DNA from: Alphaproteobacteria bacterium
Lineage (GTDB): Bacteria > Pseudomonadota > Alphaproteobacteria > RF32 > CAG-239
Assembly: GCA_015062305.1 (NCBI GenBank)
Contig: SUUX01000006.1
Span: 8,116 to 72,115, forward strand
Direction of reading: 5' to 3'
Length of the DNA stretch: 64,000 nucleotides
In this document: in pieces, positions 1 through 64,000 of the stretch
Position numbering within the stretch: position 1 is the stretch's first letter
How the letters are laid out: each line of letters starts with the position of its first letter
Translations under genes and position numbers: made by a program
The notes under the pieces: generated by a model
The model's database searches: none
Told to the model about the DNA's origin: nothing
The model's input: the letters and a program-made list of their open reading frames with translations, nothing else

Positions 1-162
1 CCCCAGTTTTTTAACCGCCTCAAAAGGGAAGTCTTCCTCTCTTGCTTTAACTTCTTGCAAACACAACACATCTGGCTTTGTTAATGCGCAAAAAAGCTCC
101 AAAGCATCAAGTCGTATTCTTATCGAATTAACATTCCAAGTTGCAAGTCTCAAACATCCCAT
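1..162 (-). CDS. xthA: Exodeoxyribonuclease III (AP endonuclease), N-terminal part; the gene continues beyond the window start
   Basis: Minus-strand translation from the ATG at 162 gives MGCLRLATWNVNSIRIRLDALELFCALTKPDVLCLQEVKAREEDFPFEAVKKLG. The ATWNVNS...LCLQE pattern is the ExoIII/APE N-terminal signature. No stop before position 1. Confidence 0.75.
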   Translation of the reverse strand, partial: MGCLRLATWNVNSIRIRLDALELFCALTKPDVLCLQEVKAREEDFPFEAVKKLG

Positions 163-163
163 T

Positions 164-787
164 TTATCTTTTTTTATATCCTTTTATCGCAGATTTCTTT
201 TCTTTAAACTTAAATATTTTATCATCTAGAGGCTTATCTTTTTGTGTATCATACAAAGAAACAGCGACCTCTACACTTTGAGGATCCACTATTCTCCACT
301 GTTTTAACTCCATCGGATTATTCGAAAACACCAACGTAATTGGCCCTAAATCGCCTTTATCGGCATAATCAAGAGTTATCGAAGTAGAACCTGTATCTTG
401 ATAAAAATCCGTAACTTTGATTTTTTCACCATCTATTTTAATATCATTTGCCAATATTAACGATGCAGGAATATCATCATAATCAATATGCGTAACTTGT
501 TTCAACTCTGTGTCATTATATACAATAAAATTACCATCTCCGACTATCAATACATTCACCGGGTCAGCATATTCCATTCTAATTTTATTTGGTTTTTTTA
601 TAAATAACCGTCCTTCTGCCGTAGCGCCATTGCTAGCCATTTGCACAAAAGTAGCTTCCAAACTTTTTATATTGTTCAAATATGCTTCTATTCTACTAAT
701 ATTCTCAGCACTTTGTGCTCTTGCAGACGTAGCAAACAAAACACCAAACGCTAAAAACAGCCATTTTTTCATTTTACAAAACCTCAT
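164..787 (-). CDS. lolA: Outer-membrane lipoprotein carrier protein LolA family (periplasmic chaperone)
   Basis: 207 aa. N-terminal signal peptide MKKWLFLAFGVLFATSARA followed by an ...EAYLNNIKSLEATFVQ... block typical of LolA. Size fits. Confidence 0.6.
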   Translation of the reverse strand: MRFCKMKKWLFLAFGVLFATSARAQSAENISRIEAYLNNIKSLEATFVQMASNGATAEGRLFIKKPNKIRMEYADPVNVLIVGDGNFIVYNDTELKQVTHIDYDDIPASLILANDIKIDGEKIKVTDFYQDTGSTSITLDYADKGDLGPITLVFSNNPMELKQWRIVDPQSVEVAVSLYDTQKDKPLDDKIFKFKEKKSAIKGYKKR

Positions 788-857
788 TCATAAATATCAT
801 TTCAAACAGCATTATATAATCAATAAATAAAAATAGTAAACACAAAGAATGCCCCCT

Positions 858-895
858 GTCAGCAAAACTTGACAAGAGGCATATCTATTTTACCT
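858..895 (-). terminator. Putative intrinsic terminator for the small ORF at 901..1050
   Basis: On the minus strand, 5 nt after the TAA stop: AUGCCUCUUGUCA / UGACAGGGGGCAU forms a 13-bp stem with 2 G-U pairs and an 8-nt loop, followed by UCUUUGUGUUU. Confidence 0.45.
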
Positions 896-900
896 AAAAA

Positions 901-1050
901 TTAATACTTAGAACTACACCCACAACCGCATCCGCTACCAGAAGATGACTTTGTCTCATTGTTATTATTATTTTCTTTAGATGTTGATGATTTCGTATTT
1001 TTTGCAGAGGCCATTTTGCTTGGGTTGTCTCTCATATCTTTACATGACAT
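901..1050 (-). CDS. Unannotated small ORF (49 aa), Cys/Gly-rich C-terminus: MSCKDMRDNPSKMASAKNTKSSTSKENNNNNETKSSSGSGCGCGCSSKY
   Basis: AGGAG sits 7 nt upstream of the ATG at 1050. The frame is open to the TAA at 901-903 and is followed by its own hairpin terminator. Below the 60-aa cutoff of the ORF track. Confidence 0.4.
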   Translation of the reverse strand: MSCKDMRDNPSKMASAKNTKSSTSKENNNNNETKSSSGSGCGCGCSSKY

Positions 1051-1145
1051 TATTTTTCTCCTAATAAATTAACAATTACGTACAAAAATCAATTTAAGAT
1101 ACTAAACAACAAAAACAATACACCCTAACCAAATAGTTACCTCTT

Positions 1146-2096
1146 TCACAATGCCCCATTACGACTTTTGAATACACCATCTTCAAAACCCTGAATAGTC
1201 GAGTTTTCATCTGCCATATCTAGCCTTTTTAAAGCCAAAGCCACATATTCTTTTTCTCTTTCGATTCCCAAAAATCGTCTTTTCAATTTTTTAGCTGTAA
1301 CTGCCGTAGTCCCAGATCCCAAAAAAGGATCAAACACCATATCGCCCTCATTACTTGAGGCCAATATCAATTTTGCTATCAGTTTCTCGGGTTTTTGAGT
1401 TGGATGAGATGTATTTTCAGGCATCGACCAAAATGGAATAGATATATCTGTCCATACATTAGAAGGCGATGTTAACCTATATTTTTGCCCTTCTGTTTCT
1501 GTCCAATCTTTCGGTTTTCCTTTTCCATCTCTATACGGAGCCAAAACCGGCCGTTGTATTTTTACAGCATCCAAATTAAACGTATAATTTTTTGTCTTAG
1601 AAAAAAACCATATATCTTCCAAACAATTTTTCCAATTATTTAGCGCCCCTCTTCCTTTTTCTCTTTCCCAAGAAATTCTATTTTGCAAAACAAAATATTT
1701 TCCTGCCACCTCCGGAATAAACAAAGATGTCTTCCAATCAGAACAAATATACACAGAAGCATCTTCCTTTAACAATCTTACAGTTTTTGATAACCATTGA
1801 TCCATCCACTTAATATATTCTTTAGCTTCCATTTCCTTAAATATATTTTTCCCAAAATTTTTGGTAATATTATAAGGAGGATCTACAATCATCAAATCCA
1901 CAAAATTATCTGGCAATAGATCCATCGCTTTCAAACAATCTTGATAAATTACCTGATTTTCAACATCGGATTCTTTTGCTTGTTTTTTTAAATTCAAAGA
2001 CTGAGAAACATATAAAGCTGCCTCGATTCGAGACAGCTCAATTGTTTTATTTCTTGGCGCTTTAGTTTTTTTCGCCGCCACGCTATTCTTCCCCAA
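1146..2096 (-). CDS. Beta-class N6-adenine (or N4-cytosine) DNA methyltransferase, CcrM/M.HinfI-like, orphan
   Basis: Motif IV MIVDPPYN near the N-terminus. HPTQKPEKLI and motif I FDPFLGSGTTAVTA lie C-terminal, ending FLGIEREKEY. This order matches CcrM/HinfI-type beta-class MTases. No restriction endonuclease neighbour. Confidence 0.85.
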   Translation of the reverse strand: MGKNSVAAKKTKAPRNKTIELSRIEAALYVSQSLNLKKQAKESDVENQVIYQDCLKAMDLLPDNFVDLMIVDPPYNITKNFGKNIFKEMEAKEYIKWMDQWLSKTVRLLKEDASVYICSDWKTSLFIPEVAGKYFVLQNRISWEREKGRGALNNWKNCLEDIWFFSKTKNYTFNLDAVKIQRPVLAPYRDGKGKPKDWTETEGQKYRLTSPSNVWTDISIPFWSMPENTSHPTQKPEKLIAKLILASSNEGDMVFDPFLGSGTTAVTAKKLKRRFLGIEREKEYVALALKRLDMADENSTIQGFEDGVFKSRNGAL

Positions 2097-2358
2097 ACTT
2101 ATTGTCCAACAAATTTTCCAAAGCTTCCATTGCCTCTGCTGCTTGAGCTCCTGAGCAAGAAACTTTAATTGTAGTTCCCTTCGAAGCCGCCAGCATCATC
2201 AAGCCCATAATCGAGCAACCATCAACTTTTTGCCCAATTCTTTCCACCTCTACAACCGCATCAAAAGGCTCCAATGTCTTCACAAAAGCAGCCGCTGCTC
2301 TTGCGTGCAGTCCTTTTTTATTTTTTATTTCCAAATCTTTAGAACAACAATTAGCCAT
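2083..2358 (-). CDS. ptsH: Phosphocarrier protein HPr
   Basis: 91 aa. GLHARAAAAFV...GCSIMGLMML... is an HPr fold signature. Adjacent to EIIA-Man, as in the alphaproteobacterial regulatory PTS. Confidence 0.85.
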   Translation of the reverse strand: MANCCSKDLEIKNKKGLHARAAAAFVKTLEPFDAVVEVERIGQKVDGCSIMGLMMLAASKGTTIKVSCSGAQAAEAMEALENLLDNKFGEE

Positions 2359-2360
2359 CG

Positions 2361-2765
2361 CTATACTCCCAAGAGCTGTGATGCAATATTAATATATTTT
2401 TTCCCGGCATCTTGAGCTCCTTCTACGGTAGATTTTAAATCTTTTTCTTTACGCAACGTGGCAATTTTTATCAACATTGGCAAATTCATTCCAGCCAAAA
2501 TTTCCACTTTTGCCTTATCCATAATAGAAATAGCCAAATTAGAAGGGGTTCCGCCAAACATATCTGTCAAAACCACCACTCCATTTCCGCTATTAACTTC
2601 TTCTACTTTTTTGATAATTTCAACACGGCGTTGCTCCATATCATCTTCCGGGCCAATACAAACAGCTGCAACTTGCTCTTGCTTTCCAACCACATGTTGC
2701 ATTGCAGAAATAAATTCATTCGCTAAATTACCGTGGGTCACCAAAACCAAACCTATCATTGTCAC
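2361..2765 (-). CDS. PTS EIIA component, mannose/fructose (EIIA-Man) family
   Basis: 134 aa. N-terminal MIGLVLVTHGNLANEF with the active-site His region. Typical alphaproteobacterial EIIA-Man-ptsH pair. Confidence 0.8.
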   Translation of the reverse strand: MTMIGLVLVTHGNLANEFISAMQHVVGKQEQVAAVCIGPEDDMEQRRVEIIKKVEEVNSGNGVVVLTDMFGGTPSNLAISIMDKAKVEILAGMNLPMLIKIATLRKEKDLKSTVEGAQDAGKKYINIASQLLGV

Positions 2766-2770
2766 CTCTG

Positions 2771-3193
2771 CTATTTTTCACCACACGACCAAACTTTTAC
2801 AGCTCCAAATTGCTGCAACAACTCATCTTTGCTTTTTGCCTTAACTAATTCATCTGCTCTGGTCGATTTTCCTTCAAATACAATTTCTTCAACATTATCA
2901 ACAGGAACGCCATATGTACGCTCAACCATTTTTCCCTTAAGCTCAACAATTAGCACAAACTCCGATTCTGCCAAAGGAGCAACCGTTTCTTCATTTATTC
3001 CGTCCAAACGCACAGCTAAGTGAGCATCTCTTTTAAGCAAAGCCGTCTTTTTACCATCAAACTCCAACACAGGTTCTTTAGGAGCCCCTTCTCTAGCATC
3101 AATAAATATCGCCAACTCGCCATATTTATTTTCGATAATTTCATAAAAATCTTGTTTTTCTATCAATGTATAATACTGAGTTTCCATCTCCAT
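2771..3193 (-). CDS. Hypothetical protein (140 aa), first gene of the EIIA-HPr-methylase cluster
   Basis: Clean ORF, 5 nt from the EIIA gene. No recognisable motif; in particular no Walker A. Confidence 0.5.
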   Translation of the reverse strand: MEMETQYYTLIEKQDFYEIIENKYGELAIFIDAREGAPKEPVLEFDGKKTALLKRDAHLAVRLDGINEETVAPLAESEFVLIVELKGKMVERTYGVPVDNVEEIVFEGKSTRADELVKAKSKDELLQQFGAVKVWSCGEK

Positions 3194-3261
3194 CGCCCCA
3201 TATTGTTTTTTTATAAAATATTAAAGATATAATATTATAATAATTCAAAAGTGTCAATTTA

Positions 3262-5028
3262 GTGTTAAAAAGAACTCTACTAATGGAAAAAACAGCATCA
3301 AAATTTATCTGGCATTATGTAAAAATATTTAAATGGGCTTTTTTACTAATGCTTTTATTGCTTGTTATCGGTCAGACTTGTCGTCAGTTTATGCCTTATT
3401 ATCTGGCCCAAACTTACGAAACTGTTTCGGCTTTTGCTTCCACTCCCAATGCATGGCAAAACATCCTCAAATGCATAACTCTTGCCTTTATCCTTCAATT
3501 ATTAGGAACAAGCGTTCCAAACAGTGGTTTCCTCATTGTAGCCAAAATAGCACCCAAGCTAAGAACTATCGTAATCAGAGATGTATTTGACTATGTCAAC
3601 AAACATTCTATTGCTTATTTTTCAGAAGAAATGGCTGGCAATATTTCTAACAAAGTCCAGCAACTTCAAAGCGGAACAGCAGAAATATTTCAACATTGTC
3701 TAGACAGCATCTGGAGTGTTTGCTATGCCTCTATTGGCATAATAGTCCTCAGCTCGGTCAGTTTGTGGCTAACTCCCGTCTTTGCCTTTTGGGTTTTTTG
3801 CATGCTTCTTGTTGGCTTACACCTTGGAAACAAACTACACAAACTATCCAAAGAATCTTCTTCAAAACAAAGCCTTGCCAACGGCATGATTGTAGATTCT
3901 ATTGCAAATTATAGCGAGATAAAAAGCTTTGCTAATTTCAAATACGAAAGATTAAACCTACTAAAAACGCTCAAAACGCTACGCACCGCCGAAACCAAAG
4001 AAGAGTTTGGACGAGCTGTTATTATATTCACCCAACACACTATCACCGTTTGCTCTTTCTTCGGGTTTCTCATCTATACAGCCGTCCTTTTCAAAAACAA
4101 CATCTTAAGTCCAACAGACTTTATTTTTGTAAATGGCTTATTTACAACAATGAACGGTGTTGTTTTCAACATTACATGGACATACAACCAGCTTTCTCGC
4201 ATATTTGGAAAAATAAATTCCGCCCTAGACACCATTGCCACAACTCCGGAAATTGTAGATACGCCCAATGCCAAAAAGCTTAATACATCTAAAGCTCAAA
4301 TATCCTTCCAAAATGTAGATTTTGCATACAAAAACAACCACCAAATTTTTAACAACCTTAACATTAACATCAAGCCAGGAGAAAAAATTGGACTTGTCGG
4401 TCCCAGTGGCTCCGGCAAATCAACCTTCATAAAACTATTAGCCAGGTATTATGACATAAATAATGGCTCCATTCAAATAAATGGCTCAGATATCCGCTCC
4501 TTTACACAAGATTCTTTACACAAACACATTGCGACCATACCACAAGATGTATGCCTATTCAATCGGAGCCTAAAAGAAAACATTCGTTACGGTAAGACCA
4601 ATGCCTCAGATAAAGAAATCATATCTGCCGCAAAAAAAGCATCAGCACATGAGTTTATAAAAAATCTTTCAGAAGGATACGATTCTAAAGTTGGAGATAG
4701 AGGAGTAATCCTATCTGGAGGAGAACGACAAAGAATAGCCATTGCCAGAGCAATCTTAAAAGATGCTCCCATCTTAATTTTTGATGAAGCAACTTCTGCT
4801 CTAGATAGTGAAAACGAGAAACACATACAAGCGTCTTTATCTAAACTTATGAAAGGGAAAACGGTAATTGCCGTTGCCCACAGACTTTCCACTCTAAGAG
4901 AAATGGATAGGATAATCTATCTAGAAAAAGGCAAAATTATTGAAGAAGGATCTCACGATTCTCTTCTCAAACAAAATGGCAAATATGCCAAACTATTCAA
5001 CATTCAATCTGGCGGTTTTGTCAAATGA
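3262..5028 (+). CDS. ABC transporter, fused permease/ATP-binding protein (MsbA/exporter type)
   Basis: 588 aa. N-terminal 6-TM domain. Walker A GPSGSGKST, signature LSGGERQRIAIARA, Walker B ILIFDEATSALD. Confidence 0.9.
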   Translation: MLKRTLLMEKTASKFIWHYVKIFKWAFLLMLLLLVIGQTCRQFMPYYLAQTYETVSAFASTPNAWQNILKCITLAFILQLLGTSVPNSGFLIVAKIAPKLRTIVIRDVFDYVNKHSIAYFSEEMAGNISNKVQQLQSGTAEIFQHCLDSIWSVCYASIGIIVLSSVSLWLTPVFAFWVFCMLLVGLHLGNKLHKLSKESSSKQSLANGMIVDSIANYSEIKSFANFKYERLNLLKTLKTLRTAETKEEFGRAVIIFTQHTITVCSFFGFLIYTAVLFKNNILSPTDFIFVNGLFTTMNGVVFNITWTYNQLSRIFGKINSALDTIATTPEIVDTPNAKKLNTSKAQISFQNVDFAYKNNHQIFNNLNINIKPGEKIGLVGPSGSGKSTFIKLLARYYDINNGSIQINGSDIRSFTQDSLHKHIATIPQDVCLFNRSLKENIRYGKTNASDKEIISAAKKASAHEFIKNLSEGYDSKVGDRGVILSGGERQRIAIARAILKDAPILIFDEATSALDSENEKHIQASLSKLMKGKTVIAVAHRLSTLREMDRIIYLEKGKIIEEGSHDSLLKQNGKYAKLFNIQSGGFVK

Positions 5029-5807
5029 ACGATTTATACGAAATAGATATCCAAGAATTATTGTCAGAAGCATCAAAACAAGCCTTTTTAGCAGAACAAA
5101 ACGCAGAGCTGTTTAGTGAAGACCCTTCCAAAATTAGCGAAGTAGGCAACCGAGCCTACAAACAACACATTCTACAATTTATAAAACAAATTCAAACATA
5201 CCTTCCACAAATCACAACAGAAAGTATTTCTATTCTTATTTTTATGCTAATAAATTTAAACATAGATTCCGAAGACGAAGAAGAAATAATCAATTGTTTA
5301 AACATCCTATCCTCACAAGCAAATCTTCGCATTTCTAACTATTTAAATACAAGAAATCTCACATCAACCACGCAACAACCTTCATCTATTGATTTTTTAT
5401 TAAAAATTTTTCCATACAATGAAATAGAAGCCGTCGAAAACATGTTAAAAACATTGCATGAAAAATCTCTATATCTGGATGTCATTGCCAAAAACCCACA
5501 AATTTCTCAAAAAATAAAAAAAGAAATAACTATTCAACATCAACAAATAGCCACCATTTCTCAAGACATCATAAACATCAAGAAGCAACAACATCTTCTA
5601 TCTCAAAAAACACAAAAACAACTCCAAGAACAACAAAAAAGAGACCAAATTCGCCTCAAAAACAAACAACTTATCAACCAAGAGTTTCAAAACAGGCGCA
5701 ACCGTAAAATTGCAACAAAAATCAGTGAAAAAAACAACCAAGAATTAACTAAACAAGATATCAAAAAAATAAAAATTAAAATTATCTCGAACAAAAAATC
5801 TCGATAA
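5025..5807 (+). CDS. Hypothetical Q/K/N-rich low-complexity protein (260 aa), translationally coupled to the ABC exporter
   Basis: Start ATG overlaps the exporter stop (ATGA). Acidic DSEDEEE patch, then a long Q/K-rich predicted coiled-coil tail. No homology recognised. Confidence 0.5.
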   Translation: MNDLYEIDIQELLSEASKQAFLAEQNAELFSEDPSKISEVGNRAYKQHILQFIKQIQTYLPQITTESISILIFMLINLNIDSEDEEEIINCLNILSSQANLRISNYLNTRNLTSTTQQPSSIDFLLKIFPYNEIEAVENMLKTLHEKSLYLDVIAKNPQISQKIKKEITIQHQQIATISQDIINIKKQQHLLSQKTQKQLQEQQKRDQIRLKNKQLINQEFQNRRNRKIATKISEKNNQELTKQDIKKIKIKIISNKKSR

Positions 5808-6914
5808 TCAACCGTCCTCCAAATGCAACAACAAAGACACACTTATCAATGCCGCTATCAATGCCGGAGTAGAAACCGCCAATCCAACGGGAATGTAACC
5901 ATTAATCCCAAAAGCATAAACCAACTGTGTTAAGAAATATACTATAAATCCCGTAGATATCCCCCCCACAATCAAAAACATTACCCCTCCTCGACGATTA
6001 TTTGGCCTCAAAGCAAAAACCGCCGCAACCAAAACCATTGCGCATAACAAAAAAGGAGAAACCAACAAAGATAAATATCTCAACCTATGTCGCTGAGCCG
6101 AAAAACCGGACATTTCATAGAAACGTATAGTATCTGGCAGATCCCAAAAAGAAATAGCTTCTGGCGCCGCAAAATTTTCTTTAATTCTTTCCACATCAAG
6201 AGTTGTTTTATACGTAAGACTATTTTTTATCTCTGTAGGATACCCTGATTTAAAAATCCTCACATCTTTCAAATCAAAAAAACCGTCTTTTAACGTACCG
6301 GCAAAGGCTTCCAACCGTCTGCCTGGCTGAGAGCGCCTATCCATTTCCAAAATAGTAATTCCTCGCAAAAACAAGTCGTCCTTTTCTTGACGCAAAGAAT
6401 TGGCTTGCAAAACCATGATATTGTCATCATCTATTGCTTCTCTAATCCACAGACCTTTATCCGAAAATAAAACAGCTTTCGGATTTTTAGTTTTTAATCG
6501 ATATTCCAAAGTCTCATATAAATCATACATATCAGCAGCAATTGGATTCACCAATGCCACATTTACAACACCAACCATAAAAACCGTAACCAACACAGGA
6601 GTCAAAAAACCCCAAATAGAAACTCCGGCAGCTCGCATAACCACAAATTCATTTGTTTTACTAACCTTCCAAAAGGTTACCATTGCAGAAATCATAACCA
6701 CAAAAGGAAACACCATCTCTATTGTCTTTGGCATTTTTGTAATAGCCAATTCCAAAACATACCAAAAGCTCACCTCATAACGCCCTGAAGTTCTTCGCAA
6801 CAACTCCACCACCTCAAATAGCATTATAACGCTCAACACCATAAACAACACAGCCAAGAAATTTAGCAAAATTTGCTTAGTTAAATAGCGCCCCAAAATA
6901 GATGTTGGTTTCAT
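5808..6914 (-). CDS. LPS export ABC permease, LptF/LptG (YjgP/YjgQ) family
   Basis: 368 aa. N-terminal ILGRYLTKQILLNFLAVLFMVL... and 6 TM with a large periplasmic loop. A paralog at 49284 sits next to lptD. Confidence 0.8.
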   Translation of the reverse strand: MKPTSILGRYLTKQILLNFLAVLFMVLSVIMLFEVVELLRRTSGRYEVSFWYVLELAITKMPKTIEMVFPFVVMISAMVTFWKVSKTNEFVVMRAAGVSIWGFLTPVLVTVFMVGVVNVALVNPIAADMYDLYETLEYRLKTKNPKAVLFSDKGLWIREAIDDDNIMVLQANSLRQEKDDLFLRGITILEMDRRSQPGRRLEAFAGTLKDGFFDLKDVRIFKSGYPTEIKNSLTYKTTLDVERIKENFAAPEAISFWDLPDTIRFYEMSGFSAQRHRLRYLSLLVSPFLLCAMVLVAAVFALRPNNRRGGVMFLIVGGISTGFIVYFLTQLVYAFGINGYIPVGLAVSTPALIAALISVSLLLHLEDG

Positions 6915-6986
6915 TTTTTTCTACTTCAAAATATTCAATACATGCCTCAAAATAACGCCAAAAAGCTCTCTTGGCAACATATTTAA

Positions 6987-7940
6987 TCAAAATTTACCCG
7001 TACTATCATTATTTTTTTCAATCAACCTCGAAATATAATTATTTATTGAATCGGGCAGAATAACAACAAATTTCTTATTCTCAAAATTTTCTCTTTGCAC
7101 CAAATCATAGGCAGCCTTCAACGATGCTCCGGCCGATATCCCAACAGGTAATCCTTCTAATTTGGCCACTTCAGCCGCAGTAAACCAAGCATCTTCATCA
7201 GAAACGACCATTACCTCATCAACAAGAGCCTTATCATATAACGGCGGCACAAACCCCGATCCTATTCCCGGAATATCATGAGGGCCAATATTTCCACCAC
7301 TCAAAGCGGCACTAGATTTCGGCTCCACAGCAACAACATACAAATCTGGATTATAAGTCTTTAATGTAGATGCAATCCCACTAAGAGTTCCAGATGTTCC
7401 TACTGCTGCCACCAAAACATCAATTTCACCTTTAGTATCTTCCATAATCTCCATGCTTGTTCCAAATCTATGAGCATCAACATTTGCCTTATTAATAAAT
7501 TGCTCAAACATCACCACATTAGGATTTTTTTCTCTCAGTAAATCTGCTTTGGCCAAAGCTCCTTTCATTCCATCTTCTTTAGGTGTCAAAATAACTTCTG
7601 CACCAAAATAGCGCATTATCACAACTCTTTCTTTGCTCATATTTTCGGGCATTGTCACCACAAGTTTATACCCTTTTGCCGCACACATTGCTGCCAATGC
7701 AATCCCTGTATTTCCGCTTGTTGCCTCAACAAAAATAGTGTTTTCGTTAACCAAACCGTCTTTTTCCGCTTGTTCAATCATTTTCAATGCAGCTCTGTCC
7801 TTAACTGAGAATAAAGGATTATAAAACTCACATTTTGCCAACATACAGGCTCGCAAATTTTTTCTTCTTTCCCAATTGCACAATCTGACCAGAGGAGTTT
7901 TTCCGACAATTTCTGTAATTGAACTAAAAATCTTCTTCAT
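6987..7940 (-). CDS. cysK: Cysteine synthase A (O-acetylserine sulfhydrylase)
   Basis: PLP-lysine motif NPLFSVKDRAALKMI. TSGNTGIALAAMCAAKGY. 317 aa. Confidence 0.9.
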   Translation of the reverse strand: MKKIFSSITEIVGKTPLVRLCNWERRKNLRACMLAKCEFYNPLFSVKDRAALKMIEQAEKDGLVNENTIFVEATSGNTGIALAAMCAAKGYKLVVTMPENMSKERVVIMRYFGAEVILTPKEDGMKGALAKADLLREKNPNVVMFEQFINKANVDAHRFGTSMEIMEDTKGEIDVLVAAVGTSGTLSGIASTLKTYNPDLYVVAVEPKSSAALSGGNIGPHDIPGIGSGFVPPLYDKALVDEVMVVSDEDAWFTAAEVAKLEGLPVGISAGASLKAAYDLVQRENFENKKFVVILPDSINNYISRLIEKNNDSTGKF

Positions 7941-8036
7941 TTCTTATCCTTTATTGTTCATAAGCAACAAATTATACTGGTATAGAACTACCGCTACTGA
8001 TAATATCATATCGTAAAAAAAACTTGCAATAAAGAA

Positions 8037-8597
8037 ATGAAACACTCAGTTAACACTTTTTTTTATTTATTGGCATTAATGCTCTTCCCTGGAATGTCAT
8101 TTGCTTCCAGCTTAGATGATTTGTACCGCGATGTAATTCGCTCAGACAATCAGGGATACCTACCAATGTTTATAAAAAACAGAGCCGAGCCAGATGTTTT
8201 ATCTGAAGAAACACTTCTAAACCAAGTTATAGAAAAACAGCCTTCAACCCAAAACTTCACAAAATCTATCAATCTTACAAATGAACGCCGCCAAAAAGAA
8301 GAAGAACGTATCGCAAAAGAATTACAATGGCAAGAAACCCTCAAGGCTATTGCCGAAAATCGTGTCACTCCGCTAGACCTAGAAGAAATCAATCTCCGAG
8401 CATCTCAAAAAGAACCTAAAGCTATAGAAGTTTTAGCATGGATGTACACTAAAGGAGTCGGCGTACAAAAAGACTTCGTCGCTGCTTTCCGCCTATACAG
8501 ACAAGCAGAAACCCTCCAAGTTCCCCAAGCAAAAGAAAACGCCATCAAAGTCTACAAAGCTATGGATTCTCATCAAAGAGAAGAACTAAGCAAATAA
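8037..8597 (+). CDS. Secreted hypothetical protein with a Sel1-like (TPR-family) repeat
   Basis: Signal peptide MKHSVNTFFYLLALMLFPGMSFASS. Single Sel1-like unit AIEVLAWMYTKGVGVQKDFVAAFRLYRQAE. Confidence 0.5.
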   Translation: MKHSVNTFFYLLALMLFPGMSFASSLDDLYRDVIRSDNQGYLPMFIKNRAEPDVLSEETLLNQVIEKQPSTQNFTKSINLTNERRQKEEERIAKELQWQETLKAIAENRVTPLDLEEINLRASQKEPKAIEVLAWMYTKGVGVQKDFVAAFRLYRQAETLQVPQAKENAIKVYKAMDSHQREELSK

Positions 8598-9260
8598 TTA
8601 TTTGCTTCCAACTTCTTTTATTAGCTCTCTCACAAACTTTTTCAGCCCAACTTGGCGCACTCTTTTCATCCTTTCTCCAGATATAATTTTTTGAATTTTA
8701 GTAACCGTTTCTTGCAAATCAACATTTACAATAACATAATCAAATTCAGTCCAATGACTCATCTTATCTAAGATAATGCCCATTCTTTGTTCTATTACTT
8801 CTTTTGAATCTGTTTTTCTGTTTTCCAATCTTGAGCGCAATTCTTTTATAGACGGCGGAAGCAAATAAATAGTAACCACATCTTGACCGGCCTTTTCTTT
8901 CATTTGTCTAGCCCCTGCCCAATCCATATCAAATATCACATCTTGTCCAACATTAATAAAACTATCAACCTCAGAGCGCAAAGTCCCATATCTTGAACCA
9001 TATTGAGAATCTACATATTCATAAAAAGCATCTTGTTTCATAAATTCATTATACTGTTCATCTGAAACAAAATAATAATCCACTCCCTCAACTTCTCCTT
9101 CTCGAGGTTTTCTTGTTGTTACAGAAATAGAAAATTTTATGTTTGAATCATTTTTCAACAATTCTTTTATTACCGTTCCTTTACCTGTACCGGAAGGAGC
9201 CTCAATAATAAACATAGCGCCTTTTCTAACCTTGCGTAAACGATTAATGATTTCATTCAT
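8598..9260 (-). CDS. gmk: Guanylate kinase
   Basis: P-loop APSGTGKGTV and GMP-binding SVTTRKPREGEVEGVDYYFVS. Confidence 0.9.
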   Translation of the reverse strand: MNEIINRLRKVRKGAMFIIEAPSGTGKGTVIKELLKNDSNIKFSISVTTRKPREGEVEGVDYYFVSDEQYNEFMKQDAFYEYVDSQYGSRYGTLRSEVDSFINVGQDVIFDMDWAGARQMKEKAGQDVVTIYLLPPSIKELRSRLENRKTDSKEVIEQRMGIILDKMSHWTEFDYVIVNVDLQETVTKIQKIISGERMKRVRQVGLKKFVRELIKEVGSK

Positions 9261-9271
9261 AACTCTTTTCC

Positions 9272-10174
9272 TTATTCAATATTTTGAATTTGTTCTCTAA
9301 ATTGCTCTATCAGAGCTTTCAATTCCATTCCCAAGGCTGTCTGTTCAACATCGCTTGACTTTGAACATGTTGTATTTGCCTCTCGATTAAGTTCTTGGCA
9401 CAAAAAATCAAGTCTTCTACCAACTGCTTCAGACGAGTTTAACAGCTCAGCTGCTGTCTGAATATGCGCCTTAAGCCTATCAATTTCTTCTCTTACATCC
9501 GCTCTGGTAACGTACAAAACAACTTCTTGAGCCAAACGATCTTCATTGATATTTGCATCTCCAAGCCACTGTTTTATTTGCTCATCTAGTTTTTTCTTTA
9601 TTTTTTCTGGTTGACTATTTGCAATATCTTCCAACCTTTGTACTATAGCAGATATCTTTTCCAATATTGCACTAAGAGCTCCTTGAACCTTTTCTCCTTC
9701 ATTCCTTCTGTCTACAGCCAATTTGCGACACAACACCTCAAAATCTTCCATCAAATGAGCGCACAATATAGCCCTATCAGCATCAGAAAAAGGTGTTTCA
9801 ACTGTTTCTACCACCCCGCGCATTGATAAAAGATCTGTGCTCCTAGGCTTTTCCAGTTCATTTTCATAATTATAATAAAGCTCTATTGCCTTATCTGTTA
9901 ACTGTTTCAACAAAGCGTCATTTATTTTAACTTGTGTATTTTCGTTGCAATTTTGCAGTTCCAAAAAGACACTAACATTTCCTCGTTGCAAATATTTTCC
10001 TGCAATTCTTTTTAATTCAAAAGACAGATCCTCATATTCCAACGGCAACTTGGTTTTAATATCCAATGCTTTCCCGTTCACACTTTTAACTTCAAACAAC
10101 CATTTTACATCATGTAAACCTGTCTGTAATTCTCCGGTGGCTCTTGCAAAGCCTGTCATACTTGATATACTCAA
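9272..10174 (-). CDS. yicC: YicC family stress-induced protein
   Basis: N-terminal MTGFARATG... YicC_N signature. 300 aa. Conserved gmk-yicC neighbourhood. Confidence 0.85.
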   Translation of the reverse strand: MSISSMTGFARATGELQTGLHDVKWLFEVKSVNGKALDIKTKLPLEYEDLSFELKRIAGKYLQRGNVSVFLELQNCNENTQVKINDALLKQLTDKAIELYYNYENELEKPRSTDLLSMRGVVETVETPFSDADRAILCAHLMEDFEVLCRKLAVDRRNEGEKVQGALSAILEKISAIVQRLEDIANSQPEKIKKKLDEQIKQWLGDANINEDRLAQEVVLYVTRADVREEIDRLKAHIQTAAELLNSSEAVGRRLDFLCQELNREANTTCSKSSDVEQTALGMELKALIEQFREQIQNIE

Positions 10175-10248
10175 AGCACTACTCCTTGTTATATTTTAAA
10201 CCAACATACAACAAAAAACTTAACAAGTTTTTACTTTGGAGAAAAAAC

Positions 10249-11013
10249 ATGCCAATCAACAAAAATATTCTAATTACTGGAGCCTCCAGTGGAATTGGAG
10301 AGGCCCTTGCCTTATATTACGCATCTCACAAAGCTCGCAATATTTTTATTTGTGGCCGAAACGAAGAACGTCTTCAAAATGTTGCAAACAAATGTCAACA
10401 AGTAGGATGCAAAAATGTTTTTTTTCAAAAAATAGATATCACAAACAAACAAGAAGTATCTTCATGGATAACCTCTTGCAATAAACAAGCTCCATTAAAC
10501 ATCGTTTTTGCCAACGCAGGCGTTTCTACAGGAGCCGAAACAACTGAAAACGCTTATGCCACCCTCAACACCAATGTAATGGGTGTTGCAAACACCGTAC
10601 TACCAACCATAGAACTATACAAAGCTCGCAAAGATAACGCCCCTAAAACCATTGCCATAACCAGTTCTATTGCCGGATATCACGGATTAAAATCCTGTCC
10701 TTCATATAGTGCAAGCAAAGCTTGTGTTAAAGCATGGGGAGAGGCTCTTCGCCTAGCGTTAAAACCAGAAAACATTAATGTCTCGGTCATCTGCCCTGGA
10801 TTTGTTCGTTCTCGAATAACCGATAAAAACACGTGCCCTATGCCATTCTTTATGGAGGCAGAAAAGGCAGCAGAAATCATTGCCACCAGGCTAGATAAAA
10901 ACATTGGGCTAATTGCTTTTCCTTGGCCAATGCGTTTTGCCACATGGTTAGTCTCGATTCTCCCCAATTGTATCAGCGACTTCATTTACTCTCGCATGCC
11001 CTACAAAGTCTAA
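10249..11013 (+). CDS. Short-chain dehydrogenase/reductase (SDR) family oxidoreductase
   Basis: ILITGASSGIGEALA cofactor motif, YSASKA catalytic YxxxK. Start moved to the ATG at 10249, which has GGAGAAAAAAC upstream; the 35-aa extension in the ORF track is unsupported. Confidence 0.85.
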   Translation: MPINKNILITGASSGIGEALALYYASHKARNIFICGRNEERLQNVANKCQQVGCKNVFFQKIDITNKQEVSSWITSCNKQAPLNIVFANAGVSTGAETTENAYATLNTNVMGVANTVLPTIELYKARKDNAPKTIAITSSIAGYHGLKSCPSYSASKACVKAWGEALRLALKPENINVSVICPGFVRSRITDKNTCPMPFFMEAEKAAEIIATRLDKNIGLIAFPWPMRFATWLVSILPNCISDFIYSRMPYKV

Positions 11014-12321
11014 AGCCCCGCCCATCGAGCGATGTCTTACCAAAAACAACAGAATTAACAACGCTGGCACAGACATTAAAGATGTTAAAGTAAAAAAAGC
11101 AGACCAAGAAACAGCCGTCACAACAAATCCCGATGTTGCTGCAAACACGTCTCTGGCCAAACTCATAAAAGATGATAACAAAGCATATTGTGTTGCTGTA
11201 TAAGCAACATTACACAACGAAGAAAGATACGCCACAAAAGCTGCAGTACTTAGCCCTCCAGATATATTTTCCACAGAAATCGTAACCATCAAAGCATAAA
11301 TATTATGTCCTACTTCTGCTTGCCATACAAAAACTAAATTAGACAATCCTTGCAAAACCCCACACCAAAGCAAAGATTTTATAATGCCAAATCGGCTAAC
11401 CACCAAACCTCCTAAAAGGGTTCCTGCAATAGTAGCAATAATGCCATAAACCTTTATTACAGATGCAATTTCAATTTTTGAAAACCCCATATCATCATAA
11501 AAAGGATAAGCCATCGGTGCAATATAAGCATCACTCATTTTATACAAAAACACAAACAATAAAATTAACAACCAATGAGGTCTTGCCATAAAATCAGCCA
11601 ATGGACCATAAAGAGCATTTTTCAAAAAAAGCACCCCTCTTTTCCATAAATTCTCTTTTTTCTTTTTTGCACTTTTTTCCTTTAATTTTTTGGGTTCTTT
11701 AGAGAGCAAAATAGTAACCATTCCAACAACAGCCCCCAAAGTCATTATTTTATAGACATCTTCCCAACTCATTACCGCAGCCAAAAATAAAGCTCCGGCT
11801 CCAGAAAAAATCGTTCCGATCCGATATCCCAAAACAAAAACTGCCACTCCGGCACCCTGTTCTCTATTATTAAAACTCTCGATTCTATATGCATCCAAAA
11901 CAATATCTTGCGTTGCAGAAGCAACAACAGTCAAAAAAGCAAAAACAGCCATATGCCAAGGATTTAACGTCGGATTTGTAATAGACATCCCTAACAACGC
12001 AAAAAACAACAGCAATTGCGAAAACAATGCCCAACCTCTACGCCGTCCCAATTTTCCAAATAAAGGCAACTGAACTCTATCAACAATTGGCGACCATATC
12101 CATTTCATACTATAAGGAGCTTTAGCCAAAGAAAACAATCCTATTGCTGCCAAGGAGACTCCTGCATCTTTCAACCACAAATTAAAAGTTCCAAAAACCA
12201 ACAAATAAGGAAAACCGCTGGAAAAACCCAACAGCACCATTTTTAACATTCTGCGATCAAAATAAACCTTAGCGGCTCTAATCCATTTCTCTAACATAGC
12301 TCCTCCTAACACCCCATTCAT
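10948..12321 (-). CDS. ampG: MFS transporter, AmpG (muropeptide permease) family
   Basis: LLGFSSGFPYLLVFGTFNLWLKDAGVSL... is an AmpG N-terminal signature. About 12 TM, 457 aa. Confidence 0.75.
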   Translation of the reverse strand: MNGVLGGAMLEKWIRAAKVYFDRRMLKMVLLGFSSGFPYLLVFGTFNLWLKDAGVSLAAIGLFSLAKAPYSMKWIWSPIVDRVQLPLFGKLGRRRGWALFSQLLLFFALLGMSITNPTLNPWHMAVFAFLTVVASATQDIVLDAYRIESFNNREQGAGVAVFVLGYRIGTIFSGAGALFLAAVMSWEDVYKIMTLGAVVGMVTILLSKEPKKLKEKSAKKKKENLWKRGVLFLKNALYGPLADFMARPHWLLILLFVFLYKMSDAYIAPMAYPFYDDMGFSKIEIASVIKVYGIIATIAGTLLGGLVVSRFGIIKSLLWCGVLQGLSNLVFVWQAEVGHNIYALMVTISVENISGGLSTAAFVAYLSSLCNVAYTATQYALLSSFMSLARDVFAATSGFVVTAVSWSAFFTLTSLMSVPALLILLFLVRHRSMGGALDFVGHARVNEVADTIGENRD

Positions 12322-12416
12322 AACACAAGAGATTTAAGAAAAAACTAAAATACCCCTTTAATCCCATATCTAAAAGCCTATATAAAATATACCTAAAACA
12401 AAGGATAAATTGTACA

Positions 12417-13319
12417 ATGCTATGGATTATCAATGGGTTAATTTATGGTTTTTTCACTGCCTTATATACCCTCGTAAACCAACGCCACAAATTTAATGGC
12501 TACATTTTAGGAATATGGCGAGGCTTTGGTATTGCAATTATCTTTTTTCCCTTTCTTTTTTTATTTCCTCCCCAAACACTTGCGTTCAATTGGGCTTTAT
12601 TAATTTTTCAAGGATGGTTAATTGGCATTTACGATTCCCATTTATTTTTCTCTTCTGCTCAATATGGAGCAGGGCCCACTTCACGAACACTAGCCGTATC
12701 GTCATTAATCACAACCATCATATGGTGGATTATGACCCCAAATTTATTTTTTGAACTTATCGCAAACGAAAATGTCTTTATAACCTTAACATTCGTTCTT
12801 GCAGGGTTCACTGTCAGCTATTGGTATATGATAAAAACCCCCATCAGCAGAGCCGTTGCTCTCTATATGATTCCAGCCATCTTTGCTCTCGCCGGCATGA
12901 GCATAGCCACCAAAGAAATTGCGATGATGGGACAAGATGTTTGGTCTAATTTAACTTATTATTTAGTCGTCGCCACCTTTGTAAGCGGATGCTACAATAC
13001 AATTCAATATATCAAAAAAGAACAACCTAACACCAAGACATTCTTTAGCAACGTCTTTGCTCCTGAAATTGTAAAAACAGGCATATATATCATCGGCTTC
13101 TCAACACTTCTTATTGCATCAAAAACTATGGCGATGCGTCTTGCCCCAAACCCCGGATACGTTGTTGCCTTAGTTTTATCAGCGCCAATATTTGTATATA
13201 TCCTAAACAAGCACAACAAAATTCCAGATAACATCTCTGTCAAAGCTGGTTTCTGCATGCTTTTTTTTCTTGTTTTACTACTAATTATTGTTAATGGAAA
13301 TTGGGGAATAACAGACTAG
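12417..13319 (+). CDS. Polytopic membrane protein, hypothetical (about 10 TM; possibly DMT/EamA-like)
   Basis: Hydrophobic throughout; no diagnostic motif. 3' end overlaps the hemW 3' end convergently. Confidence 0.5.
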   Translation: MLWIINGLIYGFFTALYTLVNQRHKFNGYILGIWRGFGIAIIFFPFLFLFPPQTLAFNWALLIFQGWLIGIYDSHLFFSSAQYGAGPTSRTLAVSSLITTIIWWIMTPNLFFELIANENVFITLTFVLAGFTVSYWYMIKTPISRAVALYMIPAIFALAGMSIATKEIAMMGQDVWSNLTYYLVVATFVSGCYNTIQYIKKEQPNTKTFFSNVFAPEIVKTGIYIIGFSTLLIASKTMAMRLAPNPGYVVALVLSAPIFVYILNKHNKIPDNISVKAGFCMLFFLVLLLIIVNGNWGITD

Positions 13320-14390
13320 ACTTTCAATAATTTTATTTAACAGTACAAAACCTTTTTTTGTTACCTTTACCTTGATATCAGTATCCTGTATCAAACCACT
13401 TTGTTCTAACTCTTGTTTTTTTTCTTTGCTTACAAAATCATCAAACCTCAAACCGCAACAATCTTCAAAATGTTTCTTATTAATTCCTTCAACCAACCTT
13501 AGTCCCATCAAAACCAATTCTTCAGCTCTTTCTTCTTTAGTAAGAGCCTCCATTTTTCTACAATGCTCAACAGCCCAAACTTGACCATCAACACTTATTC
13601 TTCCGTGCGCTCCCTGTCCAACACCAACATAATCATCTCCTTGCCAATACAGCTTATTATGTCTGCACTCAAACCCATCCTTTGCATAATTAGATACCTC
13701 ATATTGTTTATACCCATACTCTGCAAGAACTTCTCCTGTCATTGTATACAAAGCCACTGCCGCATCATCATTCAGTGCTTGCACGCCTTTTTTTGCAAAA
13801 ACAGTTCCTTCTTCTATCATAAGTTGATACAACGATAAATGCCGAAAACCTAACGAACAAAATTGCATCAACTCTTTTTGCCACATCTCTTTATTTTGAT
13901 TTGGCAAAGCATACATCATATCTGCTGAATGATTATCAAAGACACGCACCACCTTTTCAGCCACCAACAAAGCATCTTCCACACTGTGCGTTCTACCCAA
14001 AAACTTCAAACTTTCATCGTTCAAAGATTGAACACCCAAAGACAATCTGTTTATACCTGCTTTACGTAAATCTTCAAACAAATTGGGCTTATTTGTATTT
14101 GGGTTTGCTTCCAACGATATCTCTACATTATCACCAAAACCCCAAAATTTATCGACAGCGTCAATCACTCTCTCCACATTTTTAGGCGTTAAAAGAGACG
14201 GCGTTCCTCCCCCAAAAAACAATGAAGAAACTTTTCTTCTTTTTGTTTTTGCTGCATAATATGCTAAATCATCAACATATTTATCAATCAACATATCTTG
14301 AGGCACATCAGACTTCACCTTACTGAAAAAATCACAATAAGGGCATTTGCTGCGGCAAAATGGCCAATGTATATAAACCCCAAAAGACAT
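13281..14390 (-). CDS. hemW: Radical SAM heme chaperone HemW (HemN-like, oxygen-independent coproporphyrinogen oxidase family)
   Basis: N-terminal HWPFCRSKCPYCDFFS (CxxxCxxC at residues 12-19). 369 aa, which is HemW size. Confidence 0.85.
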   Translation of the reverse strand: MSFGVYIHWPFCRSKCPYCDFFSKVKSDVPQDMLIDKYVDDLAYYAAKTKRRKVSSLFFGGGTPSLLTPKNVERVIDAVDKFWGFGDNVEISLEANPNTNKPNLFEDLRKAGINRLSLGVQSLNDESLKFLGRTHSVEDALLVAEKVVRVFDNHSADMMYALPNQNKEMWQKELMQFCSLGFRHLSLYQLMIEEGTVFAKKGVQALNDDAAVALYTMTGEVLAEYGYKQYEVSNYAKDGFECRHNKLYWQGDDYVGVGQGAHGRISVDGQVWAVEHCRKMEALTKEERAEELVLMGLRLVEGINKKHFEDCCGLRFDDFVSKEKKQELEQSGLIQDTDIKVKVTKKGFVLLNKIIESLVCYSPISINNN

Positions 14391-15697
14391 TATAAAATAA
14401 ACTTAGATAAATCTGTTGCTTTAGTATACTTACCCAATTTTTCTTCAACCATCTGAGGTGTTATTAATATTGATTGTCCGCTTTTATCTGAGGCTGCAAA
14501 GCTTATTTCTTCCAGCAATATCTCTAGCACTGTATGCAATCGCCGCGCTCCAATATTTTCCACATTTTCATTTATTTCTACAGCAATATCTGCAATTTTT
14601 TCAATAGCCTTAGGCTCAAAAGACAAAGCAAACTCTTCTGTCCCCAACAAAGCAATATACTGCTCTATTAAATTTGCCTCTGGCTCCGTTAGTATTCTTA
14701 CAAAATCTTTTCTATTAAGAGCTTTAAGTTCCACTCTTATTGGTAACCTACCCTGCAACTCTGGCAACAAGTCAGAAGGCTTTGCCAAATGAAAAGCGCC
14801 AGAACATATAAATAAAATATGATCTGTTTTAACCATTCCATGTTTTGTTGTAACCGTAGTTCCTTCAATCAAAGGCAACAAATCTCTTTGCACCCCTTCT
14901 CTAGACACATCTGCTCGTCCACCTTCTGATTTTCCTGTAATTTTATCAATCTCATCAATAAACACTATTCCATCATTTTCAACAGCTTTTATTGCTTCTC
15001 TTGTGATAGAATCATTATCCAACAATTTATCACACTCTTCATCTATCAGCACTTTATGAGCATCAGCAACTTTCATTTTCTTTGTCTTATATTTAGGAGA
15101 ACTTCCTCCCAACAAATCGCCCAAACTAATCATCCCCATAGATGCCCCTGGCATACCTGGAATGTCTATTGTCGGCATAGATGCATTTCCATTGTCCAAT
15201 AAGGCAATATCTATTTCCTTATCATCCAATTTTCCATCTCTCAACATTTGTTTAAACTTCTGTTTTGTTTCATCTCCTGCATTTGAACCAACAAGAGCCT
15301 CTAACAATCTTTCTTCTGCCCCATCTTCTGCTCTGGCACAAACCTGCTTGCGCATTAATTTTCTGGTGTCATTTAAGGCAATTTCAACCAAATCTCTAAT
15401 TATACTTTCAACATCTCGTCCCACATATCCGATTTCTGTAAATTTAGTTGCTTCAACTTTAATAAACGGAGCCTTTGCCAGTTTTGCCAATCTTCTAGAT
15501 ATTTCTGTTTTTCCCACTCCCGTTGGACCAACCATCAAAATATTTTTTGGCACAATCTCTTCTCTTAGTTTTTCTGGCAATTGCATTCTTCTCCACCTAT
15601 TACGCAAGGCAACAGCCACCGCTTTTTTAGCATCTTCTTGACCAATAATAAATTTATCCAATTCCGAAACAATTTCTCTAGGGCTAAAGTTAGTCAT
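14390..15697 (-). CDS. hslU: ATP-dependent protease ATPase subunit HslU
   Basis: [21 protein letters not shown]. 435 aa. Overlaps hslV. Confidence 0.95.
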
Positions 15698-16220
15698 TGC
15701 TTATCTTCTCCACAACTACATTATGATTAGTATAAATATCAATATCACCAGCAATCTTCATTGCCCGTTCTGCAATTTCTTGAAGTGTTAAATTAGGTAT
15801 TTCATACAAAGCCTTTGCTGCTGCCATAGCATAATTTCCACCACTTCCAATCCCTATTATGCCATCATCTGGCTCCATCACTTCTCCTGTACCAGATATT
15901 ACCAAAGACGTTTCTTTATCTGCCACAATCATAAAAGCTTGTAGTTGGCGCAAATATTTATCCATTCTCCAATCCTTTGCCAGTTCTACTGCTGCTCTTT
16001 TCAATTGGTTTGCGTGTTTTTCCAACTTTGCTTCCAGGCGCTCAATCAATGTAATACCATCTGCAGCGGCTCCAGCAAATCCTGCGATAATTTTTCCATT
16101 TCCAATTCTTCTTACTTTAACTGACTTAGATTTAAAAATAACAGCCTCTCCCAAAGTAGCCTGACCATCACCAGCCATAACAACTTCGTTACCTTTACGC
16201 ACACACAAAATTGTTGTCAT
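15690..16220 (-). CDS. hslV: ATP-dependent protease subunit HslV
   Basis: [20 protein letters not shown] with N-terminal Thr nucleophile. 176 aa. Confidence 0.95.
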
Positions 16221-16275
16221 ATTTTTTTCCTTTATAAAAAATCCTACATCTTATTTAGTAAACTTTTTCGCCCAA

Positions 16276-16309
16276 TGCAAGTAAAGCCCGTAAAAACGGG
16301 CCTTACTTG
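16276..16309. terminator. Hairpin between the lipoprotein gene 3' end and the hslV start (putative terminator)
   Basis: GCAAGTAAAGCCCG taaaaa CGGGCCTTACTTGC (14-bp stem, 1 mismatch), followed by gaaTATTTTTTATT. Confidence 0.4.
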
Positions 16310-16324
16310 CGAATATTTTTTATT

Positions 16325-18460
16325 CTACTTCTTACCGCTCTTCATCGGTTTTGGCGATTTATCTTTGGAATTATCAATAGCGTCAGCCAAAGGTGTTTCA
16401 AAAGTCTTAAACCCAACAGGCTTTCTTGTTCCAAATTCACGACCACAAATCTCAAGACCCAAACTTTTCAGAGCTGTTTCTATCGGAATAAACAAATCCG
16501 GAGTTTCATCATCTTTTTTGGACTTATGAGCCATTCCCACAATATTACCGTGTCTATCAATCAAGGCTCCGCCCAGAGTAACCGTTTGTACAAAAGTATC
16601 AACTATAATCTCAGCGTCTCCACTTTCTGTCCAACGATAACCAATAACTTTTCCTTCATTATCCAGATAACCTTCTCCTTCATCATCCAAATTTAACAAA
16701 CCCAAAGTCATCAAAATATCCTTATTCACTTCTGGCAATTGCAAAGACAAAGGAAGTGGAGAAAATTTTGTTGGCTCATCAAGCATCAACAAGGCCACAT
16801 TTTTACTAGGATTCACTCTCAAAGCAGCAGCTTTCATTTCTTTGCCGTTAATTGTCTTAATTTTGAAATTATTATCATTTTTAACCATCAAATCAGCTGA
16901 AGTCAAAATTAAATTATCCGCAATAATCAAGCCCGCTCCTTTGTATCCATTCATATTTTCAACAGATACTATAGATGCTCTAACTTTATACAAATTATGA
17001 GGGTTCATATCTTCATAAGGAGGATTATTCTTAATACAAAAAGAATTATCTATATTTGCAAACGAATTTTCTAATTCTCCTTTTCCAACAACCAAAGCTT
17101 CTTCATTCGTATCCAACGGCACATCCACCCAATAGTCTTCCAAGACCTTGATATTGTCGGAAACTGTCACATTTTTGACCACAGTACGACTATCCTCATC
17201 AATGGCCACCATTTGACATTCATCATCAATAGCCACAGAAGAACCTGTTCCAACAATACCAGAATCCTCCACTATCGGGGTCAAAGCAACCATATCACCA
17301 ACTGGCTCCAACACTGTTTCTACAATTTCTTCTGTTGCACAAGTACCACATGGAGCCTCTGCCACACAAGTATCACAAACAGAGGTTGCATATCCTGTTC
17401 CGCTTACACCGCCTCTTTCATCAACAAATACTGTCCTTCCTCCAGAAGCCTCAGTCACAAAAGCTTTAGAAGCTAGGGACTTTTGTCCTGGCACAATCAC
17501 CTTATCAGCCACACATTTTTGCAACAACTCCACTCCTTGCATCATTGGGGCATATTGAGCAGCAAACGTATTTTCTCCCAACGCTTTTCCTCTCACAAAA
17601 GCCCACTGCTGAGCCAACACCTCGGGTCTAATACGCTGCGACAATGTTTCATTAAAGCACTGCAACTCCGGAACTTTTGTCAAAGCATCTTCAAAAGCTC
17701 TTTCTGCCAACAAAGTTTCACCATTTGGTTCTCCTTCAGAAATCTGTCCATAGCCGGTTGTCATACCTCGACAATAAACCTCAGATTTATCTAGGCTCAT
17801 AACACGCCAAACCACAGTCATTTCAGAAGAACCGCTTCTCAGCTTCTTTTGCTTTACATTCTCCCAATCAAACTCATCACATATATTCATAAAATAATCT
17901 GTAATTTCTGCAGTCATAATATATTCAGGAATCTCAATTTTGTCTGAATCTGCATAATACGGATTTGTCTTATCCACCACCACAGGATAATAGTCATTCA
18001 TCGTTTCAAAAAACACATCAAAGAAGTGCATATCTTTTTGCATTGCTCTGCCTTCATTCAAAAAGACATTTTTGCTTTCTCTGCGGCAACCGAAAATTCT
18101 AAATCTGTAATTACCCAGCTTGGTATTATAATTTTCATATTCGCCATTTTTTCTAATTCTAAAATCAACATATTCCAGTTTCACAGGAGCAAAACTATCT
18201 CTTCTTTGATGCAAATACAAATAAGCATCTTGCTGTTCTTCATCCAAAATCAATGTCTGATAACGAGGTTTGAGAGTGTCTTGCAAATAAGAAAAACGCT
18301 TAACAGGTTTTTTCTTCATCGGCTCACACATACAATCAAACAGTCCCAGAGTCGATTCGCTACCGTCACACATACACGGAATCAGCTCAGGACTTTCTTT
18401 GCTACAAGAGCTAAGCACCAATGCAAACGCTAGGATTTTCAAACCAATATTTTTCTTCAT
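16325..18460 (-). CDS. Large Cys-rich lipoprotein with a degenerate (catalytically dead) trypsin-like/DegP-like domain
   Basis: Lipobox ...ALVLSSC. CxC/CxxC clusters (PCMCDGS..DCMCEP; SVCDTCVAEAPCGTCATEE). C-terminal S1-fold blocks LILTSADLM, NVALLML and TLGGALIDRHGNIVGM have His->D, Asp->N and Ser->L at the triad positions. Start set to the ATG at 18460 (GGGAG 7 nt upstream); the track's 18478 start is a TTG. Confidence 0.6.
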   Translation of the reverse strand: MKKNIGLKILAFALVLSSCSKESPELIPCMCDGSESTLGLFDCMCEPMKKKPVKRFSYLQDTLKPRYQTLILDEEQQDAYLYLHQRRDSFAPVKLEYVDFRIRKNGEYENYNTKLGNYRFRIFGCRRESKNVFLNEGRAMQKDMHFFDVFFETMNDYYPVVVDKTNPYYADSDKIEIPEYIMTAEITDYFMNICDEFDWENVKQKKLRSGSSEMTVVWRVMSLDKSEVYCRGMTTGYGQISEGEPNGETLLAERAFEDALTKVPELQCFNETLSQRIRPEVLAQQWAFVRGKALGENTFAAQYAPMMQGVELLQKCVADKVIVPGQKSLASKAFVTEASGGRTVFVDERGGVSGTGYATSVCDTCVAEAPCGTCATEEIVETVLEPVGDMVALTPIVEDSGIVGTGSSVAIDDECQMVAIDEDSRTVVKNVTVSDNIKVLEDYWVDVPLDTNEEALVVGKGELENSFANIDNSFCIKNNPPYEDMNPHNLYKVRASIVSVENMNGYKGAGLIIADNLILTSADLMVKNDNNFKIKTINGKEMKAAALRVNPSKNVALLMLDEPTKFSPLPLSLQLPEVNKDILMTLGLLNLDDEGEGYLDNEGKVIGYRWTESGDAEIIVDTFVQTVTLGGALIDRHGNIVGMAHKSKKDDETPDLFIPIETALKSLGLEICGREFGTRKPVGFKTFETPLADAIDNSKDKSPKPMKSGKK

Positions 18461-18474
18461 TATCATGCTCCCAT

Positions 18475-20001
18475 TCAAACTTTGCCTGGCAATGATCTTC
18501 TATAAGACAATGCCTCCGCTACATGGAGTTTAAGGACTTTTAATTCATTTTGCAAGTCCGCAATTGTTCTTGCTAACCGCAAAGTTCTATGATAAGCCCT
18601 TGCTGATAGTTTATTTTTTTCAGCAAACATCACCAATAACGACTTAGCATCATTATCCAGCTCTACAATTTCTTCCAACAAACGCCCCTTCAACCCTGCA
18701 TTGGTACATATTTTTGTCTCGCCAATTTTTCGCAATCTTTGCAACTGAATATTCCTAGCCGCTACAACCCTTTCTCTTATCTGTGCAGATGTTTCTCCCT
18801 GTTTTACATTTGCCAAATCCCACGGACTAACAGCAGGCACTTCTATTTGCATATCTATTCTATCCAATAAAGGCCCCGATATTTTTGCTTGATATTCCTG
18901 TGCACATAAAGGGGCTCTCTTGCATTCCAAAGCATGATCTCCTAAATGCCCGCACCGACAAGGATTCATAGCTGCAATCAGCTGAAAATTTGCCGGATAC
19001 GTTGTATGGGCATTAACTCTGGATATACTAACACTCCCATTTTCCAGCGGTTGTCTCAAAGCTTCTAATGTTGCTTTATTAAATTCCGGCAACTCATCCA
19101 AAAACAACACCCCATTATGAGCCAAAGAAATTTCTCCGGGTTGAGCTTTTCTTCCTCCTCCAACCAAAGCAGGTGTAGAAGCATTATGATGAGGATCCCG
19201 AAAAGGCCTATCAAAAGAAACCCTGCTATCTTTCAATTCTCCGGCAACAGAATGTATCATACTTGTATCCAAAGCCTCTTCCACAGACATCGGAGGCAAT
19301 ATCCCCGGCAATCTTGCCGCCAACATAGATTTTCCCGACCCCGGAGGCCCTATCATCAGCAAATTATGCCCTCCAGCAGCAGCCACTTCCAAAGCTTTTT
19401 TTGCACTTTCCTGCCCCTTGACATCTGCCATATCCAACAAATTTGCTTTTTCTTCTGCTCTCACAGCCTCCGGTTTGGCTAACAGACAAATACCTTTCAG
19501 ATGGTTCAGCAACTCGGTCAAATTTGAAGGAGCAACAATATTTTCAACTCCAGCCCACGCCGCTTCAGAGCCCTGTGCAGCGGGACAAATAACACCCTTT
19601 CCTCTTTTTCTTGCTTTCACAGCTGCCGGCAAAACACCATTAACTGGCAAAACAGAGCCATCAAGCCCCAATTCTCCCATCACCACATAAGCAGATAATT
19701 GTTCAGGCAAAACAACACCCATCACCGCCAACAAAGACAAAGCTATCGGTAAATCAAAATGAGACCCTTCTTTCAGCAAGTCAGCCGGAGCCAAATTAAT
19801 AACAATCCTCTTGGCGGGCAAATTCAATCCTAAAGATTGCAAAGCAGAACGAACTCTCTCCCTGCTTTCAGCAATAGCCTTATCAGGCAAACCAACGATA
19901 ATAAAATTGGGCAGACCTGCAGTCAATTGAACCTGCAAATCAACATCCAAAACTTCCAACCCATTAAACGTTATTGTATCAACCCTAGCTAGCATTCTCA
20001 C
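18475..20001 (-). CDS. comM: YifB/ComM family Mg-chelatase-like AAA+ ATPase
   Basis: N-terminal Lon-like domain, Walker A MIGPPGSGKSMLA. 508 aa. Confidence 0.9.
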   Translation of the reverse strand: MRMLARVDTITFNGLEVLDVDLQVQLTAGLPNFIIVGLPDKAIAESRERVRSALQSLGLNLPAKRIVINLAPADLLKEGSHFDLPIALSLLAVMGVVLPEQLSAYVVMGELGLDGSVLPVNGVLPAAVKARKRGKGVICPAAQGSEAAWAGVENIVAPSNLTELLNHLKGICLLAKPEAVRAEEKANLLDMADVKGQESAKKALEVAAAGGHNLLMIGPPGSGKSMLAARLPGILPPMSVEEALDTSMIHSVAGELKDSRVSFDRPFRDPHHNASTPALVGGGRKAQPGEISLAHNGVLFLDELPEFNKATLEALRQPLENGSVSISRVNAHTTYPANFQLIAAMNPCRCGHLGDHALECKRAPLCAQEYQAKISGPLLDRIDMQIEVPAVSPWDLANVKQGETSAQIRERVVAARNIQLQRLRKIGETKICTNAGLKGRLLEEIVELDNDAKSLLVMFAEKNKLSARAYHRTLRLARTIADLQNELKVLKLHVAEALSYRRSLPGKV

Positions 20002-20304
20002 CTACCATCTAGGAGCAGATTCCGTATCACGCCACCTGCGTGTTGGATAAGTGTCCACTTTCAAAAAATCATACTTTGCCGTATTATAAGGAATATCTCT
20101 AAACCGAACATAGCCTTCTTGCTCAAACTTTTCAGCACACTCATTTGCTCCGTCCAGCGTATCACCATAACATCTAACAACAGTTCTATCTTGCAAATTC
20201 TGCAAGCCAATTTCTACTTGTCCATCACCAAAATCTTGAGCCCAAACATCTAAAGCAACAACAAGACCAAGCATTAAAAATGTAAAAACATTGAAAAACC
20301 GCAT
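20002..20304 (-). CDS. Small secreted hypothetical protein (100 aa), first gene of the comM operon
   Basis: Signal peptide MRFFNVFTFLMLGLVVALDVWAQD. Stop abuts the comM start. Confidence 0.45.
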   Translation of the reverse strand: MRFFNVFTFLMLGLVVALDVWAQDFGDGQVEIGLQNLQDRTVVRCYGDTLDGANECAEKFEQEGYVRFRDIPYNTAKYDFLKVDTYPTRRWRDTESAPRW

Positions 20305-20445
20305 AACTCAAACCTTCCTCCATAGCCTAAACTCTACCCCTAAAAGATTAAAGCTTCTTTAAAAATATTGCAGAAATGTCTTGCAAAATTAAGTTTTTAT
20401 GTTATTACTCTGTTTGTCCTTGCCATTCCTCAAGGTTTGGCTATA

Positions 20446-20504
20446 CAAGAACCGGTTCTAAAAAATAGAACCATTTGTTGAGAAATCCATAAGGAGATTT
20501 TATA
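20446..20504 (+). promoter_or_regulatory. rpsF 5' leader with a palindrome/hairpin; candidate S6:S18 autoregulatory leader plus RBS
   Basis: GAACCGGTTC palindrome, and GGTTCTaaaaaatAGAACC hairpin, then AAGGAG 9 nt before the rpsF ATG. Confidence 0.3.
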
Positions 20505-20840
20505 ATGACCAAATATGAAAGCGTGTTAATTGCACGTCAAGATTTGGGCGCTTCACAAGTTAGCAACATTGTATCAGAAATGAGCAAAGTTATTGCTGAC
20601 CAAGGTGGTGAAGTTGTCCGTGTAGATAACTGGGGCCTCAAAAACCTCGCTTATCGCATCAAAAAAAACCGTAAAGGCCACTATGTTCTCTTGAACATTT
20701 CTGCTCCTGCAAAAGCTATTGCAGAATATGAGCGCCTGCTCAGAGTTAACGAAGACGTAATTCGCTATATGACTGTCAAGGTAGAAGAGTTCTCTGATGC
20801 TCTCAACTCTGACAGTTCAGAAATTGCTGTTGAAGAATAG
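20505..20840 (+). CDS. rpsF: 30S ribosomal protein S6
   Basis: [14 protein letters not shown]...[12 protein letters not shown]. 111 aa. Confidence 0.95.
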
Positions 20841-20850
20841 GAGAACGCAC

Positions 20851-21078
20851 ATGGCTAAACAAGTTTTCTTTAGAAGAAAAAAGAGCTGTCCGTTTTCTGG
20901 TGAAGACGGCCTAAAAATCGACTACAAAGATGTAAAGCTCCTTTCTCGTTATATCTCTGAAAAAGGCAAAATCATCCCTAGTCGTATTACTTCAGTTTCT
21001 GCCAAAAAGCAAAGAGAATTGGCTCGTGCAATCAAACGTGCCCGTTACCTTGGCTTATTACCCTATGTAGCTATGTAA
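20851..21078 (+). CDS. rpsR: 30S ribosomal protein S18
   Basis: [17 protein letters not shown]...[27 protein letters not shown]. Start at 20851 (GGAG upstream); the track's extension is spurious. Confidence 0.95.
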
Positions 21079-21089
21079 GGAGAGTAGAA

Positions 21090-21575
21090 ATGGAAGTTAT
21101 TTTGCTCGAACACGTAGAAAAATTAGGTAAAATGGGCGAAAAAGTAAACGTAAAAAACGGTTACGCTCGTAATTACCTGTTGCCACAGAAAAAAGCTTTG
21201 CGCGCTACCGAGGCAAACCTTGCTGTTTATGAAAAACAAAAGGCTGAACTCGAAGCTCACAACAAACAGCTCCGTGCCCAAGCAGACCAGTTGGCTGAAT
21301 CTCTCAAAGGTTTTTCTGCTGTATTGATTCGTCAAGCTGCAGAAACAGGCCAATTGTATGGCTCTGTCACCATTCGTGACATTGCTGTTGCTGTAAAAGA
21401 AGCTGGTTTCGCTGTTGAACGCCGCCAAATTTATTTGGAAAAAGCCATCAAAGATTTAGGCGTATACCAAGTTAAATTGAATCTTCATCCGGAAGTTTCT
21501 CAAACTATTTTGGTAAACGTTGCTCGTACTGATGACGAGGCCAACAAACAAGCTAAAGCTTTTTCTGCTGAATAA
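21090..21575 (+). CDS. rplI: 50S ribosomal protein L9
   Basis: MEVILLEHVEKLGKMGEKVNVKNGYARNYLLP. 161 aa. Confidence 0.95.
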   Translation: MEVILLEHVEKLGKMGEKVNVKNGYARNYLLPQKKALRATEANLAVYEKQKAELEAHNKQLRAQADQLAESLKGFSAVLIRQAAETGQLYGSVTIRDIAVAVKEAGFAVERRQIYLEKAIKDLGVYQVKLNLHPEVSQTILVNVARTDDEANKQAKAFSAE

Positions 21576-21590
21576 GCTTTTAATTAATAA

Positions 21591-21624
21591 AAAAAAGCTC
21601 TGCTGATTTGCAGAGCTTTTTTTT
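21591..21624. terminator. Bidirectional rho-independent terminator (rplI / convergent methyltransferase gene)
   Basis: A-run, then AGCTCTGC tgatt GCAGAGCT, then T8. Confidence 0.8.
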
Positions 21625-22324
21625 ATTTTCCATATTTATTATAAAAGTCTTTTCGTTTTTTTCGCCCCATATTCCATAAATTTCCGATTCCATCTATAGG
21701 TTGAACCGCTTCAACCGTCGAAAAATCAAAATCCCTTCTCAAAAAAACAGAGGTCGTTTTTGTATAATTATTCATAGGGCAAAACCCATAAAAGTCCACT
21801 TGTATCAAATTTTCTTTTTTCAGAACAGCTACAGCTTTTTTATATTCTTCACTCGTATTTATTCTATCGCTATCATCCAATATAATCATTCCACCGGCTG
21901 CCAACTTTTTTACCGCTGTTTCACAGCATTTTTCTCTTCTTTTTCCATCCACAACTATCACATCATAAACATCTTCACTTTCAAAGATTGCATTTTCATA
22001 AATTTCCCCTTCATCCCTCCACAACACTTGCAAATTTGGAGCTTTCATTTCTTTTTGCCATTTTTCAAACCATTTCAAATTATCTTCTACACTAACAACT
22101 TCTTTAGCTCGTGACGCCCAAAATTTAGAAGAATTACCACATCCAAATTCAAAAATTTTTTTATTAGAATAATCAAATTGGCTCAAATACTCTATTGCAG
22201 GATATGTATACCAAGGTATTGGATTTCCGTTTTTATCTTCACAAACTTTTTCATCAATAGTTCGCCCAATCGCAAACTCCTCCATCCACATCTTAATAAA
22301 AATCTCAACTTTTTCACTGTACAT
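21623..22324 (-). CDS. Class I SAM-dependent methyltransferase (substrate unknown)
   Basis: Motif I IFEFGCGNSS. Motif post-I VVSVED. Later VIVVDGKRRE...AGGMIILDD. 233 aa. Confidence 0.6.
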   Translation of the reverse strand: MYSEKVEIFIKMWMEEFAIGRTIDEKVCEDKNGNPIPWYTYPAIEYLSQFDYSNKKIFEFGCGNSSKFWASRAKEVVSVEDNLKWFEKWQKEMKAPNLQVLWRDEGEIYENAIFESEDVYDVIVVDGKRREKCCETAVKKLAAGGMIILDDSDRINTSEEYKKAVAVLKKENLIQVDFYGFCPMNNYTKTTSVFLRRDFDFSTVEAVQPIDGIGNLWNMGRKKRKDFYNKYGK

Positions 22325-22406
22325 TTTCTTTTTCTTCCTGCTTGAAAGGTTTTTTTCAATACATATATCTTAACCGTATTTGATATTTTTACAAGGAGAT
22401 AAAACA

Positions 22407-22628
22407 ATGAACAGCTTTTGGAAAAATCTTGCTTTTATTTTAACCCTAATTGGTGGCCTAAACTGGGGTTTGGTAGGCGCCTTCAATTTTGACTTGGTTG
22501 CCTTTTTGTTCGGCCCCATGAGTGTTTTAAGTCGCATTGTTTACATCGTTGTTGGTTTGGCGGCTCTAGCAATGGTTTTTGCTCCATCGTGCTCTCTCAA
22601 AGAAGCAACCAACACCAAAACCAAATAA
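22407..22628 (+). CDS. DUF378 family small membrane protein
   Basis: GGLNWGLVGAFNFDLVAFLFG is the DUF378 signature. AAGGAG 9 nt upstream of the ATG at 22407. Confidence 0.7.
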   Translation: MNSFWKNLAFILTLIGGLNWGLVGAFNFDLVAFLFGPMSVLSRIVYIVVGLAALAMVFAPSCSLKEATNTKTK

Positions 22629-22642
22629 ATTATCCTCATCAA

Positions 22643-22689
22643 TAAAAAAGGACCACGCTTGTTTTATCCTTAAAGCGTGATCCTTTTTA
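22643..22689. terminator. Bidirectional terminator between the DUF378 gene and holA
   Basis: AAGGACCACGCTT ...loop... AAGCGTGATCCTT (13 bp, 1 mismatch), flanked by an A-run and a T-run. Confidence 0.55.
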
Positions 22690-23715
22690 TTTGGCCAGTT
22701 TGGCAGCGGCAGATGCTATTTGCAAAACAGCATAACTCAAAACCTCGTAAGATGGCATATTTGTTGTCTTGCAATCCTTTTCACATTTATAAAGCAATTC
22801 CAAAACAGACAATATTTTATCTTTACGCCACAAAGCCATCTGCCTCTTAAAAGAAGAAACCCGATAAAACAACAATCTTGGAGTCAACTTGTTTATTGCA
22901 ACATCTATGGTTTCTCCCCTCTCAACCCATGCACAACAAGTCAGCAGTTTATTAAAATGATAACTCAAGGACCTTACAATAGAAACAGGTTCCTCTCCCT
23001 CATTATACATTTTCTGCAATGCCGCTTGCGCTTTTGCGGCATATCCCCCTGCCGCAAAATAACAAACATCTTCTGCAGAAGACGAAGATTGGTCAGATAT
23101 TACAAATTTTATATCATCAACTGTAACATTTTTCTTATCTCCGATATATGTTATCAGTTTTTCAATCTCGCCTAAATTAGTTTTTCTATCTGCAGATAGT
23201 CTTGCACACAAAAGTTGCAACGCCTCATTTCCTATAGTAACACCCGCTTCTATAAACTTTGTTCTCGCCGTCGCAAAAATATCTTCGTCTCTATCTTCAT
23301 AACAAGCAACAGATACAAAAACATCACTCGCATCAGCCAGCCCCACCAAAGAAGATTTTTTATTTAAAGACGAAGAAAAAACCACTAATAAACTATCAGA
23401 ATTGTAACTTTCTAGCAAATTTTTCAAATGCTTTGTCAAATTATTATCTGCATCTTTTATTACAATAACCCGTCTATCTCCCATCAAAGATTGGCTATTA
23501 TATTCTGAAACCATCAACCCCGGATCCGAATTAACATCAGAGCCATTCAAATAAACCACGCTAAACGGATCATATAAATCTTTTGCTACACTCAACACCA
23601 ATTTGCGCACATATTCAGCAACCAAACCTTCATTACTGCCATATACCAAAAAACCTTTTATTCCTGCCTCTGGTTTTTTTAAGTATTTATCAATTTGAGC
23701 CGCCTTATATATCAC
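22687..23715 (-). CDS. holA: DNA polymerase III delta subunit
   Basis: 342 aa. MIYKAAQIDKYLKK...FLVYGSNEGL. Conserved leuS-lptE-holA order. Confidence 0.85.
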   Translation of the reverse strand: MIYKAAQIDKYLKKPEAGIKGFLVYGSNEGLVAEYVRKLVLSVAKDLYDPFSVVYLNGSDVNSDPGLMVSEYNSQSLMGDRRVIVIKDADNNLTKHLKNLLESYNSDSLLVVFSSSLNKKSSLVGLADASDVFVSVACYEDRDEDIFATARTKFIEAGVTIGNEALQLLCARLSADRKTNLGEIEKLITYIGDKKNVTVDDIKFVISDQSSSSAEDVCYFAAGGYAAKAQAALQKMYNEGEEPVSIVRSLSYHFNKLLTCCAWVERGETIDVAINKLTPRLLFYRVSSFKRQMALWRKDKILSVLELLYKCEKDCKTTNMPSYEVLSYAVLQIASAAAKLAK

Positions 23716-23718
23716 AGA

Positions 23719-24264
23719 CTACAAGCCTCCTGATCTAACCTTTTGAGAGTGGAAATAAGCCCCTAGGCGTAAAGCTATATCATTCGCTACAATTTTTGCC
23801 GCATCTGCTTCTGTTTTCTTCTGTGCCATAGTTGTAGAATAAGGGTTTGCCATAATATCATAACTCACATAAGCCACACTATCACCGCTCACCAACTCTC
23901 TTTCTCCTTGCCACAAAGAATACGCAACCTTATAAGATACCCTCTCACTGGTTGCTGTAATATCTCGCCTCATTGCCTGTTGCACAACATGCCTAGAAAC
24001 CAATTTAGTCTTCAAACGATAAATCGGATCATGTGGAACACCTTTAGGGGTCAACAAATCCAACAAAGAATTCCTAACCATCTGACCAAATCTATCAGCA
24101 ATCGGCTCTACTTTAATTTTTGCCATTTCCGAAACAGTGGATGTATCTGTCTGCCCTCCAAAGTACCAAGAACTTGATGTATCTCTTTGCACATACAACG
24201 GTTCAAAGCCACACGCCGACACCCCAAAAGCCAAACAAAACACCCACAATTTCATTTTATTCAT
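23719..24264 (-). CDS. lptE: LPS-assembly lipoprotein LptE (RlpB)
   Basis: Lipobox GVSACGFEPLY, which is LptE-like (C-GF). 181 aa. Lies between leuS and holA. Confidence 0.7.
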   Translation of the reverse strand: MNKMKLWVFCLAFGVSACGFEPLYVQRDTSSSWYFGGQTDTSTVSEMAKIKVEPIADRFGQMVRNSLLDLLTPKGVPHDPIYRLKTKLVSRHVVQQAMRRDITATSERVSYKVAYSLWQGERELVSGDSVAYVSYDIMANPYSTTMAQKKTEADAAKIVANDIALRLGAYFHSQKVRSGGL

Positions 24265-24276
24265 CTTTTTTTCCTT

Positions 24277-26733
24277 CTAAACTACAAGATTAACTATCTT
24301 GTTAGGAACAACAATAATTTTCTTTATTTCTTTGCCTTCTGTTTGTTTTTTTACATTCTCCAAAGCCAAAGCTGCCTTTTCAACGTCTTCTTTTGGAGCA
24401 TCTTTAGGCAACTCAATAGTTCCTCTTACTTTGCCACAAATTTGCACAGCATAGGTCACCCTACTATCTTCTGCCAATTTTGCATCTCCGATTGGCCAAC
24501 TTTCTGTCACAACCAAAGAAGAATACCCTAATCTGGCCCACATCTCTTCTGCCAAGTGTGGAGTAAAAGGACACATCAATCTTATAAGTGTCACATACAA
24601 TTCCGGAGCAATCTTGTTTTTGCCAGAAAGATAATTCACATAAGTCATCAAAGAAGAAACCGCCGTATTAAACTTCATCTGATCAATACGCTCTGTAACT
24701 TCCAAAATACACTTATGCATTGCTCTCAAGTCATCTTCACTTGGCTTAACATCTGCATATACTTTCTTAAATAAATTATACACTTTGCCTACAAAGCGAT
24801 AAACACCCATCAAACTTTCTTCCGACCACATTGCAACCTGATCAAATGGGCCTATAAACATTTCATACAAACGGAAAGTATCCGCTCCATATGATTCAAC
24901 AATGTCATCTGGATTAATAACATTACCTCTCGATTTTGACATTTTCTCACCATTTTCTGCCAAAATCATTCCATGAGATGTACGACGATTATACGGCTCA
25001 GACGTTGAAACCAAACCACAATCACATAAAAACTTATGCCAAAAACGAGAATATAACAAGTGCAAAGTGGTATGCTCCATACCCCCATTGTACCAATCAA
25101 CATTCATCCAATAATCCAAAGCCTCTTTAGATGCAAACTCTTTATCGTTATGAGGATCACAATAACGCAGAAAATACCAAGAAGACCCGGCCCAGTTAGG
25201 CATTGTATCTGTTTCTCTCTTAGCATATCCTCCACATTTTGGGCATTTTGCATTCAACCAATCTCCGGCCTTAGAGAGAGGAGATTCGCCTTCGTCATTA
25301 GGATGATAATCAGGAACTTCTGGCAATGTTAACGGTAGCTCAGATTCCGGTATTGCTTGCCAACCGCATTTTTCACAATATACCATAGGAATTGGCTCAC
25401 CCCAATATCTTTGACGAGAAAATACCCAATCGCGCAACTTAAAGTTCACTTTCGCACGACCAAAACCATTTTTTTCAGCATATTCAATAGCCGCTTTCAT
25501 GCCATCTTCTTTATTCATTCCATTCAAAAAACCTGAGTTAATATGAGTTCCATCTTCTTCCCAAGCTTTCTCAGAAATATCGCCACCTTCCAATACTTGA
25601 ATTATTGGCAGACCAAATACCTTTGCAAAATCATAGTCTCTCTGATCATGAGCCGGCACCGCCATAATTGCGCCTGTACCATATCCGGTCAAAACATAGT
25701 CAGATATAAACACGGGAATCTCTGCTCCGGTAAACGGATTCTTTGCCTTAACTCCTTTAAGCTCAACACCTGTTTTAGAATCATCCATTGTCCGCTGCAA
25801 ATCAGATTTTTTAGCTGTTGCCTCAACATAAGCTTTCACTTCATCTGGATTTTTAAATTTGCTCATATATTTCTGCACAAACTCATGCTCTGGGGCCATT
25901 ACCATATATGTAACACCAAACGCAGTGTCTGGTCTGGTTGTAAAGACTGTCAACTTATCTTCACCAAAAACAAAATCCAGTTCTGCGCCCTCTGAACGGC
26001 CAATCCAATTAATTTGCTGAGCTTTAACTCTATCAATAAAATCCAAATTTTCTAAATCATTAATCAACCTGTCTGCATATTTAGTAATAGCAATCATCCA
26101 CTGCTCTTTATCCTTACGCACAACCTCTGCGCCGCAACGTTCACAATGTCCATTAATCACTTCTTCATTAGCCAATCCAACTTTACACGCCGGACACCAG
26201 TTAATTGCTATCTTATCCTTATAGGCAAGTCCTTTCTCAAAGAACTTTATAAACATCCACTGTGTCCACTTATAATACTCTGGAGAAGATGTATCAATAC
26301 ACCTATCCCAATCAAAACTAAACCCCAAAGACTTCAATTGTTTAGTAAAGTTTTCTATATTCGCCTTTGTCGAAATTGCCGGATGCACACCTGTCTTAAT
26401 AGCATAATTTTCTGCAGGCAACCCAAAAGCATCAAAACCCATTGGATACAACACATTAAATCCCTGCATTCTTTTCTTGCGAGAAATAACATCCAGCGCA
26501 GTATAAGAACGCGGATGTCCCACGTGCAATCCGGCTCCCGATGGATAAGGGAATTCCACCAAAGCATAAAATTTCTCTTTATTTTTATCTATTTCCACCT
26601 TATAGGCTTTTTCAGTTTCCCAAATTGCCTGCCATTTTTTTTCTATTTTCTTAAAATTATATCTATCTTCCAAAGCCCATTCTTTTTGCCAATCAGCAAA
26701 AGTTTCTTTTCCATCAAATCTCATATTTGCCAT
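24277..26733 (-). CDS. leuS: Leucine--tRNA ligase
   Basis: HIGH-type HVGHPRSY. KMSKS motif GEKMSKSRGN. 818 aa. Confidence 0.95.
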   Translation of the reverse strand: MANMRFDGKETFADWQKEWALEDRYNFKKIEKKWQAIWETEKAYKVEIDKNKEKFYALVEFPYPSGAGLHVGHPRSYTALDVISRKKRMQGFNVLYPMGFDAFGLPAENYAIKTGVHPAISTKANIENFTKQLKSLGFSFDWDRCIDTSSPEYYKWTQWMFIKFFEKGLAYKDKIAINWCPACKVGLANEEVINGHCERCGAEVVRKDKEQWMIAITKYADRLINDLENLDFIDRVKAQQINWIGRSEGAELDFVFGEDKLTVFTTRPDTAFGVTYMVMAPEHEFVQKYMSKFKNPDEVKAYVEATAKKSDLQRTMDDSKTGVELKGVKAKNPFTGAEIPVFISDYVLTGYGTGAIMAVPAHDQRDYDFAKVFGLPIIQVLEGGDISEKAWEEDGTHINSGFLNGMNKEDGMKAAIEYAEKNGFGRAKVNFKLRDWVFSRQRYWGEPIPMVYCEKCGWQAIPESELPLTLPEVPDYHPNDEGESPLSKAGDWLNAKCPKCGGYAKRETDTMPNWAGSSWYFLRYCDPHNDKEFASKEALDYWMNVDWYNGGMEHTTLHLLYSRFWHKFLCDCGLVSTSEPYNRRTSHGMILAENGEKMSKSRGNVINPDDIVESYGADTFRLYEMFIGPFDQVAMWSEESLMGVYRFVGKVYNLFKKVYADVKPSEDDLRAMHKCILEVTERIDQMKFNTAVSSLMTYVNYLSGKNKIAPELYVTLIRLMCPFTPHLAEEMWARLGYSSLVVTESWPIGDAKLAEDSRVTYAVQICGKVRGTIELPKDAPKEDVEKAALALENVKKQTEGKEIKKIIVVPNKIVNLVV

Positions 26734-26748
26734 TTTTTTACCCTATCC

Positions 26749-27174
26749 TTATTGTAAATTCATACTTTTTCTATATAAAACTCGAGCCCTATTTAAAACA
26801 GCAGTTTCCATAGCTCGACTCAACTCATCTATTTCTTGAGGCTCAGACCAACCACTACCATTCCATGTCCTACGCCTTACTCTAGCCTTTATATTATCAC
26901 TTCGTAACACACTGTCCAAAACTAACACATTCACTTCATACAACTTATCATCTATCTTAGACCACCCGGCCACGATTCTGCCACTTTCTTCATTAGCATT
27001 TACATTTGTCATAAATGCTGTTTTCTCAACCGCTGATTGCCATAAAAAATTATCAGAAACTATCTTTTCCGGTTGTTTTTCCTCAATTTTTTTTGAAGAA
27101 AACCAATCCATCGGATTCCAAGAAGCACACCCTGAAATCAAAAAAAGCATAAAACAAAGCAGATATTTTTTCAT
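26749..27174 (-). CDS. Small lipoprotein (DUF3576-like) upstream of leuS
   Basis: Lipobox LISGCASW. 141 aa. This position is conserved in alphaproteobacteria. Confidence 0.5.
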   Translation of the reverse strand: MKKYLLCFMLFLISGCASWNPMDWFSSKKIEEKQPEKIVSDNFLWQSAVEKTAFMTNVNANEESGRIVAGWSKIDDKLYEVNVLVLDSVLRSDNIKARVRRRTWNGSGWSEPQEIDELSRAMETAVLNRARVLYRKSMNLQ

Positions 27175-27233
27175 AATTAATTCTCTTATTCAAAAATCTT
27201 AAATCCAACTAAAATTAGCCTAGTTTAACATAT

Positions 27234-27263
27234 TTGACAAGAGTCTATTTTCATGCTTGTAAT
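27234..27263 (+). promoter_or_regulatory. Candidate sigma70-type promoter for rsmB
   Basis: TTGACA-N18-TGTAAT, about 55 nt upstream of the ATG at 27319. Confidence 0.3.
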
Positions 27264-27318
27264 TATTAACATCATTAAATAATATAATAATACAACAACC
27301 GTAACCGAAAGTTCAAAG

Positions 27319-28581
27319 ATGTCCGACAACACCCGACTGCAAGCCGCCTTGTTTTTACAAGAAACTTTAGAACAAAAAACTTTTTCTGTAGACACAAAAA
27401 AACGGTTTCTTTCTACCGATTCTACCAACAACGCTTTCTTTAATATGCTCACTCAAACTGCTTTCAGACACCTTGTTTACACCAAAAAAGTTATAAAACA
27501 ATTCACCACAAAAAAGCTACCATCCAACACTAAACTGGCCTTTTACTTGCTGGTCTTGGGAGCAACAGAGGTCATCTATTTAAAAACTCCAGACTATGCC
27601 ATCATAAATAGCTATGTAGAAATTGCCAAAACACAATTAAACAAATATGTTGCAGGATTCGTCAATGCAGTTCTTCGCAAAATCTGCCAAAACAAACAAC
27701 TCTTTACAGAAGCAGACAAAGGAGAATTTTTTCCTCAAGAATTTAGACGCCTAATAAATGCCTCGTACAACAAAAAAACATGCAACAAAATAGAACAAGC
27801 TTCTACACAAGAACCCCTTTTGGATATCACAACAAAAACAACATATCATATACCAAACGCAATCTCTCTTCCTCTAGGCACGCTTCGTCTTAACAACAAT
27901 GGCAACATCACTCAAATCCCCGGCTTTTCCGAAGGCTTGTGGTGGGCTCAAGATTTTTCTGCCTCTCTTCCCGTAAAATTATTAAACAACATACAAGGGC
28001 TCAACGTCTTAGATATATGCGCTGCTCCTGGAGGCAAAACAGCTCAATTAATAAGCCTTGGTGCAAATGTAACAGCCTTAGACATATCTTCCTCAAGGTT
28101 GCAAAAATTACAAGAAAACCTCCAACGCCTAAACCTAAAAGCATCTAACATAATATGTGCCGATGCGCTTGAATGGCTGACACAAGACACGTCACCGTTA
28201 TTTGATATAATCCTTCTGGATGCCCCATGCTCTGCCACCGGAACTCTCCGTAGACATCCAGAAATAGTGCACACAAAAAACATCAATGATGTACAACAAA
28301 TGGCAGAAATTCAAAAAAAACTTTTAAATCTATGTCCCAAACATCTAAAAAAAGGTGGAAGATTAATATACTGCACCTGCTCCTTATCAAAAATAGAAGG
28401 GGAAACTCAAATTGAACAATTCTTACAAAACAACCCTTCTTTTACAATCATTAAGCCTCAACTGCCCCAAGAACTTTCAGAACTACAATCTCCGCAGGGC
28501 TGGATTCGTATTCTCCCTTCTCACTTAGCAAATCTCGGCGGAGCAGACGGATTCTTCATCGCCATTCTAACCAAGGAATAA
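27319..28581 (+). CDS. rsmB: 16S rRNA (cytosine967-C5)-methyltransferase RsmB/Sun
   Basis: SAM motif DICAAPGGKTAQL. Catalytic DAPCSATGTLRRHPE. 420 aa. Confidence 0.85.
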   Translation: MSDNTRLQAALFLQETLEQKTFSVDTKKRFLSTDSTNNAFFNMLTQTAFRHLVYTKKVIKQFTTKKLPSNTKLAFYLLVLGATEVIYLKTPDYAIINSYVEIAKTQLNKYVAGFVNAVLRKICQNKQLFTEADKGEFFPQEFRRLINASYNKKTCNKIEQASTQEPLLDITTKTTYHIPNAISLPLGTLRLNNNGNITQIPGFSEGLWWAQDFSASLPVKLLNNIQGLNVLDICAAPGGKTAQLISLGANVTALDISSSRLQKLQENLQRLNLKASNIICADALEWLTQDTSPLFDIILLDAPCSATGTLRRHPEIVHTKNINDVQQMAEIQKKLLNLCPKHLKKGGRLIYCTCSLSKIEGETQIEQFLQNNPSFTIIKPQLPQELSELQSPQGWIRILPSHLANLGGADGFFIAILTKE

Positions 28582-28584
28582 CAA

Positions 28585-29514
28585 ATGTTTTTCAATAAAT
28601 TTTCATCTTCTCCAACTCAAACATCATCTCCTCAGAAAATTCATTTTTTAGGAATCTCTGCACAATCCCTATATTTGGCCTCCATCTTACAAAACAAAGG
28701 CCACAACATTAGCATCATCTGTACTCCTCCAGAGGCAGACGAACTCCATGCGACAGATATTATCCTAAAAGATAAAAGCCATCTTCAAAATCAGAGATAC
28801 AAATTCAACTATATTTTTGAACAAACGTCCCAGCCCGATATTCTTTTCATTGCTTCTGACATACCTTTTCTCAGAAAAGACCTGCTATTGGCATCTCCTA
28901 GACAACTACACAATACGAAAACTATCAATTTAACACCCACCGCCCCCTCAACTTTCACATCCGAGCTACTTAATATTCCAACCACAAATGCCTATCTTCA
29001 TGGCTGGCTCCAAAAAGATAAAAACATCATCATTCAATCAAGCAACAATTACAAACTTATCATCAGCACACCCAAAAACTCACCCGTTCACACCACCCTT
29101 TCATCACTTTTCGAGAATTCTCTTGTTGAATGCTGCACCAATGAAAACGATACAGAAAATTTATGGAAATGGCTAATTCCACAAGCAATCAGCATTCTAT
29201 TAGAAACAAATGGCGTAAAAAACATATATTCATACAGCAAAACCGAGAATGGACGCAAAACAATAGATTCTCTTTTAAAAGAGCTTTCTGCAATAGCCTC
29301 TTCCAGAGAGGTTAGTCTCAACCATAGTTCTATTTTAACACAACTTCATAGCCAACCTGAAAACAACGGATTTTTAACAAAGAACACTCCCAGAAACATC
29401 TTATCTCTCCACCTTCAGTGCCTAAGCCAACTTCTTTTTCAAGGTATAAGCCCCAACAACCCCAACTATCCGGTATTGCATCAAATGATTAACTCTGCTC
29501 TTAACAAATATTAG
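28585..29514 (+). CDS. Divergent 2-dehydropantoate 2-reductase (PanE/ApbA) family protein with a degenerate NAD(P)-binding motif
   Basis: NLWKWLIPQAISILLETNG resembles the KPR 'KlxxNaxxN' block. SKTENGRKTIDSLL resembles the 'SMxxDxxxGRxTEID' block. The GxGxxG is replaced by FLGISAQS. Confidence 0.4.
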   Translation: MFFNKFSSSPTQTSSPQKIHFLGISAQSLYLASILQNKGHNISIICTPPEADELHATDIILKDKSHLQNQRYKFNYIFEQTSQPDILFIASDIPFLRKDLLLASPRQLHNTKTINLTPTAPSTFTSELLNIPTTNAYLHGWLQKDKNIIIQSSNNYKLIISTPKNSPVHTTLSSLFENSLVECCTNENDTENLWKWLIPQAISILLETNGVKNIYSYSKTENGRKTIDSLLKELSAIASSREVSLNHSSILTQLHSQPENNGFLTKNTPRNILSLHLQCLSQLLFQGISPNNPNYPVLHQMINSALNKY

Positions 29515-29594
29515 CATAATCACACAAATCACTTGAAGAAAAAAGCTTCCAATATTATAATCCATGAAAAAGAATGCACCTCAAGAGGTAGAAT

Positions 29595-30653
29595 ATGGAT
29601 TTACGTTATTATATTTCTATTTTCGGAGCTATCATCGCTTTAATCTTGTCATTAGGATTACTGGGATATTCGAATTTACGCAAAAAACAACATCCCGCCA
29701 TTTTTATAATCACCCTAAGCCTCTTAGCCTCTCTCATATATTGCTTCTTTTTTTGGGATTCACTGGATTTCATAAATAACACCTCACCATGGACACTTAT
29801 CAGTATCTTTATAGGTATAATTCCAATAATTGTTAGTCATTTGCTTAGGTTAAAAACATTTTGGCACTATTTTTTCACCATAATTCCCATTGGCTTTATA
29901 ATTTTTTTCTCTAACATCCCAACAGATATCATCCCATCTCTTCCTGCATGGGGAAACCACATCATATGCTTTTTAATATGGGCTTACATATCCCTAACTT
30001 TTCACATTATTGCACCCAAAACAACTCTAGCCTCAACAGAAACCGCCTCAACAGGCTTAGGCATATATATATTATCCCTCTTAAAAGCCATTCCTTTTAG
30101 CTTTGGCTTTATTGCTCTTATTTTTAGCGTTTCTAGCCTAGCTCTTATCATACACAACAAAAAAGCCTCAAAAATAAGCATTCCTAAAGTCGATGCCGAT
30201 TGTTTAGGTTTTATTTTAGGTGGACTTTTCTATTTATGTGCAACAGAAAACGCTTTTAGCCCTGTTCTTATTTTTATGATGCTATTTATTTGTGAAACAG
30301 GATTAGCTTTGATACTAAAACTGTCTTTTCTACCTCAATATAAAGACCTTCATAACAACACAGCCTGCTCAAAGGCAGAGCAAAAAGGCCTCTTGCCTCC
30401 AATAATAAACAACCTTTTTGCTCGCATAAACATTCTTCTTGTTCTAATGGGATGCTTTCAAGTATACGCCCCCAATCAACATTCCATTCTTCTTATCTGC
30501 TTTGCAATCACATGCTGGCAGATGTATCGCCTTATAAATTGGAATTCGTTGACCTCAAACATCAAAGAAACCAATCTTATGGTTCAGCAAGCACTCAAAA
30601 AAAATATTAACAGGCTAAAAAACAACATCAACAACAAAAACAAGGCTGACTAA
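29595..30653 (+). CDS. Polytopic membrane protein, hypothetical (352 aa)
   Basis: About 9-10 TM. No diagnostic motif recognised. Confidence 0.5.
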   Translation: MDLRYYISIFGAIIALILSLGLLGYSNLRKKQHPAIFIITLSLLASLIYCFFFWDSLDFINNTSPWTLISIFIGIIPIIVSHLLRLKTFWHYFFTIIPIGFIIFFSNIPTDIIPSLPAWGNHIICFLIWAYISLTFHIIAPKTTLASTETASTGLGIYILSLLKAIPFSFGFIALIFSVSSLALIIHNKKASKISIPKVDADCLGFILGGLFYLCATENAFSPVLIFMMLFICETGLALILKLSFLPQYKDLHNNTACSKAEQKGLLPPIINNLFARINILLVLMGCFQVYAPNQHSILLICFAITCWQMYRLINWNSLTSNIKETNLMVQQALKKNINRLKNNINNKNKAD

Positions 30654-32020
30654 TGAAACTACTAAACTACTTAAAAAACATATTTCTTCAGCCTCGGACA
30701 ACATCTCCCGAAGAATTAACTCCTGAAGAAGCCTTACAAATAAACTTCAAAGTTGTTGTTGTTGAGTTTGCCGATAATGTAGAAGGCAATTGCGGAGAAA
30801 TAATCACAGCAAAACTACAGTCCTGTGAAGGTCTTTCTGTATCATATTTCAACCAACCTTTTGACAAAAGCTTCTTAAATTTAGAAAGCAGAACTCTTTT
30901 TGACTTAATTGATAAAGGTCAAACAATTTTAGATCGCACCGGCGCAGATGTTCTAGTATGGGGATGCCGAGAAGAAAATAAAATAAGACTAAACTTTCAA
31001 AATCCCCTTCAATATGAAACCGACGGAGATTGCTTCATATCGTTACTTGACAGTCTCTATTTACCAGCAGATATTTTCAAGAATTATGGAGCTTCTTTTC
31101 CAGCTCCTCTCACAAATTTATTATATGGAGCCATCATAAGTGCTCTTAATTTAGAAAACAAAACTCAAAAAATTCAAAAAAAATATTTACTCAAAAAAAT
31201 TATTGCTCGATTATCTGCAGATAATTCAGCAAAAAATCTTTCCGTAGATTATATTCCTTTTGTCATGAATTTTCTTAGTATCATCTATCTAAGTTACTGC
31301 GCCAAATCCAACGAAGACAAAGATTTTAAGATTGTACACAACCTGCTAGATACAGCCCTAAAACACCAAGACCTTATACAAAACCCCATTCATTTAGGTT
31401 GCATATATTACCACCTTGGTCAGTTATATGATGCCACAGCAGAACATTTAACCAAAAGGCCAACAAGCTCATATCGCAACTCCATAAACAGCTACCGCCT
31501 TGCTCAAAAATATCTCGGCAAATATACATATCCTTACGATTATGGATTAATTTCTTTCAAGCTCTCCAACCTTTTCTATAACTATTGGAAACAAAAAGAA
31601 GACCTCTCATCTCTACGCGATTCCGTATTTTATATGAGAGAAGCAGAAAAAATATTCACCTACGCTCTCTTTCCAGAATTTTGGGCTCAGATAGAAGGAA
31701 GGTTAGGATACCTTTTATCCCTCCTCAGCAACATCACCGACAATAATGAAATTGCAGAACTATCCATTGCTGCATACAAAAACCAACAAAAAATCATCAC
31801 CGAAAAGAGAGACCCCCTCCTCTGGGCTAGAATTCAAGAAAAAATTGGAGAAACCTATTTTCGTTTAGGAAAAAAAGAATCAGACAAAGATTCTCTTGAA
31901 GAAGCCTTAGAATATTTTCATGATGCCTTGTATATCTTCGAAAATATGAATCTTGAAAATGACAGCCAAAGGATATCTTCTTCAATATCAAAAACCAATA
32001 ATGTTATTAGTTATCAATAA
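30653..32020 (+). CDS. Hypothetical protein (455 aa), helical/TPR-like C-terminal half
   Basis: ATGA start-stop overlap with the upstream gene. No signal peptide. Confidence 0.5.
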   Translation: MKLLNYLKNIFLQPRTTSPEELTPEEALQINFKVVVVEFADNVEGNCGEIITAKLQSCEGLSVSYFNQPFDKSFLNLESRTLFDLIDKGQTILDRTGADVLVWGCREENKIRLNFQNPLQYETDGDCFISLLDSLYLPADIFKNYGASFPAPLTNLLYGAIISALNLENKTQKIQKKYLLKKIIARLSADNSAKNLSVDYIPFVMNFLSIIYLSYCAKSNEDKDFKIVHNLLDTALKHQDLIQNPIHLGCIYYHLGQLYDATAEHLTKRPTSSYRNSINSYRLAQKYLGKYTYPYDYGLISFKLSNLFYNYWKQKEDLSSLRDSVFYMREAEKIFTYALFPEFWAQIEGRLGYLLSLLSNITDNNEIAELSIAAYKNQQKIITEKRDPLLWARIQEKIGETYFRLGKKESDKDSLEEALEYFHDALYIFENMNLENDSQRISSSISKTNNVISYQ

Positions 32021-32046
32021 AAAAGGACGCATTACGCGCCCTTTTT
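32021..32046. terminator. Putative bidirectional terminator between 30653..32020 and trxA
   Basis: AAAAGGACGC attac GCGCCCTTTTT. Confidence 0.4.
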
Positions 32047-32064
32047 GCAAACAAAGACAAGCTT

Positions 32065-32379
32065 TTATACATTTGCATTGATCCAAGATTCCAAAGTAGA
32101 TTTTGAGTTCAATCCTACTTTTACATCAATTTGTTTTCCATCTTTAAACAAAAACATTGTAGGAATACTCCTAATCCCATACTGAGCTGCAGTATTTGGA
32201 GATTCATCAACATTCATCTTACATATTTCAACCTTATCAGACATCTCTTTAGAAACTTCTTCCAACACAGGAATTAATTGACGACAAGGGCCACACCATT
32301 CTGCCCAAAAATCAACTAAAACCAACCCTTTTGCCTTCAAAACCTCTTCCTCAAACTGAGCATCAGAAATCGCCTTCAT
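32065..32379 (-). CDS. trxA: Thioredoxin
   Basis: WAEWCGPCRQL active site. 104 aa. Downstream of addA, as in alphaproteobacteria. Confidence 0.9.
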   Translation of the reverse strand: MKAISDAQFEEEVLKAKGLVLVDFWAEWCGPCRQLIPVLEEVSKEMSDKVEICKMNVDESPNTAAQYGIRSIPTMFLFKDGKQIDVKVGLNSKSTLESWINANV

Positions 32380-32475
32380 AATTATCCTCCTACAAAAAAA
32401 ACAAAATATTCAATACAGTTAATATAATAAAAAAAATATCTAAATTAAAGAGCAAAATACAATTTGTTTAACAAA

Positions 32476-35400
32476 TTAATCAATTTTCATAATATTTGCT
32501 GTATTAGTCCACAAAATATACATTTCCACTGTTTTATTTTTATATATTCTTTCCACCAAAGATTTATACGCCCTTAACTGCTTAATATAAATATTAGGAA
32601 CATCTGCCAGACTTTTTGCGGCAGGTCTGTTTGTCTTAAAATCCACAATCATAACTTTATCTTCTAGCACAGCCAATCTGTCAATTTGCCCAGATATAAT
32701 TTGACCGTTAACCTCTCCCATTATAGGAACTTCAGACTTAGCTCTCGCCCCAAATAAAGGAGCAAATTTATCGTCATTTATCAAACAAACAACCTCTTCA
32801 ATTACTTGTTTCCGCTCCCTCTCAGACAAATAAGCCGCATGACGATTTACATATTCTGAGGCTTTTTGTCTTTGTTCTTCTTTTGCCACATCTGGCAATA
32901 GTTGTAACATTTTATGAATCAAAGACCCTCTTCTATAAAACTCAGGATGTTTTTCATTCAATGGAGAAGACGCCACAAAATCTTCATCATCTAATCTAGA
33001 TGGCATCAATGGCTTCGCCAACATTCCCTCTATTGGAGCTTCTTTTTTTATCCACTCAAAACACATTTCTTCTTTTTTTTGTTTTTCACAACATTCTTCT
33101 GCTGGCAAAGGAGCCGTCTGAATAACATCATAAATCAAATTATCTTGTTCTTTTCTTGATATTTTCGATATAGCCTTACGGCAAAGTTCATACCAACTAT
33201 CTTCACTTACCTTTCCACCGCGTTGGTACCCACACAAACATAATCGCTCTTCTGCTCTTGTCAAAGCAACATAAAGCAATCTATGATATTCATCTAAAGA
33301 TTTTTTCTTTTCATCTTCTTTTATTTTTTTACAATTCTTCTCATATTCTGCAGACCCAAATGGATAAAACAAAACATCTTCATCCATCAATAGACCTGCT
33401 TCATTTCTAATTGCTTTTACTCTTACCATATCTGGCAATATAACAACTGGCGCCTGCAAACCTTTAGAGCCATGAACTGTCATTATCCTAACCGCATCAA
33501 CATCGCTCTGTTCCATTTCTCTTTTAATTTCAACATCATCTTCTGCAATCCATTCAATAAACAACTGCATAGAAGGAATATGTTCTTGCTCAAATCTCAA
33601 AGACAAATTAATAAACTCATCCAAACCATCTTCTACTTCAAAGCCAATTCTGGAAACAAACTTTTTTCGCCCTTCCATACGGTTCAATACATAGCTATAA
33701 AATTCAAAAGGTCGAACTTTATCCGCCATATTCAGCAACTGTTGCAGTTTTTCTGATACTTCTTCATACTTAGTATTTTCTTTTATCCTCTGCCACAAAG
33801 ACATATTTTTTCGATTATAACACAAATCTAACAAATCATCATCTTGTAATCCAAACAAAGGTGATTTTAAAATTTCGGCCAAAGTCAAATCATCATCCGG
33901 AAGCAAAACAAATTTTCCTAAAGAAACCAAGTCTTGAACAGCAATTTGTTCCAACAATCTAATTTTGTCTGCTCCAGCAATATTTACGCCCACATTTTTA
34001 CAAGCTCTAATCAATTCCTCAACAAAGCTATTTCTTCGCTGAACCAATATCATAAAGTCTCTATATCTTAATGGACGATTTTGAGAAACAAGCATTTCCC
34101 GCTCACTAACCATCTTATATATTCTGGCGGCAATCATTTTTGCTAATTTAGAGCTTGTCGATTCTGCAACAACTCTTTCAACGGGAGGCAACCATATGTC
34201 TGGGTTTTCTCCTTTTTCAGCTTCTACTAATGGCCATAATTCCACCTTTCCTGCCTCTCCGATTCTAGATGGTATATGCCACACTTTCTGCTCTTCTGTT
34301 GCCACGCCTTGTTTAGCATCATCTTCCGCAAAAACACTGTTGACAACGTCCAAAATTGCAGCTGTAGACCTAAAAGAAACTTCCAAATTGATTTTTTTAA
34401 ACCCTACTTTTGCATTTTTCTGCCCCAAAAAATGTTTGCACATTTTTTCAAACTCAACAGGGTCTGCTCCCTGAAAAGAATAAATAGACTGCTTTCTATC
34501 TCCAACCACAAATAACGTACCATTTTTTTCTTTTGTTCCATTCCCATAAAAAAACTCATTGGTTATAGCTCTAACAATTGCCCACTGATCTGCTGAAGTA
34601 TCTTGAGCCTCATCAATCAATACATTATCTATTCCACCGTCAAGCTTATACAAAACCCACTCTGCAACTTGTGGATTTTCCAATAAATTTCTGGCTAAAA
34701 CAATCAAATCTTCATAATCTGCTTTTGAATGTAATTCCTTATATTTACTATAACCATCCAATAATTCTTCGGCCAACAGCACCACTGCTTTCGTTGATTC
34801 AAACAACTTAATTGCCGCCAACCTATTATCAAAATCCAGCACTCGAGAAGTTTCCTCATCAACAAATTCTCTTCCCTCTGGATATATCTTAAACACCTCT
34901 TGAGTCGCAAATCTCTTTCTTGGCTCACCCTTATCCGTCACAAATATTTTTCGATAAGCATCATAATTTTTCAACTTAACAGCAGCACCTAAATCTTTAG
35001 CTTTTTCAGCATCTGCAGAAGATCCTTTTTGCATCGCCCCAACCAAAGACTTTATCTCAGATAATCTTATTTGTCTCCAAAACTCATTCTCAATATCTTC
35101 CGATGTATCATCAAAATTCAAGCTCAATTTTTTAGCAACATTATGCAATAAAACATCTGCTCCTCCATTTTTCTTTAGCAAACGCATTATTTTACTTCTA
35201 TTTTCAGTCAACGAATTCATCAATGAAGGAAACGTAAATTCGCTCATTTTTGCAGTAATAAAAGCTAGGACCTTTGCTGTTTTGCTTTCAGGTTCTTCTT
35301 CTATTTTTTGCAAAAGTTTTTTTCTTATTACAAACAATGCTTCTTTTGCTGTCCTATCATCCATAACTTCAAAATATGGCGATATTTTCGCTTCTAGAGG

Positions 35401-35841
35401 AAATCTTTTTAATATTTCCTGACAAAAACTATGAATAGTTTGTATTTTCATCCCTCCGGGAGTATCCAACAACACTGCAAACAAACGTCTTGCCTGAGCC
35501 ATTAATTTTGCAGAAACATTATCAATTCCCAAAAGTTTCATCAATTCGCCACACAAAACCTCATCGCTTGCAACAGCCCACTTGCTAAGCTTATCAGCTA
35601 TTCTAGAGCTCATTTCCACAGCAGCTGCTTTTGTATATGTCAAACACAATATTTTTCCGGGCAAATTTCCTTCCAACAACAACCTTAAAACTCTGTCTGA
35701 AAGAACTTTTGTTTTTCCCGTTCCTGCTGAAGCCTCCACCCATACAGACAATTCCGGATTAGATGCTTGCCTCTGCTGAGCAGAAGCCAAATCTATTCTT
35801 TTTTGCTTTTCTTCTTTTAGGTCAATCATCTTCAGCCTCAT
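32476..35841 (-). CDS. addA: Double-strand break repair helicase/nuclease AddA (UvrD-like)
   Basis: Walker A EASAGTGKTKVL, UvrD helicase motifs, and a C-terminal PD-(D/E)xK nuclease. Start placed at the ATG at 35841 (MRLKMIDLKEE...), overlapping the addB stop; the ATG at 35829 is an alternative. Confidence 0.88.
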   Translation of the reverse strand: MRLKMIDLKEEKQKRIDLASAQQRQASNPELSVWVEASAGTGKTKVLSDRVLRLLLEGNLPGKILCLTYTKAAAVEMSSRIADKLSKWAVASDEVLCGELMKLLGIDNVSAKLMAQARRLFAVLLDTPGGMKIQTIHSFCQEILKRFPLEAKISPYFEVMDDRTAKEALFVIRKKLLQKIEEEPESKTAKVLAFITAKMSEFTFPSLMNSLTENRSKIMRLLKKNGGADVLLHNVAKKLSLNFDDTSEDIENEFWRQIRLSEIKSLVGAMQKGSSADAEKAKDLGAAVKLKNYDAYRKIFVTDKGEPRKRFATQEVFKIYPEGREFVDEETSRVLDFDNRLAAIKLFESTKAVVLLAEELLDGYSKYKELHSKADYEDLIVLARNLLENPQVAEWVLYKLDGGIDNVLIDEAQDTSADQWAIVRAITNEFFYGNGTKEKNGTLFVVGDRKQSIYSFQGADPVEFEKMCKHFLGQKNAKVGFKKINLEVSFRSTAAILDVVNSVFAEDDAKQGVATEEQKVWHIPSRIGEAGKVELWPLVEAEKGENPDIWLPPVERVVAESTSSKLAKMIAARIYKMVSEREMLVSQNRPLRYRDFMILVQRRNSFVEELIRACKNVGVNIAGADKIRLLEQIAVQDLVSLGKFVLLPDDDLTLAEILKSPLFGLQDDDLLDLCYNRKNMSLWQRIKENTKYEEVSEKLQQLLNMADKVRPFEFYSYVLNRMEGRKKFVSRIGFEVEDGLDEFINLSLRFEQEHIPSMQLFIEWIAEDDVEIKREMEQSDVDAVRIMTVHGSKGLQAPVVILPDMVRVKAIRNEAGLLMDEDVLFYPFGSAEYEKNCKKIKEDEKKKSLDEYHRLLYVALTRAEERLCLCGYQRGGKVSEDSWYELCRKAISKISRKEQDNLIYDVIQTAPLPAEECCEKQKKEEMCFEWIKKEAPIEGMLAKPLMPSRLDDEDFVASSPLNEKHPEFYRRGSLIHKMLQLLPDVAKEEQRQKASEYVNRHAAYLSERERKQVIEEVVCLINDDKFAPLFGARAKSEVPIMGEVNGQIISGQIDRLAVLEDKVMIVDFKTNRPAAKSLADVPNIYIKQLRAYKSLVERIYKNKTVEMYILWTNTANIMKID

Positions 35842-38722
35842 TAACGTACCATTCTTTAACTCGAGCCAAATGTTCATAATCCGAATATTCTGGCACTCTT
35901 TTAGGATTTGGATGACAGATATACGCCGTTTCTTCAATATCAAATAGAGTTATCAATTCCTTTATTCTTTGCTCCGTATTTTCCAATATTTTTTCCAGTT
36001 CTTTCTCTATCACGATCTGTTTCTTAGACAATTGCCAATACATCAATTTTTCAACGTCTGCAGCAGATACCCCCTCAAAACCACCACTCTTTACAATCAA
36101 TCCTTCCAACGGTAGCTGAGGAGCAAAACCAGCGCAAACTTCCTTAACACTTCTCGCTTTACCTGTTTTATAATCAATGATATTCACTCGTCCATCAGAC
36201 ACAACATCTATTCTATCTGCCTTTGCTGTTACCCTAAATCTTCCTCCGGCCAAATCCCAATCAACAAACCCTTTTGTTTCATTTATAACCCGAACAATTT
36301 CTTTTCTATAATCTTGCTCTATCTCAGCCAAATGCTCTATCATTTTTGCAAATCTTGGCCACCAAAACGCCTTTTTATCTGCCAGTTTTTCATCTGCAGA
36401 AAACTTTTTACGTCCCATTTCTAATAAAATTTCTTTTCCAGATTCCGGAAACACGCATGAATATTTGTTATTAAATTCTTCCAATACCGAATGCAATAAA
36501 TCTCCAAAATCAGCCGGTGTAAGTTCTTCTTTTAAGCCATCCAGAGGATATAATTTCAAAATATATTTAGCAAAAACACTATATGGGTCTCGCATTAACA
36601 GCTCTATACCACTAACAGATAGTTCTCTTGGTCTTACTTGCAAAGGAGGGGTCGGAGCAGGCGCCAAAATTTTTTCAAATATTTCTGGTTCATCTATTTT
36701 TTCTGATGCATATGAATATCTTGTTTCTACCAAGTGCTTAACATCTATTTTCCAGGCCTTCAAAACAGTTTCCAAACGCATCCACCATCTAGATTTCAGC
36801 ATTGGAGCCCCCTCCACTCTGTTTGCTCGAGTTAAATATACATCTTTGGCCCCCATAAACGACACCAAATCCAAACCCAAAATCCCAATAGCCTTTTCCT
36901 GCAGAGGGAATCCAAAATCTTTTTTCATTGGTCTAGACATCCAAGGATCTGACGGAGCTGCTTGTGGCCACACTCCTTCGTTAACCTCTCCCAAAATCAT
37001 AACGTCTGCTTGATTAAATCTCGCCTCAATAGGTCCTAAAATTTTCAACCTCGGATGCATACCATAGCGCAACCTCACCGGTTTTTCAAAAGACAAAGCC
37101 TCAAAAAAAGCCAAATATTCAGAAGAATCTATTTTTCCTAAAACATCTGAGTTTTCAATCAGCTCTGCTACAAGCTTAGCCCCCACATCTCCAGCCTCTC
37201 CTCGCCATAAAGCCTCTGCACCGCCTAAAGCATCACTCTGAGCTATTTTTTCTGCGGTCCTTATGTGTTCTTCAACCAGTTCTTTTAACTGCACATCTGT
37301 TTTTCTTATTATTTCCCGCAAAGGAAGCAACTTTTCTTGTAATTCTCTTAAAATACTTTCATCATTATCATTTGGCTTTACTCTTTTTCTCCATACATTT
37401 TTTTCCATATTTCGTGTCTGGTTTCTCACATCTGATTTTACCATGCCCAAACAACACAACGGATGTTTCAACAACGCCAATATCTCCGACTTACCGGCAT
37501 CTTGTTGTGCCGCAGAAAACACCAACCGCATAAAAATCCCCCATGGCGTCAAAGCCAATGGCTTGCCGGCAGAATCATCAATCTTTATATTCCAACGTTC
37601 CAGTTCTCCGGCCACTCTTCTGGCCAAATTTCTATCTGGCGTAACCAGAATTGCTGTTTTTTCAGGCGTTTCCAAAACCTCACGCATCAAAAGAGCTATA
37701 CATAAAGCTTCTTCTCTAACATCAGCACAATCCAACAAATGCAAACCGTTTATAGCTTGTCTGTCCATGCTTTTATCTGTCAAAAGCCTCCATTTATCAC
37801 TCTTGGAAGCCGGGCGCATCATTTCAGATAACAACACTTCTCTTTCTTCACGTTGAGAAACCGCTATATTTTTTACTTCTTCTCTAGAAACGCCCAAATA
37901 CTCCAAAAGTTTTTTTAGTTCATATTGTGGATGCGTTTCATCCACCTCATCCCAAGATTCCTCATCCAAATTTTTATCCAAGCAGTTCAAAATTACCTCT
38001 CCCCGAGGCAGATTTGCAACCACTTTCACCAATTCTCGCATAGCCGGATATGTAGCTGTACTTCCTGCCACAATAATTCTTTTTTGTGTTTTATGTTTTT
38101 CCCAAATTTCTGCTTGAGTTCGAATCAATTGCATTTTTCTCTTACTTGCATCTACACTTTTTCGCTCAATCAAAATTTCAGGCCAATATTTAGTTATAAT
38201 TTCCAAAAAACGTAAAGTTTCTTGCCAATGTCCGGCATATTCTTCAGGAACCAAATTATTCAAATTGGCAAAGTCCAACTCTTCATAATTAACCGTATCA
38301 ATCAAATTGCCCAAATCTCTTGCTAAAGCGTACGCCTGATTCAAGGATATTTTCTCCGCTCCAAATTCTTGAGGACGGGACATAATAATTTTAACAAACA
38401 ACAAATTCCTTTCCATCGGGTTCATTGCTGGCAACATAGCCATTTCTGCCTGTGTTGCATCTATACCAAACCATACCACATCTTCTTCCATTTCACCCAA
38501 AGGCATCATTTGTGGCAACATTGTTGGTTGCATTCCTTGTCTTCGCACAAAAGCATCTGCCATTGTTTTGCAAGATCTTCTATTTGGCAACAGCAACAAC
38601 ACATCCGATAGTTCCAACGGATTCTCTCTATATTCATTCAGCAATTTTTCCGCAACAACATCTGCAAAATTATTAGACGCAGAAATATTAAAAATATTAT
38701 TTTGCACCAAACATTTCCTCAA
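35822..38722 (-). CDS. addB: Double-strand break repair protein AddB
   Basis: 966 aa. Inactive helicase-like N-terminus with a C-terminal nuclease. Immediately upstream of and overlapping addA. Confidence 0.85.
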   Translation of the reverse strand: MRKCLVQNNIFNISASNNFADVVAEKLLNEYRENPLELSDVLLLLPNRRSCKTMADAFVRRQGMQPTMLPQMMPLGEMEEDVVWFGIDATQAEMAMLPAMNPMERNLLFVKIIMSRPQEFGAEKISLNQAYALARDLGNLIDTVNYEELDFANLNNLVPEEYAGHWQETLRFLEIITKYWPEILIERKSVDASKRKMQLIRTQAEIWEKHKTQKRIIVAGSTATYPAMRELVKVVANLPRGEVILNCLDKNLDEESWDEVDETHPQYELKKLLEYLGVSREEVKNIAVSQREEREVLLSEMMRPASKSDKWRLLTDKSMDRQAINGLHLLDCADVREEALCIALLMREVLETPEKTAILVTPDRNLARRVAGELERWNIKIDDSAGKPLALTPWGIFMRLVFSAAQQDAGKSEILALLKHPLCCLGMVKSDVRNQTRNMEKNVWRKRVKPNDNDESILRELQEKLLPLREIIRKTDVQLKELVEEHIRTAEKIAQSDALGGAEALWRGEAGDVGAKLVAELIENSDVLGKIDSSEYLAFFEALSFEKPVRLRYGMHPRLKILGPIEARFNQADVMILGEVNEGVWPQAAPSDPWMSRPMKKDFGFPLQEKAIGILGLDLVSFMGAKDVYLTRANRVEGAPMLKSRWWMRLETVLKAWKIDVKHLVETRYSYASEKIDEPEIFEKILAPAPTPPLQVRPRELSVSGIELLMRDPYSVFAKYILKLYPLDGLKEELTPADFGDLLHSVLEEFNNKYSCVFPESGKEILLEMGRKKFSADEKLADKKAFWWPRFAKMIEHLAEIEQDYRKEIVRVINETKGFVDWDLAGGRFRVTAKADRIDVVSDGRVNIIDYKTGKARSVKEVCAGFAPQLPLEGLIVKSGGFEGVSAADVEKLMYWQLSKKQIVIEKELEKILENTEQRIKELITLFDIEETAYICHPNPKRVPEYSDYEHLARVKEWYVNEAEDD

Positions 38723-39281
38723 TAAAACATCTCAAAGCTTTTCCTCTATGAGACACTGCGGCTTTTTCATTTCCTTCTACTTCTGCAAATGTTTTATTCC
38801 ACCCATCCGGAACAAACACAGGATCAAACCCAAAACCTTTGTTTCCTCTTCGCTCCGGTATAATCATTCCATCAACTTTCCCCTCAAAAAAGCGCACTTT
38901 TTCTCCAGGTATTTTAAGAGCCAACACACAAGCAAAATAAGCAGACCAATCTTCAGCATTCATGCTTTGCAACTCTGCCACCAACTTACCTATACGAGCA
39001 TCACTATCTGGAGCATATCTTGCAGAATAGACACCAGGTTTGCCACCCAACGCCTTCACACACAAACCAGAATCATCTGCCAAACAAGGCAATCCTGTAT
39101 ATTCGGCCAAAGTTTCTGCCTTCATAGCTGCATTTTCTGCAAAAGTTTCTCCTGTTTCTTCCACATCTGGCAACTCCATATCTTGAGCAGACAACACTTC
39201 CACCCCCCATGGAGCCAACATTTCTTTTAACTCTTCTATTTTTCCCTCATTATGTGTTGCCAAAAGCAATTTTTTTATCAT
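38697..39281 (-). CDS. rdgB: Non-canonical purine NTP pyrophosphatase (RdgB/HAM1, ITPase)
   Basis: LATHNEGKIEE...DSGLCV. 194 aa. Confidence 0.9.
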   Translation of the reverse strand: MIKKLLLATHNEGKIEELKEMLAPWGVEVLSAQDMELPDVEETGETFAENAAMKAETLAEYTGLPCLADDSGLCVKALGGKPGVYSARYAPDSDARIGKLVAELQSMNAEDWSAYFACVLALKIPGEKVRFFEGKVDGMIIPERRGNKGFGFDPVFVPDGWNKTFAEVEGNEKAAVSHRGKALRCFIEEMFGAK

Positions 39282-39995
39282 CTATTTCACTCCCAAAGCT
39301 TCTTTTTGTTTTGTGATTAACTCTTTAATCCCTTGTTTACCCAGAGACAGCATCTGATAAAATTGTTCTTCATCAAAAGGCTCCCCTTCAGCCGTTCCCT
39401 GTATTTCCACCAATTTTCCACTTTCCGTCATCACAAAATTCATGTCCACTTGCGAATTTGAGTCCTCCTCATAATCCACATCCAAAATAGCCTCACCATT
39501 ATAAATATCACAAGACACAGCAGCCACAAATTCTCTGATTGGATTCTCTTTAAGTTTTTTTTGCTTCATCAACATCTGTACTGCCAAATACAAAGCAACA
39601 AAACCTCCTGTAATAGAGGCCACTCTTGTTCCTCCGTCTGCCTGAATCACATCACAATCTATGCATATTGAAAAATCCTTCATTTTTTCTAAATCCACCA
39701 CCGAACGCAAAGAGCGGCCCACCAGTCTCTGTATCTCTTGTGTTCGCCCCGAAGGTTTTTTCGATTCTCTGGGAATTCTCACCTGAGCAGACCTAGGCAA
39801 CATTGCATATTCTGCAGTAACCCATCCTTTGTTTTGACCTTTCAACCAAGCAGGCAATTTATCTTCCACACTTGCAGTACAAATCACATGGGTATTTCCA
39901 TATTTTACCAAACAAGACCCTTCTGCATAAGGGTTAAAATTTGGAATTAACTCTATATCTCTCAAACAATTATTGGCTCGATTACAGTGACGCAT
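39282..39995 (-). CDS. rph: Ribonuclease PH
   Basis: 237 aa. [31 protein letters not shown]... Typical rph-rdgB pair. Confidence 0.95.
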
Positions 39996-40059
39996 TTTTC
40001 AAATCTCAAAAAGTTAAAACTACCAAGTAGCATAAGCTGATTAAGACATTATATCAACA

Positions 40060-40096
40060 AAAAAAGCTTTGTTTTTTATCAAAACAAAGCTTCTTT
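40060..40096. terminator. Bidirectional rho-independent terminator downstream of grpE
   Basis: AAGCTTTGTTTT ttatc AAAACAAAGCTT with flanking A-runs and T-runs. Confidence 0.6.
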
Positions 40097-40120
40097 ATCT
40101 TCACGAACCTACCAACCAAG

Positions 40121-40690
40121 TTATTTTGTAACAACAACCATAGCTTCTCTAAGGATTCTACCATTTATCATATAACCTGTTTGCAATTCTGCAATAATTG
40201 TCCCCGCTGGTTTAGTCGCATCTTCCACCTCTTGAATCACCTGATGAAAATTAGGATCAAATACCTGCCCCATAATCTCCATTTTAGATATTCCAAATTT
40301 AGCAAACACTTTCATCAATTCTGCCTCTGTCAGTTCCACTCCTTTCTTCAAGGCGTCACAACTGTCATTACCTGCTTCGTTGTCCACAGCCTCAATTGCT
40401 CTATGCAAATTATCTGCAACAGACAACAAATTTTTAGCAAAATCAGCAATCGCATATTTATTATTTTTTTCAATCTCTTGTGCACATCTTTTTTTCACAT
40501 TTTCTGCATCTGCAAATGCTCGCAAAAAATCCTCTTTCAGTTTCTGATTTTCCAAGCGCAAAAGCTCCAACTCATCGTCATCTTTCTGCACCTCTTCCTG
40601 CAGATTCTCTTTCACAATTTCCTCTGTTGAATTATCCAAAACATCTTCGTTTTCTATTTCATTTTGCTGTTTTTTGTTTTTATTCATCAT
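40121..40690 (-). CDS. grpE: Nucleotide exchange factor GrpE
   Basis: LKEDFLRAFADAENVKKR...IADFAKNLLSVADNL. Start set to MMNKNKK (40690); the longer N-terminal extension in the track covers a promoter-like region. Confidence 0.85.
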   Translation of the reverse strand: MMNKNKKQQNEIENEDVLDNSTEEIVKENLQEEVQKDDDELELLRLENQKLKEDFLRAFADAENVKKRCAQEIEKNNKYAIADFAKNLLSVADNLHRAIEAVDNEAGNDSCDALKKGVELTEAELMKVFAKFGISKMEIMGQVFDPNFHQVIQEVEDATKPAGTIIAELQTGYMINGRILREAMVVVTK

Positions 40691-40750
40691 CTTTCTCTTC
40701 AAAAATTGTTTTCTAATGTGCATATCTATAAGGAATTTAGTGACTAATGC

Positions 40751-40780
40751 TTGACAAGTCAAGAGCTATAGTCTTTTAAT
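40751..40780 (+). promoter_or_regulatory. Candidate promoter for the glycosyltransferase gene, within a palindromic TTGACAAGTCAA element
   Basis: TTGACA-N18-TTTAAT, 54 nt upstream of the ATG at 40834. Lies in the divergent grpE/GT region. Confidence 0.3.
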
Positions 40781-40833
40781 AAAGACATAAGCCAAAAGAT
40801 TTAATTATTTTTTTCGTTCTTGAAAGATTTGAT

Positions 40834-42870
40834 ATGAAAACTAACGACCTGTCTTCGGACATCGCACCGGCAAAACTATTGCCTAAAGATTTTAACAAAA
40901 AAAAGTTCAACATTTCTTATGCTGTAACCACAGACCCATATCTTCAAGAAATTCAAAATCTTTCCAGATCACAATGCATGGGCAAAAAAGTTTGGCAACC
41001 AATCTCTCAAATAAAAGGCTGGATGGTCTCTGCTGAAACCGCCACTTTCATGAAATGGGGTGGCTTAGGCATGATAGCTACCGAATTACCAGAAGCCTTC
41101 AACAAATGTTTTGCTGATAAAGGAGAAAAACTCACTGTTGTGACCCCTATCTATATTGGCAACACCGGCAAAAAAAAGGCCGAGATTAAAGACAACGTCT
41201 ATTTGGGAGCAGAACACAAAAGCGTCAATCTAACCAAGATCAAGACCATAGATATCCCTTTTGTTGGAGACAAGCAGGCTCTAGTCAAACACAAAGTAGA
41301 TGTCTACACTGGCAGTTTTAATGATACCGACTACATATTCCTCAGCAGCGACCGTTTTTTCAATATAGACCCTCATCCGGAAAACCCCACTGCTCAAGAT
41401 GGTTGCTATATCATGAACAAGCACGGCATCAACGAGGTTGAGCGCTTTGCTTTTTTCTCCAAAGCCGTATATGTTCTCATAAAAACCATTTTTGAAGACA
41501 AAATTCCCGAGCTTTCAGCTCCCAACATTATTATTGCCAACGACTGGCACAGCGGAGCTCTTTCTGGACTACTCAAATATCTTACTGTTGCTCAAACTCG
41601 CAGCAAAGAGATGTCATCAGAGCTAGCCCGCAAGCTAAAAACATTGCCTGTTGTCCACATTGCGCACCATCTAGGTTACCAGGGTTGGGACTATGACAAC
41701 ACAGCCAAAATACTCAACTCTTTGTATGGACACAATTCAACTTTGGTTCTCAAAAACGCCAAATCCATCAAAAACAGCAACCCCCGTGCCACCAACACTC
41801 TAATTGTTCACGATTGCTACAACCAATCTTCTTGCAATTTTCATTTGGCAGATAGGGTTGTTACTGTTTCTCAAAATTATCTGGAAGAAGTATCCAAAGA
41901 ACTGGAATTTGGCCTAGATTTCAGAGACATCTTAAAAATCCGCAAAGACCATCGTAATTTCTTTGGCATCGTAAATGGTTATGACAAAAAACTCATATCT
42001 CCCAACTCTACCAAAATAGATACCGTAAACAAATATTTTGGCAACACAAATTTCAAAACCTACGATGAAAACAAATTAGAAAACAAACTCCACAACAAGC
42101 AAGAATTCATCAAACTGATTTCAAAAATTGCCACAGATAAAGACTACAAACAAAAAGTCATACCCCTTATTGGCACCTACAAATTTGAAGACATCAGCAA
42201 AGCCATAAAAGATATTTCCAAAACACCTATTGTTTGTGCCACCAGTCGTTTGGTAGAACAAAAGGGCTATGACATTGCCGCTCAGGCCATCTTAAATATA
42301 TCAAAAAGACACCTCTCTACCAAGAGAGAGCATCCTATTTTCATTTTGGGCGGAGCCGGAGACATCAACTATTTTGAGATGCTCACCAAACTAAAAGACA
42401 AAGTAATCGCTCTCAACCCCAAAGTAGCTGAGCGCATTTTTGTTTTCCACGGATACAAAGATGAATTCGCTTATGCCATCCAATTAGCATCAGATTTTTA
42501 CATGATGCCATGCCGTTTTGAGCCTTGTGGCCTCACCCAAATGGAGGCAATGGCCAAAGGAGCTCTTCCTGTTGCCATGTCAACCGGCGGTTTGGTAGAC
42601 ACCATAGAAGACGGCGTAGATGGTTTCAGAACAGATGTTTTCTTTAGCAACAATCGCCGTGTCTACGGTCCAAACCTCATAGCCCAAAGACTCAAAACAA
42701 ACGAAAACGCCTATACAGAAACCTTAGACAAAGCCCTAAACACTTTCTATCAAACTCCAAATCTCATAACTGCAATGCAAAAAAATGCCATGCACAAAGA
42801 TTTTAGCTGGGACGTAGAAAACGGCTCTGTTTACAAATATCACAATTTGTTATCTACAGGTCACTTATAA
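40834..42870 (+). CDS. GT5-family glycosyltransferase (glycogen/starch synthase GlgA-like), atypically long (678 aa)
   Basis: KWGGLGMIATELP (GlgA KTGGLGDV-like). IIANDWHSGA (HAHDWH). SRLVEQKG. RFEPCGLTQMEAMAKGALPVAMSTGGLVDTI (EPCGLTQL...RRTGGLADTV). Confidence 0.75.
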   Translation: MKTNDLSSDIAPAKLLPKDFNKKKFNISYAVTTDPYLQEIQNLSRSQCMGKKVWQPISQIKGWMVSAETATFMKWGGLGMIATELPEAFNKCFADKGEKLTVVTPIYIGNTGKKKAEIKDNVYLGAEHKSVNLTKIKTIDIPFVGDKQALVKHKVDVYTGSFNDTDYIFLSSDRFFNIDPHPENPTAQDGCYIMNKHGINEVERFAFFSKAVYVLIKTIFEDKIPELSAPNIIIANDWHSGALSGLLKYLTVAQTRSKEMSSELARKLKTLPVVHIAHHLGYQGWDYDNTAKILNSLYGHNSTLVLKNAKSIKNSNPRATNTLIVHDCYNQSSCNFHLADRVVTVSQNYLEEVSKELEFGLDFRDILKIRKDHRNFFGIVNGYDKKLISPNSTKIDTVNKYFGNTNFKTYDENKLENKLHNKQEFIKLISKIATDKDYKQKVIPLIGTYKFEDISKAIKDISKTPIVCATSRLVEQKGYDIAAQAILNISKRHLSTKREHPIFILGGAGDINYFEMLTKLKDKVIALNPKVAERIFVFHGYKDEFAYAIQLASDFYMMPCRFEPCGLTQMEAMAKGALPVAMSTGGLVDTIEDGVDGFRTDVFFSNNRRVYGPNLIAQRLKTNENAYTETLDKALNTFYQTPNLITAMQKNAMHKDFSWDVENGSVYKYHNLLSTGHL

Positions 42871-42930
42871 CTATCCTCCCCATCAAGGCGGAGAAGCTCC
42901 TTTCCCCTTGATGGGGAAAGGTTAGGATAG
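42871..42930. terminator. GC-rich nested palindrome between the convergent GT and flagellin genes (bidirectional terminator or REP-like element)
   Basis: Outer CTATCCT/AGGATAG. Inner CCCCATCAAGG/CCTTGATGGGG. A GGAG..CTCC mini-hairpin in the loop. Confidence 0.5.
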
Positions 42931-42950
42931 GGGTGACATTCCTTCAAAAC

Positions 42951-45020
42951 TTAAAACAATTTCAACACACCTTGAGAGGCTTGTGACGCCAGCGATAGGG
43001 CATTAATCGCCAATTGTTGACGAGTTTGCAAAGCCAGCATATTGGCAGATTCTTCATTCATATCCGCCAAAGTGAGCTTATCTGAGCCCTCGGTGAGGAT
43101 GTTTATTAGGTTTTCGGTAAAATCTTGTCTGTTCATCACAATGCTATAATTATTGCCAAGTTCTCCGGAAAATGCACGCAACTGATTTATGGCTGATGTC
43201 AGTTCTCCTATTGAGCGAGAAATATCTTCAACCGTTGCCCATTCTGTTGTGGTTAGCCCGATATTTGCGGCAGAAATATCTTTGCCTACCACATCAATAA
43301 AAGCACTGCCATCTTCATTAAATTTGATTTTCAGAGTTTCATTTTTGAGCAGGTTTACACCCTTGTATTTGGCATCATCAATCAAGTCATCATATTGATT
43401 CAAAATCTTTTGATATTGGCTGATATCATAGCCATCTGCCGGAGCCTCACCACCACCGGCATCACGGCGCAGGCTAAACGCCACCGGATTCTCACTACCT
43501 CCAACCGTGATGGTGCTAAAGGTGCCCCAATCAGAACCATCTCCAGTAAAATCCTTCATTCCGGAGATGTCTGTATAACTTGACCATTCTAAATCCCCTA
43601 AGTTTTTTAAGCTCATAATTTTGGCTGAGGAACCATCTTCAGAAAGGCTGACGATAATACCAACTGCGGTTTTGCTACCTTTATAGGTATCATAATCATT
43701 GGCACTACTATAGGTAAAATCAGAGTACATTATATCGCCGATTTTAGGAGTTGCATTACTGCCATCAGCAGATTTCGCACTACCATCGGTGAAACAATTT
43801 TCTAAAAGCTGGAAACTACGAACTGAATAGGTAGTACCTTTAGTATAGTTGTAACGACCACCGCTATCGGTAACGAGACTCCAAGAATAGCTGTTGCTTC
43901 TCTCAGAAGACGACCAAATGAAAGAAGCTAATTGCTCTGCATCTGCACCCAATTTGCCCAAAGCTGTATTTATGGTGTTGAAATGCTCTGCATCAGCTCC
44001 TGCGGTTCCAAAATATTCACTATCTGATATCTGTGTTGTATCTGTGCCATACAAGCCATCAGCTAATTCGCCAATAGATGGCAAATACCAGGTGCCTTTA
44101 CCAAAATTGGCATCTTTTTCGCTAACAACATAATAGTTATATGCCGCATCTGCCGCCGGAGTATCTGCTTCTGTTTGAGTAACCAACAATTTTGTGTTCA
44201 TCTCACCATCATAAACAACCGCTGCATCGGCATTAAACACCTTGCGTGCCAACTCTCCATTGGTAGAAATATTTTTGGCTGTATCCAATGTTATTTGTGA
44301 GTTCCCTTCAGCAACCACGCCATGCACATAGTCACCGCTGGTTTTGATTGTAATATCGCTCAAAGTAATTTCGGCACCATTGCTAGCCAAAATAGCTCCG
44401 GTTGAACCATAAATAACGCCATTTGTTGAGGTATAATCCAGCTCAATATTTGATACTTCCACACCGGTGCCAGTAAATTTGAGCAAATTGTCGCCACCAC
44501 TATAACTTATTTTATTGCCGTTACCATTTATGATAATATCACTCTCACTAATCTCCAAAGGAGCGTCTAGCACCAAATCATCGGCAAGCACCAATTTGGT
44601 TGCTCCTCCTGCTATCAAGGTTTTTATATCATCGGCACTGGCTCCGGCAGAAATAACCTCATAACCATCATCAATAAAATCTTGCAATTTGTCTTCTTTG
44701 GACAAAGAATTTCCGCTTTCATCAAGAACTTGAGTAGCTACCGCTTTGGCTTGCTCCAAAAAAGAGGTGGCGGTTTCAATAGCTGTGGTAGCGGCTTTGA
44801 TGGTCTGAATTCCTTGCCCCATAGAGTCAAGCAGGGCATCGAGGTCATTGGCTCTGTTGTTCAAAGAACGTGCCGTATAAAAAGAAGAGGGATTATCAAT
44901 GGCAGAATTAACCTTTTTGCCGGTGGATAGACGTTCTTGGGTCAAATCCATCAGACTACTGGTCTTTTGCAAGCTCAGCAAATTGCTGCGCATGCTTGCT
45001 GTCAAACTAATCTTTGCCAT
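42951..45020 (-). CDS. fliC: Flagellin-family protein with a large (about 400 aa) central beta-helix-like domain
   Basis: N-terminal D0/D1 ...QERLSTGKKVNSAIDNPSSFYTARSL... C-terminal ...MLALQTRQQLAINALSLASQASQGVLKLF. Central region has repetitive G/S/T/N-rich beta-strand-like segments. No other flagellar genes in the window. Confidence 0.8.
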   Translation of the reverse strand: MAKISLTASMRSNLLSLQKTSSLMDLTQERLSTGKKVNSAIDNPSSFYTARSLNNRANDLDALLDSMGQGIQTIKAATTAIETATSFLEQAKAVATQVLDESGNSLSKEDKLQDFIDDGYEVISAGASADDIKTLIAGGATKLVLADDLVLDAPLEISESDIIINGNGNKISYSGGDNLLKFTGTGVEVSNIELDYTSTNGVIYGSTGAILASNGAEITLSDITIKTSGDYVHGVVAEGNSQITLDTAKNISTNGELARKVFNADAAVVYDGEMNTKLLVTQTEADTPAADAAYNYYVVSEKDANFGKGTWYLPSIGELADGLYGTDTTQISDSEYFGTAGADAEHFNTINTALGKLGADAEQLASFIWSSSERSNSYSWSLVTDSGGRYNYTKGTTYSVRSFQLLENCFTDGSAKSADGSNATPKIGDIMYSDFTYSSANDYDTYKGSKTAVGIIVSLSEDGSSAKIMSLKNLGDLEWSSYTDISGMKDFTGDGSDWGTFSTITVGGSENPVAFSLRRDAGGGEAPADGYDISQYQKILNQYDDLIDDAKYKGVNLLKNETLKIKFNEDGSAFIDVVGKDISAANIGLTTTEWATVEDISRSIGELTSAINQLRAFSGELGNNYSIVMNRQDFTENLINILTEGSDKLTLADMNEESANMLALQTRQQLAINALSLASQASQGVLKLF

Positions 45021-45116
45021 CTATCTTTCTTTGAAAAAACACTAATTTCTTGTATATTACATTATATATAGTGATGAACAAACATCTTTTGAACCTCTGT
45101 GGATAAGAACCGACAC

Positions 45117-45145
45117 AAAAAAGCACTCATTTCAGAGTGCTTTTT
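45117..45145. terminator. Rho-independent terminator after hydA (bidirectional form)
   Basis: A6 GCACTC atttca GAGTGC T5. Confidence 0.6.
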
Positions 45146-45160
45146 GTGTAGTTTTATGGT

Positions 45161-46930
45161 TTATTTACCATACTTGTTACGAGCAACATAATGAGTATGC
45201 AACAAGTGATGGGCTTTTTCCCCACCAGCCTTACCCAAATATTCTTTATACAAGGTTTTTACAGACTCATTATGATGAGACAAACGATTAGCTGCTTTCA
45301 GATCTTCATTCATCAATCCTTTCGCACGCTTTTTACGAATATCATCGGTAATGCCTCTCGGTTTTGGCTGTCCAGGCAACATTACTCTTGGCTGTCCACC
45401 ACCAGAGATACAGCCTCCACGGCAAGCCATCACCTCAACAAAGTGATATGGCATTGGCTCTCCATTTGCCCTTGCTTCTCTAATTCTATTGAGAATAACC
45501 TCAATATTTCCACAACCATGAGCTACAGCTATTCTTATCTTAGTGTCATTGATTACAATTTCGGCCTCTTTAATGCCCTCTAAGCCTTCTATAGCCTTAA
45601 AATTCACTTCACCCAGCTCTTCTCCAGTAATATAGAAATAAGCTGTACGCAAAGCCGCCGTCATAACACCTCCGGTCACACCAAAGATTGTTCCAGCACC
45701 GGAATATTCTCCCAACGGACTATCTGCCTCTTCTTCTGGCAGATTTCTAAAGTCGATTCCGGCTTGTTTTATCATTCTGCAAAGTTCTCTGGTAGTCAAA
45801 GAAACATCAACATCTTGATATCCGGAAGAACTCATATCTTTGCTTCTGGTAATCTCCCATTTTTTTGCAGTACATGGCATTATAGAAACCACCCTTATCT
45901 TAGATGGATTTATTGCCATTTTCTCTGCATAATAGGTCTTAGCCAAGGCCCCAACCATAGATTGAGGAGATTTACATGTTGAGAAATTATCTATCATATC
46001 ATGATGATATTTTTCCAACATATCAACCCAAGCCGGACAACAAGACGTAAACATCGGCAAACTTTCTGGATTCTTGGTAAAACGATTTACAAACTCTGTT
46101 GCCTCTTCTATAATCGTCAAATCAGCACCAAAGTTGGTATCAAACACCTTATTAAACCCTAGTCTGCGCAATGCGGCATAAGTCTTGCCAGTCAAGTTTT
46201 TACCAAACTCATAGCCAAACTCTTCACCTATTGCCACTCTCACAGCCGGAGCAATCTGCACCACAGTAATCAGCTCTGGATCACAAAGCATATCCCATAC
46301 TTTTTGTGTCTCATCATACTCCACAATAGCCCCTGTTGGACAATGCGCTGAACATTGTCCGCATTTAATACAAGGACTATCCGCCAAAGGAATACCTCCG
46401 GCAGCAGTAATTCTTGTTGCCAAACCTCTGTTTAGATAGCTCAAAGCCCAAACATTTTGCTGGTTCTGACAAACCTCCACACAGCGGCCGCAAACCACAC
46501 ATTTAGAAGGATCAAGCACTATAGACTTTGTTGAATCATCTTTTTCCAACTTTTTAGTCAAGCTTGGCAAACGAGAAGAAGAAATCCCAAACGTATTTGA
46601 CAGGTCTTGCAGTTCACAATGCCCGGAACGAATACATGTCAAACACTCATTGGGGTGATTGCTCAAAATCAGCTCCAAAACCGTACGTCTTACTGCAACA
46701 ATTTCAGCATCTCCGGTAATCACTTCCATACCTTCGGCAACAGGTGTACAACAAGAACGCAAAATTCTGCCATTCACTTTCACAATACACATTCCGCAAC
46801 CGGCACTTGGATCAACATCTGGATGCTTACAAAGGGTCGGAATATCTATATGAGCCTTTCTTGCTGCCTCTAAAATGCTTGTTCCAGCCGGAACTTCAAC
46901 CTCAAAATTATCTATTTTTAACTTTACCAT
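45161..46930 (-). CDS. hydA: [FeFe]-hydrogenase catalytic subunit HydA (M3-type: 2Fe-2S + His-ligated 4Fe-4S + 2x[4Fe-4S] + H-cluster)
   Basis: H-cluster motifs L1 FTSCCPAW, L2 MPCTAKKWE, L3 EVMACRGGCISGGGQP. N-terminal NuoG-like CxxC..C. HPNECLTCIRSGHC. CVVCGRCVEVC and CIKCGQCSAHC. Confidence 0.9.
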   Translation of the reverse strand: MVKLKIDNFEVEVPAGTSILEAARKAHIDIPTLCKHPDVDPSAGCGMCIVKVNGRILRSCCTPVAEGMEVITGDAEIVAVRRTVLELILSNHPNECLTCIRSGHCELQDLSNTFGISSSRLPSLTKKLEKDDSTKSIVLDPSKCVVCGRCVEVCQNQQNVWALSYLNRGLATRITAAGGIPLADSPCIKCGQCSAHCPTGAIVEYDETQKVWDMLCDPELITVVQIAPAVRVAIGEEFGYEFGKNLTGKTYAALRRLGFNKVFDTNFGADLTIIEEATEFVNRFTKNPESLPMFTSCCPAWVDMLEKYHHDMIDNFSTCKSPQSMVGALAKTYYAEKMAINPSKIRVVSIMPCTAKKWEITRSKDMSSSGYQDVDVSLTTRELCRMIKQAGIDFRNLPEEEADSPLGEYSGAGTIFGVTGGVMTAALRTAYFYITGEELGEVNFKAIEGLEGIKEAEIVINDTKIRIAVAHGCGNIEVILNRIREARANGEPMPYHFVEVMACRGGCISGGGQPRVMLPGQPKPRGITDDIRKKRAKGLMNEDLKAANRLSHHNESVKTLYKEYLGKAGGEKAHHLLHTHYVARNKYGK

Positions 46931-46932
46931 GG

Positions 46933-48624
46933 TTATTTCTCCTCTCCGGCTGGTTTTGCATCTACAAGTTTATCCAAATATTCTTTTTCAAAGAACTTCA
47001 GCGTCGACAAAACAGGATTCGGTGCTGTTTGACCAAGACCGCATAATGATGCTTTTTGCATAGCCGTTGCGATTCTGCGCAAATCCATCAAATCTTGCTT
47101 TGTTCCTTTTCCTTTGTTTATTTTTTCCAGCAGCAGCAGCATTTGTTTTCCGCCAATTCTGCAAGGAGCGCACTTTCCACAAGATTCATCAACTGTAAAG
47201 TCTAAATAGAAGTTAGCGATATTAACCATGTCAGATGTATCATCCATCACTATCATACCGCCAGAACCCATAATAGAACCAACTTTCTTAAGCTCTTCAT
47301 AGCACACAGGTAAATCCATACTTTCAACTGGAATAACACCCCCAGAAGGGCCACCTGTTTGCACCGCCTTTAGCTTTTTGCCATTGGGCACTCCGCCTCC
47401 AATTTCATTTACAATTTCATTAATTGTTGTTCCCATCGGAACTTCAATCAATCCAGAGTGTTCTACTTGTCCTGTCAAAGCAAAAACTTTTGTTCCCTTA
47501 GAGGTTTCTGTTCCAAAAGAAGCAAACCAATCAGCCCCTTTAAGAATAATTTTTGCAATATTTCCTAAAGTTTCTACATTGTTCACACAAGAAGGCTTAT
47601 TCCACAATCCTTTATCTGTCGGATACGGTGGACGAGGACGAGGAGTTCCTCTTTTTCCCTCAATAGAGTGAATCAAGGCCGTTTCTTCTCCGCAAACAAA
47701 AGCACCGGCACCCAAACGAACTTCAATATTAAAATTAAAGTCTGTGCCCATAATATTGTTTCCTAGCAGTCGATTCTTTTTACAAGCCTTTATCGCCTTT
47801 TCTAGTCTCTCTACCGCCAGCGGATATTCGGCACGCACATAGAACCAACCTTGTGTAGCACCGATTGCATAAGCTGCTATCATCATTCCTTCAATCACAG
47901 AGTGAGGATCACCCTCCAAAATAGAACGATCCATATATGCTCCGGGGTCTCCTTCGTCTCCATTGCATATAATAAATTTCTCATCAACTGTTGGAACTTT
48001 TGCTGCCAATTCCCACTTCATACCGGTAGAGAAGCCTCCACCACCACGGCCTCTCAAACCAGATTTTTTAATTTCAGCCACAACATCGGCAGGCTTCATT
48101 GTCTTCAAAACTTTTTCCAGAGCCAAATACCCGCCTCTTGCAATGTATTCTTGAATATCTTCAGGATCCATATGTCCGGCATCTTTCAACACCACTTTCT
48201 CTTGTTTGGTAAAGAAAGGCAGATCCAAAGATAAAACATGGTCCTGCAAAAACGGAGGCAAAACATATTCTTCACCTGCTTGTTTTTTCAGTGCCGGAAC
48301 GACATGCTCTGTAACAACTAATCTGGCAATCAAAGGTTCAACCCTTTTATACAGAACATCTTTTTGCCCTTTAACTTCCACTCTAATCAATGGCCCTTGA
48401 GCACACAACCCCATACAGCCGGTTGCCACGATTCGAACCTGATCCTCAACACCATGTTCCACAATAGCATTTTTCAAAATATCTATGATATCATCACTTC
48501 CCGAAGACTTACAGCCTGTAGAGTGGCAACAATAAATGCTACAACGATACCTGTCTAACTCTGCATTTTTGTTCTTAGCGATTTCATGAATATCAAATCT
48601 TTTATCCAAATCCATATCAGCCAT
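46933..48624 (-). CDS. hydB: [FeFe]-hydrogenase flavoprotein subunit HydB (NuoF-like, NAD(P)H/FMN/4Fe-4S, N-terminal Trx-like 2Fe-2S)
   Basis: FMN motif GRGGGGFSTGMKW. 4Fe-4S ESCGKCAPCRIG. N-terminal CCHSTGCKSSG...GCMGLCAQGP. 563 aa. Confidence 0.85.
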   Translation of the reverse strand: MADMDLDKRFDIHEIAKNKNAELDRYRCSIYCCHSTGCKSSGSDDIIDILKNAIVEHGVEDQVRIVATGCMGLCAQGPLIRVEVKGQKDVLYKRVEPLIARLVVTEHVVPALKKQAGEEYVLPPFLQDHVLSLDLPFFTKQEKVVLKDAGHMDPEDIQEYIARGGYLALEKVLKTMKPADVVAEIKKSGLRGRGGGGFSTGMKWELAAKVPTVDEKFIICNGDEGDPGAYMDRSILEGDPHSVIEGMMIAAYAIGATQGWFYVRAEYPLAVERLEKAIKACKKNRLLGNNIMGTDFNFNIEVRLGAGAFVCGEETALIHSIEGKRGTPRPRPPYPTDKGLWNKPSCVNNVETLGNIAKIILKGADWFASFGTETSKGTKVFALTGQVEHSGLIEVPMGTTINEIVNEIGGGVPNGKKLKAVQTGGPSGGVIPVESMDLPVCYEELKKVGSIMGSGGMIVMDDTSDMVNIANFYLDFTVDESCGKCAPCRIGGKQMLLLLEKINKGKGTKQDLMDLRRIATAMQKASLCGLGQTAPNPVLSTLKFFEKEYLDKLVDAKPAGEEK

Positions 48625-48629
48625 TATGC

Positions 48630-49109
48630 TTACTCCTCTTCCTCGCTAAGTTTCTTGCGCCATTCATCCAAAATATTACGAACATCACCCGGAGTTACAC
48701 GACCATAGGTTTTGCCGTTCACCACACAAACCGGAGCCAATCCGCAGCATCCGACACATCGAACACTTTGCAAATGGAACATTCTATCCGCAGTACTTTC
48801 GCCTTCTCCGATTCCCAATTCTTTTTTAAACTCTTCTAATACTTTATCATTACCTTTTAAATAACAAGCGGTACCCGTACAAACCGAAATAACCGCTTTT
48901 CCTGGAGCATCTAGCTTAAAAAAGTTATAAAAAGTCAAAACCTCATAGATTCTAGCCAAAGGGATTCCCATTCCTTCTGCAACAGCCATTGCATCTTCCC
49001 ATGGTATAAAACCCTTCACACCTTGAATCTCATGCAAGGCCATAATCAAAGAGCCCCGCTTTTTATGCCACTTGGCTGCAGCTTGTGCCGCCAAAGAATT
49101 ATTTTCCAT
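48630..49109 (-). CDS. hydC: [FeFe]-hydrogenase 2Fe-2S subunit HydC (NuoE-like)
   Basis: VCTGTACYLKG...CVGCCGLAPV thioredoxin-like 2Fe-2S ligands. 159 aa. First gene of the hydCBA order. Confidence 0.8.
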   Translation of the reverse strand: MENNSLAAQAAAKWHKKRGSLIMALHEIQGVKGFIPWEDAMAVAEGMGIPLARIYEVLTFYNFFKLDAPGKAVISVCTGTACYLKGNDKVLEEFKKELGIGEGESTADRMFHLQSVRCVGCCGLAPVCVVNGKTYGRVTPGDVRNILDEWRKKLSEEEE

Positions 49110-49283
49110 AAGTGTCTCCTTTTATAATTATGTTTGTTCTAGCAACATCTTAGATGTAAAAATATTGGCATTCAAGAAGATTCTTTTTCCACCCCACAAT
49201 TTTAAGTTTTTTTACCTTTGCATACCAAAAATTTACATATTTTTTGTACTATCTGCAAAATTTTTGTTTCTTAATCTAATTAT

Positions 49284-50432
49284 TTGGTTATAATCATCTT
49301 TATGAAAAAATTAGATACATACATAATCAAACAAATTTTTATTGGTTTTTTGTTGGTTTGCTTTTCACTGATGTCCATCATTTGGCTCACTCAGTCGCTT
49401 CGTTTTGTAGACCTCATAACCAACAAAGGTATCTCTGTGGGTTTATTTGCAGAACTCACCTCTTTGCTCATGCCTAGAATTTTCACAATATTAGCTCCCA
49501 TATCATTATTTGCCGCAGTATTGTTCGTATACAATCGCATGCTCTCAGATAGAGAGCTTATCGTTATGAAGGCTGCCGGAATTAGCCCTTGGCAAAATGC
49601 TCGCCCTGCTGTTTTCTTCGGATGCATAATGGCTCTGTTTAATGTCTATGTCATGAATATAGGCATTCCTAAAGCAGAAAATGCTTTCAACGAATTACAA
49701 TGGCAAATAAAAAATGATGTCTCTCACCTCATGTTCAGAGAAGGAGAATTTACCTCTTTGCAAGATGGTTTGACTGTTTTTATCACTACTCATGAACCAG
49801 ATGGTTCTGTTAGTGGAATTCTCATAAACGATGAAAGGAACCCCAAAACTCGTTCTACCGTATCTGCTGAATTTGGTAGAATTGTCCATACAGACAAAGG
49901 ACCGCGGATTATCCTCGTCCACGGCAACCGTCAAGAACTTAATAGAAGCAACAATCAATTTAGTTCCATTTTATTTGATAGATATTCTGTAGATTTTGGC
50001 GCAAAAAAAAGCAAAGCCCGCAAAGAAGCTGGAGCAAGACAAAAAAATCTCAAAGAATTGCTAAGCGCAGGATCTAACCCAGACCTAACGCCAAAAGAAG
50101 CTCGTCGCTGGATTGTAGAAGGCAACAAACGCTTTACCACTCCTCTTCTTAACATACTATACTCTCTATTGGCTTGTACAGGCCTCATAATTGGCAACTT
50201 CAACCGCAGAGGCCAAACAAAAATAGTATCTATCTCTGTTGCTTCTATGGTTATAATTCAAGCCCTCGATTTAGCCTTAGGCAACTTAGCCGCTAAAAAG
50301 CTGTATTGGCTTATCGCAATGTACCTAAATATTACGATTCCCTTCATCACGTGCCTATATTTACTGCACAACTACAAGCCCGCTCTTTTCCAAAAAAAGA
50401 TTAAACCTCAAGGAGACATCGATGCAAAATAA
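49284..50432 (+). CDS. LPS export ABC permease, LptF/LptG family (immediately upstream of lptD)
   Basis: N-terminal LDTYIIKQIFIGFLLVCFSLMSIIWLTQSLRF. 6 TM. Overlaps the lptD start. Confidence 0.8.
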   Translation: MVIIIFMKKLDTYIIKQIFIGFLLVCFSLMSIIWLTQSLRFVDLITNKGISVGLFAELTSLLMPRIFTILAPISLFAAVLFVYNRMLSDRELIVMKAAGISPWQNARPAVFFGCIMALFNVYVMNIGIPKAENAFNELQWQIKNDVSHLMFREGEFTSLQDGLTVFITTHEPDGSVSGILINDERNPKTRSTVSAEFGRIVHTDKGPRIILVHGNRQELNRSNNQFSSILFDRYSVDFGAKKSKARKEAGARQKNLKELLSAGSNPDLTPKEARRWIVEGNKRFTTPLLNILYSLLACTGLIIGNFNRRGQTKIVSISVASMVIIQALDLALGNLAAKKLYWLIAMYLNITIPFITCLYLLHNYKPALFQKKIKPQGDIDAK

Positions 50433-52668
50433 CAACAAAGCATCTTTTCTCCTATCGTTCATCGCCGGCTTGCTATGCTCAACTGCAGTCTTAGCAGATA
50501 GCATTGTCACCCCAAACACCAGAGAAACCATAGATAAAACCTCTGGAATAAACCGACCCAAGATATCTCCCCAATTTAACATTACGGATGTCTTTACACC
50601 TAAGCCACCCACAGAAAAGGACAATCCAGAAATATATTTTAGTGCCGATGAAGTAGAAAACAACCAAGAACTGAGCCTAATAACGGCCAAAGGCAATGTT
50701 GAAATCATTCGAGACAACATTACAGTAAAAGCAGACAAAGTCATATATAATCAAAAAGAAGACACAATAACGGCAATAGGCAATGTCGTTTTACTCGATG
50801 ACACAGGCGATGTTGTGTTTTCCGATTATGCAGAGTTATCCGACAAGATGACTAGAGGCGAGATGGAAAATATAAAAATAATAATGGCAGATAAAACTCG
50901 TGTAGCCGCTCGCTCTTTTCGCCGAGATAGTGACGACAAAAAAATAATGAACTACGCTGTTTATACACCATGTGATTCGTGCAGAGAAACATCTCCTCTG
51001 TGGCAAATAAAAGCCAAAAAAGTAGAGCACGATGCAGAAGACCAAGATGTCCACTACCAAAATGCTACCATTGAAGTAAAAGGTGTTCCTGTTTTCTATA
51101 CTCCTTTTATGTCTCACCCGGACCCTACCGTCAAACGCCGTTCTGGTTTCTTGTTCCCCAAGATAAGTAGCAACTCATACTTAGGAGGAGCAATCCAGCC
51201 TCAATATTTTTGGAATATTTCAGACAATGAAGACATTCTGTTTAACCCCATCCTAAGCAGCGATAAAGGTCTTGTCTACGGAGGCATTTACAACAAATAT
51301 TTCACCAGAGGACACATCTCTGCTTCTGGCACATTTTTAAGAGACCCTGACACTAAAGAAGACAGAGGTAATTTATTTGCATACGGACGATACGAAGTTA
51401 ACGATTTTTGGGTAGCCGATACAGAAATCAATTATGCATCAGATAATGCATACTTGAAAGACTTATCTCTTCCCAAAGATGACGATACATGGCTAACATC
51501 AAGAGCTAGCTTACAGGGGTTTGATAACCGTAATTACGCCGCTTTGGAAGCATATTATTATAAAATACTCAGCTACGACCTTAGGAACGCAAACAAGCCA
51601 ACTGTTATTCCTCTGTTTTCCTATGAAAACATAAGCGACCCCAACCGCTATGGCGCATACAACAAAAACACTTTTGGATTCGCCTCTGTATCCCACGATG
51701 AAGGAGACTCCTCTCAGCGTATGACCATGATTAACTCATGGAATTTGCCATATACAAGCCCTTATGGTGAAAAATACAAATTAGTAGCATCTCTAAAATC
51801 TGACTTATACTATGTAAACGACTACAGATATGAAGAAAACCCTGTATATGATGGAACAGTTGGAAGAGTGTTTCCTCAAGTTGGATTAGAATGGAGATTA
51901 CCATTTATAAGATCGACAGAAACATCAAGTCAAATATTAGAACCTATAGTTGTCGCAGCCTTTGCTCCAAACCAAAGTAACAAAGCGGATAAAATCCCAA
52001 ATGAAGATAGTCAAGACGTAGAATTGAATGACACAAATATATTAAATTTAGATCGTTATTCCGGATACGATCGCAATGATGTTGGCAGTCGCATTAGTTA
52101 TGGAATAAATTGGAGCTCCTATGGTCAGCGGTTTGGCAGAACATCTTTCTTACTCGCTCAAAGCTATGAATTCAAAAAAGACGAAAGTTTTGCAGAAGCT
52201 GACGGACAAGATGGCAATCTAACCGACTATGTTGGTAGAATATACGCCTCTCCAAACGAATATTTTGACATGAACTTCCGTTTCAAACTAGACAAAGAAG
52301 ACTACAAACTAACTTACAGCGAACTTTCCTCTTCCATGGGGCCTAGAATTCTTAAATTGTACCTATCATATATATTCTTCCAGGCCAACGAAACATCCTC
52401 TGTACAATACAGAGAAAGAGAAGAATTATACAGCTCTTTAAGAGCAGATCTCACCAAAAACTGGTCTATCAGCCTTTACAATCGTCAAGACATGACCAAG
52501 GATGGTGGCTCTCTTGAAAAAGGAGCGCTATTAACATATGAAGACGAATGCACCAAAGTTGTATTTAATGTTGAAAAAGACAATTCCAACGATCCTAATT
52601 ATGAGGGCGACTTCAGCTTTGGGGCAACATTCTTTCTCAAAACTCTTGGCGGTGTTGGCACCGAATAA
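50422..52668 (+). CDS. lptD: LPS-assembly protein LptD (OstA)
   Basis: Signal peptide. N-terminal OstA domain (ITAKGNVEIIRDNITVKADKVIYNQKEDTITAIGNVVL). Large C-terminal beta-barrel. 748 aa. Confidence 0.85.
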   Translation: MQNNNKASFLLSFIAGLLCSTAVLADSIVTPNTRETIDKTSGINRPKISPQFNITDVFTPKPPTEKDNPEIYFSADEVENNQELSLITAKGNVEIIRDNITVKADKVIYNQKEDTITAIGNVVLLDDTGDVVFSDYAELSDKMTRGEMENIKIIMADKTRVAARSFRRDSDDKKIMNYAVYTPCDSCRETSPLWQIKAKKVEHDAEDQDVHYQNATIEVKGVPVFYTPFMSHPDPTVKRRSGFLFPKISSNSYLGGAIQPQYFWNISDNEDILFNPILSSDKGLVYGGIYNKYFTRGHISASGTFLRDPDTKEDRGNLFAYGRYEVNDFWVADTEINYASDNAYLKDLSLPKDDDTWLTSRASLQGFDNRNYAALEAYYYKILSYDLRNANKPTVIPLFSYENISDPNRYGAYNKNTFGFASVSHDEGDSSQRMTMINSWNLPYTSPYGEKYKLVASLKSDLYYVNDYRYEENPVYDGTVGRVFPQVGLEWRLPFIRSTETSSQILEPIVVAAFAPNQSNKADKIPNEDSQDVELNDTNILNLDRYSGYDRNDVGSRISYGINWSSYGQRFGRTSFLLAQSYEFKKDESFAEADGQDGNLTDYVGRIYASPNEYFDMNFRFKLDKEDYKLTYSELSSSMGPRILKLYLSYIFFQANETSSVQYREREELYSSLRADLTKNWSISLYNRQDMTKDGGSLEKGALLTYEDECTKVVFNVEKDNSNDPNYEGDFSFGATFFLKTLGGVGTE

Positions 52669-52688
52669 CCAAAAAAAGGAAAAAAACA

Positions 52689-53603
52689 ATGAAACATTTA
52701 TTTATTGCTCTAACAATCCTTCTTTCATCAGCAACCTTATCCTTTGCAGCACCATTCAAAATTGTAGCCTTAGTAAATGGAGAAGTCATTTCTAGTGAAG
52801 ATATACAAAACAGATTAAATGCTTTTATGTTTGATACCAAAATTCCTTTTAACGATCAAACTAAAGACATGATTATGCAAAAAGTTTTAAACAATGCTGT
52901 TGACGAAAAAATAAAGCTACAAACCGCCACCAAAGAAGGTATCACTGTAACAGAAGAAGAGGTGCAGGCTCAACTTCAACGCTTTGAAAAAGGAAACAAA
53001 ATTCCAGCAGGACAGCTACCAAAAATACTAAAACAAGCTGGAGTTAATCCTAACTCTTTTTCAGAACAAATAAAATCAGATTTAGCATGGATACGCGTTA
53101 TTCGTAAAAAATTCTTGTTAGAAGGCAATATTACTCAAAAAGAAATAAATGAAGCTCTTGCCGAAGCAAAACAAGATCTTAGCACATCAAAATATATGGT
53201 TGCAGAAATCTTTATTAAAGAGAAAAATGCAAAAAATATATCTCAATTGGTAGAAAACTTACGCTCAGACAATCGCTTTGAATTATATGCCATGCAGTTT
53301 TCTGAAAACCCAACTGCAGCAAATGGGGGTAATCTTGGATGGGTAAACAAAGGCAAACTTGCTGCTCCTTTAGAGGCTAAACTACAAAAAATGAAGCCTG
53401 GTGACATCAGTGACCCTATCAAACTTGGTGATGGTTACTACATTCTCAAGCTTGTACAAAAATTCAACCCAAACACAGACAAGCCTCAGATACCGACAGA
53501 AAAAGAAATAAAAACAATTCTTGAAAATCGCAAAATGGAAGCTTTGTCCAAAAGATTGTTACAAGACTTGCGCCAAAAAGCCGTTATAGAAATCAGAGGC
53601 TAA
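52689..53603 (+). CDS. surA: Periplasmic chaperone/peptidyl-prolyl isomerase SurA family (single parvulin domain)
   Basis: Signal peptide. Parvulin block ...NGGNLGWVNKGKLAAPLEAKLQKMKPGDISDPIKLGDGYYILKL. lptD-surA-rsmA synteny. Confidence 0.75.
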   Translation: MKHLFIALTILLSSATLSFAAPFKIVALVNGEVISSEDIQNRLNAFMFDTKIPFNDQTKDMIMQKVLNNAVDEKIKLQTATKEGITVTEEEVQAQLQRFEKGNKIPAGQLPKILKQAGVNPNSFSEQIKSDLAWIRVIRKKFLLEGNITQKEINEALAEAKQDLSTSKYMVAEIFIKEKNAKNISQLVENLRSDNRFELYAMQFSENPTAANGGNLGWVNKGKLAAPLEAKLQKMKPGDISDPIKLGDGYYILKLVQKFNPNTDKPQIPTEKEIKTILENRKMEALSKRLLQDLRQKAVIEIRG

Positions 53604-53604
53604 A

Positions 53605-54462
53605 ATGCTTTCATTACCAGAAGTCATCTCATCTCTTCCTTCTCTAAAAGCTACCGTTGATGCCCACAACCTTATGGCGGCAAAGTCTTTAGGACAAAAT
53701 TTTTTATTAGACCAAAACATAACAGACAAAATCATTCGTTGTTCTTTATCACAGCAAGAACTATCAAACTTTCACGGAAGCCACGTTTATGAAATCGGTC
53801 CTGGCCCAGGAGGCTTAACCAGAGCAATTCTAAAAGCAGAACCAAATAAACTAACAGTCATAGAAATGGATGCTCGCTGTATAAGCATCATGGAAGACAT
53901 TCAACGAAAAACCGAAGACATTATGGAAATTGTCAATGGAGACGCTCTCAAATACGAATTTACTCCCCAGTATAGAGCAGCCCATATTATATCAAATTTG
54001 CCCTACAACATCTCTGTGCCTTTGCTCATAAGATGGCTAAACCAGATTTCAGAATTCAAGAGCCTAACCCTAATGTTTCAAAAAGAAGTTGCCGATAGGA
54101 TTCTTTCTTCAACTCATACAAAAAGCTATGGTCGAATATCTATTTTATCTCAACTCCAATGCAATATCACCAGACTTTTTGATCTTAGCCCAGAATGTTT
54201 TGTTCCTGCTCCTAAAATATGGTCTAGTGTTTTACTTTTTCAACCCAAAAAAAACGCTTTGTCTCCCAAACAAATATCTCAATTAGAAAAGCTCACATCT
54301 CTAGCCTTTTCTGCTCGCCGTAAAATGATAAGACAAAGTCTAAAACAAATTCCTAATATAGAAGAAATATGCCAAACCCTAGGTATTGCCACCACCGCCA
54401 GACCAGAAGAACTTTCTCCGCAACAATTCCTCTCCATTGCCAACGCGATACAAAATTATTAA
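53605..54462 (+). CDS. rsmA: 16S rRNA (adenine1518/1519-N6)-dimethyltransferase RsmA/KsgA
   Basis: GQNFLLDQNI and EIGPGPGGLT motifs. 285 aa. Confidence 0.9.
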   Translation: MLSLPEVISSLPSLKATVDAHNLMAAKSLGQNFLLDQNITDKIIRCSLSQQELSNFHGSHVYEIGPGPGGLTRAILKAEPNKLTVIEMDARCISIMEDIQRKTEDIMEIVNGDALKYEFTPQYRAAHIISNLPYNISVPLLIRWLNQISEFKSLTLMFQKEVADRILSSTHTKSYGRISILSQLQCNITRLFDLSPECFVPAPKIWSSVLLFQPKKNALSPKQISQLEKLTSLAFSARRKMIRQSLKQIPNIEEICQTLGIATTARPEELSPQQFLSIANAIQNY

Positions 54463-55352
54463 AGTTGTCCTAGCGGATGTTTCTCCATAACTGTTTTAAT
54501 CAAGGTTTCTGGCAAAATGTGTGTATATATTTCCGTTGTTGCAATATCTGCATGCCCCAAAAGCTTCTGAACAGAACGCAAATCTGCCCTTCCATGCAAC
54601 AAATGTGTTGCAAAAGAATGCCTCAATACATGAGGAGAAACCTTCAACGGGTCAATTCCTGCCTCTATTGCCAATTTTTGTAAATCTTTTGCAAAAGCAT
54701 CTCTCGTCAAATGCCCCAACCTAGACCTCAAAGAAGGGAACAACCACACTGATTTCCTTCCCTCTCTAATAAATTCATCTCTAATTTTTAAGTACTTTTT
54801 TATCGATTCTATAGCAAAACTGGCAACAGGCAACAATCTTTCTTTATTGCCTTTCCCTCTAACCAAAATCTGTTTTTTATCAAAATTTATACAATTTTCA
54901 GACAAGCAAACCAACTCAGAAACTCGCAAACCGCAAGCATACATCAAAACCAACATTGTTGCCATTCTTTGCCCAGACACAGAATCTTTACTCTGAGCCG
55001 TTTCTATAATTTTAAAAATTTCTTCCTTTGTTAAAAACTTGGGCAAAGATTTGCTTACTTTAGGCGACGAAATTCTAGTCATTGGGCTTTCTGTAATCTT
55101 TTTTTCAGAGAACAAAAACTTATAAAAATCTCTCAACACAGATATCTTCCTCGCCACTGTTTTTGCTGCATATCCTTCTTTATTAAGCCAAGAAAGATAA
55201 TCTGTTATATCCTGTGATTTTGCCTTCACAACATCACTTTTACAAACTTCATCAAATTGTTCCAAATCATTTTTATACGCATTGAGAGTATTAACAGAAG
55301 CTCCTACTTCTGCCATCATCATGTCCAAAAAATCCTTGATACAATCCTTCAT
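54459..55352 (-). CDS. Tyrosine recombinase XerC/XerD family (chromosome dimer resolution)
   Basis: RHSFATHLLHGRADLRSVQKLLGHADIATTEIYTHI (R..H..R...Y). 297 aa. No flanking phage or transposon genes. Confidence 0.9.
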   Translation of the reverse strand: MKDCIKDFLDMMMAEVGASVNTLNAYKNDLEQFDEVCKSDVVKAKSQDITDYLSWLNKEGYAAKTVARKISVLRDFYKFLFSEKKITESPMTRISSPKVSKSLPKFLTKEEIFKIIETAQSKDSVSGQRMATMLVLMYACGLRVSELVCLSENCINFDKKQILVRGKGNKERLLPVASFAIESIKKYLKIRDEFIREGRKSVWLFPSLRSRLGHLTRDAFAKDLQKLAIEAGIDPLKVSPHVLRHSFATHLLHGRADLRSVQKLLGHADIATTEIYTHILPETLIKTVMEKHPLGQL

Positions 55353-55353
55353 A

Positions 55354-55476
55354 TTAAAGTTCTGTTTCCACGTGTTCTACTTCCATTGGCACTTCGTGCA
55401 CAACCACAAACGCAACCAATGCCAACAATATTACACCAACCAAATAGATCAACCAATTTGATTTTTTTTGTCTCAT
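55354..55476 (-). CDS. Unannotated 40-aa single-TM small protein abutting the xerC/D start: MRQKKSNWLIYLVGVILLALVAFVVVHEVPMEVEHVETEL
   Basis: GAGGAG sits 7 nt upstream of the ATG at 55476. Its TAA stop is 1 nt from the xerC/D ATG. Below the track cutoff. Confidence 0.35.
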   Translation of the reverse strand: MRQKKSNWLIYLVGVILLALVAFVVVHEVPMEVEHVETEL

Positions 55477-55560
55477 ATCAATTCTCCTCAAAAAATCTGT
55501 TGCTTATATTTTGCTTTATTTATATAGTTAGCACAATAAATTTGAAAGATTAATTAAAAA

Positions 55561-56115
55561 ATGAAAAACAATAACGATAAAATAATTTTGCTTGTTGGCC
55601 TAATGGGCAGTGGGAAAACCAGCGTAGGCAAACGCCTTTCTAAAAAATTAAACTTGCCTTTCGTTGACGGAGACCGAGAAGTCGAGAAAGCTGCCGGCCT
55701 ATCTCTGATTGACATCCTCAAATGCTTTGGAGAAGAAGAATATCGAGCCGGAGAAGCTCGTGTAATGAAAAGACTTCTTCAAGGCTCCCCTTGTGTTTTA
55801 GCCTCTGGAGGTGGCTCTTTTGTTGCCCCAAAAACCAGAGAATACGCAAAAAAAAACGCCATAACGATATGGCTAAAAGCAGATATAGATGTCATTTATA
55901 ATCGAACTGCCGGACGAGAACATCGCCCATTTATCAAAGGCAACGATAGTGGCCTCAAATCGAAACTGGAAAAATATATAAATGAAGAATATCCTTATTA
56001 CTCCGAAGCGGATATCATCGTTGAAACGAAAGAAGAAAAAGTTGACAATACCGTAAATAGAGTAATTGACGCCATCAACCTCTTTTTGTCAAAACAAAAG
56101 ACTGAGAATCCTTAA
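55561..56115 (+). CDS. aroK: Shikimate kinase
   Basis: P-loop LVGLMGSGKTSVGKRL. 184 aa. Divergent from xerC/D, as in many alphaproteobacteria. Confidence 0.85.
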   Translation: MKNNNDKIILLVGLMGSGKTSVGKRLSKKLNLPFVDGDREVEKAAGLSLIDILKCFGEEEYRAGEARVMKRLLQGSPCVLASGGGSFVAPKTREYAKKNAITIWLKADIDVIYNRTAGREHRPFIKGNDSGLKSKLEKYINEEYPYYSEADIIVETKEEKVDNTVNRVIDAINLFLSKQKTENP

Positions 56116-56725
56116 AATATAGAACCAATTCTTTCATAAAAGGAATTGTTTGTTTTTCCACTATTTGAGGACAGTTATAAAAATCTCTAAAATCACGTCG
56201 CCACTCCAATTGCAAAGAAGTACATCTTTCATGTTTTTTTTGCAGTCGCCCCGTTAAACCTGCACATCCTCTATAATTAGGGTGATTTACCACCATTTTA
56301 ATATTATATTTTCTTGCAAGAACAGAAACCACATGCAAAGCGCCATCATAAAGTTCAGGCTCTTTAATCCCTGTTCCCACCGCCAAATCAAAAGATCTAT
56401 CATTTGTCATTCCATGCACATCTATAAAAAGCTTGTCAAGCAGACCTTTTTCTTCAACAAAATCACTAACCAATACTTTAAAAGGAACAAACTTTGTTCT
56501 TACAATTGTAGAAACCTGACATTCTTCTCCCAAAAAGCGAACCAATTCTCCTGTATACAAATCTTGCATCTTTATTCTTTTACAAGCAAACGACTTTGTA
56601 GAATGTGGAGCGCACAAAACCAAACCAGACCCCTCGTCCCTAAAAGAAAAAACATTTTCTCTTTCTAGAGATGTTTCTGTATCAAAAAATAACGAAGAAT
56701 ATCCTTTTAGTTTATCTAGCATCAA
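56075..56725 (-). CDS. N-formylglutamate amidohydrolase (FGase) family protein, putative
   Basis: LVLCAPHST... and ...FIDVHGM match the FGase HxG..P / D.HS(G)M blocks. 216 aa. 3' end overlaps the aroK 3' end. Confidence 0.4.
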   Translation of the reverse strand: MMLDKLKGYSSLFFDTETSLERENVFSFRDEGSGLVLCAPHSTKSFACKRIKMQDLYTGELVRFLGEECQVSTIVRTKFVPFKVLVSDFVEEKGLLDKLFIDVHGMTNDRSFDLAVGTGIKEPELYDGALHVVSVLARKYNIKMVVNHPNYRGCAGLTGRLQKKHERCTSLQLEWRRDFRDFYNCPQIVEKQTIPFMKELVLYFKDSQSFVLTKRG

Positions 56726-57690
56726 ATCTTCTTCAAAAAATTCACTTTCATAACAGCCAAAGACTGAGCTGTTAAAGCATTTATCGCATCAAAAAACAAG
56801 CTTCTCGTCTTAACTTTTTCTGCCCACTCAATAATTTGTGGATTTTGCATTAAAAGATCGTTTTTAGAAGCCTCCAACAAGGAAACCGCCGCCATCAAGT
56901 GTCCATCATCAACGAGTTTTTTCATCTCCTCCAAAACATCTATTTCTTTTTCTTCGCTTGCCTTTTTTGTATTTTTTATTTGTACAATATCATGAATTTT
57001 AGAATTCAACCGTTCTTTCCAGCTTAAACCTTCTTCGTTTTTATCTGCAGATAAAATTTCATCACAAACATCATTAAATCGATTAGCCAAAAACAACTCC
57101 GATTCTACTCCAATTTTTGCTATCGGCTCCAATACTTTAACTTCCTCCATCATTTTTGGCTTGTCCGCAACAATATTATTAAGCACCTCATATTCATATT
57201 CAAAAGGCTTTCCTTTTTCTGCAGCATCTTTAACCAACATTAAAGAAGTCAACACCAAAGCACTATCATCTGTTATTTCCGACAGCTTATCTAATTTTCT
57301 CTCATTTTTATCAACTCTGGTAACCAAACCCAAAACCGTTGCTACATCTGCCTTCGAACTAATAACATTCAAATTCATTTTTTCAATTGCATCAAAACGC
57401 TCGTACACTTTTGATAAATCTGGCTCTTTTATTTGTGACGCCAACAAAGCCAACTGTTGTTGAAGGCTATGCATTTGAGAATTTAAGGTATTAATTTGTA
57501 CCTGATACATATCTTTTGTTTCTTGCACGGCAAAAAAACTCTTCATCTTCTGTAGCACTTGCGGATTTTTCCAAACGCCATACCCACCAACAACAAGTAT
57601 CACCAACAACAAAGAAAATTTTCCAAACTTTGTTTTTTTCAGCGATTCTTTTGTTTCTTCAGAAACGGATTGCTTTTCTTTTTTAGCCAT
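56722..57690 (-). CDS. Membrane-anchored coiled-coil protein (N-terminal TM, long heptad-rich region); alpha-Mic60/mitofilin-like candidate
   Basis: KFGKFSLLLVILVVGGYGVW TM, followed by a predicted coiled coil. Divergent from tsaD. Confidence 0.5.
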   Translation of the reverse strand: MAKKEKQSVSEETKESLKKTKFGKFSLLLVILVVGGYGVWKNPQVLQKMKSFFAVQETKDMYQVQINTLNSQMHSLQQQLALLASQIKEPDLSKVYERFDAIEKMNLNVISSKADVATVLGLVTRVDKNERKLDKLSEITDDSALVLTSLMLVKDAAEKGKPFEYEYEVLNNIVADKPKMMEEVKVLEPIAKIGVESELFLANRFNDVCDEILSADKNEEGLSWKERLNSKIHDIVQIKNTKKASEEKEIDVLEEMKKLVDDGHLMAAVSLLEASKNDLLMQNPQIIEWAEKVKTRSLFFDAINALTAQSLAVMKVNFLKKI

Positions 57691-57810
57691 TTTAATACCT
57701 CTCTATTGCAGTAAATTCTTGGCAACATATTTTTTATAGTGTATATAATATAAAAAAAACTGCAATAAATACTTGCTGATAATAAACATTTCCGCCGGAG
57801 ACAAAAGCAA

Positions 57811-58887
57811 ATGATAGTTTTAGGCATAGAGAGTAGCTGCGATGAAACTGCTGCAGCCATTGTAAATGATAAAAAAGAAATATTAGGAGAATGCGTGCTA
57901 ACCCAGCTAGAACACAAAACCTTTGGAGGTGTTGTGCCAGAAATTGCTGCTAGAGCACACTTAGAACATATAGAAGATATATTAGAAGAAACTTTCAAAA
58001 AAGCAAACATCACCCCATCAGATATTGATGCCGTTGCCGCCGCCGCAGGCCCAGGATTAATAGGAGGAGTTGTTGTTGGCGTGATGGCTGCCAAATCCCT
58101 TGCCCTTGCCCTAAACAAACCTTTTATTGCCATCAATCACCTTGAAGGCCACGCTCTTGCTGCACGTTTAACATCAAGTGTTAAATATCCATATTTATTA
58201 CTTTTGGTTTCCGGAGGACACTGCCAAATTCTAATTGTTAAAGGAGTTGGCGAATTTGAAAGACTAGGCACCACCATTGATGATGCCGCCGGCGAAGCTT
58301 TTGATAAAGTTTCCAAAATGCTTGGTCTTGGATATCCCGGAGGTCCGATGATAGAAAAAATGGCAGCCCTTGGCAACGAAGACCGCTTCGTTCTTCCTCG
58401 ACCTCTACACAATTCTGGAGACTGCAATCTATCTTTTTCCGGATTAAAAACAGCTGTTCGAAAAATAATTGAATCTTATTCTCCAGACAACAACATCGAA
58501 CACGCAATTTTAAGCAAACAAGACACTGCCGATATTTGTGCATCTTTTCAAAAAGCCGTTACAGAAAGCTTAGTCTACAAACTACAAAAAGCTATCGTAA
58601 TTTTTCGCACCAAATACCCTGAGGGCAAGGACATTGTCGTTTCCGGAGGTGTTGCCGCAAACACCTACTTACGCAACAAATTGCAAAAGCTGGCAGAAAT
58701 AGAAGGTCTTGTTTTTTCTGCACCTCCAATACGTTTTTGTACCGACAATGGTGTTATGATTGCCTGGGCCGGAATGGAACGCGCCCTTAAAGGTATGTAT
58801 AATGATTTAGACTTTAAGCCTCGCCCTCGCTGGCCACTTGACATTGACGCTCCCAAAGCTGCCGGCGCCGGAGGAGTAAAAGCATGA
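57811..58887 (+). CDS. tsaD: tRNA N6-adenosine threonylcarbamoyltransferase TsaD (Kae1/Gcp)
   Basis: MIVLGIESSCDETAAAIV. 358 aa. Confidence 0.95.
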   Translation: MIVLGIESSCDETAAAIVNDKKEILGECVLTQLEHKTFGGVVPEIAARAHLEHIEDILEETFKKANITPSDIDAVAAAAGPGLIGGVVVGVMAAKSLALALNKPFIAINHLEGHALAARLTSSVKYPYLLLLVSGGHCQILIVKGVGEFERLGTTIDDAAGEAFDKVSKMLGLGYPGGPMIEKMAALGNEDRFVLPRPLHNSGDCNLSFSGLKTAVRKIIESYSPDNNIEHAILSKQDTADICASFQKAVTESLVYKLQKAIVIFRTKYPEGKDIVVSGGVAANTYLRNKLQKLAEIEGLVFSAPPIRFCTDNGVMIAWAGMERALKGMYNDLDFKPRPRWPLDIDAPKAAGAGGVKA

Positions 58888-59516
58888 GAAGCATCAAAGA
58901 AATTTGCCAAATCTTAGATATTTTCAAATCTCAAGATGCCTCCCCAAAAAGTGAGCTTATCTATCACAATGCTTATACATTGCTGATTGCCATAGTGCTT
59001 TCTGCACAAAGCACCGACAAAGGTGTCAACAAAGCCACTGAAAACTTGTTCAAAATTGCTGATACCCCACAAAAAATGTTAAATCTTGGCATTGACAAGC
59101 TAAAAGAACACATCAAAACCATCGGGCTATACAATAACAAAGCAAAAAACATTATCGAGTTAAGCCAACGCCTAGTAAAAGAGTATAAAGGAGAAGTTCC
59201 TCAAGATAGAGAAATCTTGGAATCTCTCCCCGGAGTTGGTCGTAAAACAGCCAATGTTTTGTTGAATGTTTGGTGGAACCAACCGACCGTTGCTGTCGAC
59301 ACTCATGTTTTGCGTTTATCCAAAAGGCTAGATTTAAGTGATGGCAGCACTCCTCTCAGTGTAGAAACCGACTTAAACAAACTTCCCGATGAATATAAAC
59401 TTCACCTAAATCACTGGTTGGTTCTTTTCGGGCGTTATATTTGCAAAGCTCAAAAGCCAAATTGCTCACAATGCCCTGTTGCAAAGTTTTGCTACAGCAG
59501 CGACAAAAAAATCTAA
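58884..59516 (+). CDS. nth: Endonuclease III
   Basis: HhH-GPD LPGVGRKTANVLLN. C-terminal 4Fe-4S CKAQKPNCSQCPVAKFC. Confidence 0.9.
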   Translation: MRSIKEICQILDIFKSQDASPKSELIYHNAYTLLIAIVLSAQSTDKGVNKATENLFKIADTPQKMLNLGIDKLKEHIKTIGLYNNKAKNIIELSQRLVKEYKGEVPQDREILESLPGVGRKTANVLLNVWWNQPTVAVDTHVLRLSKRLDLSDGSTPLSVETDLNKLPDEYKLHLNHWLVLFGRYICKAQKPNCSQCPVAKFCYSSDKKI

Positions 59517-59522
59517 TAAAAA

Positions 59523-59552
59523 ACAGAGCTTTTAATCAAAGCTCTGTTTTTC
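59523..59552. terminator. Rho-independent terminator after nth (overlaps the 3' end of the convergent gene)
   Basis: ACAGAGCTTT taatc AAAGCTCTGT T5. Confidence 0.7.
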
Positions 59553-59942
59553 TAGTTTACCACGCATTGTAACTTCCCAGCGATTTTCTTTGCTTTTTAG
59601 TAGCTGATGAATATACCCTTCATCCAAGAAATATTCATAAACAAACACCCCGTATAAAGACAAAAACTCTTGACGAGTTCCCATCTCTTTTTCAACCACA
59701 TAGCGCAAAGCAGTCCTCTTCACCACATCATCTACCGGATTTTCTCTTTCCTCAATCCAAGCATTCACCACAACTGCAAGAGCACAAATTACGCACGAAA
59801 CAACTAGCATATTCATAGCTCTATCACCCCTATCCGGATCTGGTCCAGCAAAATGATCCGCTAATAAAAATGCTACTGATAAAAACGCAATCACCGCCGC
59901 TACAACAAAAACCAAACGGCAAACAAATTTTGCTAACTTCAT
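59532..59942 (-). CDS. Hypothetical small membrane protein
   Basis: 2 TM (LVFVVAAVIAFLSVAFLLA; MLVVSCVICALAVVVNAWI). Start assumed at MKLAKF. Confidence 0.4.
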   Translation of the reverse strand: MKLAKFVCRLVFVVAAVIAFLSVAFLLADHFAGPDPDRGDRAMNMLVVSCVICALAVVVNAWIEERENPVDDVVKRTALRYVVEKEMGTRQEFLSLYGVFVYEYFLDEGYIHQLLKSKENRWEVTMRGKLEKQSFD

Positions 59943-60016
59943 AATTCTATAAAAATTTAGTGACACACAAATTATTTTACAAAACACACTATAACTTGCA
60001 AAGAGATATAAAGCAA

Positions 60017-60631
60017 CTACAAATACTTAATCGCTAAAAAACCACCTATTAACAACAATAAAAACAAAACAGACAATATTCCTAGGTGCTTTTCAATAAA
60101 CTCTTTCATGGGAGCTCCATATTTTTTTAACAACCACGCTACCAAATAAAAACGCATTCCTCTTGCAACAACAGAAGCAACCGTAAAGGTAATCAAATCT
60201 AAATGCACCACACCACTTGCAATTGTAATCACTTTATATGGAAAAGGAGTTATACCTGCTCCAAAAACAATCCAAGCACCCCATTGATGATAATATTCTT
60301 TAAACACATCAAATTGTTGCATATACCCATAAAAACTCAAAATCGGCTTAGCAATCAAATCAAAGAAAAACACACCTATGCTATAACCAAAATAACCTCC
60401 AACCACACTAGAAATTGTGGCTATTGCCGCTATTCTCCATGCTTTTGCCGGCATCGCCAACACCATAGGTATCAACATAATATCTGGAGGAATAGGAAAA
60501 AAAGAACTCTCCGCAAACGCCACCAACGCCAAAAACCACATAGCATAAGGTGACGCAGACATATCTAGCATCCAATCATAAACCAAACGAACAAATCTAT
60601 TAAACCAAGACATCTTTTTACCTATTAACAA
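60017..60631 (-). CDS. DedA/SNARE-associated (YqaA-like) family membrane protein
   Basis: FAESSFFPIPPDIMLIPMVL is the DedA signature. 204 aa. Confidence 0.8.
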   Translation of the reverse strand: MLIGKKMSWFNRFVRLVYDWMLDMSASPYAMWFLALVAFAESSFFPIPPDIMLIPMVLAMPAKAWRIAAIATISSVVGGYFGYSIGVFFFDLIAKPILSFYGYMQQFDVFKEYYHQWGAWIVFGAGITPFPYKVITIASGVVHLDLITFTVASVVARGMRFYLVAWLLKKYGAPMKEFIEKHLGILSVLFLLLLIGGFLAIKYL

Positions 60632-61521
60632 TGACAGTTTTCACAAGAACATCCCGTCTTTGAGTGTTTTGTCTCTGATTGCTGCCTCAAAGCCGCCTCA
60701 TACGTATTCTCCAACAACATAGCAACCGTCATCGGCCCAACCCCTCCTGGCACCGGAGTAATATATGAAGCTTTCTCTACAACCTCTTCAAAATCAACAT
60801 CTCCATACAATTTTCCATCAACCCTGTTAATTCCCACATCAATAACTATAGCCCCATCTTTTATCCAATCCTTTTTTATTAACTTTGGGCAACCACAAGC
60901 CACAACCAAAATATCTGCCTGCAGCACCAATTCTTTTAAATTCTTCGTTTTTGAATGAGCAATACTCACAGTGCAATCATTATTCAGCAACAACATTGCT
61001 GCCGGACGACCTACAATATTAGAACGTCCAACCACCACAGCATGTTTGCCTTGCAAATCAACACCTGTTTTTTGCAATAGTTTCAAAACGCCCTTAGGAG
61101 TAGCAGAAACAATAGCTTTAGGCTCTTTGCAAGCCAACAGCCCTGCATTATAAGGATTAAAACCGTCAACATCTTTTTCTGGACTTATTGCGGATAAAAC
61201 ATTCAATGTATTTATATGTTTGGGCAAAGGCAATTGAACTATTATACCATTAACATGATGATTCATATTCAACTCAGAAATAATTTCCAACAAGGCTTTT
61301 TCACCTATAGTATCAGATAGTTCTACAACCTCACAACCAATTCCAATCTCTGCGGCGGCTTTTTTCTTGTTACGCACATAAATTTTACTAGCCTCATTTT
61401 CTCCAACCAATACCACAGCAAGCACCGGCATATTTTCACCAGGCATCGTTGCTATTTTTTTTGCCAACTCAGCTCTAATATCTGCAGCCAATGTTTTGCC
61501 ATCCAAAATTTCTGCAGTCAT
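60625..61521 (-). CDS. folD: Bifunctional methylenetetrahydrofolate dehydrogenase/cyclohydrolase FolD
   Basis: MTAEILDGKTLAADIR...VGRSNIVGRPAAMLL...PGGVGPMTVAMLL. Unusual C-terminal tail ...TGCSCENCHC. Confidence 0.9.
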   Translation of the reverse strand: MTAEILDGKTLAADIRAELAKKIATMPGENMPVLAVVLVGENEASKIYVRNKKKAAAEIGIGCEVVELSDTIGEKALLEIISELNMNHHVNGIIVQLPLPKHINTLNVLSAISPEKDVDGFNPYNAGLLACKEPKAIVSATPKGVLKLLQKTGVDLQGKHAVVVGRSNIVGRPAAMLLLNNDCTVSIAHSKTKNLKELVLQADILVVACGCPKLIKKDWIKDGAIVIDVGINRVDGKLYGDVDFEEVVEKASYITPVPGGVGPMTVAMLLENTYEAALRQQSETKHSKTGCSCENCHC

Positions 61522-61829
61522 ATTCCTTTCTCCTTCAACCAACGTAACAACTCATCCTTGTTTATTTTTACCAACAATTTCTTGTACCTATCTAGTTCTC
61601 CGGTTACAATTTCAATATCAGATTTTGCAACCTTCAACTCTTTAGATAGAAACTTGCTCAATTCTTGATTCGCCTTTCCTTTCTCAGGCACACTAACTAC
61701 ACACACTTTGAGCCATTTTTCATTATTAGCATCAACAAAGACACCACTTATCCTGCAACAAGAAGAGTTAGGCATTAGCCTAACTCTTATCAAAACACCT
61801 CGTTGATTTTGTTCAAAAACCAATCTCAA
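61518..61829 (-). CDS. DUF167 (YggU) family protein
   Basis: LKVCVVSVPEKGKANQELSKFLSKELKVAKSDIEIVTGELDRYKKLLV. Adjacent to a YggT-like gene. Confidence 0.6.
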   Translation of the reverse strand: MRLVFEQNQRGVLIRVRLMPNSSCCRISGVFVDANNEKWLKVCVVSVPEKGKANQELSKFLSKELKVAKSDIEIVTGELDRYKKLLVKINKDELLRWLKEKGI

Positions 61830-61832
61830 TCC

Positions 61833-62132
61833 TTACAGCATCAAAGCGCTAAGACGCATAATCAAACGACCAACAAAAATTAATGCAAGCATCAAAATAA
61901 ATGGTGAAAAATCAAAACCGGAAATTGGAGGTATTTTTTCTCCAATTTTTTTATAAACTGGCAATGTCAATTTATCTAAAATTTCAACTGTCTTCAGCGC
62001 ATATTTATTAGATGGTTCCAACACCTTAAAATGCATCAACCAATACAAAACAACCTGAACAACAACTATTTTAAAATAAATATCAACTAACAAACCAATT
62101 ACATATAAAAAAGGCTCAAAAATAGCACCCAT
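61833..62132 (-). CDS. YggT family small membrane protein
   Basis: 99 aa, 2-3 TM. Conserved yggT-yggU adjacency. Confidence 0.55.
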   Translation of the reverse strand: MGAIFEPFLYVIGLLVDIYFKIVVVQVVLYWLMHFKVLEPSNKYALKTVEILDKLTLPVYKKIGEKIPPISGFDFSPFILMLALIFVGRLIMRLSALML

Positions 62133-62219
62133 AAAAAATCTCCTTAAAATTATTATCTACTTTTTAGATAATCCAGACAAGCCTGTATGTCAATCATAAA
62201 ACATCTTTTGTAAAACGAG

Positions 62220-63296
62220 TTATGATACTCTAAGCCTTTCAAAAATCCGCCTATCAAAAGATCTGACAGCATAATTTTTATTATTTGTAGTACTCCTATC
62301 GGCGTAAAGATGTTCCTTCTCCTGCTCTTCTTTGCTTTTTCCCTGTCTCAAGCCGTTAATAACTTCTCGCATTGTTAGCAGATTTGTAACTTGTTTTTCT
62401 TTTTTAGCCATAACAGCATGTATGCTTCCTGTAACAGGCCGATAAGTTGCCATAACCCCTTCAACTGCAGCTCCAAACTCTTCTTCGTAATACAAATTCT
62501 GCAAATAATTATTTGTCGTTGGAGATTGTTCTATAGCGGCCATTCTTGCGGCCTCCATAGCGGCCTTTTGAGCAGCTTCTTCCATTGCTTTTTCTCTTCT
62601 TTCCTGCTCATCAGATTTATTTTTTGTTTGTTCTGTTCTATCTCTCAACCTTCTTAGTTCTGACAACTTAAACTGCAAAAAGCTTAACTTATTCTGAGCC
62701 ATTTCTTTATAATATCCGCTACCACCTCTTTCTGCCGCGGCATACAAATCTATCACTAATTTCAATTCTGTTTCTCTATCACCCAAATACCCAATAAACA
62801 AATTTCGAGCAGCAATTTCCCCATCTGTTGTGCCATTTGTATTAATATCTACTTCGATTTTTCTTTGAATTTGAACCCAATCATAATATTCTGCTTTAGG
62901 ATCTTCTCCTGAATACAAATGTTGCAATGTTTCTGCCAAAACATAGCTCAAATCATAAACCGGAACCTCACTATTTCCATAAGTCGGAAGCTTTACAGGC
63001 TCTCCTTTTTTTATTTTTTCAACAAGCGCTTTACTATAGTCCTTAACTTCCTCAGGGTCTTTTCTCCTCATCTTATCTACCATATTTTCCATTCTGGACT
63101 TTTCTTCCAGAGACGCTTTTGCCTGAGGCTCAAAAGATCGATTCCTTTGCTTTTCGTACTCGTTCATCATCAACATCATTTTCTCATAATCACTAATGTC
63201 ATTAGGATTATTAGACATAAAGAATTTATCGTACGTTATATATTGTTCCCTTGTTATCATATCCCGACGTCTCCCGCCAAAATTAAACCTTTTCAA
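62220..63296 (-). CDS. Hypothetical soluble coiled-coil protein (358 aa)
   Basis: Charged, K/E/R-rich. No TM or signal peptide. No motif recognised. Confidence 0.45.
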   Translation of the reverse strand: MKRFNFGGRRRDMITREQYITYDKFFMSNNPNDISDYEKMMLMMNEYEKQRNRSFEPQAKASLEEKSRMENMVDKMRRKDPEEVKDYSKALVEKIKKGEPVKLPTYGNSEVPVYDLSYVLAETLQHLYSGEDPKAEYYDWVQIQRKIEVDINTNGTTDGEIAARNLFIGYLGDRETELKLVIDLYAAAERGGSGYYKEMAQNKLSFLQFKLSELRRLRDRTEQTKNKSDEQERREKAMEEAAQKAAMEAARMAAIEQSPTTNNYLQNLYYEEEFGAAVEGVMATYRPVTGSIHAVMAKKEKQVTNLLTMREVINGLRQGKSKEEQEKEHLYADRSTTNNKNYAVRSFDRRIFERLRVS

Positions 63297-63732
63297 ATAT
63301 AATCTTACCTTCTTCTATCCAAACAATTCTATCAACCACCCAGCGACTAATCTGCTCTATTTTTTCTAATTCCAACCCCATTGCCAAACCAACTCTTCCA
63401 ATTAACAACATCTCTCTATCTGTCAAATCACCATCTGAGTTTGCCAACATACACATTTCTTTCACCAACTCCATTGCCACGTGTCTATCTGTAATCACTT
63501 TGGCCGCTTCAACAACTTCATCATCGTCCCTCTTCCTTTTTATTTCTTCAGCATCTTGAGAAGAAACTCCAAATAACCTTGCCAATTCCACAATAAATTT
63601 CTTCTCTCCTCCATCAACGCTTCCATCTGTTTTGGCCAGTTGCATCAATGTTTGTAAAAAAACTTTCTTGTCCTCAACACTCAAATCTTTAGCGTAATTC
63701 ATATCTCTCTCCATAACAAAATCAGACATGTG
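63283..63732 (-). CDS. TerB-like (tellurite-resistance TerB / DjlA N-domain-like) protein
   Basis: Two TerB-like half-repeats (LAKTDGSVDGGEKKFIVEL; LANSDGDLTDREMLLIGRV). Confidence 0.5.
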   Translation of the reverse strand, partial: HMSDFVMERDMNYAKDLSVEDKKVFLQTLMQLAKTDGSVDGGEKKFIVELARLFGVSSQDAEEIKRKRDDDEVVEAAKVITDRHVAMELVKEMCMLANSDGDLTDREMLLIGRVGLAMGLELEKIEQISRWVVDRIVWIEEGKIIFEKV

Positions 63733-63898
63733 ACATCCTTTCATCACTCATATATCTATCTTAATTCTACCAATTTTTGCAAAAATATCAACCAAAAAGC
63801 AAAAACGAGGTCTTTTTCAAAAAAATGTTTGAAATTATGCGTTCTATAGCGTATGCTAAAAGATAGATGGTATAACAAAAAAAAGAAGAAGAACAAAC

Positions 63899-64000
63899 TT
63901 GAAAAAATATTATATCAAAACATTCGGCTGTCAAATGAACGTCTACGATTCTCATCGCATTGCCGCCATTTTAGAAACCCTTGGATTTAGCGCAGCAACA
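63899..64000 (+). CDS. miaB: tRNA-2-methylthio-N6-dimethylallyladenosine synthase MiaB, N-terminal 34 codons; continues beyond the window end
   Basis: (TTG)KKYYIKTFGCQMNVYDSHRIAAILETLGFSAAT. FGCQMN..DS is the MiaB/MTTase N-terminal signature. A TTG start is assumed. Confidence 0.65.
   Translation, partial: MKKYYIKTFGCQMNVYDSHRIAAILETLGFSAAT

Follow-up and report, generated by a model that had tools for sequence, protein, structure and literature searches.

The 49-codon open reading frame (ORF) on the minus strand between lolA and a DNA methylase gene is a genuine protein-coding gene under purifying selection, as is evident from its conserved synteny, ribosome-binding site (RBS), promoter-like element and terminator, from the invariant Cys-Gly-Cys of its product, from low dN/dS ratios and from stops that interrupt the overlapping antisense frame in most relatives. 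The gene represents a new small-protein family, narrow and clade-restricted, which is not a major surprise. As to function, we tentatively favor a free-standing thiolate metal-binding microprotein, a reading to which we would give slightly less than an even chance.

Throughout, the window is the whole stretch of DNA analyzed (64,000 nucleotides). It has a G+C content of 37.7% and carries housekeeping genes together with an [FeFe] hydrogenase with NuoE/F-like partners, on account of which the organism looks like a strict anaerobe.

Structure of the microprotein gene

Positions 1119 to 839 of the minus strand constitute a self-contained small gene consisting of a promoter-like element, a strong RBS, the 49-codon ORF and an intrinsic terminator. 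The coding sequence occupies 901..1050 (-), with the stop codon at 903-901, and the ORF listing gives its product as MSCKDMRDNPSKMASAKNTKSSTSKENNNNNETKSSSGSGCGCGCSSKY, exactly the translation stated in the first-pass annotation. The Shine-Dalgarno sequence AGGAG, read directly at 1058..1062 (-), is separated from the ATG at 1050 by a 7-nt spacer (AAAAATA), again as described there. Further upstream, the promoter-like element (1092..1119, minus strand) comprises ATTGTTT at 1119-1113 followed by CTTAAAT at 1098-1092, with a spacer of 14 nt from ATTGTTT or 15 nt when counted from the hexamer ATTGTT. The codons for Cys41-Gly-Cys-Gly-Cys45, the proposed metal/thiol motif, lie at 916..930 (-); residues 41-43 are the Cys-Gly-Cys that is invariant in the family.

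A terminator scan placed the intrinsic terminator at 839..882 (-), where a 13-bp hairpin with six G-C pairs (882-849) is followed by a T-rich tract (848-839; downstream sequence TTCTTTGTGTTT). Folding of the region 3' of the ORF gave z = -3.1 relative to shuffled sequences. The first-pass annotation had correctly reported a 13-bp hairpin followed by a U-tract, but had set it 5 nt after the stop codon; the distance is 18 nt, and a weaker outer helix in the minimum free energy fold begins approximately 7 nt past the stop. The hairpin reaches position 849 and so extends beyond the boundary at 858 that had been assigned to the locus. The description of the gene as unannotated has to be withdrawn, since public gene calls from at least 24 contigs already include the exact 49-aa product (the sources are ENA and JGI metagenomes plus a single NCBI MAG, GCA_045538005.1), and an orthologue carries an NCBI label.

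Synteny and coding status

A search of species-representative genomes with the adjacent methylase returned approximately 50 loci with 66-83% identity from uncultured gut Alphaproteobacteria, whose hosts were deer, sheep, yak, chicken, horse and humans. The order methylase, gap, lolA was found at 23 related loci, and in each the gap holds an ORF of 31-75 aa (inverted at locus L015). These ORFs are rich in Ser, Asn and Lys. Their terminal motif ...(S/G/H/R)CGC(G)(C)... is followed by 1-7 further residues, the last of which is often Tyr or Lys. When all related loci and the entire window were searched in six frames for small ORFs carrying CGCG or GCGC no more than 14 residues from the C-terminus, only the ORFs of this syntenic slot came up.

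The expression signals are conserved along with the frame. Each of the 23 orthologues has an AGGAG/GGAGG-type motif a short distance 5' of its start codon, and a strong hairpin with a T run follows the stop codon in 17 of 17 single-gene relatives. At L015, the inverted microprotein gene is convergent with the methylase and lolA is 4 kb away on the other side, yet the gene retains its promoter element, RBS and terminator. We regard the microprotein gene as an independent unit, since this copy is inverted and separated from lolA and its signals have traveled with it. These relatives bear out the first-pass claim of a peptide gene that is real, forms a discrete unit and possesses an RBS and a terminator of its own.

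An open frame of 49 codons is weak evidence alone, as other frames of the same low-complexity DNA are also largely open. Selection on the protein is more telling. Six close pairs gave dN/dS ratios of 0.02-0.12, with substitutions concentrated at third codon positions (e.g., 0/1/8), and length differences preserve the frame; these were the conservation checks that the first-pass annotation had proposed. A contig from the same species differs by one SNP within the gene, which is synonymous. Cys-Gly-Cys forms the sole invariant columns whether 17 or 22 members are aligned, and its codons differ at wobble positions only (GGA/GGT/GGC/GGG and TGC/TGT). Purifying selection maintains the beginning of the protein and, most strongly, one Cys-Gly-Cys unit located 1-9 residues from the C-terminus.

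A plus-strand ORF at 959-1072 is an antisense frame whose wobble positions coincide with those of the sense frame, and it could therefore mimic this substitution pattern. It was rejected as a real gene, as it is interrupted by internal stops in most relatives. Moreover, the antisense reading of Cys-Gly-Cys is Pro-His/Gln-Pro with free variation between His and Gln, which counts against an antisense gene.

Reach of the family

A word-indexed homologue search with the single 49-aa peptide gave no match, and an exhaustive phmmer search against 1.84 billion representatives gave only one, a 44-aa orthologue. A profile built from 22 members and run against 5.8 billion proteins yielded nine matches, all from the same clade; the only one with a source name is the NCBI orthologue, labeled "hypothetical protein". 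Pfam gave no match to the microprotein, metallothionein models included, and the best NCBIfam hit for 22 family members had an E-value of 0.08. There was no match among PDB sequences at E-values up to 10, and none in Rfam for the microprotein locus. The family is narrow, uncharacterized and confined to one clade of uncultured gut Alphaproteobacteria.

Peptide composition and evolution

The window peptide is cytoplasmic and extremely hydrophilic (GRAVY -1.37, pI 9.1), with neither a signal peptide nor a membrane segment. It contains four Cys (8% of 49 residues) and no His, and Ile, Leu, Val, Phe and Trp are all absent (ILVFW fraction 0.00). The peptide is probably disordered, because without any of these five residues a hydrophobic core is impossible.

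Between species, the Ser/Asn/Lys-rich body changes fast in both sequence and length, and an N-terminal MSCKDMRD and a K(S/M)AS motif are retained inside sub-clades. Family members carry 1.5 to 3.5 Cys-Gly units (CGC, CGCG, CGCGC or CGCGCG) and two to four Cys in all. Such a variable number of units is what expansion and contraction of a TGYGGN repeat should produce.

In a sister clade (L023, L027, L042, L073, L075 and L090), the same slot is occupied by a two-gene operon. The product of its first gene is 50-75 aa long, contains the conserved acidic block D-V-E-I-E-V-D-E-Y/F and terminates in ...SSGCGCGC(G)xxxxxY; some members have 7-9 His. This acidic/hydrophobic block sits 8-10 residues before CGCGC and occurs in the sister clade only. 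The second gene is a mini-ORF of 28-39 aa (MSCSTRNTKSASSQ...KKSK) that lacks CGC and has its own AGGAG. No hairpin follows the CGC-bearing first ORF, and the terminator comes instead after the second. His also adjoins the motif in relatives, as in KHCGC, NHCGCGCGSHSAHY and SGCGCGCDSHKLRY.

The possibility that the window peptide arose by fusion of the second mini-ORF with a CGC tail was considered and rejected. BLASTP gave no alignment between the two, and shuffle tests gave z-scores of 2.9 or less, mostly below 2, pointing to nothing beyond shared composition.

A promoter-like element almost unique to the family

The consensus CTTGTT-N15-(A/C)TTA(T/A/C)NT is located 64-82 nt 5' of the ATG in 22 of the 23 orthologous loci; the window version is ATTGTT-N15-CTTAAAT. 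A matrix of this element has a single strong match in the 64-kb window, which is the microprotein gene's own site. When both strands of the related loci and the window were scanned, 22 of 26 matches lay 5' of microprotein family genes. The element is of a type other than sigma-70.

It loosely resembles RpoH-type promoters, for which CTTGAA/CC-N15-16-CCTATAT/CT has been described in S. meliloti (PMC4843759), and also the CTTG-N18-ACTAAAT sites found in the window 5' of hslV and grpE (two matches against 0.07 expected). The generic alphaproteobacterial RpoH consensus was not enriched in the 64-kb window, and relaxed CTTG-N18-ACTAAAT-type patterns occurred at chance level only. A matrix derived from ten of the clade's hslV and grpE promoters did not score above background on the 23 peptide promoters; p was below 0.05 in only 6 of 23, and at two of these six the best-scoring site differs from the conserved element. 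Control of the microprotein gene by RpoH (sigma-32) was therefore dropped, since both the clade-trained matrix and the relaxed patterns remain at background.

Genomic neighborhood

By Pfam, the microprotein gene is flanked by a lolA homologue (164..775) and an N6_N4 DNA methylase gene (1146..2081). Between the terminator hairpin and lolA lies a sigma-70-like lolA promoter, TTTACT-N18-TATAAT (840..811), which is conserved in relatives. The methylase had been called SAM-independent at first pass; its motifs, DPPY and FDPFLGSGTT, speak for the opposite and, given what is established for its family, mark it as an ordinary SAM-dependent enzyme.

The Pfam scan covered 54 of the 63 window ORFs of about 90 aa or more, nine ORFs of 93-111 aa being left out, and several of the 54 had no Pfam match. 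Among these 54 there was no YcaO, LanB/C/M, rSAM-SPASM or MNIO protein, no transporter with a C39 peptidase and no immunity gene. The sole radical-SAM protein is HemW-like, with a HemN_C domain. An ABC transporter at 3262-5028 was rejected as a partner, as it has no C39 peptidase domain and isn't adjacent in L087, L088 and L090. The flanks of relatives (7-10 kb) hold dnaN, recF, EIIA, HPr, the methylase, lolA, a response regulator and a porin, and in three related contexts the gene calls within 7-10 kb include no peptide-modifying enzyme. The earlier statement that no modifying enzyme is adjacent agrees with both surveys. Likewise, neither the 54 scanned ORFs nor the flanks of relatives contain a Ni/Zn/Cu transporter, hyp or ure genes, or a metal-sensing regulator, and no genomic link to a [NiFe] hydrogenase, urease or hyp was found among the 54.

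Possible functions

The first-pass annotation had offered two options, a metal-binding microprotein or the precursor of a ribosomally synthesized and post-translationally modified peptide (RiPP). Metal binding is plausibly the better of the two, given the invariant Cys-Gly-Cys and the His-rich relatives. We propose it because the only invariant of the family is a pair of Cys residues split by Gly on a flexible polar chain, to which relatives add His. The terminal (Cys-Gly)n-Cys would form a thiolate metal site on a flexible, tail-like protein. One Cys-Gly-Cys could supply an N2S2 or S2 site for Ni(II), and two peptides jointly could bind Zn, Fe or Cu through four thiolates; with a site of either kind, the microprotein might serve as a buffer, store or donor for a thiophilic metal. 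The Cys-Gly-Cys tripeptide is known to mimic the Ni site of acetyl-CoA synthase (PMC13348028), and the 7-9 His and the acidic block beside CGCGC(G) in the sister clade fit a metal role. On the other side, the Cys content of the window peptide is far below that of metallothionein-like proteins and His is lacking altogether, the hydrogenase in the window is of the [FeFe] type and does not need Ni, the motif is spaced C-x-C-x-C and not CxxCGC as in HypB, and the likeness to SlyD and HypB is confined to short motifs with no detectable homology.

A small regulator, whose Ser/Lys-rich body binds a larger partner or nucleic acid while Cys-Gly-Cys is only structural or bridging, seems unlikely to us. 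Many bacterial proteins below 50 aa do work by binding larger proteins (10.1101/2023.06.02.543501). The conservation of MSCKDMRD and K(S/M)AS inside sub-clades would suit such a role, and the two-gene operon of the sister clade suggests two small proteins acting together. However, no partner can be named, the feature that is invariant across the family is Cys-Gly-Cys and not the body, and at L015 the neighboring genes are different.

The RiPP option is less likely than metal binding and, in our judgment, rather improbable. Here the (Cys-Gly)n end would be the core and the N-terminal part the leader, and an enzyme encoded elsewhere would convert it, for example to thiazol(in)es or thioamides. 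Gly-Cys repeats are classical cyclodehydratase substrates, as in microcin B17 and other linear azol(in)e-containing peptides; the acidic block before CGCGC in the sister clade could be a recognition motif, and many family members end in Tyr. What weakens the option is that the scanned window ORFs include no maturase, C39-peptidase transporter or immunity gene and that the flanks of relatives consist of housekeeping genes. In addition, the supposed leader in the window clade is of low complexity and varies in length and sequence, the supposed core can be as short as CGCK, and the family keeps strictly to one syntenic position among housekeeping genes, unlike a mobile biosynthetic cluster. We consider it similarly improbable that (Cys-Gly)n is the core of a ribosomal natural product such as a poly-thiazol(in)e/thioamide metallophore, made by an enzyme encoded far from its precursor.

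The Cys-X-Cys unit could equally be a redox-active dithiol. A microprotein for redox or thiol stress would use Cys-Gly-Cys as a strained, reversible disulfide or as a persulfide carrier and possibly belong to a stress regulon; there are CXC precedents in disulfide-isomerase mimics and in the Erv2 tail. An invariant Cys pair split by a single invariant Gly would be consistent with this, as would a promoter that is not sigma-70-like and loosely recalls RpoH-type and hslV/grpE sites. Yet the peptide promoters stay at background with the hslV/grpE-trained matrix, the relaxed pattern is not enriched, the organism resembles a strict anaerobe with an [FeFe] hydrogenase, and the His-rich relatives favor metals over redox chemistry. 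As a whole, we hold such a stress role to be doubtful, on a par with the RiPP option.

Least probable by far is a cis-acting leader peptide that attenuates lolA via its Gly/Cys codons, or a non-coding RNA with an incidental ORF: the short ORF does end 18 nt before a terminator hairpin upstream of lolA, and other frames are largely open too, but the attenuator is largely refuted by the L015 inversion, with lolA elsewhere, and by lolA's own conserved promoter after the terminator, the two-gene clade has no hairpin after its CGC-bearing ORF, and selection at the protein level, antisense stops in most relatives and the lack of an Rfam match likewise speak against this reading.

Significance

Proteins below 50 aa regularly escape annotation or stay labeled "hypothetical", and here selection on one of them can be demonstrated from sequence alone. 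It spans about two dozen species of poorly known gut Alphaproteobacteria from ruminants, birds and humans. The family is also a compact case for studying how microproteins originate and diversify: its Cys-Gly number varies, its body evolves rapidly, and in the sister clade it has split into an operon of two genes.

If the peptide does bind metal, it would do as an independent protein what disordered Ni-binding segments have hitherto been known to do only when attached to HypB and SlyD, and would be a tiny, easily synthesized test case for a single Cys-Gly-Cys on a disordered carrier in an anaerobe. If instead a distant enzyme turns it into a natural product, it would point to an unlinked RiPP pathway in uncultured gut Alphaproteobacteria, with its precursor in a housekeeping locus.

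Comparison with known systems

McbA, the precursor of microcin B17-type peptides, resembles the family in being a small ribosomal peptide with Gly-Cys repeats toward its C-terminus. The operon that encodes it also supplies the McbBCD cyclodehydratase/dehydrogenase and has genes for export and immunity, whereas no such genes were found among the 54 Pfam-scanned window ORFs or beside the gene in relatives.

Bacterial metallothioneins (SmtA/BmtA, MymT) share with the family a small size, Cys-X-Cys units, a lack of aromatic and hydrophobic residues and a richness in Ser and Lys. Metallothioneins have many Cys that form metal-thiolate clusters, in contrast to the 2-4 Cys of the family, which has no Pfam metallothionein match. 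Hpn and Hpn-2 of Helicobacter are free-standing Ni-storage proteins of about 60 aa that consist mostly of metal-binding low-complexity sequence, with about 47% His in Hpn. The sister-clade proteins (e.g., ...HIQEEGSHTEKHSSCGCGCGSKLKY) are comparable to them in their His/Glu/Cys make-up. Unlike Hpn, the family has 0-14% His and a Ser/Asn/Lys-rich body, and there is no homology between them.

In E. coli HypB, as in the family, a disordered polar segment carries Cys-Gly-Cys at its very tip, and some family members end in CGCGE, like the CGCGE(G) of HypB, a sequence of which the cited work confirms CTTCGC alone. The CxxCGC motif of HypB lies in a disordered N-terminal extension and has picomolar affinity for Ni(II), which it coordinates in square-planar geometry (PMC12284835). 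HypB differs in that its motif is N-terminal, has CxxCGC spacing, makes use of the N-terminal amine, is attached to a GTPase domain and is encoded in a hyp operon. In the family, by contrast, the motif is C-terminal, reads C-G-C(-G-C) and belongs to a free protein of 31-75 aa that has no hyp genes nearby and no homology to HypB.

The His/Cys-rich tail of SlyD stores Ni and passes it to HypB (PMC12284835). The Ni-binding tail of E. coli SlyD was checked and ends in ...GKGNGGCGCH; it is disordered like the family, and its ...GGCGCH may be set beside the family endings ...GGCGCGCNSSY, ...GGCGCSRNY and ...KHCGCNK. Relatives that contain both His and Cys resemble this His/Cys-rich tail, which differs from the family in being joined to an FKBP/chaperone protein and in having much more His, Asp and Cys; His is absent from the window peptide. 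Set against these systems, and if the metal-binding reading is right, the microprotein may be the smallest dedicated free-standing metallochaperone or metal buffer of the CGC type, born within its clade by expansion of the TGYGGN hexanucleotide repeat.

Distribution and rearrangement of the microprotein gene

Occupancy of the interval between the methylase gene and lolA varies among the methylase-bearing loci (L-numbered) of related uncultured gut Alphaproteobacteria. At four of them (L029, L044, L049, and L051), the methylase directly adjoins lolA with a gap of 61-101 nt and the small gene is absent, and at L053 the slot is taken up by a 35-aa ORF (6001-6108) that is rich in Lys, lacks Cys and is unrelated to the microprotein. 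Since the slot is empty or otherwise filled in some related species, the microprotein gene must have been acquired by one clade or else have disappeared from others. A local rearrangement was seen at L015: the microprotein gene (5975-6181, minus strand) is in inverted orientation and converges with the methylase, on whose opposite side lolA (1268-1876, minus strand) is found.

The 90-aa database entry P0009 is a read-through form of the L017-type microprotein, in which ...GKHCGCNK is followed by Q where the stop codon stood. The entry has a single member sequence, present on three short contigs, and is probably a sequence variant or assembly error.

A second small gene in the sister clade

In the sister clade, the gene bearing the Cys-Gly-Cys (CGC) motif is followed by a second mini-ORF of 28-39 aa (L027, 2623-2712; L042, 5830-5919; L073, 6214-6303; L075, 6179-6274; L023, 6176-6295; L090, about 5653-5739), which is absent from the gene-caller output. 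Its product, MSCSTRNTKSASSQ...KKSK, lacks the CGC motif, and the ORF has its own AGGAG on the 5' side and a terminator on the 3' side. Residues 1-14 are identical across three species, whose upstream proteins are merely 36-39% identical.

Other genes and motifs in the window

The only radical-SAM protein among the 54 window ORFs scanned with Pfam (13281-14390, minus strand) contains a HemN_C domain. It resembles the heme chaperone HemW or coproporphyrinogen oxidases and is not a peptide maturase. A 140-aa conserved protein without a Pfam match is encoded upstream of the EIIA-Man/HPr pair (2771-3193, minus strand), with synteny kept in all relatives examined. Several sizeable ORFs of 182-455 aa also matched no Pfam family at the cut-offs applied (regions 28585-32020 and 36465-39230, plus strand; 56075-57690 and 62220-63296, minus strand).

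Genes for an [FeFe] hydrogenase large subunit and its NuoF-like and NuoE-like partners (45161-49109, minus strand) are in a HydABC-type arrangement, which points to an anaerobic, fermentative lifestyle of this alphaproteobacterium. The window contains exactly two copies of the motif CTTG-N18-ACTAAAT, against 0.07 expected by chance, and these lie upstream of hslV and grpE (16253-16281 and 40735-40763, both minus strand), and hslV promoters in related gut Alphaproteobacteria read CTTGCA-N16-(C/A/T)(C/T)TA(C/A)AT. Elements of this type are probably the RpoH-type heat-shock promoter of the clade.

Relationships of the methylase

Methylase homologues with 54-58% identity (L054-L075) were found in MAGs from gut and soil sources labelled Bacillota, Bacteroidota, Ignavibacteria, and Treponema, which suggests either that the methylase has spread horizontally or that the contigs were mis-binned. 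The enzyme, called CcrM-like in the first-pass annotation, is possibly not an orthologue of classical CcrM.

Follow-up and report, generated by a model that had tools for sequence, protein, structure and literature searches.

The DNA analysed here, a 64-kb alphaproteobacterial stretch referred to below as the window, encodes a 711-aa lipoprotein in which a conserved HtrA-like protease domain has all three catalytic residues replaced. The explanation that best accounts for the whole, and that is considered probable from the sequence, is that this domain was repurposed as a non-catalytic binding module, with a small exported protein encoded in the same gene cluster as candidate ligand. Three minus-strand genes lying 0-14 nt apart code, in this order, for the 100-aa exported protein, YifB/ComM and the lipoprotein. 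Their features are listed below, with relatives designated as active or dead according to whether the catalytic triad is intact or lost.

20002..20304, minus strand: gene 1, small exported protein (ORF with ribosome-binding site)
18475..20001, minus strand: gene 2, YifB/ComM (TIGR00368 and Pfam)
16325..18460, minus strand: gene 3, 711-aa triad-dead HtrA-like lipoprotein; stop codon at 16325-16327
18404..18460, minus strand: signal peptide and lipobox L-S-S-C, residues 1-19, lipidated residue Cys19 (sequence pattern)
18326..18376, minus strand: CMC...CMC motif, Cys29, 31, 43 and 45 (PCMCDGSESTLGLFDCMCEP)
17501..18205, minus strand: N-terminal folded domain, residues ~86-320, without family annotation
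17237..17500, minus strand: linker, residues 321-408, disordered and length-variable
16973..17236, minus strand: small strand/helix subdomain ahead of the protease fold, conserved across the dead lineage (residues 409-496)
16445..16972, minus strand: HtrA-like (S1C) chymotrypsin-fold domain, residues 497-672, without PDZ
16892-16894, minus strand: Asp523 at the triad His position (LTSAD)
16799-16801, minus strand: Asn554 at the triad Asp position (KNVAL)
16574-16576, minus strand: Leu629 at the triad Ser position (TLGG)
16526-16528, minus strand: His645 at a Ser214-like position (by sequence register only)
16328..16444, minus strand: C-terminal extension of residues 673-711, basic (pI 10), which active relatives lack
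16277..16310, minus strand: 15-bp hairpin, GCAAGTAAGGCCCG-TTTTTA-CGGGCTTTACTTGC, 14 nt past the lipoprotein stop

The C-terminal S1/DegP-like fold proposed in the original prediction was confirmed by profile and structural comparisons. Pfam Trypsin_2 (PF13365) matched along its whole length (positions 1-144 of 144) with an E value of 9.6e-9 and 36.6 bits (cutoff 27.6), and Foldseek searches with the AF2 model, in which the C-terminal domain has a pLDDT mostly between 74 and 96, returned DegS, DegQ, DegP, HtrA1, MucD and RsgI9-S1C at E values of 1e-9 to 3e-11, with TM-scores for this domain, normalised to target length, of up to 0.76. The His->Asp, Asp->Asn and Ser->Leu replacements that had been read by eye were also borne out by phmmer alignment to human HTRA1 and by alignment to active family members, Asp523, Asn554 and Leu629 standing where active S1C peptidases have the His-Asp-Ser triad. 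There was no match to a PDZ domain, the protein ending 39 residues past the protease fold; Pfam indicated no TauE or other extra domain, TIGR02037 scored 17 bits against a cutoff of 416, and the PADLOC defence-system models gave only generic trypsin-domain and AAA matches (E 1e-9 to 1e-3). With HtrA, DegP, DegQ and DegS (MEROPS S1C) the lipoprotein has in common the chymotrypsin-type fold and the periplasmic location, and it keeps fold motifs such as TLGG for GNSGG and DxAL-type strands, but it differs in having no triad and no PDZ, a lipid anchor provided via an unrelated N-domain and a long disordered insert. A close cluster member bears the public name "trypsin-like peptidase domain-containing protein".

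The same two-domain architecture is found in proteins of about 440 aa from free-living Rhodospirillales, which are presumably active proteases given their intact His-Asp-Ser. These short forms (for example P0279, the "S1C family serine protease" of Shumkonia mesophila) are homologous to the 711-aa protein over both domains, with 22-29% overall identity, and share its N-domain, conserved Cys pair and lipobox; they differ in the intact triad and in lacking the linker, the CxC motif, the C-terminal tail and any nearby ComM or small protein. In a census of cluster representatives found with the N-domain, His/Asp/Ser was present in 20 of the 20 short members aligned over the C-terminal domain, whereas about 30 long members had mostly Asp/Asn/aliphatic, with a few intermediates. 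Triad-dead forms are long forms only and come from uncultured Alphaproteobacteria, mostly from gut and rumen samples. The dead lineage has moreover acquired residues of its own: of about 34 dead members alignable at the 214-like position, 27 have His there, against none of the 20 active ones, and Ser521, Lys553, Asp655, Cys475 and Cys672 are further invariant residues specific to this lineage. The C-terminal extension contains a conserved segment (TPLADAID...KxPKxM), and the strand/helix subdomain includes Cys415, DYW, Pro448 and Cys475.

On pairs with unsaturated dS, dN/dS was 0.03-0.06 for the dead domain and 0.00-0.04 for the N-domain, while the linker showed higher dN, its dN/dS being 0.03-0.25 on these pairs and nowhere above 0.36. 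The dead domain is therefore under strong purifying selection, which supports the pseudoprotease reading of the original prediction: a conserved protein that has lost all its catalytic residues points to a protease-derived, non-cutting role. The loss of those residues is also all that speaks for a decaying pseudogene or an assembly artefact, an idea that is refuted by the dN/dS values and by the same single intact ORF in more than 1,200 homologues. A fusion artefact of two ORFs was likewise rejected, since these homologues are single ORFs and the two-domain architecture is ancestral.

It could be asked whether the domain is still an enzyme, with a rewired site (for instance an Asp523-His645 pair acting with Ser521 or water) performing a new hydrolysis. 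The substitutions are indeed non-random: Asp at the His position, the 214-like His and Ser521 are each a conserved feature of the dead lineage that active members lack, and the Gly-Gly of GNSGG is retained as TLGG. Almost every member, however, has Leu, Ile or Val at the former nucleophile position, and no such permuted triad is known to us in a chymotrypsin fold. In several members the His position is occupied by Gly, Ser, Asn or Lys, a variation that fits binding better than catalysis, and continued enzymatic activity is accordingly regarded as very improbable.

The lipobox LSSC anticipated in the original prediction is present: the sequence preceding Cys19 (MKKNIGLKILAFALVLSS-C19) fits the pattern [LVI][ASTVI][GAS]C by pattern matching only, and this Cys is conserved in both dead and active subfamilies. 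What had been described as a Cys-rich N-terminal half turned out to be a folded, conserved lipoprotein domain, which in relatives is fused to an active protease. It has Cys125 and Cys194 conserved family-wide, no match in Pfam or NCBIfam (CsgG, LptE and DUF330 families included) and a possible remote likeness to CsgG/LptE/PqiC/PelC-type folds, at 6-15% identity and TM-scores of 0.2-0.5. The linker that follows (pLDDT 34-52) carries two copies of a short motif, [DE]x[SG]G[VI]xG[ST]G; its variable length accounts for homologue sizes of 580 to 1176 aa, and in relatives Bflower_2 and DUF3659 repeats are inserted in it. As for the clustered CxC/CxxC motifs, only part of the claim held. CMC...CMC (residues 29-31 and 43-45) is invariant among close relatives and absent from active ones, and distant dead members have DGSxFPGGxCxxC repeats in its place, but the CxxC pair (CDTC and CGTC at residues 362-374) falls in the disordered linker and is non-conserved.

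These cysteines bear on the proposal that the protein is a metal- or redox-linked pseudoprotease, in which the Asp523/Asn554/His645 site, the CMC...CMC motif or both would serve to bind a transition metal or to sense the periplasmic redox state instead of binding a peptide. Asp, His and Asn, which often act as metal ligands, are fixed in the dead lineage only, the four N-terminal Cys are invariant among its close members, with GxxCxxC repeats in distant ones, and some orthologues of the small protein have CDxCxW directly after the signal peptide. The proposal also has a model in MamO, an alphaproteobacterial HtrA-family pseudoprotease that binds metal via surface His and acts non-catalytically, through metal binding and activation of the protease MamE (PMC4794232). 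Like the 711-aa lipoprotein, MamO is an alphaproteobacterial envelope protein with a conserved HtrA-type domain and a degenerate triad. MamO differs in having a TauE-like membrane domain and a di-His motif and in belonging to the magnetosome island; the lipoprotein has its own N-domain and a lipid anchor, and its gene lies in an operon with ComM among housekeeping genes. The two show no close sequence relationship, and the NCBIfam MamO/MamE models gave only weak generic matches even to active relatives. Neither the di-His motif nor the TauE domain of MamO is found, no metal-binding family or motif was detected in Pfam or NCBIfam, and the model shows disorder (pLDDT < 50) around the Cys motif, whose cysteines may do no more than form disulfides. 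A metal or redox role is in consequence viewed as unlikely.

HtrA proteases function as trimers or higher oligomers, which favours yet another possibility, namely that the lipoprotein acts without catalysis, as partner or regulator to an active HtrA-type protease whose gene lies elsewhere in the genome, in the manner of MamO-MamE or of mixed oligomers of active and dead paralogues. In the MamO/MamE study, active and inactive HtrA paralogues are reported to have been paired repeatedly and independently (PMC4794232). Against this, the 64-kb window contains no second HtrA-like gene, and the short form was seen in no dead-lineage locus, so that replacement, and not duplication, appears to have taken place; such a partnership seems doubtful. 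For a binding module, a parallel comes from the RsgI9 S1C-NTF2 ectodomain (7sjy, E 3e-11), which Foldseek ranked first for the full-length model. The RsgI9 S1C is described as a protease-like domain that binds cellulose, that is, an S1C fold reused for ligand binding (PMC12203970), although RsgI9 is a membrane anti-sigma factor sensor of a Gram-positive bacterium (Clostridium thermocellum), identity is only 19-20%, and partner domains and context differ.

Regarding the operon, the original prediction had stops and starts that abut or overlap. The tight coupling stands, and the GTG from which the 508-aa ComM is read abuts the stop of the small gene (an alternative ATG lies 6 nt further in), but there is no overlap. 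The lipoprotein ORF as listed covers 16325-18478 (minus strand), from a TTG abutting the ComM stop; its real start, as read from the sequence, is likely the ATG at 18460, preceded by GGGAG, which gives the 711 aa and leaves a 14-nt gap to ComM, and the trio is thus closely spaced and not overlapping. The second gene encodes a Mg-chelatase-like AAA+ ATPase that belongs to TIGR00368 (558.6 bits against a cutoff of 362.4), with the complete Pfam architecture ChlI, Mg_chelatase and Mg_chelatase_C, and that scores 433 with the enterobacterial equivalog NF007365, below its cutoff of 530. Past the third gene, a 71-nt stretch comprising the hairpin and two small ones has an MFE of -30.6 kcal/mol (z -7.2), with 0 of 200 shuffles as stable. 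The window's hairpin has no T-run; in relatives, z was below -3 for 67 of 81 distinct stretches folded downstream of the third gene, and most of the stable folds listed were canonical hairpin-plus-T-run terminators. The hairpin therefore probably marks the operon end, ahead of hslV, and co-location of ComM and the lipoprotein in a single transcription unit is probable.

The three-gene operon with ComM that the original prediction described is found again in about 120 related loci, and a terminator-type hairpin follows it. Its gene order is the same in 39 of 39 species-level genomes and is kept in distant members (36-43% N-domain identity) with a different downstream gene. Among metagenome loci with enough sequence, ComM is adjacent in 55 of 57 and the N-domain lies downstream in 44 of 45, and loci that lack the rpsF operon on the upstream side are among them; in one locus (L106) the small gene is not followed by ComM. 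The gap between ComM and the lipoprotein gene is 6-28 nt in nearly all loci. All synteny loci belong to one clade, with ComM 63-80% identical throughout, and since gene order is generally conserved in this single clade, operon membership may partly reflect inheritance. No ComM operon with exported proteins was found in the ComM/YifB literature retrieved by a search not aimed at it.

The linkage to ComM may be positional only, without a function shared within the operon; the lipoprotein would then act in envelope stress or quality control (as a holdase-like HtrA remnant), and its older neighbour would be hslVU. ComM works in the cytoplasm, as a hexameric branch-migration DNA helicase of natural transformation (10.1101/147660), while the products of the other two genes leave it. 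The rpsF-rpsR-rplI operon, although unrelated, likewise lies beside the trio in nearly all loci. hslV-hslU lies directly downstream of the window's lipoprotein gene and of most dead-lineage loci, and two of the seven active relatives looked up adjoin hslVU in the same way, directly upstream of it (in Shumkonia mesophila and on a JGI metagenome contig). On the other hand, the trio stays intact where hslVU was not found within the available downstream DNA (L046, L047 and L096) and also without an upstream rpsF operon (L100 and L110), the short spacing is maintained, and between the trio and hslV there is a terminator-type hairpin. Purely positional linkage is, on this evidence, a serious possibility held at somewhat less than an even chance.

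The first gene product has a signal peptide and two conserved Cys, with no match in Pfam, NCBIfam or PDB, and many of its orthologues are lipoproteins. Its C-terminal tail (TYPTRRWRDTESAPRW, then the stop codon) follows the pattern [TSN][YF]PTRRWRx5[PS]RW-stop in 75 of 75 distinct variants, and is basic (pI 10) versus an acidic pseudoprotease domain (pI 4.7).

The 711-aa protein is an envelope lipoprotein of a two-domain family, in which a membrane-proximal, possibly CsgG/LptE/PqiC-like N-domain precedes a PDZ-less S1C domain. In the dead clade, His->Asp, Asp->Asn and Ser->Leu/Ile/Val changes and a new His at the Ser214-like position were accompanied by addition of the long disordered linker, the Cys motifs and the basic C-terminal tail. 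Taken as a binding module, the protein would have lost cleavage, while a retained substrate-binding cleft, presumably lined by Asp523, Asn554, His645 and Leu629, would bind a ligand. The N-domain would hold the protein at the membrane, and the flexible linker may let the C-terminal domain span the periplasm. The best ligand candidate would be the co-encoded small protein, via its basic/aromatic tail PTRRWR...PRW-COOH, although the N-domain or an unrelated partner could equally be the target of this tail. On the best reading, the 711-aa protein is a variant of HtrA-family pseudoproteases such as MamO and the S1C domain of RsgI9.

Three head-to-tail ORFs on the minus strand of the window, whose G+C content is about 37%, encode a small exported protein, a ComM/YifB protein and a lipoprotein:

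20002-20304, minus strand, small ORF, 100 aa
18475-20001, minus strand, YifB/ComM, 508 aa
16325-18478, minus strand, lipoprotein ORF, 717 aa when counted from a TTG start

A GTG at 20001 directly follows the stop of the small gene, with an ATG 6 nt further in. The ComM stop codon (18475-18477) is followed by GGGAG and then by an ATG at 18460, which opens a 711-aa lipoprotein identical to the database protein P0001; with this start, the real gap between the ComM and lipoprotein genes is therefore 14 nt. The product of the middle gene matched TIGR00368 (YifB family) with 558.6 bits against a cutoff of 362.4, and carries the domains ChlI, Mg_chelatase and Mg_chelatase_C. The trio is followed downstream by hslV, hslU and the gene of a HemW-like radical-SAM protein; rpsF, rpsR and rplI are found upstream in divergent orientation. 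A promoter scan returned weak consensus matches only, and a heat-shock promoter sought by eye gave nothing convincing. Between the divergent rpsF and small genes, where promoters rather than terminators would be expected, a hairpin of terminator type that can be read on either strand (GGTTCTAAAAAATAGAACC) lies at 20453-20473.

The window also encodes LptD and LptF/G, and the organism therefore has an outer membrane. Elsewhere in the window, 45161-48624 encodes the large subunit of an [FeFe]-hydrogenase, which carries 2Fe-2S as well as 4Fe-4S domains, beside a NuoF-like flavoprotein; this resembles a multimeric hydrogenase that may be electron-bifurcating, and it points to an anaerobic fermentative lifestyle. 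An unusually long flagellin of 689 aa (42951-45020) has its Flagellin_N and Flagellin_C ends separated by about 490 unmatched residues. At 32476-38722, an AddB-like PD-(D/E)XK protein accompanies an AddA-like UvrD helicase that carries a PD-(D/E)XK nuclease domain; the overlap of about 120 nt between the two ORFs as listed probably stems from an upstream TTG having been taken as the start of the downstream ORF. Two sizeable ORFs, 21623-22324 (233 aa, directly adjoining the rplI end of the ribosomal operon) and 12417-13319 (300 aa), had no Pfam match. GC skew was negative in every 2-kb bin of positions 1-64000 (-0.07 to -0.38, mostly about -0.3) with no switch within the 64 kb, a strong and uniform skew that is unusual for an alphaproteobacterium.

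The product of the third gene of the trio is a lipoprotein in which none of the three catalytic residues of the HtrA-type domain is retained. The Pfam Trypsin_2 profile aligns along its entire length with residues 508-643 of the 711-aa form (36.6 bits, cutoff 27.6). In a phmmer alignment to human HTRA1 the catalytic His is replaced by Asp523 (LILTSAD versus LIVTNAH in HTRA1), the Asp by Asn554 (KNVALL versus ADIALI) and the Ser by Leu629 (TLGGAL versus GNSGGPL), so that the by-eye alignment of the original prediction was correct at all three positions. An AlphaFold2 (AF2) model of the full protein, built from an alignment of 127 sequences (mean pLDDT 77, pTM 0.65), folded the protease-like region confidently, and its Foldseek neighbours were DegS, DegQ, DegP, HtrA1, MucD, Rv3671c and the S1C domain of RsgI9 (E-values 3e-11 to 6e-9). 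The S1/HtrA-type fold is thus supported by both profile and structure comparison. The protein, hereafter called the pseudoprotease, has no PDZ domain.

The N-terminal half had been described in the original prediction as a Cys-rich region. What is found there instead is a highly conserved domain (N-domain, residues ~86-320), modelled with pLDDT above 90 and without a match among Pfam or NCBIfam families. Structure comparison of the N-domain gave the highest scores for XCC0632 (DUF330; 9.1), CsgG (8.9), Cj1090c and PqiC (8.5 each), a flagellar basal-body (LPHT-ring) protein (8.2), PelC (7.4) and LptE (6.6), with HpaA, TolB and LpoB below the latter. Foldseek results were consistent with these scores, ranking CsgG first (2.5e-6), followed by DUF330, Cj1090c, CT253, LptE and FlgT. 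TM-scores were low (0.2-0.5): in its fold, the modelled N-domain resembles periplasmic and outer-membrane lipoproteins only remotely, which falls short of membership in any of their families. A CsgG-like membrane pore was not adopted as a reading of the domain: on inspection, its three long strands appear to lack the amphipathic pattern of transmembrane beta-strands.

The cysteine motifs lie outside the N-domain. A CMC...CMC arrangement (Cys29, 31, 43 and 45) sits between the lipid anchor and the N-domain and was modelled as disordered, and a CDTC/CGTC pair falls within the linker (residues 321-408, pLDDT 34-52), which is also disordered. A metal or redox role of the pseudoprotease, or a decoy function, as the original prediction had entertained, may be considered. 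Both the length and the content of the linker are highly variable, with the result that homologues span 580 to 1176 aa, some of them with Bflower_2 or DUF3659-type repeats in this segment. A linker motif, [DE]x[SG]G[VI]xG[ST]G (e.g., DERGGVSGTG, EDSGIVGTG), was present in one to three copies in 14 of 21 dead-lineage proteins checked (window 17237-17500; P0004, P0020, P0062, P0091, P0120, P0148 and P0348 among others) and absent from all five active relatives checked.

The same three-gene arrangement recurs in relatives. The close clade was gathered with the pseudoprotease as query, and distant members through a search of representatives and contig look-ups. In 39 of 39 species-level genomes, where the contig reaches that far upstream, rplI-rpsR-rpsF is transcribed divergently from the run small gene-ComM-lipoprotein, and hslVU-hemW comes next in most loci with enough downstream contig. 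Distant dead members keep the order small gene-ComM-pseudoprotease with 6-14 nt between the last two genes, and their downstream genes differ (RbfA in L046, unrelated genes in L047). When metagenomes were scanned with the small protein, 80 loci were retrieved; where a locus extended far enough, ComM was immediately downstream of the small gene in 55 of 57 and the N-domain followed ComM in 44 of 45. The rpsF operon is missing upstream in some trio loci (e.g., L100 and L110). In the exceptional locus L106, the small gene is followed by a convergent uvrA, with no ComM. At 4-555 of this locus, the small protein is a lipoprotein of 183 aa that keeps the PTRRWR...PRW end, and its gene lies ahead of the convergent uvrA and rho; it is the only trio exception among loci with enough sequence.

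The pseudoprotease stop is followed by a 15-bp hairpin (16277-16310); folding of a 71-nt stretch containing this hairpin gave -30.6 kcal/mol (z -7.2). It was found by reading and folding the sequence, the terminator scan having missed it because it has no T-run. Of the 81 distinct sequences downstream of the third gene in relatives, 67 had a folding z below -3, and most of those listed are canonical hairpin and T-run terminators, including at loci where hslV comes next. Given the conserved trio and the hairpin after its third gene, the three genes have the appearance of a transcription unit complete in itself and, judged from gene order, the pseudoprotease belongs to a conserved three-gene operon. 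It may be that the link to ComM is purely positional. Active forms of the protease never adjoin ComM or the small gene.

These active forms bear on the origin of the family. A HMMER search with the N-domain among 1.84 billion cluster representatives retrieved only 88 clusters, falling into two groups:

Short group, 410-465 aa: triad intact (TNxHV, RDVAL, GNSGG), HtrA-like domain directly after the N-domain
Long group, 550-1180 aa: triad replaced by Asp / Asn / Leu-Ile-Val, with a small number of intermediates (Ser-Asp-Leu, Lys-Asp-Leu, Gly-Asp-Leu, Asn-Gly-Leu)

Sources of the short forms, which are annotated as S1C serine proteases, are MAGs of Rhodospirillales and Shumkonia mesophila. Since they share the N-domain and the HtrA-like domain, the dead protein derives from an existing lipoprotein-protease architecture and not from a new fusion. 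Seven active-form loci were looked up: two lie between hisB and hslVU, four beside a DLH/PNP/mtnA-like cluster and one elsewhere. The hslVU neighbourhood may therefore predate both triad loss and linkage to ComM. The two hisB/hslV-hslU placements are L040 6001-9310 (S. mesophila) and L130 4001-7337 (a JGI metagenome contig).

Ser521, Lys553, Asp655, Cys475 and Cys672 are fixed in the dead lineage and absent in active relatives, as are the four N-terminal cysteines and the basic C-terminal tail. Moreover, 27 of about 34 dead representatives that could be aligned, and none of 20 active ones, have a new His (His645 in the window's protein) at the position that, by sequence register, matches chymotrypsin Ser214. 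Judged from these aligned residues, the former active site has been remodelled and then held constant, rather than merely having decayed. Such remodelling is unlikely to have produced a rewired catalytic site, given the aliphatic residue at the nucleophile position.

Selection was estimated by the Nei-Gojobori method on orthologue pairs; many were saturated at synonymous sites, and only pairs with dS below 1.3 were used. The dN/dS values were 0.00-0.04 for the N-domain, 0.03-0.06 for the region containing the dead protease fold and 0.03-0.25 for the linker, the latter reaching 0.36 in more divergent pairs. The pseudoprotease is under strong constraint, and its dead domain is constrained like a working domain. 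The linker evolves faster, with no sign of positive selection by this method. Within the clade as a whole, the protein has diverged more rapidly than its neighbours, N-domain identity being 36-43% where that of ComM is 67-72% and that of RplI 80-85%. A fusion artefact or a pseudogene was rejected in view of the low dN/dS of the dead region (0.03-0.06), the more than 1,200 homologues and the short relatives with the same architecture. Overall, the observation made in the original prediction was confirmed and its interpretation supported in part: the pseudoprotease and the operon hold, the Cys-rich domain does not.

The small protein had no match in Pfam, NCBIfam or PDB. It is exported, through a signal peptide in the window's copy and with a lipobox instead in many orthologues, and has two conserved cysteines. 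All 75 distinct variants end in [TSN][YF]PTRRWRx5[PS]RW-stop. The mature protein is acidic (pI 4.7), with only its last 20 residues basic (pI 10), which makes a DNA-binding role unlikely; the pseudoprotease fold is also acidic (pI 4.7). Just past the signal peptide, nine orthologues (L006, L008, L009, L010, L011, L029, L031, L032 and L057) carry CD[IV]C[DEN]W[KR], a motif absent from the window's copy that parallels the near-N-terminal Cys motif of the pseudoprotease.

The pseudoprotease would bind instead of cutting, by means of its retained cleft and remodelled site, with the N-domain holding it at a membrane and the flexible linker giving the C-terminal domain reach. The most economical choice of a candidate partner is the small protein encoded alongside it, put forward tentatively because of the near-invariable co-occurrence, the shared compartment and the invariant, oppositely charged C-terminal tail. 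A more elaborate proposal, and quite an improbable one, is that the three proteins form one functional unit, in which the remodelled site (Asp523/Asn554/His645) would be a new centre of recognition, capturing the PTRRWR...PRW C-terminus of the small protein or a metal, and the two periplasmic proteins would be functionally coupled to the cytoplasmic ComM/YifB motor. Such coupling could serve, for example, the uptake or recombination of DNA, or some role of YifB so far unrecognised in non-competent bacteria. A defence system was rejected, PADLOC having given generic domain matches only.

The reuse of a dead protease as a binding module has precedent, the closest known kinds being bacterial HtrA-family pseudoproteases. 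MamO, with a degenerate triad, binds metal and activates MamE (PMC4794232), and the protease-like S1C domain of RsgI9 is described as a cellulose-binding sensor domain (PMC12203970). The pseudoprotease would share with both the principle of an HtrA-family protease-like domain acting as a binder, but has neither their partner domains and motifs nor their genomic context. It may, alternatively, regulate an active HtrA paralogue, as MamO does with MamE. A literature search found nothing on the N-domain, the small protein, the family or a ComM-protease operon.

The related contigs all belong to uncultured Alphaproteobacteria, and most of those with a source in the title are from human and animal guts (e.g., "Proteobacteria bacterium CAG:495" and MAGs from roe deer caecum and sheep colon). 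Public records name the pseudoprotease "trypsin-like peptidase domain-containing protein", a label that wrongly implies enzyme activity for more than 1,200 homologues, mostly from such guts. The data firmly define a well-constrained, mis-annotated pseudoenzyme family, whose link to ComM/YifB and to the small protein with its C-terminal tail is strictly conserved, together with an N-terminal lipoprotein domain and a small exported family that neither Pfam nor NCBIfam matches. The short intact-triad forms of free-living Rhodospirillales and the long dead forms of host-associated bacteria, with their strongly constrained remodelled site, constitute a natural before/after pair, and thus a useful system for studying how protease scaffolds get repurposed. 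ComM/YifB is a widely conserved ATPase whose role, to our knowledge, is established only in naturally competent bacteria, and the fixed operon offers a concrete, testable lead for it. Should the three proteins form one functional unit, they would provide the first envelope partners for YifB and a new protease-derived recognition module.

Follow-up and report, generated by a model that had tools for sequence, protein, structure and literature searches.

Among 48 ORFs of the window, by which we mean the whole 64-kb stretch of DNA analyzed here, Pfam annotation recognizes housekeeping genes only (LolA, LptF/G/D, SurA, KsgA, LeuRS, HslUV, AddAB, RNase PH, RdgB, GrpE, flagellin, hydABC, XerC/D, AroK, TsaD, Nth and FolD). 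Between grpE and the flagellin gene lies a gene for a glycosyltransferase of family GT5, and the features that matter for its interpretation are as follows.

40121..40762, minus strand: grpE (Pfam GrpE), divergent from the GT5 gene
40750..40763, no strand: perfect palindrome CTTGACAAGTCAAG in the grpE/GT5 divergent spacer, from the alignment of RF32 loci
40834..42870, plus strand: CDS of the GT5 glycosyltransferase, ATG start, 678 aa, from the ORF and its Pfam GT5/GT1 domains
40834..41013, plus strand: N-terminal extension, residues 1-60, not in canonical GlgA, from AF2 secondary structure and pLDDT
41053..41067, plus strand: K74-W-G-G-L78, the K-x-G-G-L donor-binding loop (E. coli K15, G17, G18), from the alignment with Enterobacter mori GlgA
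41542..41550, plus strand: D237-W-H239 (E. coli D137-W138-H139), from the alignment
41665..41685, plus strand: H278-H-L-G-Y-Q-G284, the E. coli H161-N-L-A-Y-Q-G motif, from the alignment
42247..42264, plus strand: R472 and K477, the phosphate-binding Arg and Lys (E. coli R300, K305), from the alignment
42520..42540, plus strand: E563-P-C-G-L-T-Q (E. coli E377 motif), from the alignment and the structure-sequence search
42871..42930, no strand: stable stem-loop (MFE) in the 80-bp convergent spacer from GT5 stop to flagellin stop
42951-45020, minus strand: flagellin, 689 aa, convergent with the GT5 gene (Pfam)
45161-49109, minus strand: three-gene FeFe hydrogenase cluster, labelled hydA/hydB/hydC (Pfam)

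The GT5 gene product is related to bacterial glycogen synthase and is intact, though unusually large. Its membership in the glycogen/starch-synthase family, as proposed in a preliminary description of this DNA, is borne out by a match of 93.9 bits to PF08323 (Glyco_transf_5; cutoff 22.7) over residues 63-361 and by the presence of the motifs listed there, K74-W-G-G-L, N-D237-W-H239, E563-P-C-G-L-T-Q and T584-G-G-L. PF00534 (Glycos_transf_1) is matched over residues 454-599 with 47.6 bits (cutoff 26.4), and these GT5/GT1-type domains are the sole Pfam passes, accompanied by a weak sub-threshold GT4 match. The N-terminal GT5 domain and the C-terminal Rossmann domain of GT1 type place the protein in the CAZy GT5/PF08323 superfamily; its GT-B fold superposes better on solved glycogen/starch synthases than on other GT-B families. 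The top sequence matches among solved structures are all glycogen/starch synthases, led by Agrobacterium 1RZU (E 2e-20), followed by E. coli 3D1J/2QZS at ~1e-19; the alignment is good mainly in the C-terminal half. Two observations count against reading the protein as a glycogen synthase. Identity to characterised enzymes is only 22-26% (23-25% to the bacterial GlgA proteins of E. coli, 2QZS, and Agrobacterium tumefaciens, 1RZU), and the cutoff of none of the NCBIfam GlgA models is reached: TIGR02095 scores 215.3 against 328.45, and the GlgA equivalogs score 96-165 bits against cutoffs of 459-870, the best being NF001899 (164.6 against 459). An identity as GlgM, the GT4 alpha-maltose-1-phosphate synthase, was rejected: TIGR02149 glgA_Coryne gives 32 bits against a cutoff of 302, the structural match to GlgM (6TVP) is much weaker, and the N-domain is of the GT5 type, with no GT4 N-domain found.

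We mapped the active site by alignment with Enterobacter mori GlgA, the numbering of which equals that of E. coli plus one. K74, G76, G77, D237, W238, H239, H278 and Y282 correspond to E. coli K15, G17, G18, D137, W138, H139, H161 and Y165, and Q283, N381, R472, K477, Y541, E563, C565 and T568 correspond to Q166, N246, R300, K305, Y355, E377, C379 and T382, with Y541, upstream of the E563 motif, as the counterpart of the base-stacking Y355. Work on E. coli glycogen synthase has assigned these residues to the binding of the phosphates of the donor, of the glucose that is transferred and of the acceptor. Structures of glycogen and starch synthases form the basis for the same residue roles (PMC6086201). 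Ten of the 16 matched active-site residues are invariant over 27 long-clade sequences (see below), including G76, G77, D237, H278, N381, R472, K477 and E563 and excluding K74. The sole change among the sites compared, N162 to H279, is present in both RF32 sequences aligned and speaks against the glycogen-synthase reading. As judged from these correspondences, the predicted active site of the GT5 protein is intact. The whole GlgA core is thus present, and the 201 residues by which the protein (678 aa) exceeds E. coli glycogen synthase (477 aa) are additions to this core; an excess of about 200 aa, made up of an N-terminal extension of ~60 aa and internal insertions, had been correctly noted in the preliminary description.

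The length of ~60 aa for the N-terminal extension follows from the AF2 model, in which beta-strand 1 begins at residue 61; by secondary structure and pLDDT, residues 1-10 are disordered and residues 35-48 form a well-predicted helix. The extension is missing from canonical ~480-aa GlgA and has an occupancy of 0.66 in the long clade. By comparison with 24 canonical ~480-aa GlgA sequences, the remaining surplus consists of ~18 insertions of 4-17 aa each, which are spread over both domains. Because other long forms have residues at nearly all of these positions (occupancy 0.4-1.0), the insertions cannot be put down to chance, lineage-specific loops of this genome, and they do not make up a separate additional domain. 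The preliminary description had allowed for a plain GlgA if the insertions proved to be ordinary lineage-specific loops and a full glg operon lay elsewhere; the half of this that concerns the insertions holds in that they are not unique to this gene but conserved across the whole long-form clade. By alignment, the insertions are characters common to a GT5 subfamily. The insertions of plant and cyanobacterial starch synthases (AtSS4 6GNE, CLg1 GBSS 6GNF, barley SSI 4HLN) are different ones, the GT5 protein lacks the coiled-coil or CBM region that enzymes of the SS3/SS4 type have at the N-terminus, and the sequences give no sign of a specific relationship between the two groups.

Among the matches listed in a search of 5.8 billion proteins is a tight orthologue set of 677-681 aa with 69-79% identity. 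The named members come from MAGs labelled 'Alphaproteobacteria bacterium' or 'Azospirillum sp. 47_25/51_20', which we take to be RF32-type gut Alphaproteobacteria; the exact GT5 protein is encoded on 17 metagenome contigs, and one RF32 orthologue is present on >1000 contigs, the longest of 2.04 Mb. The uniform length and identity of the orthologues over many RF32 MAGs, and the >1000 contigs carrying one of them, indicate a conserved and probably functional gene. The 'reduced genome' invoked in the preliminary description is an overstatement, as relatives carry the GT5 gene on contigs of 1.94-2.04 Mb.

Beyond the orthologues, we searched 1.84 billion cluster representatives exhaustively and obtained ~90 clusters at E <1e-30 which, apart from short fragments of close orthologues, are long forms of 685-1120 aa with 27-41% identity that typically align with the GT5 protein from about residue 40 to 677. 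In the same search, canonical ~480-aa GlgA comes only at E ~1e-25 and is aligned mainly over the C-terminal half. In a neighbor-joining tree, canonical GlgA is apart from the long forms, and the RF32 sequences are nested within the long forms. The GT5 protein thus differs from bacterial GlgA in its added residues, in the His in place of N162, in its separate clade and in scoring below the TIGR02095 and GlgA equivalog cutoffs. The named long forms outside RF32 belong to Candidatus Gastranaerophilales/Gastranaerophilaceae. Among the matches listed, GTDB species genomes with long forms comprise only four Gastranaerophilales MAGs and two RF32-type MAGs. The genome encoding P0125, a 40%-identical long form, is melainabacterial, as its ValRS shares 85% identity with the ValRS from 'Candidatus Melainabacteria bacterium GWF2_37_15'. 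Because all RF32 orthologues fall within one or two 50%-identity clusters and the remaining diversity lies outside RF32, a single transfer from Melainabacteria to an RF32 ancestor is the simplest reading. We infer that the long-form gene probably moved once, in this direction, into the ancestor of RF32-type gut Alphaproteobacteria. In the literature on glycogen and GT5 enzymes of RF32, CAG-239, Gastranaerophilales and Melainabacteria, we found no description of a long-form subfamily and no assayed member.

The Gastranaerophilales/Melainabacteria long forms (e.g. MFI3300777.1, 993 aa, annotated as 'glycogen/starch synthase') align with the GT5 protein over residues ~40 to 677 at 30-41% identity and have the insertions and the pre-catalytic helix in common with it. 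They differ in having Phe for Tyr541 and Asn for His279, and in being mostly 720-1120 aa long, with a longer N-terminal region that contains a predicted membrane anchor and, after it, often a coiled-coil-like stretch. This anchor, a segment of 19 residues that is strongly hydrophobic and precedes the catalytic domain, is predicted in 44 of 75 long-clade representatives, and to our knowledge no N-terminal membrane anchor is known for glycogen synthases. The anchors hint that the ancestral role of the clade may differ from glycogen synthesis. One could therefore imagine that long forms make a non-storage alpha-glucan or glucoside of the envelope, such as a capsular or membrane glucan, or a lipid or some other acceptor to which glucose is added, with the RF32 protein as a soluble derivative of an anchored ancestor. 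For such a purpose, the insertions specific to the clade could give the acceptor cleft another shape; long-form genes are never clustered with glg genes; a melainabacterial locus (L009) has GT2 and GGDEF genes downstream of its long GT5 gene; and one long form, encoded beside two radical-SAM genes, carries a fused SDR domain that is epimerase/dehydratase-like. In the relatives, the long N-terminal regions yielded no carbohydrate-binding modules, only an alanine-zipper match and this one SDR fusion. Opposing an envelope role, all residues with which E. coli glycogen synthase contacts the glucose of the donor and the first glucoses of the acceptor are kept except N162, the GT5 protein of the window has no hydrophobic segment, and no export, flippase or polysaccharide-assembly genes lie beside the GT5 gene in any RF32 locus. 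We regard an envelope product as distinctly improbable and the GT5 protein as most likely still making a storage alpha-glucan.

A storage role raises the matter of the other enzymes of the pathway. As stated in the preliminary description, glycogen-pathway genes are missing nearby: glgB, glgC, glgX and glgP were found in the 64-kb window neither by Pfam on the 48 ORFs nor by tblastn with reference Glg proteins (GlgB, GlgX, GlgC and GlgP of Enterobacter mori, encoded in its glgBXCAP locus, plus the GlgB and GlgX proteins of Asaia). Over ~400 kb, comprising the window and 13 distinct long-GT5 contexts, the same queries gave no tblastn match except a weak one in an RF32 locus (L001), where a 242-aa NTP-transferase matches only the N-terminal nucleotidyltransferase fold of GlgC (37% over 78 aa); the gene tables of three further loci (L094, L095, L096) list no glg genes. 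In total, none of 16 distinct long-GT5 contexts, which come from two lineages only, has glgB, glgC, glgX or glgP within 8-10 kb. This is a further point against the glycogen-synthase reading and a difference from bacterial GlgA, because long-form genes are never clustered with glgB, glgC or glgP. In a control set of canonical glgA loci (n = 46, each 12 kb or longer), 24 have at least one glg neighbor and 22 have none; the solitary position is thus a consistent trait of the long clade, yet common in ordinary glgA too. The only alpha-glucan gene near a long GT5 gene encodes a GH77 4-alpha-glucanotransferase, 2.5 kb upstream in one Gastranaerophilaceae MAG, and constitutes a weak genomic link.

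The lack of a nearby glgC bears on the donor. Some archaeal, chlamydial and glaucophyte GT5 enzymes use UDP-glucose or are promiscuous, and the GT5 protein might carry out the same chemistry with UDP-glucose or several NDP-glucoses, in which case GalU would be enough and no GlgC would be needed. Consistently, tblastn detected no glgC near any long GT5 gene, the sole nearby NTP-transferase resembles GlgC only in its N-terminal fold, the SDR domain fused to one long form is of an NDP-sugar epimerase/dehydratase-like type, and in the melainabacterial long forms the base-stacking position is occupied by Phe, in many cases with Pro two to three residues on. The UDP-Glc-preferring GBSSI of Cyanophora likewise has Phe at this position and Pro two residues later (PMC6086201). 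However, the RF32 proteins have Tyr541, like the ADP-Glc-using E. coli glycogen synthase and AtSS4 (PMC6086201), and Melainabacteria possess a biochemically active ADP-glucose pyrophosphorylase (GlgC), together with one glgA, a GH57 glgB and glgE (bioRxiv 10.1101/2021.06.18.448987). Phe is also found in canonical GlgAs of the same alignment, so that Tyr versus Phe at the base-stacking position is not diagnostic. Taken together, we consider a UDP-glucose or promiscuous donor unlikely; based on Tyr541, which E. coli glycogen synthase also has and which weakly points in this direction, the donor would most probably be ADP-glucose.

The preliminary description was right to list the flagellin gene and the hydrogenase cluster as neighbors, as both lie downstream of the GT5 gene, and it read into this arrangement a metabolism coupled to H2 production or the glycosylation of flagellin or the surface. 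Comparison with other genomes lends neither idea support. Across six RF32 species, the sole constant neighbor of the GT5 gene is the divergently transcribed grpE, which tblastn places at an equivalent position in L001-L007, L015 and L016 and which the gene tables show in L094 and L095. hydABC is near the GT5 gene in four of the six species, on either side and in either orientation. L094, with a 75%-identical orthologue, has the layout of the window, without flagellin. In L095 (72%), the two flanking blocks are the same but the [grpE-GT5] pair between them is inverted, which places hydA next to grpE and rph behind the GT5 gene; such an inversion explains why hydABC occurs on either side and in either orientation. 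In L015, hydC, hydB and hydA follow the GT5 gene on the same strand; in L001 (69%), the hydrogenase is not nearby; L005, which encodes the identical GT5 protein and thus represents the window species, lacks the hydrogenase; and in L018, ShlB, BioD and BioA lie between a hydA-like ORF and the long GT5 gene. With hydABC variable in position and orientation or missing, we rejected a link to the hydrogenase, the arrangement representing inherited synteny and not an operon.

A link to the flagellum was rejected on similar grounds. That the GT5 protein glycosylates flagellin or another surface protein is suggested by its gene being convergent with the gene for the 689-aa flagellin and by the melainabacterial L009, in which a 40%-identical long GT5 gene directly follows flgK-flgL on the same strand. 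These are the only two cases among 16 contexts compared: the flagellin gene adjoins the GT5 gene only in the window species, the same layout in L094 is without flagellin, and none of 14 other long-GT5 contexts (nine by flagellar queries, five by gene tables) has a flagellar neighbor. Moreover, the glucan-binding residues are conserved, and by Pfam the GT5 protein has no Maf, TPR or GT-A domain, that is, no domain typical of flagellin glycosyltransferases, making a function in protein glycosylation hardly credible. Given the varied RF32 arrangements, the adjacency of flagellin and hydrogenase genes reflects local rearrangement and not a functional cluster; the place of the GT5 gene beside them is an accident of gene order.

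The constancy of the grpE-GT5 pair draws attention to the spacer between the two genes. The palindrome CTTGACAAGTCAAG occurs once in the window, its core CAAGTCAAG is identical in all six aligned RF32 loci, and it holds overlapping -35-like hexamers, TTGACA on the plus strand and TTGACT on the minus strand. A promoter scan matches the palindrome on the minus strand, in the direction of grpE. On the plus strand, TTGACA is a perfect -35 hexamer and the scan reported no promoter; the best -10 element, TTTAAT after an 18-nt spacer, is weak and lacks an A at position 2, for which reason a sigma-70 promoter for the GT5 gene is at present only a putative one that we infer. A palindrome with -35-like hexamers on both strands may explain why the grpE-GT5 pair moves as a unit. 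At the other end of the gene, the stem-loop in the convergent spacer has an MFE of -36.6 kcal/mol (z -3.6) on the plus strand and -32.6 kcal/mol (z -2.5) on the minus strand; because no T-run follows, it is not a canonical intrinsic terminator.

Altogether, we consider it likely that the GT5 gene product is a soluble cytoplasmic enzyme, catalytically intact, that synthesizes alpha-1,4-glucan of the glycogen type and belongs to a divergent GT5 subfamily of long forms. In our model, the protein would elongate alpha-1,4-glucan from NDP-glucose in the cytoplasm by the retaining GT-B mechanism of GlgA, and the ~200 extra residues, i.e. the helix-containing N-terminal extension and the ~18 short insertions, are decorations common to the subfamily. 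This subfamily is diverse in Melainabacteria/Gastranaerophilales and would have moved once into an RF32-type ancestor; in RF32 the gene forms a single-gene unit back to back with grpE. Our analysis shows the fold, the conservation of the active site, the membership in the clade, its taxonomic distribution and the gene order, and on these we base our proposals for activity, donor, product and direction of transfer. It is tempting to speculate further that the long clade consists mostly of membrane-tethered melainabacterial alpha-glucan synthases, acting in the synthesis of a membrane or envelope glucan or in granule nucleation, with a soluble RF32 offshoot that works without GlgC/GlgB and is wired to a grpE stress promoter; this more elaborate scenario is, in our view, quite unlikely.

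The GT5 gene product is thus real and conserved, and probably a functional alpha-glucan synthase, of a long-form subfamily common to Melainabacteria and RF32. For annotation, we note that the label 'glycogen/starch synthase' on long forms rests on domain-level evidence only. The distribution of the subfamily points to a gene that was likely transferred between Melainabacteria and RF32 Alphaproteobacteria, two uncultured lineages that live together in the gut. Should the long forms prove to be ordinary glycogen synthases, they would add only a structurally decorated, uncharacterised subfamily to GT5. If instead they use another donor, work without GlgC/GlgB or act at the membrane, they would represent a second bacterial way to alpha-glucan, which would bear on carbon storage in abundant uncultured gut fermenters.

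The flagellin gene that separates the GT5 gene from hydA in the window encodes a protein of 689 aa in which the N- and C-terminal helical regions are conserved while the centre, of approximately 450 aa, has a weak match to Lcl_C. Flagellin occupies this position in the window species only, and the orthologous locus of the RF32 genome with the 75%-identical GT5 protein (L094) is without it. Another contig of the window species (L005) carries a 97.5%-identical flagellin copy, after which different genes follow. The flagellin gene has the appearance of one inserted at a hotspot of rearrangement. The neighbouring hydrogenase cluster encodes HydA (589 aa) with a Fer2_4/NuoG-type N-terminus, the NuoF-like HydB (563 aa) and the NuoE-like HydC (159 aa), an architecture typical of electron-bifurcating hydrogenases; HydA of 'Azospirillum sp. 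51_20' (L015) is 81% identical to that of the window.

42951-45020, - strand: flagellin, between the GT5 gene and hydA
45161-49109, - strand: three-gene FeFe hydrogenase cluster (hydA, hydB, hydC)

Over the whole window, GC content is 33-42% and the + strand shows a consistently and markedly negative GC skew (-0.07 to -0.38); most genes are on the - strand, with the GT5 gene among the + strand minority. Several sizeable ORFs, of 309, 352, 455, 216, 322 and 358 aa, lack a Pfam match at E <= 1e-5.

28585-32020, + strand: sizeable ORFs without Pfam match
56075-57690, - strand: same
62220-63296, - strand: same

Two relatives from the long clade are at these loci.

L009 2158-12355 (GCA_964558005.1, melainabacterial by ValRS): region of the long GT5 protein P0125
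L096 8001-11141 (GCA_024449705.1): P0140, an SDR-GT5 fusion of 1046 aa

The genes flgF-flgG-flgA-flgH-flgI-flgJ-flgN-flgK-flgL are immediately followed, on their own strand, by the P0125 gene (784 aa; 40% identity to the window GT5 protein), with genes for a GGDEF and a GT2 protein a short way downstream of it. In P0140 a long GT5 domain follows an extended-SDR epimerase/dehydratase-like domain (residues ~17-370) that matches no NCBIfam equivalog, and two radical-SAM genes lie immediately upstream of the fusion gene.

A single strongly hydrophobic segment is present in 44 of the 75 long-clade GT5 representatives, including P0127, P0129, P0131, P0133, P0134 and P0163. Wherever its position could be assigned, the segment precedes the catalytic domain, at ~45-170 residues from the N-terminus. 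The sequence around it is often low-complexity and coiled-coil-like, and P0163 has an alanine-zipper match. Judged from sequence, these long forms would be membrane-tethered 'glycogen synthases'.

Relative to the rph-rdgB-addBA and hydCBA-lptFD-surA-ksgA blocks, the grpE-GT5 pair is flipped in orientation in some RF32 species (window 39282-42870 versus L095 and L001). No hrcA adjoins grpE in the window. The divergent spacer contains a palindrome.

40750-40763: perfect palindrome CTTGACAAGTCAAG, grpE/GT5 spacer

Its core, CAAGTCAAG, is identical in six RF32 loci (the window, L001, L015, L016, L094 and L095). The palindrome could represent back-to-back -35 boxes or an operator, and it prompts one to ask if grpE and the glucan synthase gene are under a common stress regulation.

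Follow-up and report, generated by a model that had tools for sequence, protein, structure and literature searches.

Organization of the hydCBA locus

The 64-kb window, i.e. the whole stretch of DNA analysed here, carries three consecutive minus-strand ORFs, hydC, hydB and hydA. Hydrogenase gene hydC (48630..49109) encodes a NuoE/HoxE-like [2Fe-2S] subunit of 159 aa according to its ORF, Pfam domain and structure match. It is followed after 5 nt by hydB (46933..48624), whose 563-aa product is a NuoF-like FMN/NAD(H) flavoprotein based on the ORF, Pfam and structure alignments. After another 2 nt comes hydA (45161..46930), which encodes the 589-aa catalytic subunit of an M3-type [FeFe]-hydrogenase as assigned by ORF, Pfam, NCBIfam and alignment.

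An AGGAG ribosome-binding site (49116-49120) lies 6 nt ahead of the hydC ATG, inside the AT-rich 174-nt intergenic region (49110..49283) between hydC and the divergent lptF. The sigma-70-like hexamers in this region, at 49228-49199 on the minus strand and 49232-49261 on the plus strand, are weak with 9/12 matches and not above chance. Downstream of the operon, the 140-nt gap at 45021-45160 contains an intrinsic-terminator-like hairpin of 11 pairs followed by a T run (45118..45145, minus strand), 16 nt past the hydA stop. The terminator scan reports the palindromic hairpin on the plus strand; in the minus-strand reading, TTTTTTGTG comes after the stem. Terminator-like sites are no more numerous in the region than the shuffle expectation, so that a function of this hairpin is supported by its position only. 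The tight spacing and own terminator of the original prediction are both seen. Its placement of the operon between lptFG/lptD and a flagellin gene holds for lptF, which adjoins the operon, but not for lptG, which is distant at 5808-6914.

HydA matches the Pfam domains Fer2_4, NADH-G_4Fe-4S_3, Fer4, Fe_hyd_lg_C (E 1.6e-95) and Fe_hyd_SSU, and scores 788 bits against NCBIfam NF040763 with its cut-off of 765. Its domain order is an N-terminal [2Fe-2S] domain, a His-ligated [4Fe-4S] domain, a 2x[4Fe-4S] domain, the H-domain and a small-subunit-like C-terminus. The motifs TSCCPAW, MPCTAKKWE and EVMACRGGCISGGGQP named by the original prediction are all found in the translation, and the H-cluster ligands are C297/C298 in L1 (TSCCP), C353 in L2 (MPC), and C503 and C507 in L3. 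In the profile search that had been proposed as a check both hydrogenase domains are matched, and every motif is in register with T. kivui HydA1 (8a6t_A, E 1.3e-172) in the residue-by-residue alignment. HydC matches 2Fe-2S_thioredx (E 6.4e-47) with the cluster ligands C77, C82, C118 and C122, and its best solved match is the bifurcating HydC of T. kivui (8a6t_C, E 4e-38). HydB matches 2Fe-2S_thioredx at its N-terminus, Complex1_51K, SLBB and NADH_4Fe-4S. Its translation contains the expected motifs GRGGGGFSTGMKW and ESCGKCAPCR, a thioredoxin-like N-terminal [2Fe-2S] site (C33, C38, C70, C74) and the B1 [4Fe-4S] site (C482, C485, C488, C528). Coordinates, motifs and Pfam domains support a trimeric NAD(H)-linked [FeFe]-hydrogenase that is encoded by a complete operon in the order hydC-hydB-hydA. 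At the level of the sequence it is confirmed that hydCBA encodes an intact trimeric enzyme with every metal-cluster ligand present.

No hydE, hydF or hydG was found in the 64-kb window, where hemW (13281-14390) is the only radical-SAM gene, as had been noted before; the related loci lack them up to 10 kb from the operon as well. The missing maturase genes could suggest that the operon is a relic without activity, or that it encodes a hydrogenase homologue of a non-catalytic, sensory or Nar1-like kind. We consider this very unlikely: the H-cluster and accessory ligands are all intact, the Hyd proteins are conserved beyond their housekeeping neighbours, and the relevant passages of PMC4967309 report HydE, HydF and HydG elsewhere in the CAG:239, CAG:260 and CAG:977 genomes. 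The three maturases would likewise be encoded elsewhere in the genome of our host.

HydB ends before the ferredoxin-like domain

The C-terminal ferredoxin-like 2x[4Fe-4S] domain (B3/B4) is absent from the 563-aa HydB in its alignments to solved B subunits. These alignments stop at chain residue 529 of 7t2r_B (597 aa) and 536 of 7q4v_B (599 aa). HydB is about 60-70 residues shorter than bifurcating HydB and ends where the ferredoxin-like domain would start, its stop lying 2 nt ahead of hydA. Its last residues, DAKPAG, align with DKKCPAG at the start of the C-terminal domain of A. woodii HydB, and its end is roughly equivalent to residue 570 of T. kivui HydB. The Zn hinge is affected as well: V430, D465 and K552 stand at the ligand positions, with no counterpart of the Cys in 'KKCPAG', whereas in five solved Bfu B subunits the first three Zn columns hold Cys, Cys and His, the fourth Cys being seen in A. 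woodii HydB. The original prediction had not noticed the absence of the 2x[4Fe-4S] domain.

The same holds for all related species. None of the HydB homologues from 80 species reaches more than 18 residues past the aligned core, and a CxxCxxCxxxC tail is absent from all of them. The missing B3/B4 domain and the missing Zn-hinge ligands are common to 80/80 species. The Zn-ligand columns read V/L, D/N/S and K/R in 81/81 sequences, with the fourth Cys gone; a Cys occupies the second Zn-ligand position in 107 of 150 representatives. The bifurcating residues of Losey-2020 (A229, M231, F309 and GGPSG424-428) are found in every covering sequence (80-81 of 81), and the N-terminal [2Fe-2S], B1 and C1 sites are conserved in every sequence that covers those positions.

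Inheritance of the operon in gut Alphaproteobacteria

The host is alphaproteobacterial and AT-rich, as predicted: the window has about 37.5% GC, AddA and AddB pass the alphaproteobacterial-type equivalogs TIGR02784 and TIGR02786, and the relatives, MAGs from gut, rumen and faeces, carry the labels Alphaproteobacteria, Azospirillum sp. or Candidatus Scatocola. The suggestion of a reduced, obligate-symbiont-like genome does not fit these relatives, whose contigs reach 615 kb, nor a window with genes for flagellin, LPS export, AmpG and a glycogen-synthase-like protein.

We found hydCBA in all of the 80 related species fetched. lptF lies upstream of the operon in 51 of them, adjacent in 42 and behind an insert of 1.2-1.9 kb in 9, and this divergent lptF/hydC junction is kept down to 71-73% HydA identity. 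The identity of the Hyd proteins co-varies with that of lptF and lptD (r about 0.8). The averaged identities are 83-87% for the Hyd proteins and 64-69% for lptF, lptD and rsmA, and because the Hyd proteins are that much more similar than their neighbours, the comparison indicates strong purifying selection on them. The GC3 of the hyd genes is 0.33-0.36 versus 0.319 +/- 0.041 for other genes, their RSCU correlation is 0.86, a value usual for genes on the same strand, and the sign of their GC3 skew is native.

The original prediction held that the operon looks inserted. A recent insertion by horizontal transfer, into the reduced genome of an obligately symbiotic alphaproteobacterium, would be consistent with the terminator on one flank and the AT-rich divergent region on the other, with an operon GC slightly above the window average (0.41-0.42 versus 0.375), and with the patchy occurrence of [FeFe]-hydrogenases across Alphaproteobacteria described in parts of PMC4967309 and PMC6993867. 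Such an event is highly improbable, however, given the presence of the operon in every species fetched, the conserved junction and the co-divergence with the neighbours. The codon-usage check proposed with that prediction returned native values and no foreign signal, and the compositional and syntenic outlier is the flagellin gene, a variable neighbour of the operon, not the operon itself.

A chimeric contig, in which a Firmicutes-type hydrogenase operon has been joined to alphaproteobacterial genes, might be suspected from the nearest characterised homologues, which come from Firmicutes and Synergistetes. This chimeric assembly is contradicted by three observations, and we give it practically no credence. 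We find an identical HydA, with the flanking genes in unchanged order, on 15 contigs that were assembled independently from at least 6 samples (JGI, ENA, NCBI), the same junctions are seen in dozens of species, and the strand-specific GC3 skew continues unbroken across the junctions. Judging from these comparisons, the operon is inherited throughout a clade of uncultured gut Alphaproteobacteria and is not an obligate-symbiont rarity.

Comparison with known systems

The operon type is not new. In the context of mitochondrial origin, Degli Esposti et al. 2016 describe, in the relevant passages, such a hydrogenase linked to NuoE/NuoF from two gut bacteria, Azospirillum sp. CAG:239 and Acetobacter CAG:977 (PMC4967309). 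The CAG:239 genes (CDB53275-CDB53277) and the M3 hydrogenase of CAG:977 form the same three-gene unit in the same clade, in species different from the window host. These passages treat the partner as simply NuoF-like and do not mention the missing ferredoxin-like domain. HydA is 94% identical in the nearest GTDB species representative, and 81-88% identical in uncultured Azospirillum sp., Azospirillum sp. 51_20 and Proteobacteria bacterium CAG:495, which have the same truncated HydB.

The best solved matches of all three subunits are the bifurcating complexes of T. kivui, A. woodii and A. mobile, with E-values of 1e-172 for HydA, 5e-197 for HydB and 4e-38 for HydC. The HydABC enzymes of the Bfu family in Thermoanaerobacter kivui and Acetobacterium woodii (8a6t, 7q4v) and Thermotoga maritima (7p5h) share with ours the subunit set and gene order, the M3 architecture of HydA, the [2Fe-2S] site of HydC, the FMN site, B1 and N-terminal [2Fe-2S] of HydB, and the signature residues PGA-x-M, GAGAF and GGPSG. 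They differ in having B3/B4 and the four Zn-hinge ligands, which in the window HydB are replaced or missing.

The Hyd1ABC of Syntrophomonas wolfei (PMC5626996) and HydAB of Syntrophus aciditrophicus (PMC7311640) are likewise multimeric [FeFe]-hydrogenases with a B subunit that has no C-terminal clusters, and the predicted function, a reversible NADH:H+ oxidoreduction with no ferredoxin, is alike. But HydB1 of S. wolfei has 407 aa and no N-terminal [2Fe-2S], which our HydB of 563 aa keeps, and the non-bifurcating residue pattern (T/S, K/S/A, Y, no GGPSG) is not found in our HydB. The C-terminal clusters were probably lost independently of these two organisms, on another branch of the NuoF/HydB tree. 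FdsB of R. capsulatus (6tg9_B) and C. necator (6vw7_B) also pairs an N-terminal domain with a NuoF core and lacks a ferredoxin-like domain at the C-terminus, and the NAD-dependent formate dehydrogenases containing it are non-bifurcating. However, their catalytic partner carries molybdopterin instead of an H-cluster, and their similarity to HydB is much lower (E 1e-111 to 1e-114 versus 1e-197).

Electron transfer with or without ferredoxin

The original assignment to the bifurcating type is doubtful for a HydB without B3/B4 and without the ligands of the Zn hinge. Our analysis suggests that hydCBA probably encodes a ferredoxin-independent NAD(H)-linked hydrogenase, a cytoplasmic heterotrimer of the HydABC type inherited vertically in the clade. 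Its ancestor would have been a bifurcating enzyme of the Bfu / group A3 lineage, from which the whole clade would have lost the 2x[4Fe-4S] domain of HydB and all four Zn-hinge ligands. The window HydB resembles an engineered T. kivui HydB deleted for P565-G630, which has low bifurcation activity (PMC10021017), and ferredoxin was observed to bind in between the C subunit and B3/B4 (PMC12018979). S. wolfei Hyd1ABC, without the C-terminal clusters, is NADH-dependent and ferredoxin-independent (PMC5626996). Since the one ferredoxin branch of bifurcating enzymes that has experimental support consists of the 2x[4Fe-4S] domain and the Zn hinge, both lost here, the enzyme most likely works without ferredoxin.

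Several observations count against ferredoxin-independence. The residue signature, which Losey et al. rank above cluster content as diagnostic, puts HydB with the bifurcating enzymes. The flavobicluster (FMN + B1 + C1), the proposed site of bifurcation, is intact and does not vary, and the same is true of the N-terminal [2Fe-2S]. We estimate that H2 in the gut would often exceed roughly 70 Pa, the level at which NADH by itself can form H2. PFOR and a small ferredoxin are encoded in related genomes according to the pertinent part of PMC4967309, so reduced ferredoxin should be available there and could couple by another route or through a domain acting in trans.

An alternative hypothesis could be a canonical or near-canonical electron-confurcating HydABC, in which NADH and PFOR-reduced ferredoxin jointly drive H2 formation. 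Ferredoxin might then dock, for example, at the [2Fe-2S] cluster of HydC, at the N-terminal [2Fe-2S] of HydB or at the surface clusters of HydA, or a separate small ferredoxin might replace the missing domain. The solved relatives closest to the three subunits are bifurcating enzymes only, the residues and clusters kept throughout the clade are those of such enzymes, and confurcation is compatible with high gut H2 levels. Feng et al. leave it possible that electrons reach ferredoxin either directly from [2Fe-2S] clusters or via B3/B4. We nevertheless regard confurcation as possible but rather unlikely: B3/B4 and the Zn hinge are missing in every species, the T. kivui deletion removes the same domain, and the sole ferredoxin site seen experimentally requires it. 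According to Schut et al., the Bfu family is defined through a set of B-subunit clusters that is invariant and that our HydB does not have, and a small ferredoxin gene lies beside the operon in 0 of the loci examined.

For the ferredoxin-independent enzyme that we favour, the solved homologues suggest that electrons would pass from NADH to FMN, B1, the HydA clusters and the H-cluster to form H2, in a reversible manner. When hydrogen consumers keep H2 low, the bacteria would dispose of NADH as H2, and at high H2 the enzyme would reduce NAD+ with H2. The operon would thus most likely equilibrate NADH/NAD+ with H2 in these gut bacteria without ferredoxin.

Structure of the operon and its subunits

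The hydrogenase genes lie on the minus strand where the original prediction had placed them and match open reading frames exactly, at 48630-49109 (hydC, 159 aa), 46933-48624 (hydB, 563 aa) and 45161-46930 (hydA, 589 aa), with 5 nt between hydC and hydB and 2 nt between hydB and hydA. An AGGAG is located 6 nt 5' of the hydC start, and an 11-bp hairpin with a T run was found 3' of hydA, inside the 140-nt gap preceding the flagellin gene. Every motif quoted in the original prediction is present in the translations. In Pfam, HydC matches 2Fe-2S_thioredx; HydB has a weak N-terminal match to 2Fe-2S_thioredx (residues 27-101), followed by Complex1_51K, SLBB and NADH_4Fe-4S; and HydA matches Fer2_4, NADH-G_4Fe-4S_3, Fer4, Fe_hyd_lg_C and Fe_hyd_SSU.

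HydA is complete, as had been claimed. Its H-domain matches Fe_hyd_lg_C with an E value of 1.6e-95 and scores 510 bits on TIGR02512 (cut-off 406), and the motifs L1 (TSCCPxW), L2 (MPCxxKxxE) and L3 (ExMACxxGCxxGGGQP) align in register with those of T. kivui HydA1. All accessory-cluster cysteines (34/45/48/60-61, 96/99/105, 144-154 and 187-197) are likewise in register with this solved protein, and the N-terminal [2Fe-2S], His-ligated [4Fe-4S] and 2x[4Fe-4S] domains are present together with a small-subunit-like C-terminus. HydA also scores 788 bits on the NCBIfam model NF040763 (cut-off 765), which is named 'NADH-dependent, group A6'. We do not use this label to classify the enzyme because the bifurcating T. 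kivui HydA1 scores higher on it, with 852 bits, so that the label is non-discriminating.

The best solved matches are all HydABC enzymes of the electron-bifurcating (Bfu) family: 8a6t_A of T. kivui and 7q4v_A of A. woodii for HydA (E about 1e-172), 7t2r_B of A. mobile and 7q4v_B for HydB (E about 1e-197), and 8a6t_C for HydC. As in this family, the subunits A, B and C are encoded together, with the [2Fe-2S] cluster C1 in HydC and the FMN site and the [4Fe-4S] cluster B1 in HydB. A 560-aa protein in the same 90%-identity cluster as the window HydB, MBE6448495.1 on an 82,976-bp contig, carries the NCBI name 'NADH-quinone oxidoreductase subunit L', which is a misnomer for a NuoF/HydB-type flavoprotein.

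Host lineage and inheritance of the operon

The assignment of the host to the Alphaproteobacteria holds because AddA and AddB score above cut-off on alphaproteobacterial-type equivalogs (1147 bits on TIGR02784, addA_alphas, and 855 bits on TIGR02786, addB_alphas) and the labels of the relatives agree. The window's exact HydA sequence is present in NCBI as a protein of a MAG labelled Alphaproteobacteria bacterium. When one genome per GTDB species was scanned, at least 80 species proved to have a HydA relative, at 68-94% identity; almost all of these genomes are uncultured MAGs from the gut or rumen of human, mouse, chicken, rabbit, deer, sheep, yak and buffalo. The labels of the 80 related loci are almost always Alphaproteobacteria, Azospirillum or Candidatus Scatocola, and in a few cases just 'Proteobacteria' or 'proteobacterium'; they include Alphaproteobacteria bacterium, uncultured Azospirillum sp., Azospirillum sp. 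51_20, Proteobacteria bacterium CAG:495 and Candidatus Scatocola faecigallinarum, which the NCBI taxonomy places in the Rhodospirillales. Two of the loci with hydCBA, L048 and L052, come from MAGs labelled Lactobacillaceae bacterium and Lactobacillus sp. and are probably mis-binned or mislabelled, since their HydA is of the alphaproteobacterial type (74-76% identity). The notion of a genome in the style of an obligate symbiont does not fit these data: the relatives are gut-community organisms with contigs of up to 615 kb, and the window encodes flagellin, LPS export, AmpG, a glycogen-synthase-like protein, GrpE and other ordinary functions.

A chimeric assembly can be ruled out because an identical HydA recurs on 15 contigs from at least six samples, with an identical gene order as well (rsmA-surA-lptD-lptF / hydCBA / flagellin / glgA-like / grpE / rph / rdgB / addB / addA).

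The operon had been thought to look inserted, and our analysis contradicts this. The order hydC-hydB-hydA occurs in 80 of 80 loci. The divergent lptF lies directly upstream, within less than 400 nt, in 42 loci, and nine more have lptF upstream with a K/E-rich ORF of 1.2-1.9 kb intervening; the operon sits in another gene context in 24 loci, and the flank is too short to judge in five. The identities of HydA, HydB and HydC track those of lptF and lptD (r about 0.75-0.86), with mean identities of 83-87% for the Hyd proteins versus 64-69% for lptF, lptD and rsmA. Composition is native too: GC3 of the hyd genes is 0.33-0.36 (0.319 +/- 0.041 for the other genes), their codon usage (RSCU) correlates with that of the remaining window at 0.86, as is typical for minus-strand genes, and their GC3 skew has the native sign (+0.33 to +0.39 for the three genes). 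The operon is thus inherited vertically and found across a whole clade of gut Alphaproteobacteria; its supposed rarity, and its relevance as an inserted oddity, fall away.

The ORF between lptF and hydC in nine species (loci L018, L022, L023, L026-L030 and L032, e.g. 6102-7634 of L026) encodes 317-510 aa of low complexity, made up to an extreme degree of K, E and R. It is not recognisable as a maturase or a regulator, and inspection by eye showed no domain in it.

It is the flagellin gene (42951-45020, minus strand, 689 aa), not the hyd operon, that is the outlier. Its GC3 skew is -0.12 versus +0.5 to +0.8 for all minus-strand genes outside the hyd operon, and almost all relatives lack it here and have a glgA-like gene directly after hydA. 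In L088, a locus with a 100% identical HydA, a different flagellin of 590 aa and different downstream genes are found. The site has the look of a hot spot for recombination or replacement. The protein has a very large central region, and Pfam matches only its N- and C-terminal helical domains, plus a weak Lcl_C match in the middle.

Other features of the window

The operon was placed beside lptFG. lptF does adjoin it (49284-50432, plus strand; TIGR04407, 238 bits), but lptG lies ~43 kb away from lptF, at 5808-6914 on the minus strand (TIGR04408, 250 bits). The two genes are usually neighbours; here lptF instead sits in an lptF-lptD-surA-rsmA string. The compositional asymmetry between the strands is unusually strong, with GC skew from -0.07 to -0.39 in every 2-kb window and gene GC3 skew of about +0.5 to +0.8 on the minus strand and -0.3 to -0.65 on the plus strand. 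The G-rich strand carries about two thirds of the genes, and no skew switch that would mark an origin or terminus was found within the window. The glycogen-synthase-like protein (40834-42870, plus strand, 678 aa) is ~200 aa longer than GlgA models; all its NCBIfam matches are below cut-off, the strongest mainly covering residues 460-672. Four ORFs, at 16325-18478 (minus strand, 717 aa), 29595-30653 (plus, 352 aa), 30653-32020 (plus, 455 aa) and 62220-63296 (minus, 358 aa), have no NCBIfam match at E 1e-15 or 1e-30.

Maturases and the published relatives of the operon

No hydE, hydF or hydG was found in the 64-kb window or within +/-10 kb of the operon in the 80 species. For the window this agrees with the original prediction, which named hemW as the sole radical-SAM gene: hemW scores 302 bits on TIGR00539, and none of the scanned P-loop ORFs is HydF-like. 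Scanning all ORFs of at least 300 aa in 89 loci for an N-terminal CX3CX2C motif gave only four, none of which is hydE or hydG by size and position. Three have CAMGCKFC and one has CRSKCPYC, motifs that look RlmN-like and HemW-like, respectively.

Operons of this kind are not new. Degli Esposti et al. (2016; PMC4967309) describe a long-form [FeFe]-hydrogenase gene adjoining NuoE and NuoF homologues in the gut organisms Azospirillum sp. CAG:239 and Acetobacter sp. CAG:977, and from these hydrogenases we conclude that the window operon belongs to the kind already described. The authors also report HydE, HydF and HydG elsewhere in the CAG:239, CAG:260 and CAG:977 genomes, along with PFOR and a short ferredoxin in CAG:239 and CAG:977, and argue for an alphaproteobacterial ancestry of eukaryotic hydrogenases. 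When Lewis et al. (2020; PMC6993867) re-analysed the sequences, the tree topology did not support such an ancestry, and the alphaproteobacterial members were scattered among other bacteria. Under the name 'RF32', our literature search on the hydrogenase of the clade returned only a ruminant MAG catalogue.

HydB lacks the C-terminal domain and a putative Zn hinge

The HydB alignments end at residue 529 of 597 in 7t2r_B and 536 of 599 in 7q4v_B. The window HydB stops at residue 563, while the solved homologues run about 60-70 residues further, and its C-terminal 'DAKPAG' aligns with 'DKKCPAG', the start of the ferredoxin-like domain of A. woodii HydB, which in bifurcating HydB carries the clusters B3 and B4. 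Such a tail is missing from all homologues in the 80 species: past the aligned core, none of them (81 sequences with the window) continues for more than 18 residues.

The hinge appears to be gone as well. The Zn hinge of T. maritima and T. kivui is described as '3 Cys + 1 His' (PMC9499530), and we assigned its putative ligand positions from this statement and from conservation: five of five solved Bfu-family B subunits have a Cys after GGPSGG, a Cys in 'MDExxCMVD' and a His in 'EYxAH', and A. woodii HydB has a further Cys in 'KKCPAG'. The window HydB has V430, D465 and K552 at these positions and lacks the fourth Cys; in none of the 81 sequences are the hinge positions occupied by Cys or His.

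The rest of the subunit is intact. The N-terminal [2Fe-2S] cysteines C33, C38, C70 and C74 are conserved in 79-80 of the 81 sequences, the remainder being gaps, and the B1 cysteines in every sequence that covers those columns. The bifurcating signature of Losey et al. (2020), i.e. A/E and M near the NADH site, F near FMN, and GGPSG, is represented by A229, M231, F309 and GGPSG424-428 in all sequences covering them (80-81 of 81). Hence the window HydB keeps the core and signature of the Bfu family but fails two of its defining features, the C-terminal domain and the Zn (or extra cluster) hinge, and the original designation of the enzyme as bifurcating-type is doubtful.

The HydB homologue most divergent within the clade (locus L069, 8279-9910; 63% identity) has a Cys-rich tail, 'KECCGGCACSCNKNEAAK', which may be a small metal site replacing the lost domain.

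Truncated HydB beyond the clade

We searched 1.84 billion representative proteins for further HydB homologues. Only one close relative was found, P0121, with 64% identity and 565 aa, which shares the truncated-type features; on ENA metagenome contigs its hydCBA operon has a different gene context. Beyond it the identity is at most 54%, except for P0126, a 63%-identical partial match from a very fragmented NCBI assembly. Most of the remaining matches have 600-1000 aa, many with two CxxCxxCxxxC motifs past the core. In this search, bifurcating-type residues combined with the absence of both the hinge and the C-terminal domain occur only in P0121, P0126 and one fragment.

Two of these homologues have unusual architectures. 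In P0126 (locus L090, 6001-7971), a HydB of the truncated type is preceded by 219 aa of thioredoxin-like repeats that have lost the cysteines. In P0122 (738 aa) the residue at the first hinge position is V, and the ferredoxin-like domain is replaced by a duplicated NuoF-type C-terminal [4Fe-4S] helical domain. This suggests that the architecture of B subunits is more varied than a split between bifurcating and non-bifurcating types.

Our analysis leads us to propose, at about an even chance, that the clade and a few relatives such as P0121 and P0126 have a naturally truncated Bfu-type hydrogenase, in which all of the proposed bifurcating core (FMN, B1, C1, the N-terminal [2Fe-2S] and the signature) is kept and the B3/B4 domain, where ferredoxin docks, and the Zn hinge are shed, under strong purifying selection in at least 80 species. 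As far as our checks of the literature went, this type has no published description.

Predicted function

In this enzyme family, the FMN of HydB accepts hydride from NADH, and B1 leads to the cluster chain of HydA and the H-cluster. Ferredoxin was observed bound between the C subunit and the ferredoxin-like C-terminal domain (PMC12018979). Schut et al. set the Bfu family apart by B and C clusters that never vary within it and are missing in non-bifurcating homologues. Without these clusters, Hyd1ABC of S. wolfei forms H2 from NADH and reduces NAD+ with H2, ferredoxin-free (PMC5626996).

The window B subunit resembles that of S. wolfei in having no C-terminal [4Fe-4S] clusters, so the enzyme may work like the S. 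wolfei type, but it is not a member of that lineage. S. wolfei HydB1 has 407 aa and no N-terminal cluster, whereas the window HydB has 563 aa and an N-terminal cluster site; and the S. wolfei type has T/S, K/S/A and Y and no GGPSG, where the window HydB has the bifurcating-type residues. We consider it fairly probable that the enzyme acts as an NAD(H)-linked [FeFe]-hydrogenase independent of ferredoxin, which would have arisen from a bifurcating ancestor through the loss of the ferredoxin branch.

The main alternative is that the enzyme still confurcates, but by a non-canonical route. Four points speak for it: nothing is missing from the proposed bifurcating core, the residue signature of HydB reads 'bifurcating', PFOR and ferredoxin are reported from the sister genomes (PMC4967309), and Feng et al. 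left open a direct route from [2Fe-2S] to ferredoxin. Against it, the engineered T. kivui HydB without P565-G630 has low bifurcation activity, and the window HydB ends at the equivalent of about residue 570 of that protein. With the ferredoxin-like domain and the hinge ligands missing, we regard this route as unlikely.

Under the preferred reading, a ferredoxin-independent enzyme, H2 formation from NADH alone is feasible only at tens of Pa, and therefore the enzyme may depend on hydrogen consumers where H2 is low, or, as we suggest for high gut H2, may run in the direction of H2 uptake with NAD+ reduction.

Implications

The original framing, a rare inserted bifurcating hydrogenase of a reduced symbiont with a bearing on hydrogenosome origins, matters little now that the operon is seen to be clade-wide and vertically inherited. 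What chiefly remains of interest is that throughout the clade an otherwise bifurcating-type HydB has lost the ferredoxin branch, which had been overlooked; this subunit is nature's version of the C-terminal deletion engineered to probe the bifurcation mechanism. Two published sets of rules clash on this protein: its residue signature is bifurcating and its cluster content non-bifurcating. In genome surveys, labelling every HydABC operon 'group A3 bifurcating' would misassign the H2/NADH economics of a widespread gut and rumen lineage. If true, the truncated Bfu type would be either an independent route from bifurcating to NADH-only enzymes or a case of ferredoxin coupling by an unknown route, and on either reading it would amount to a natural experiment testing which HydABC parts bifurcation requires.
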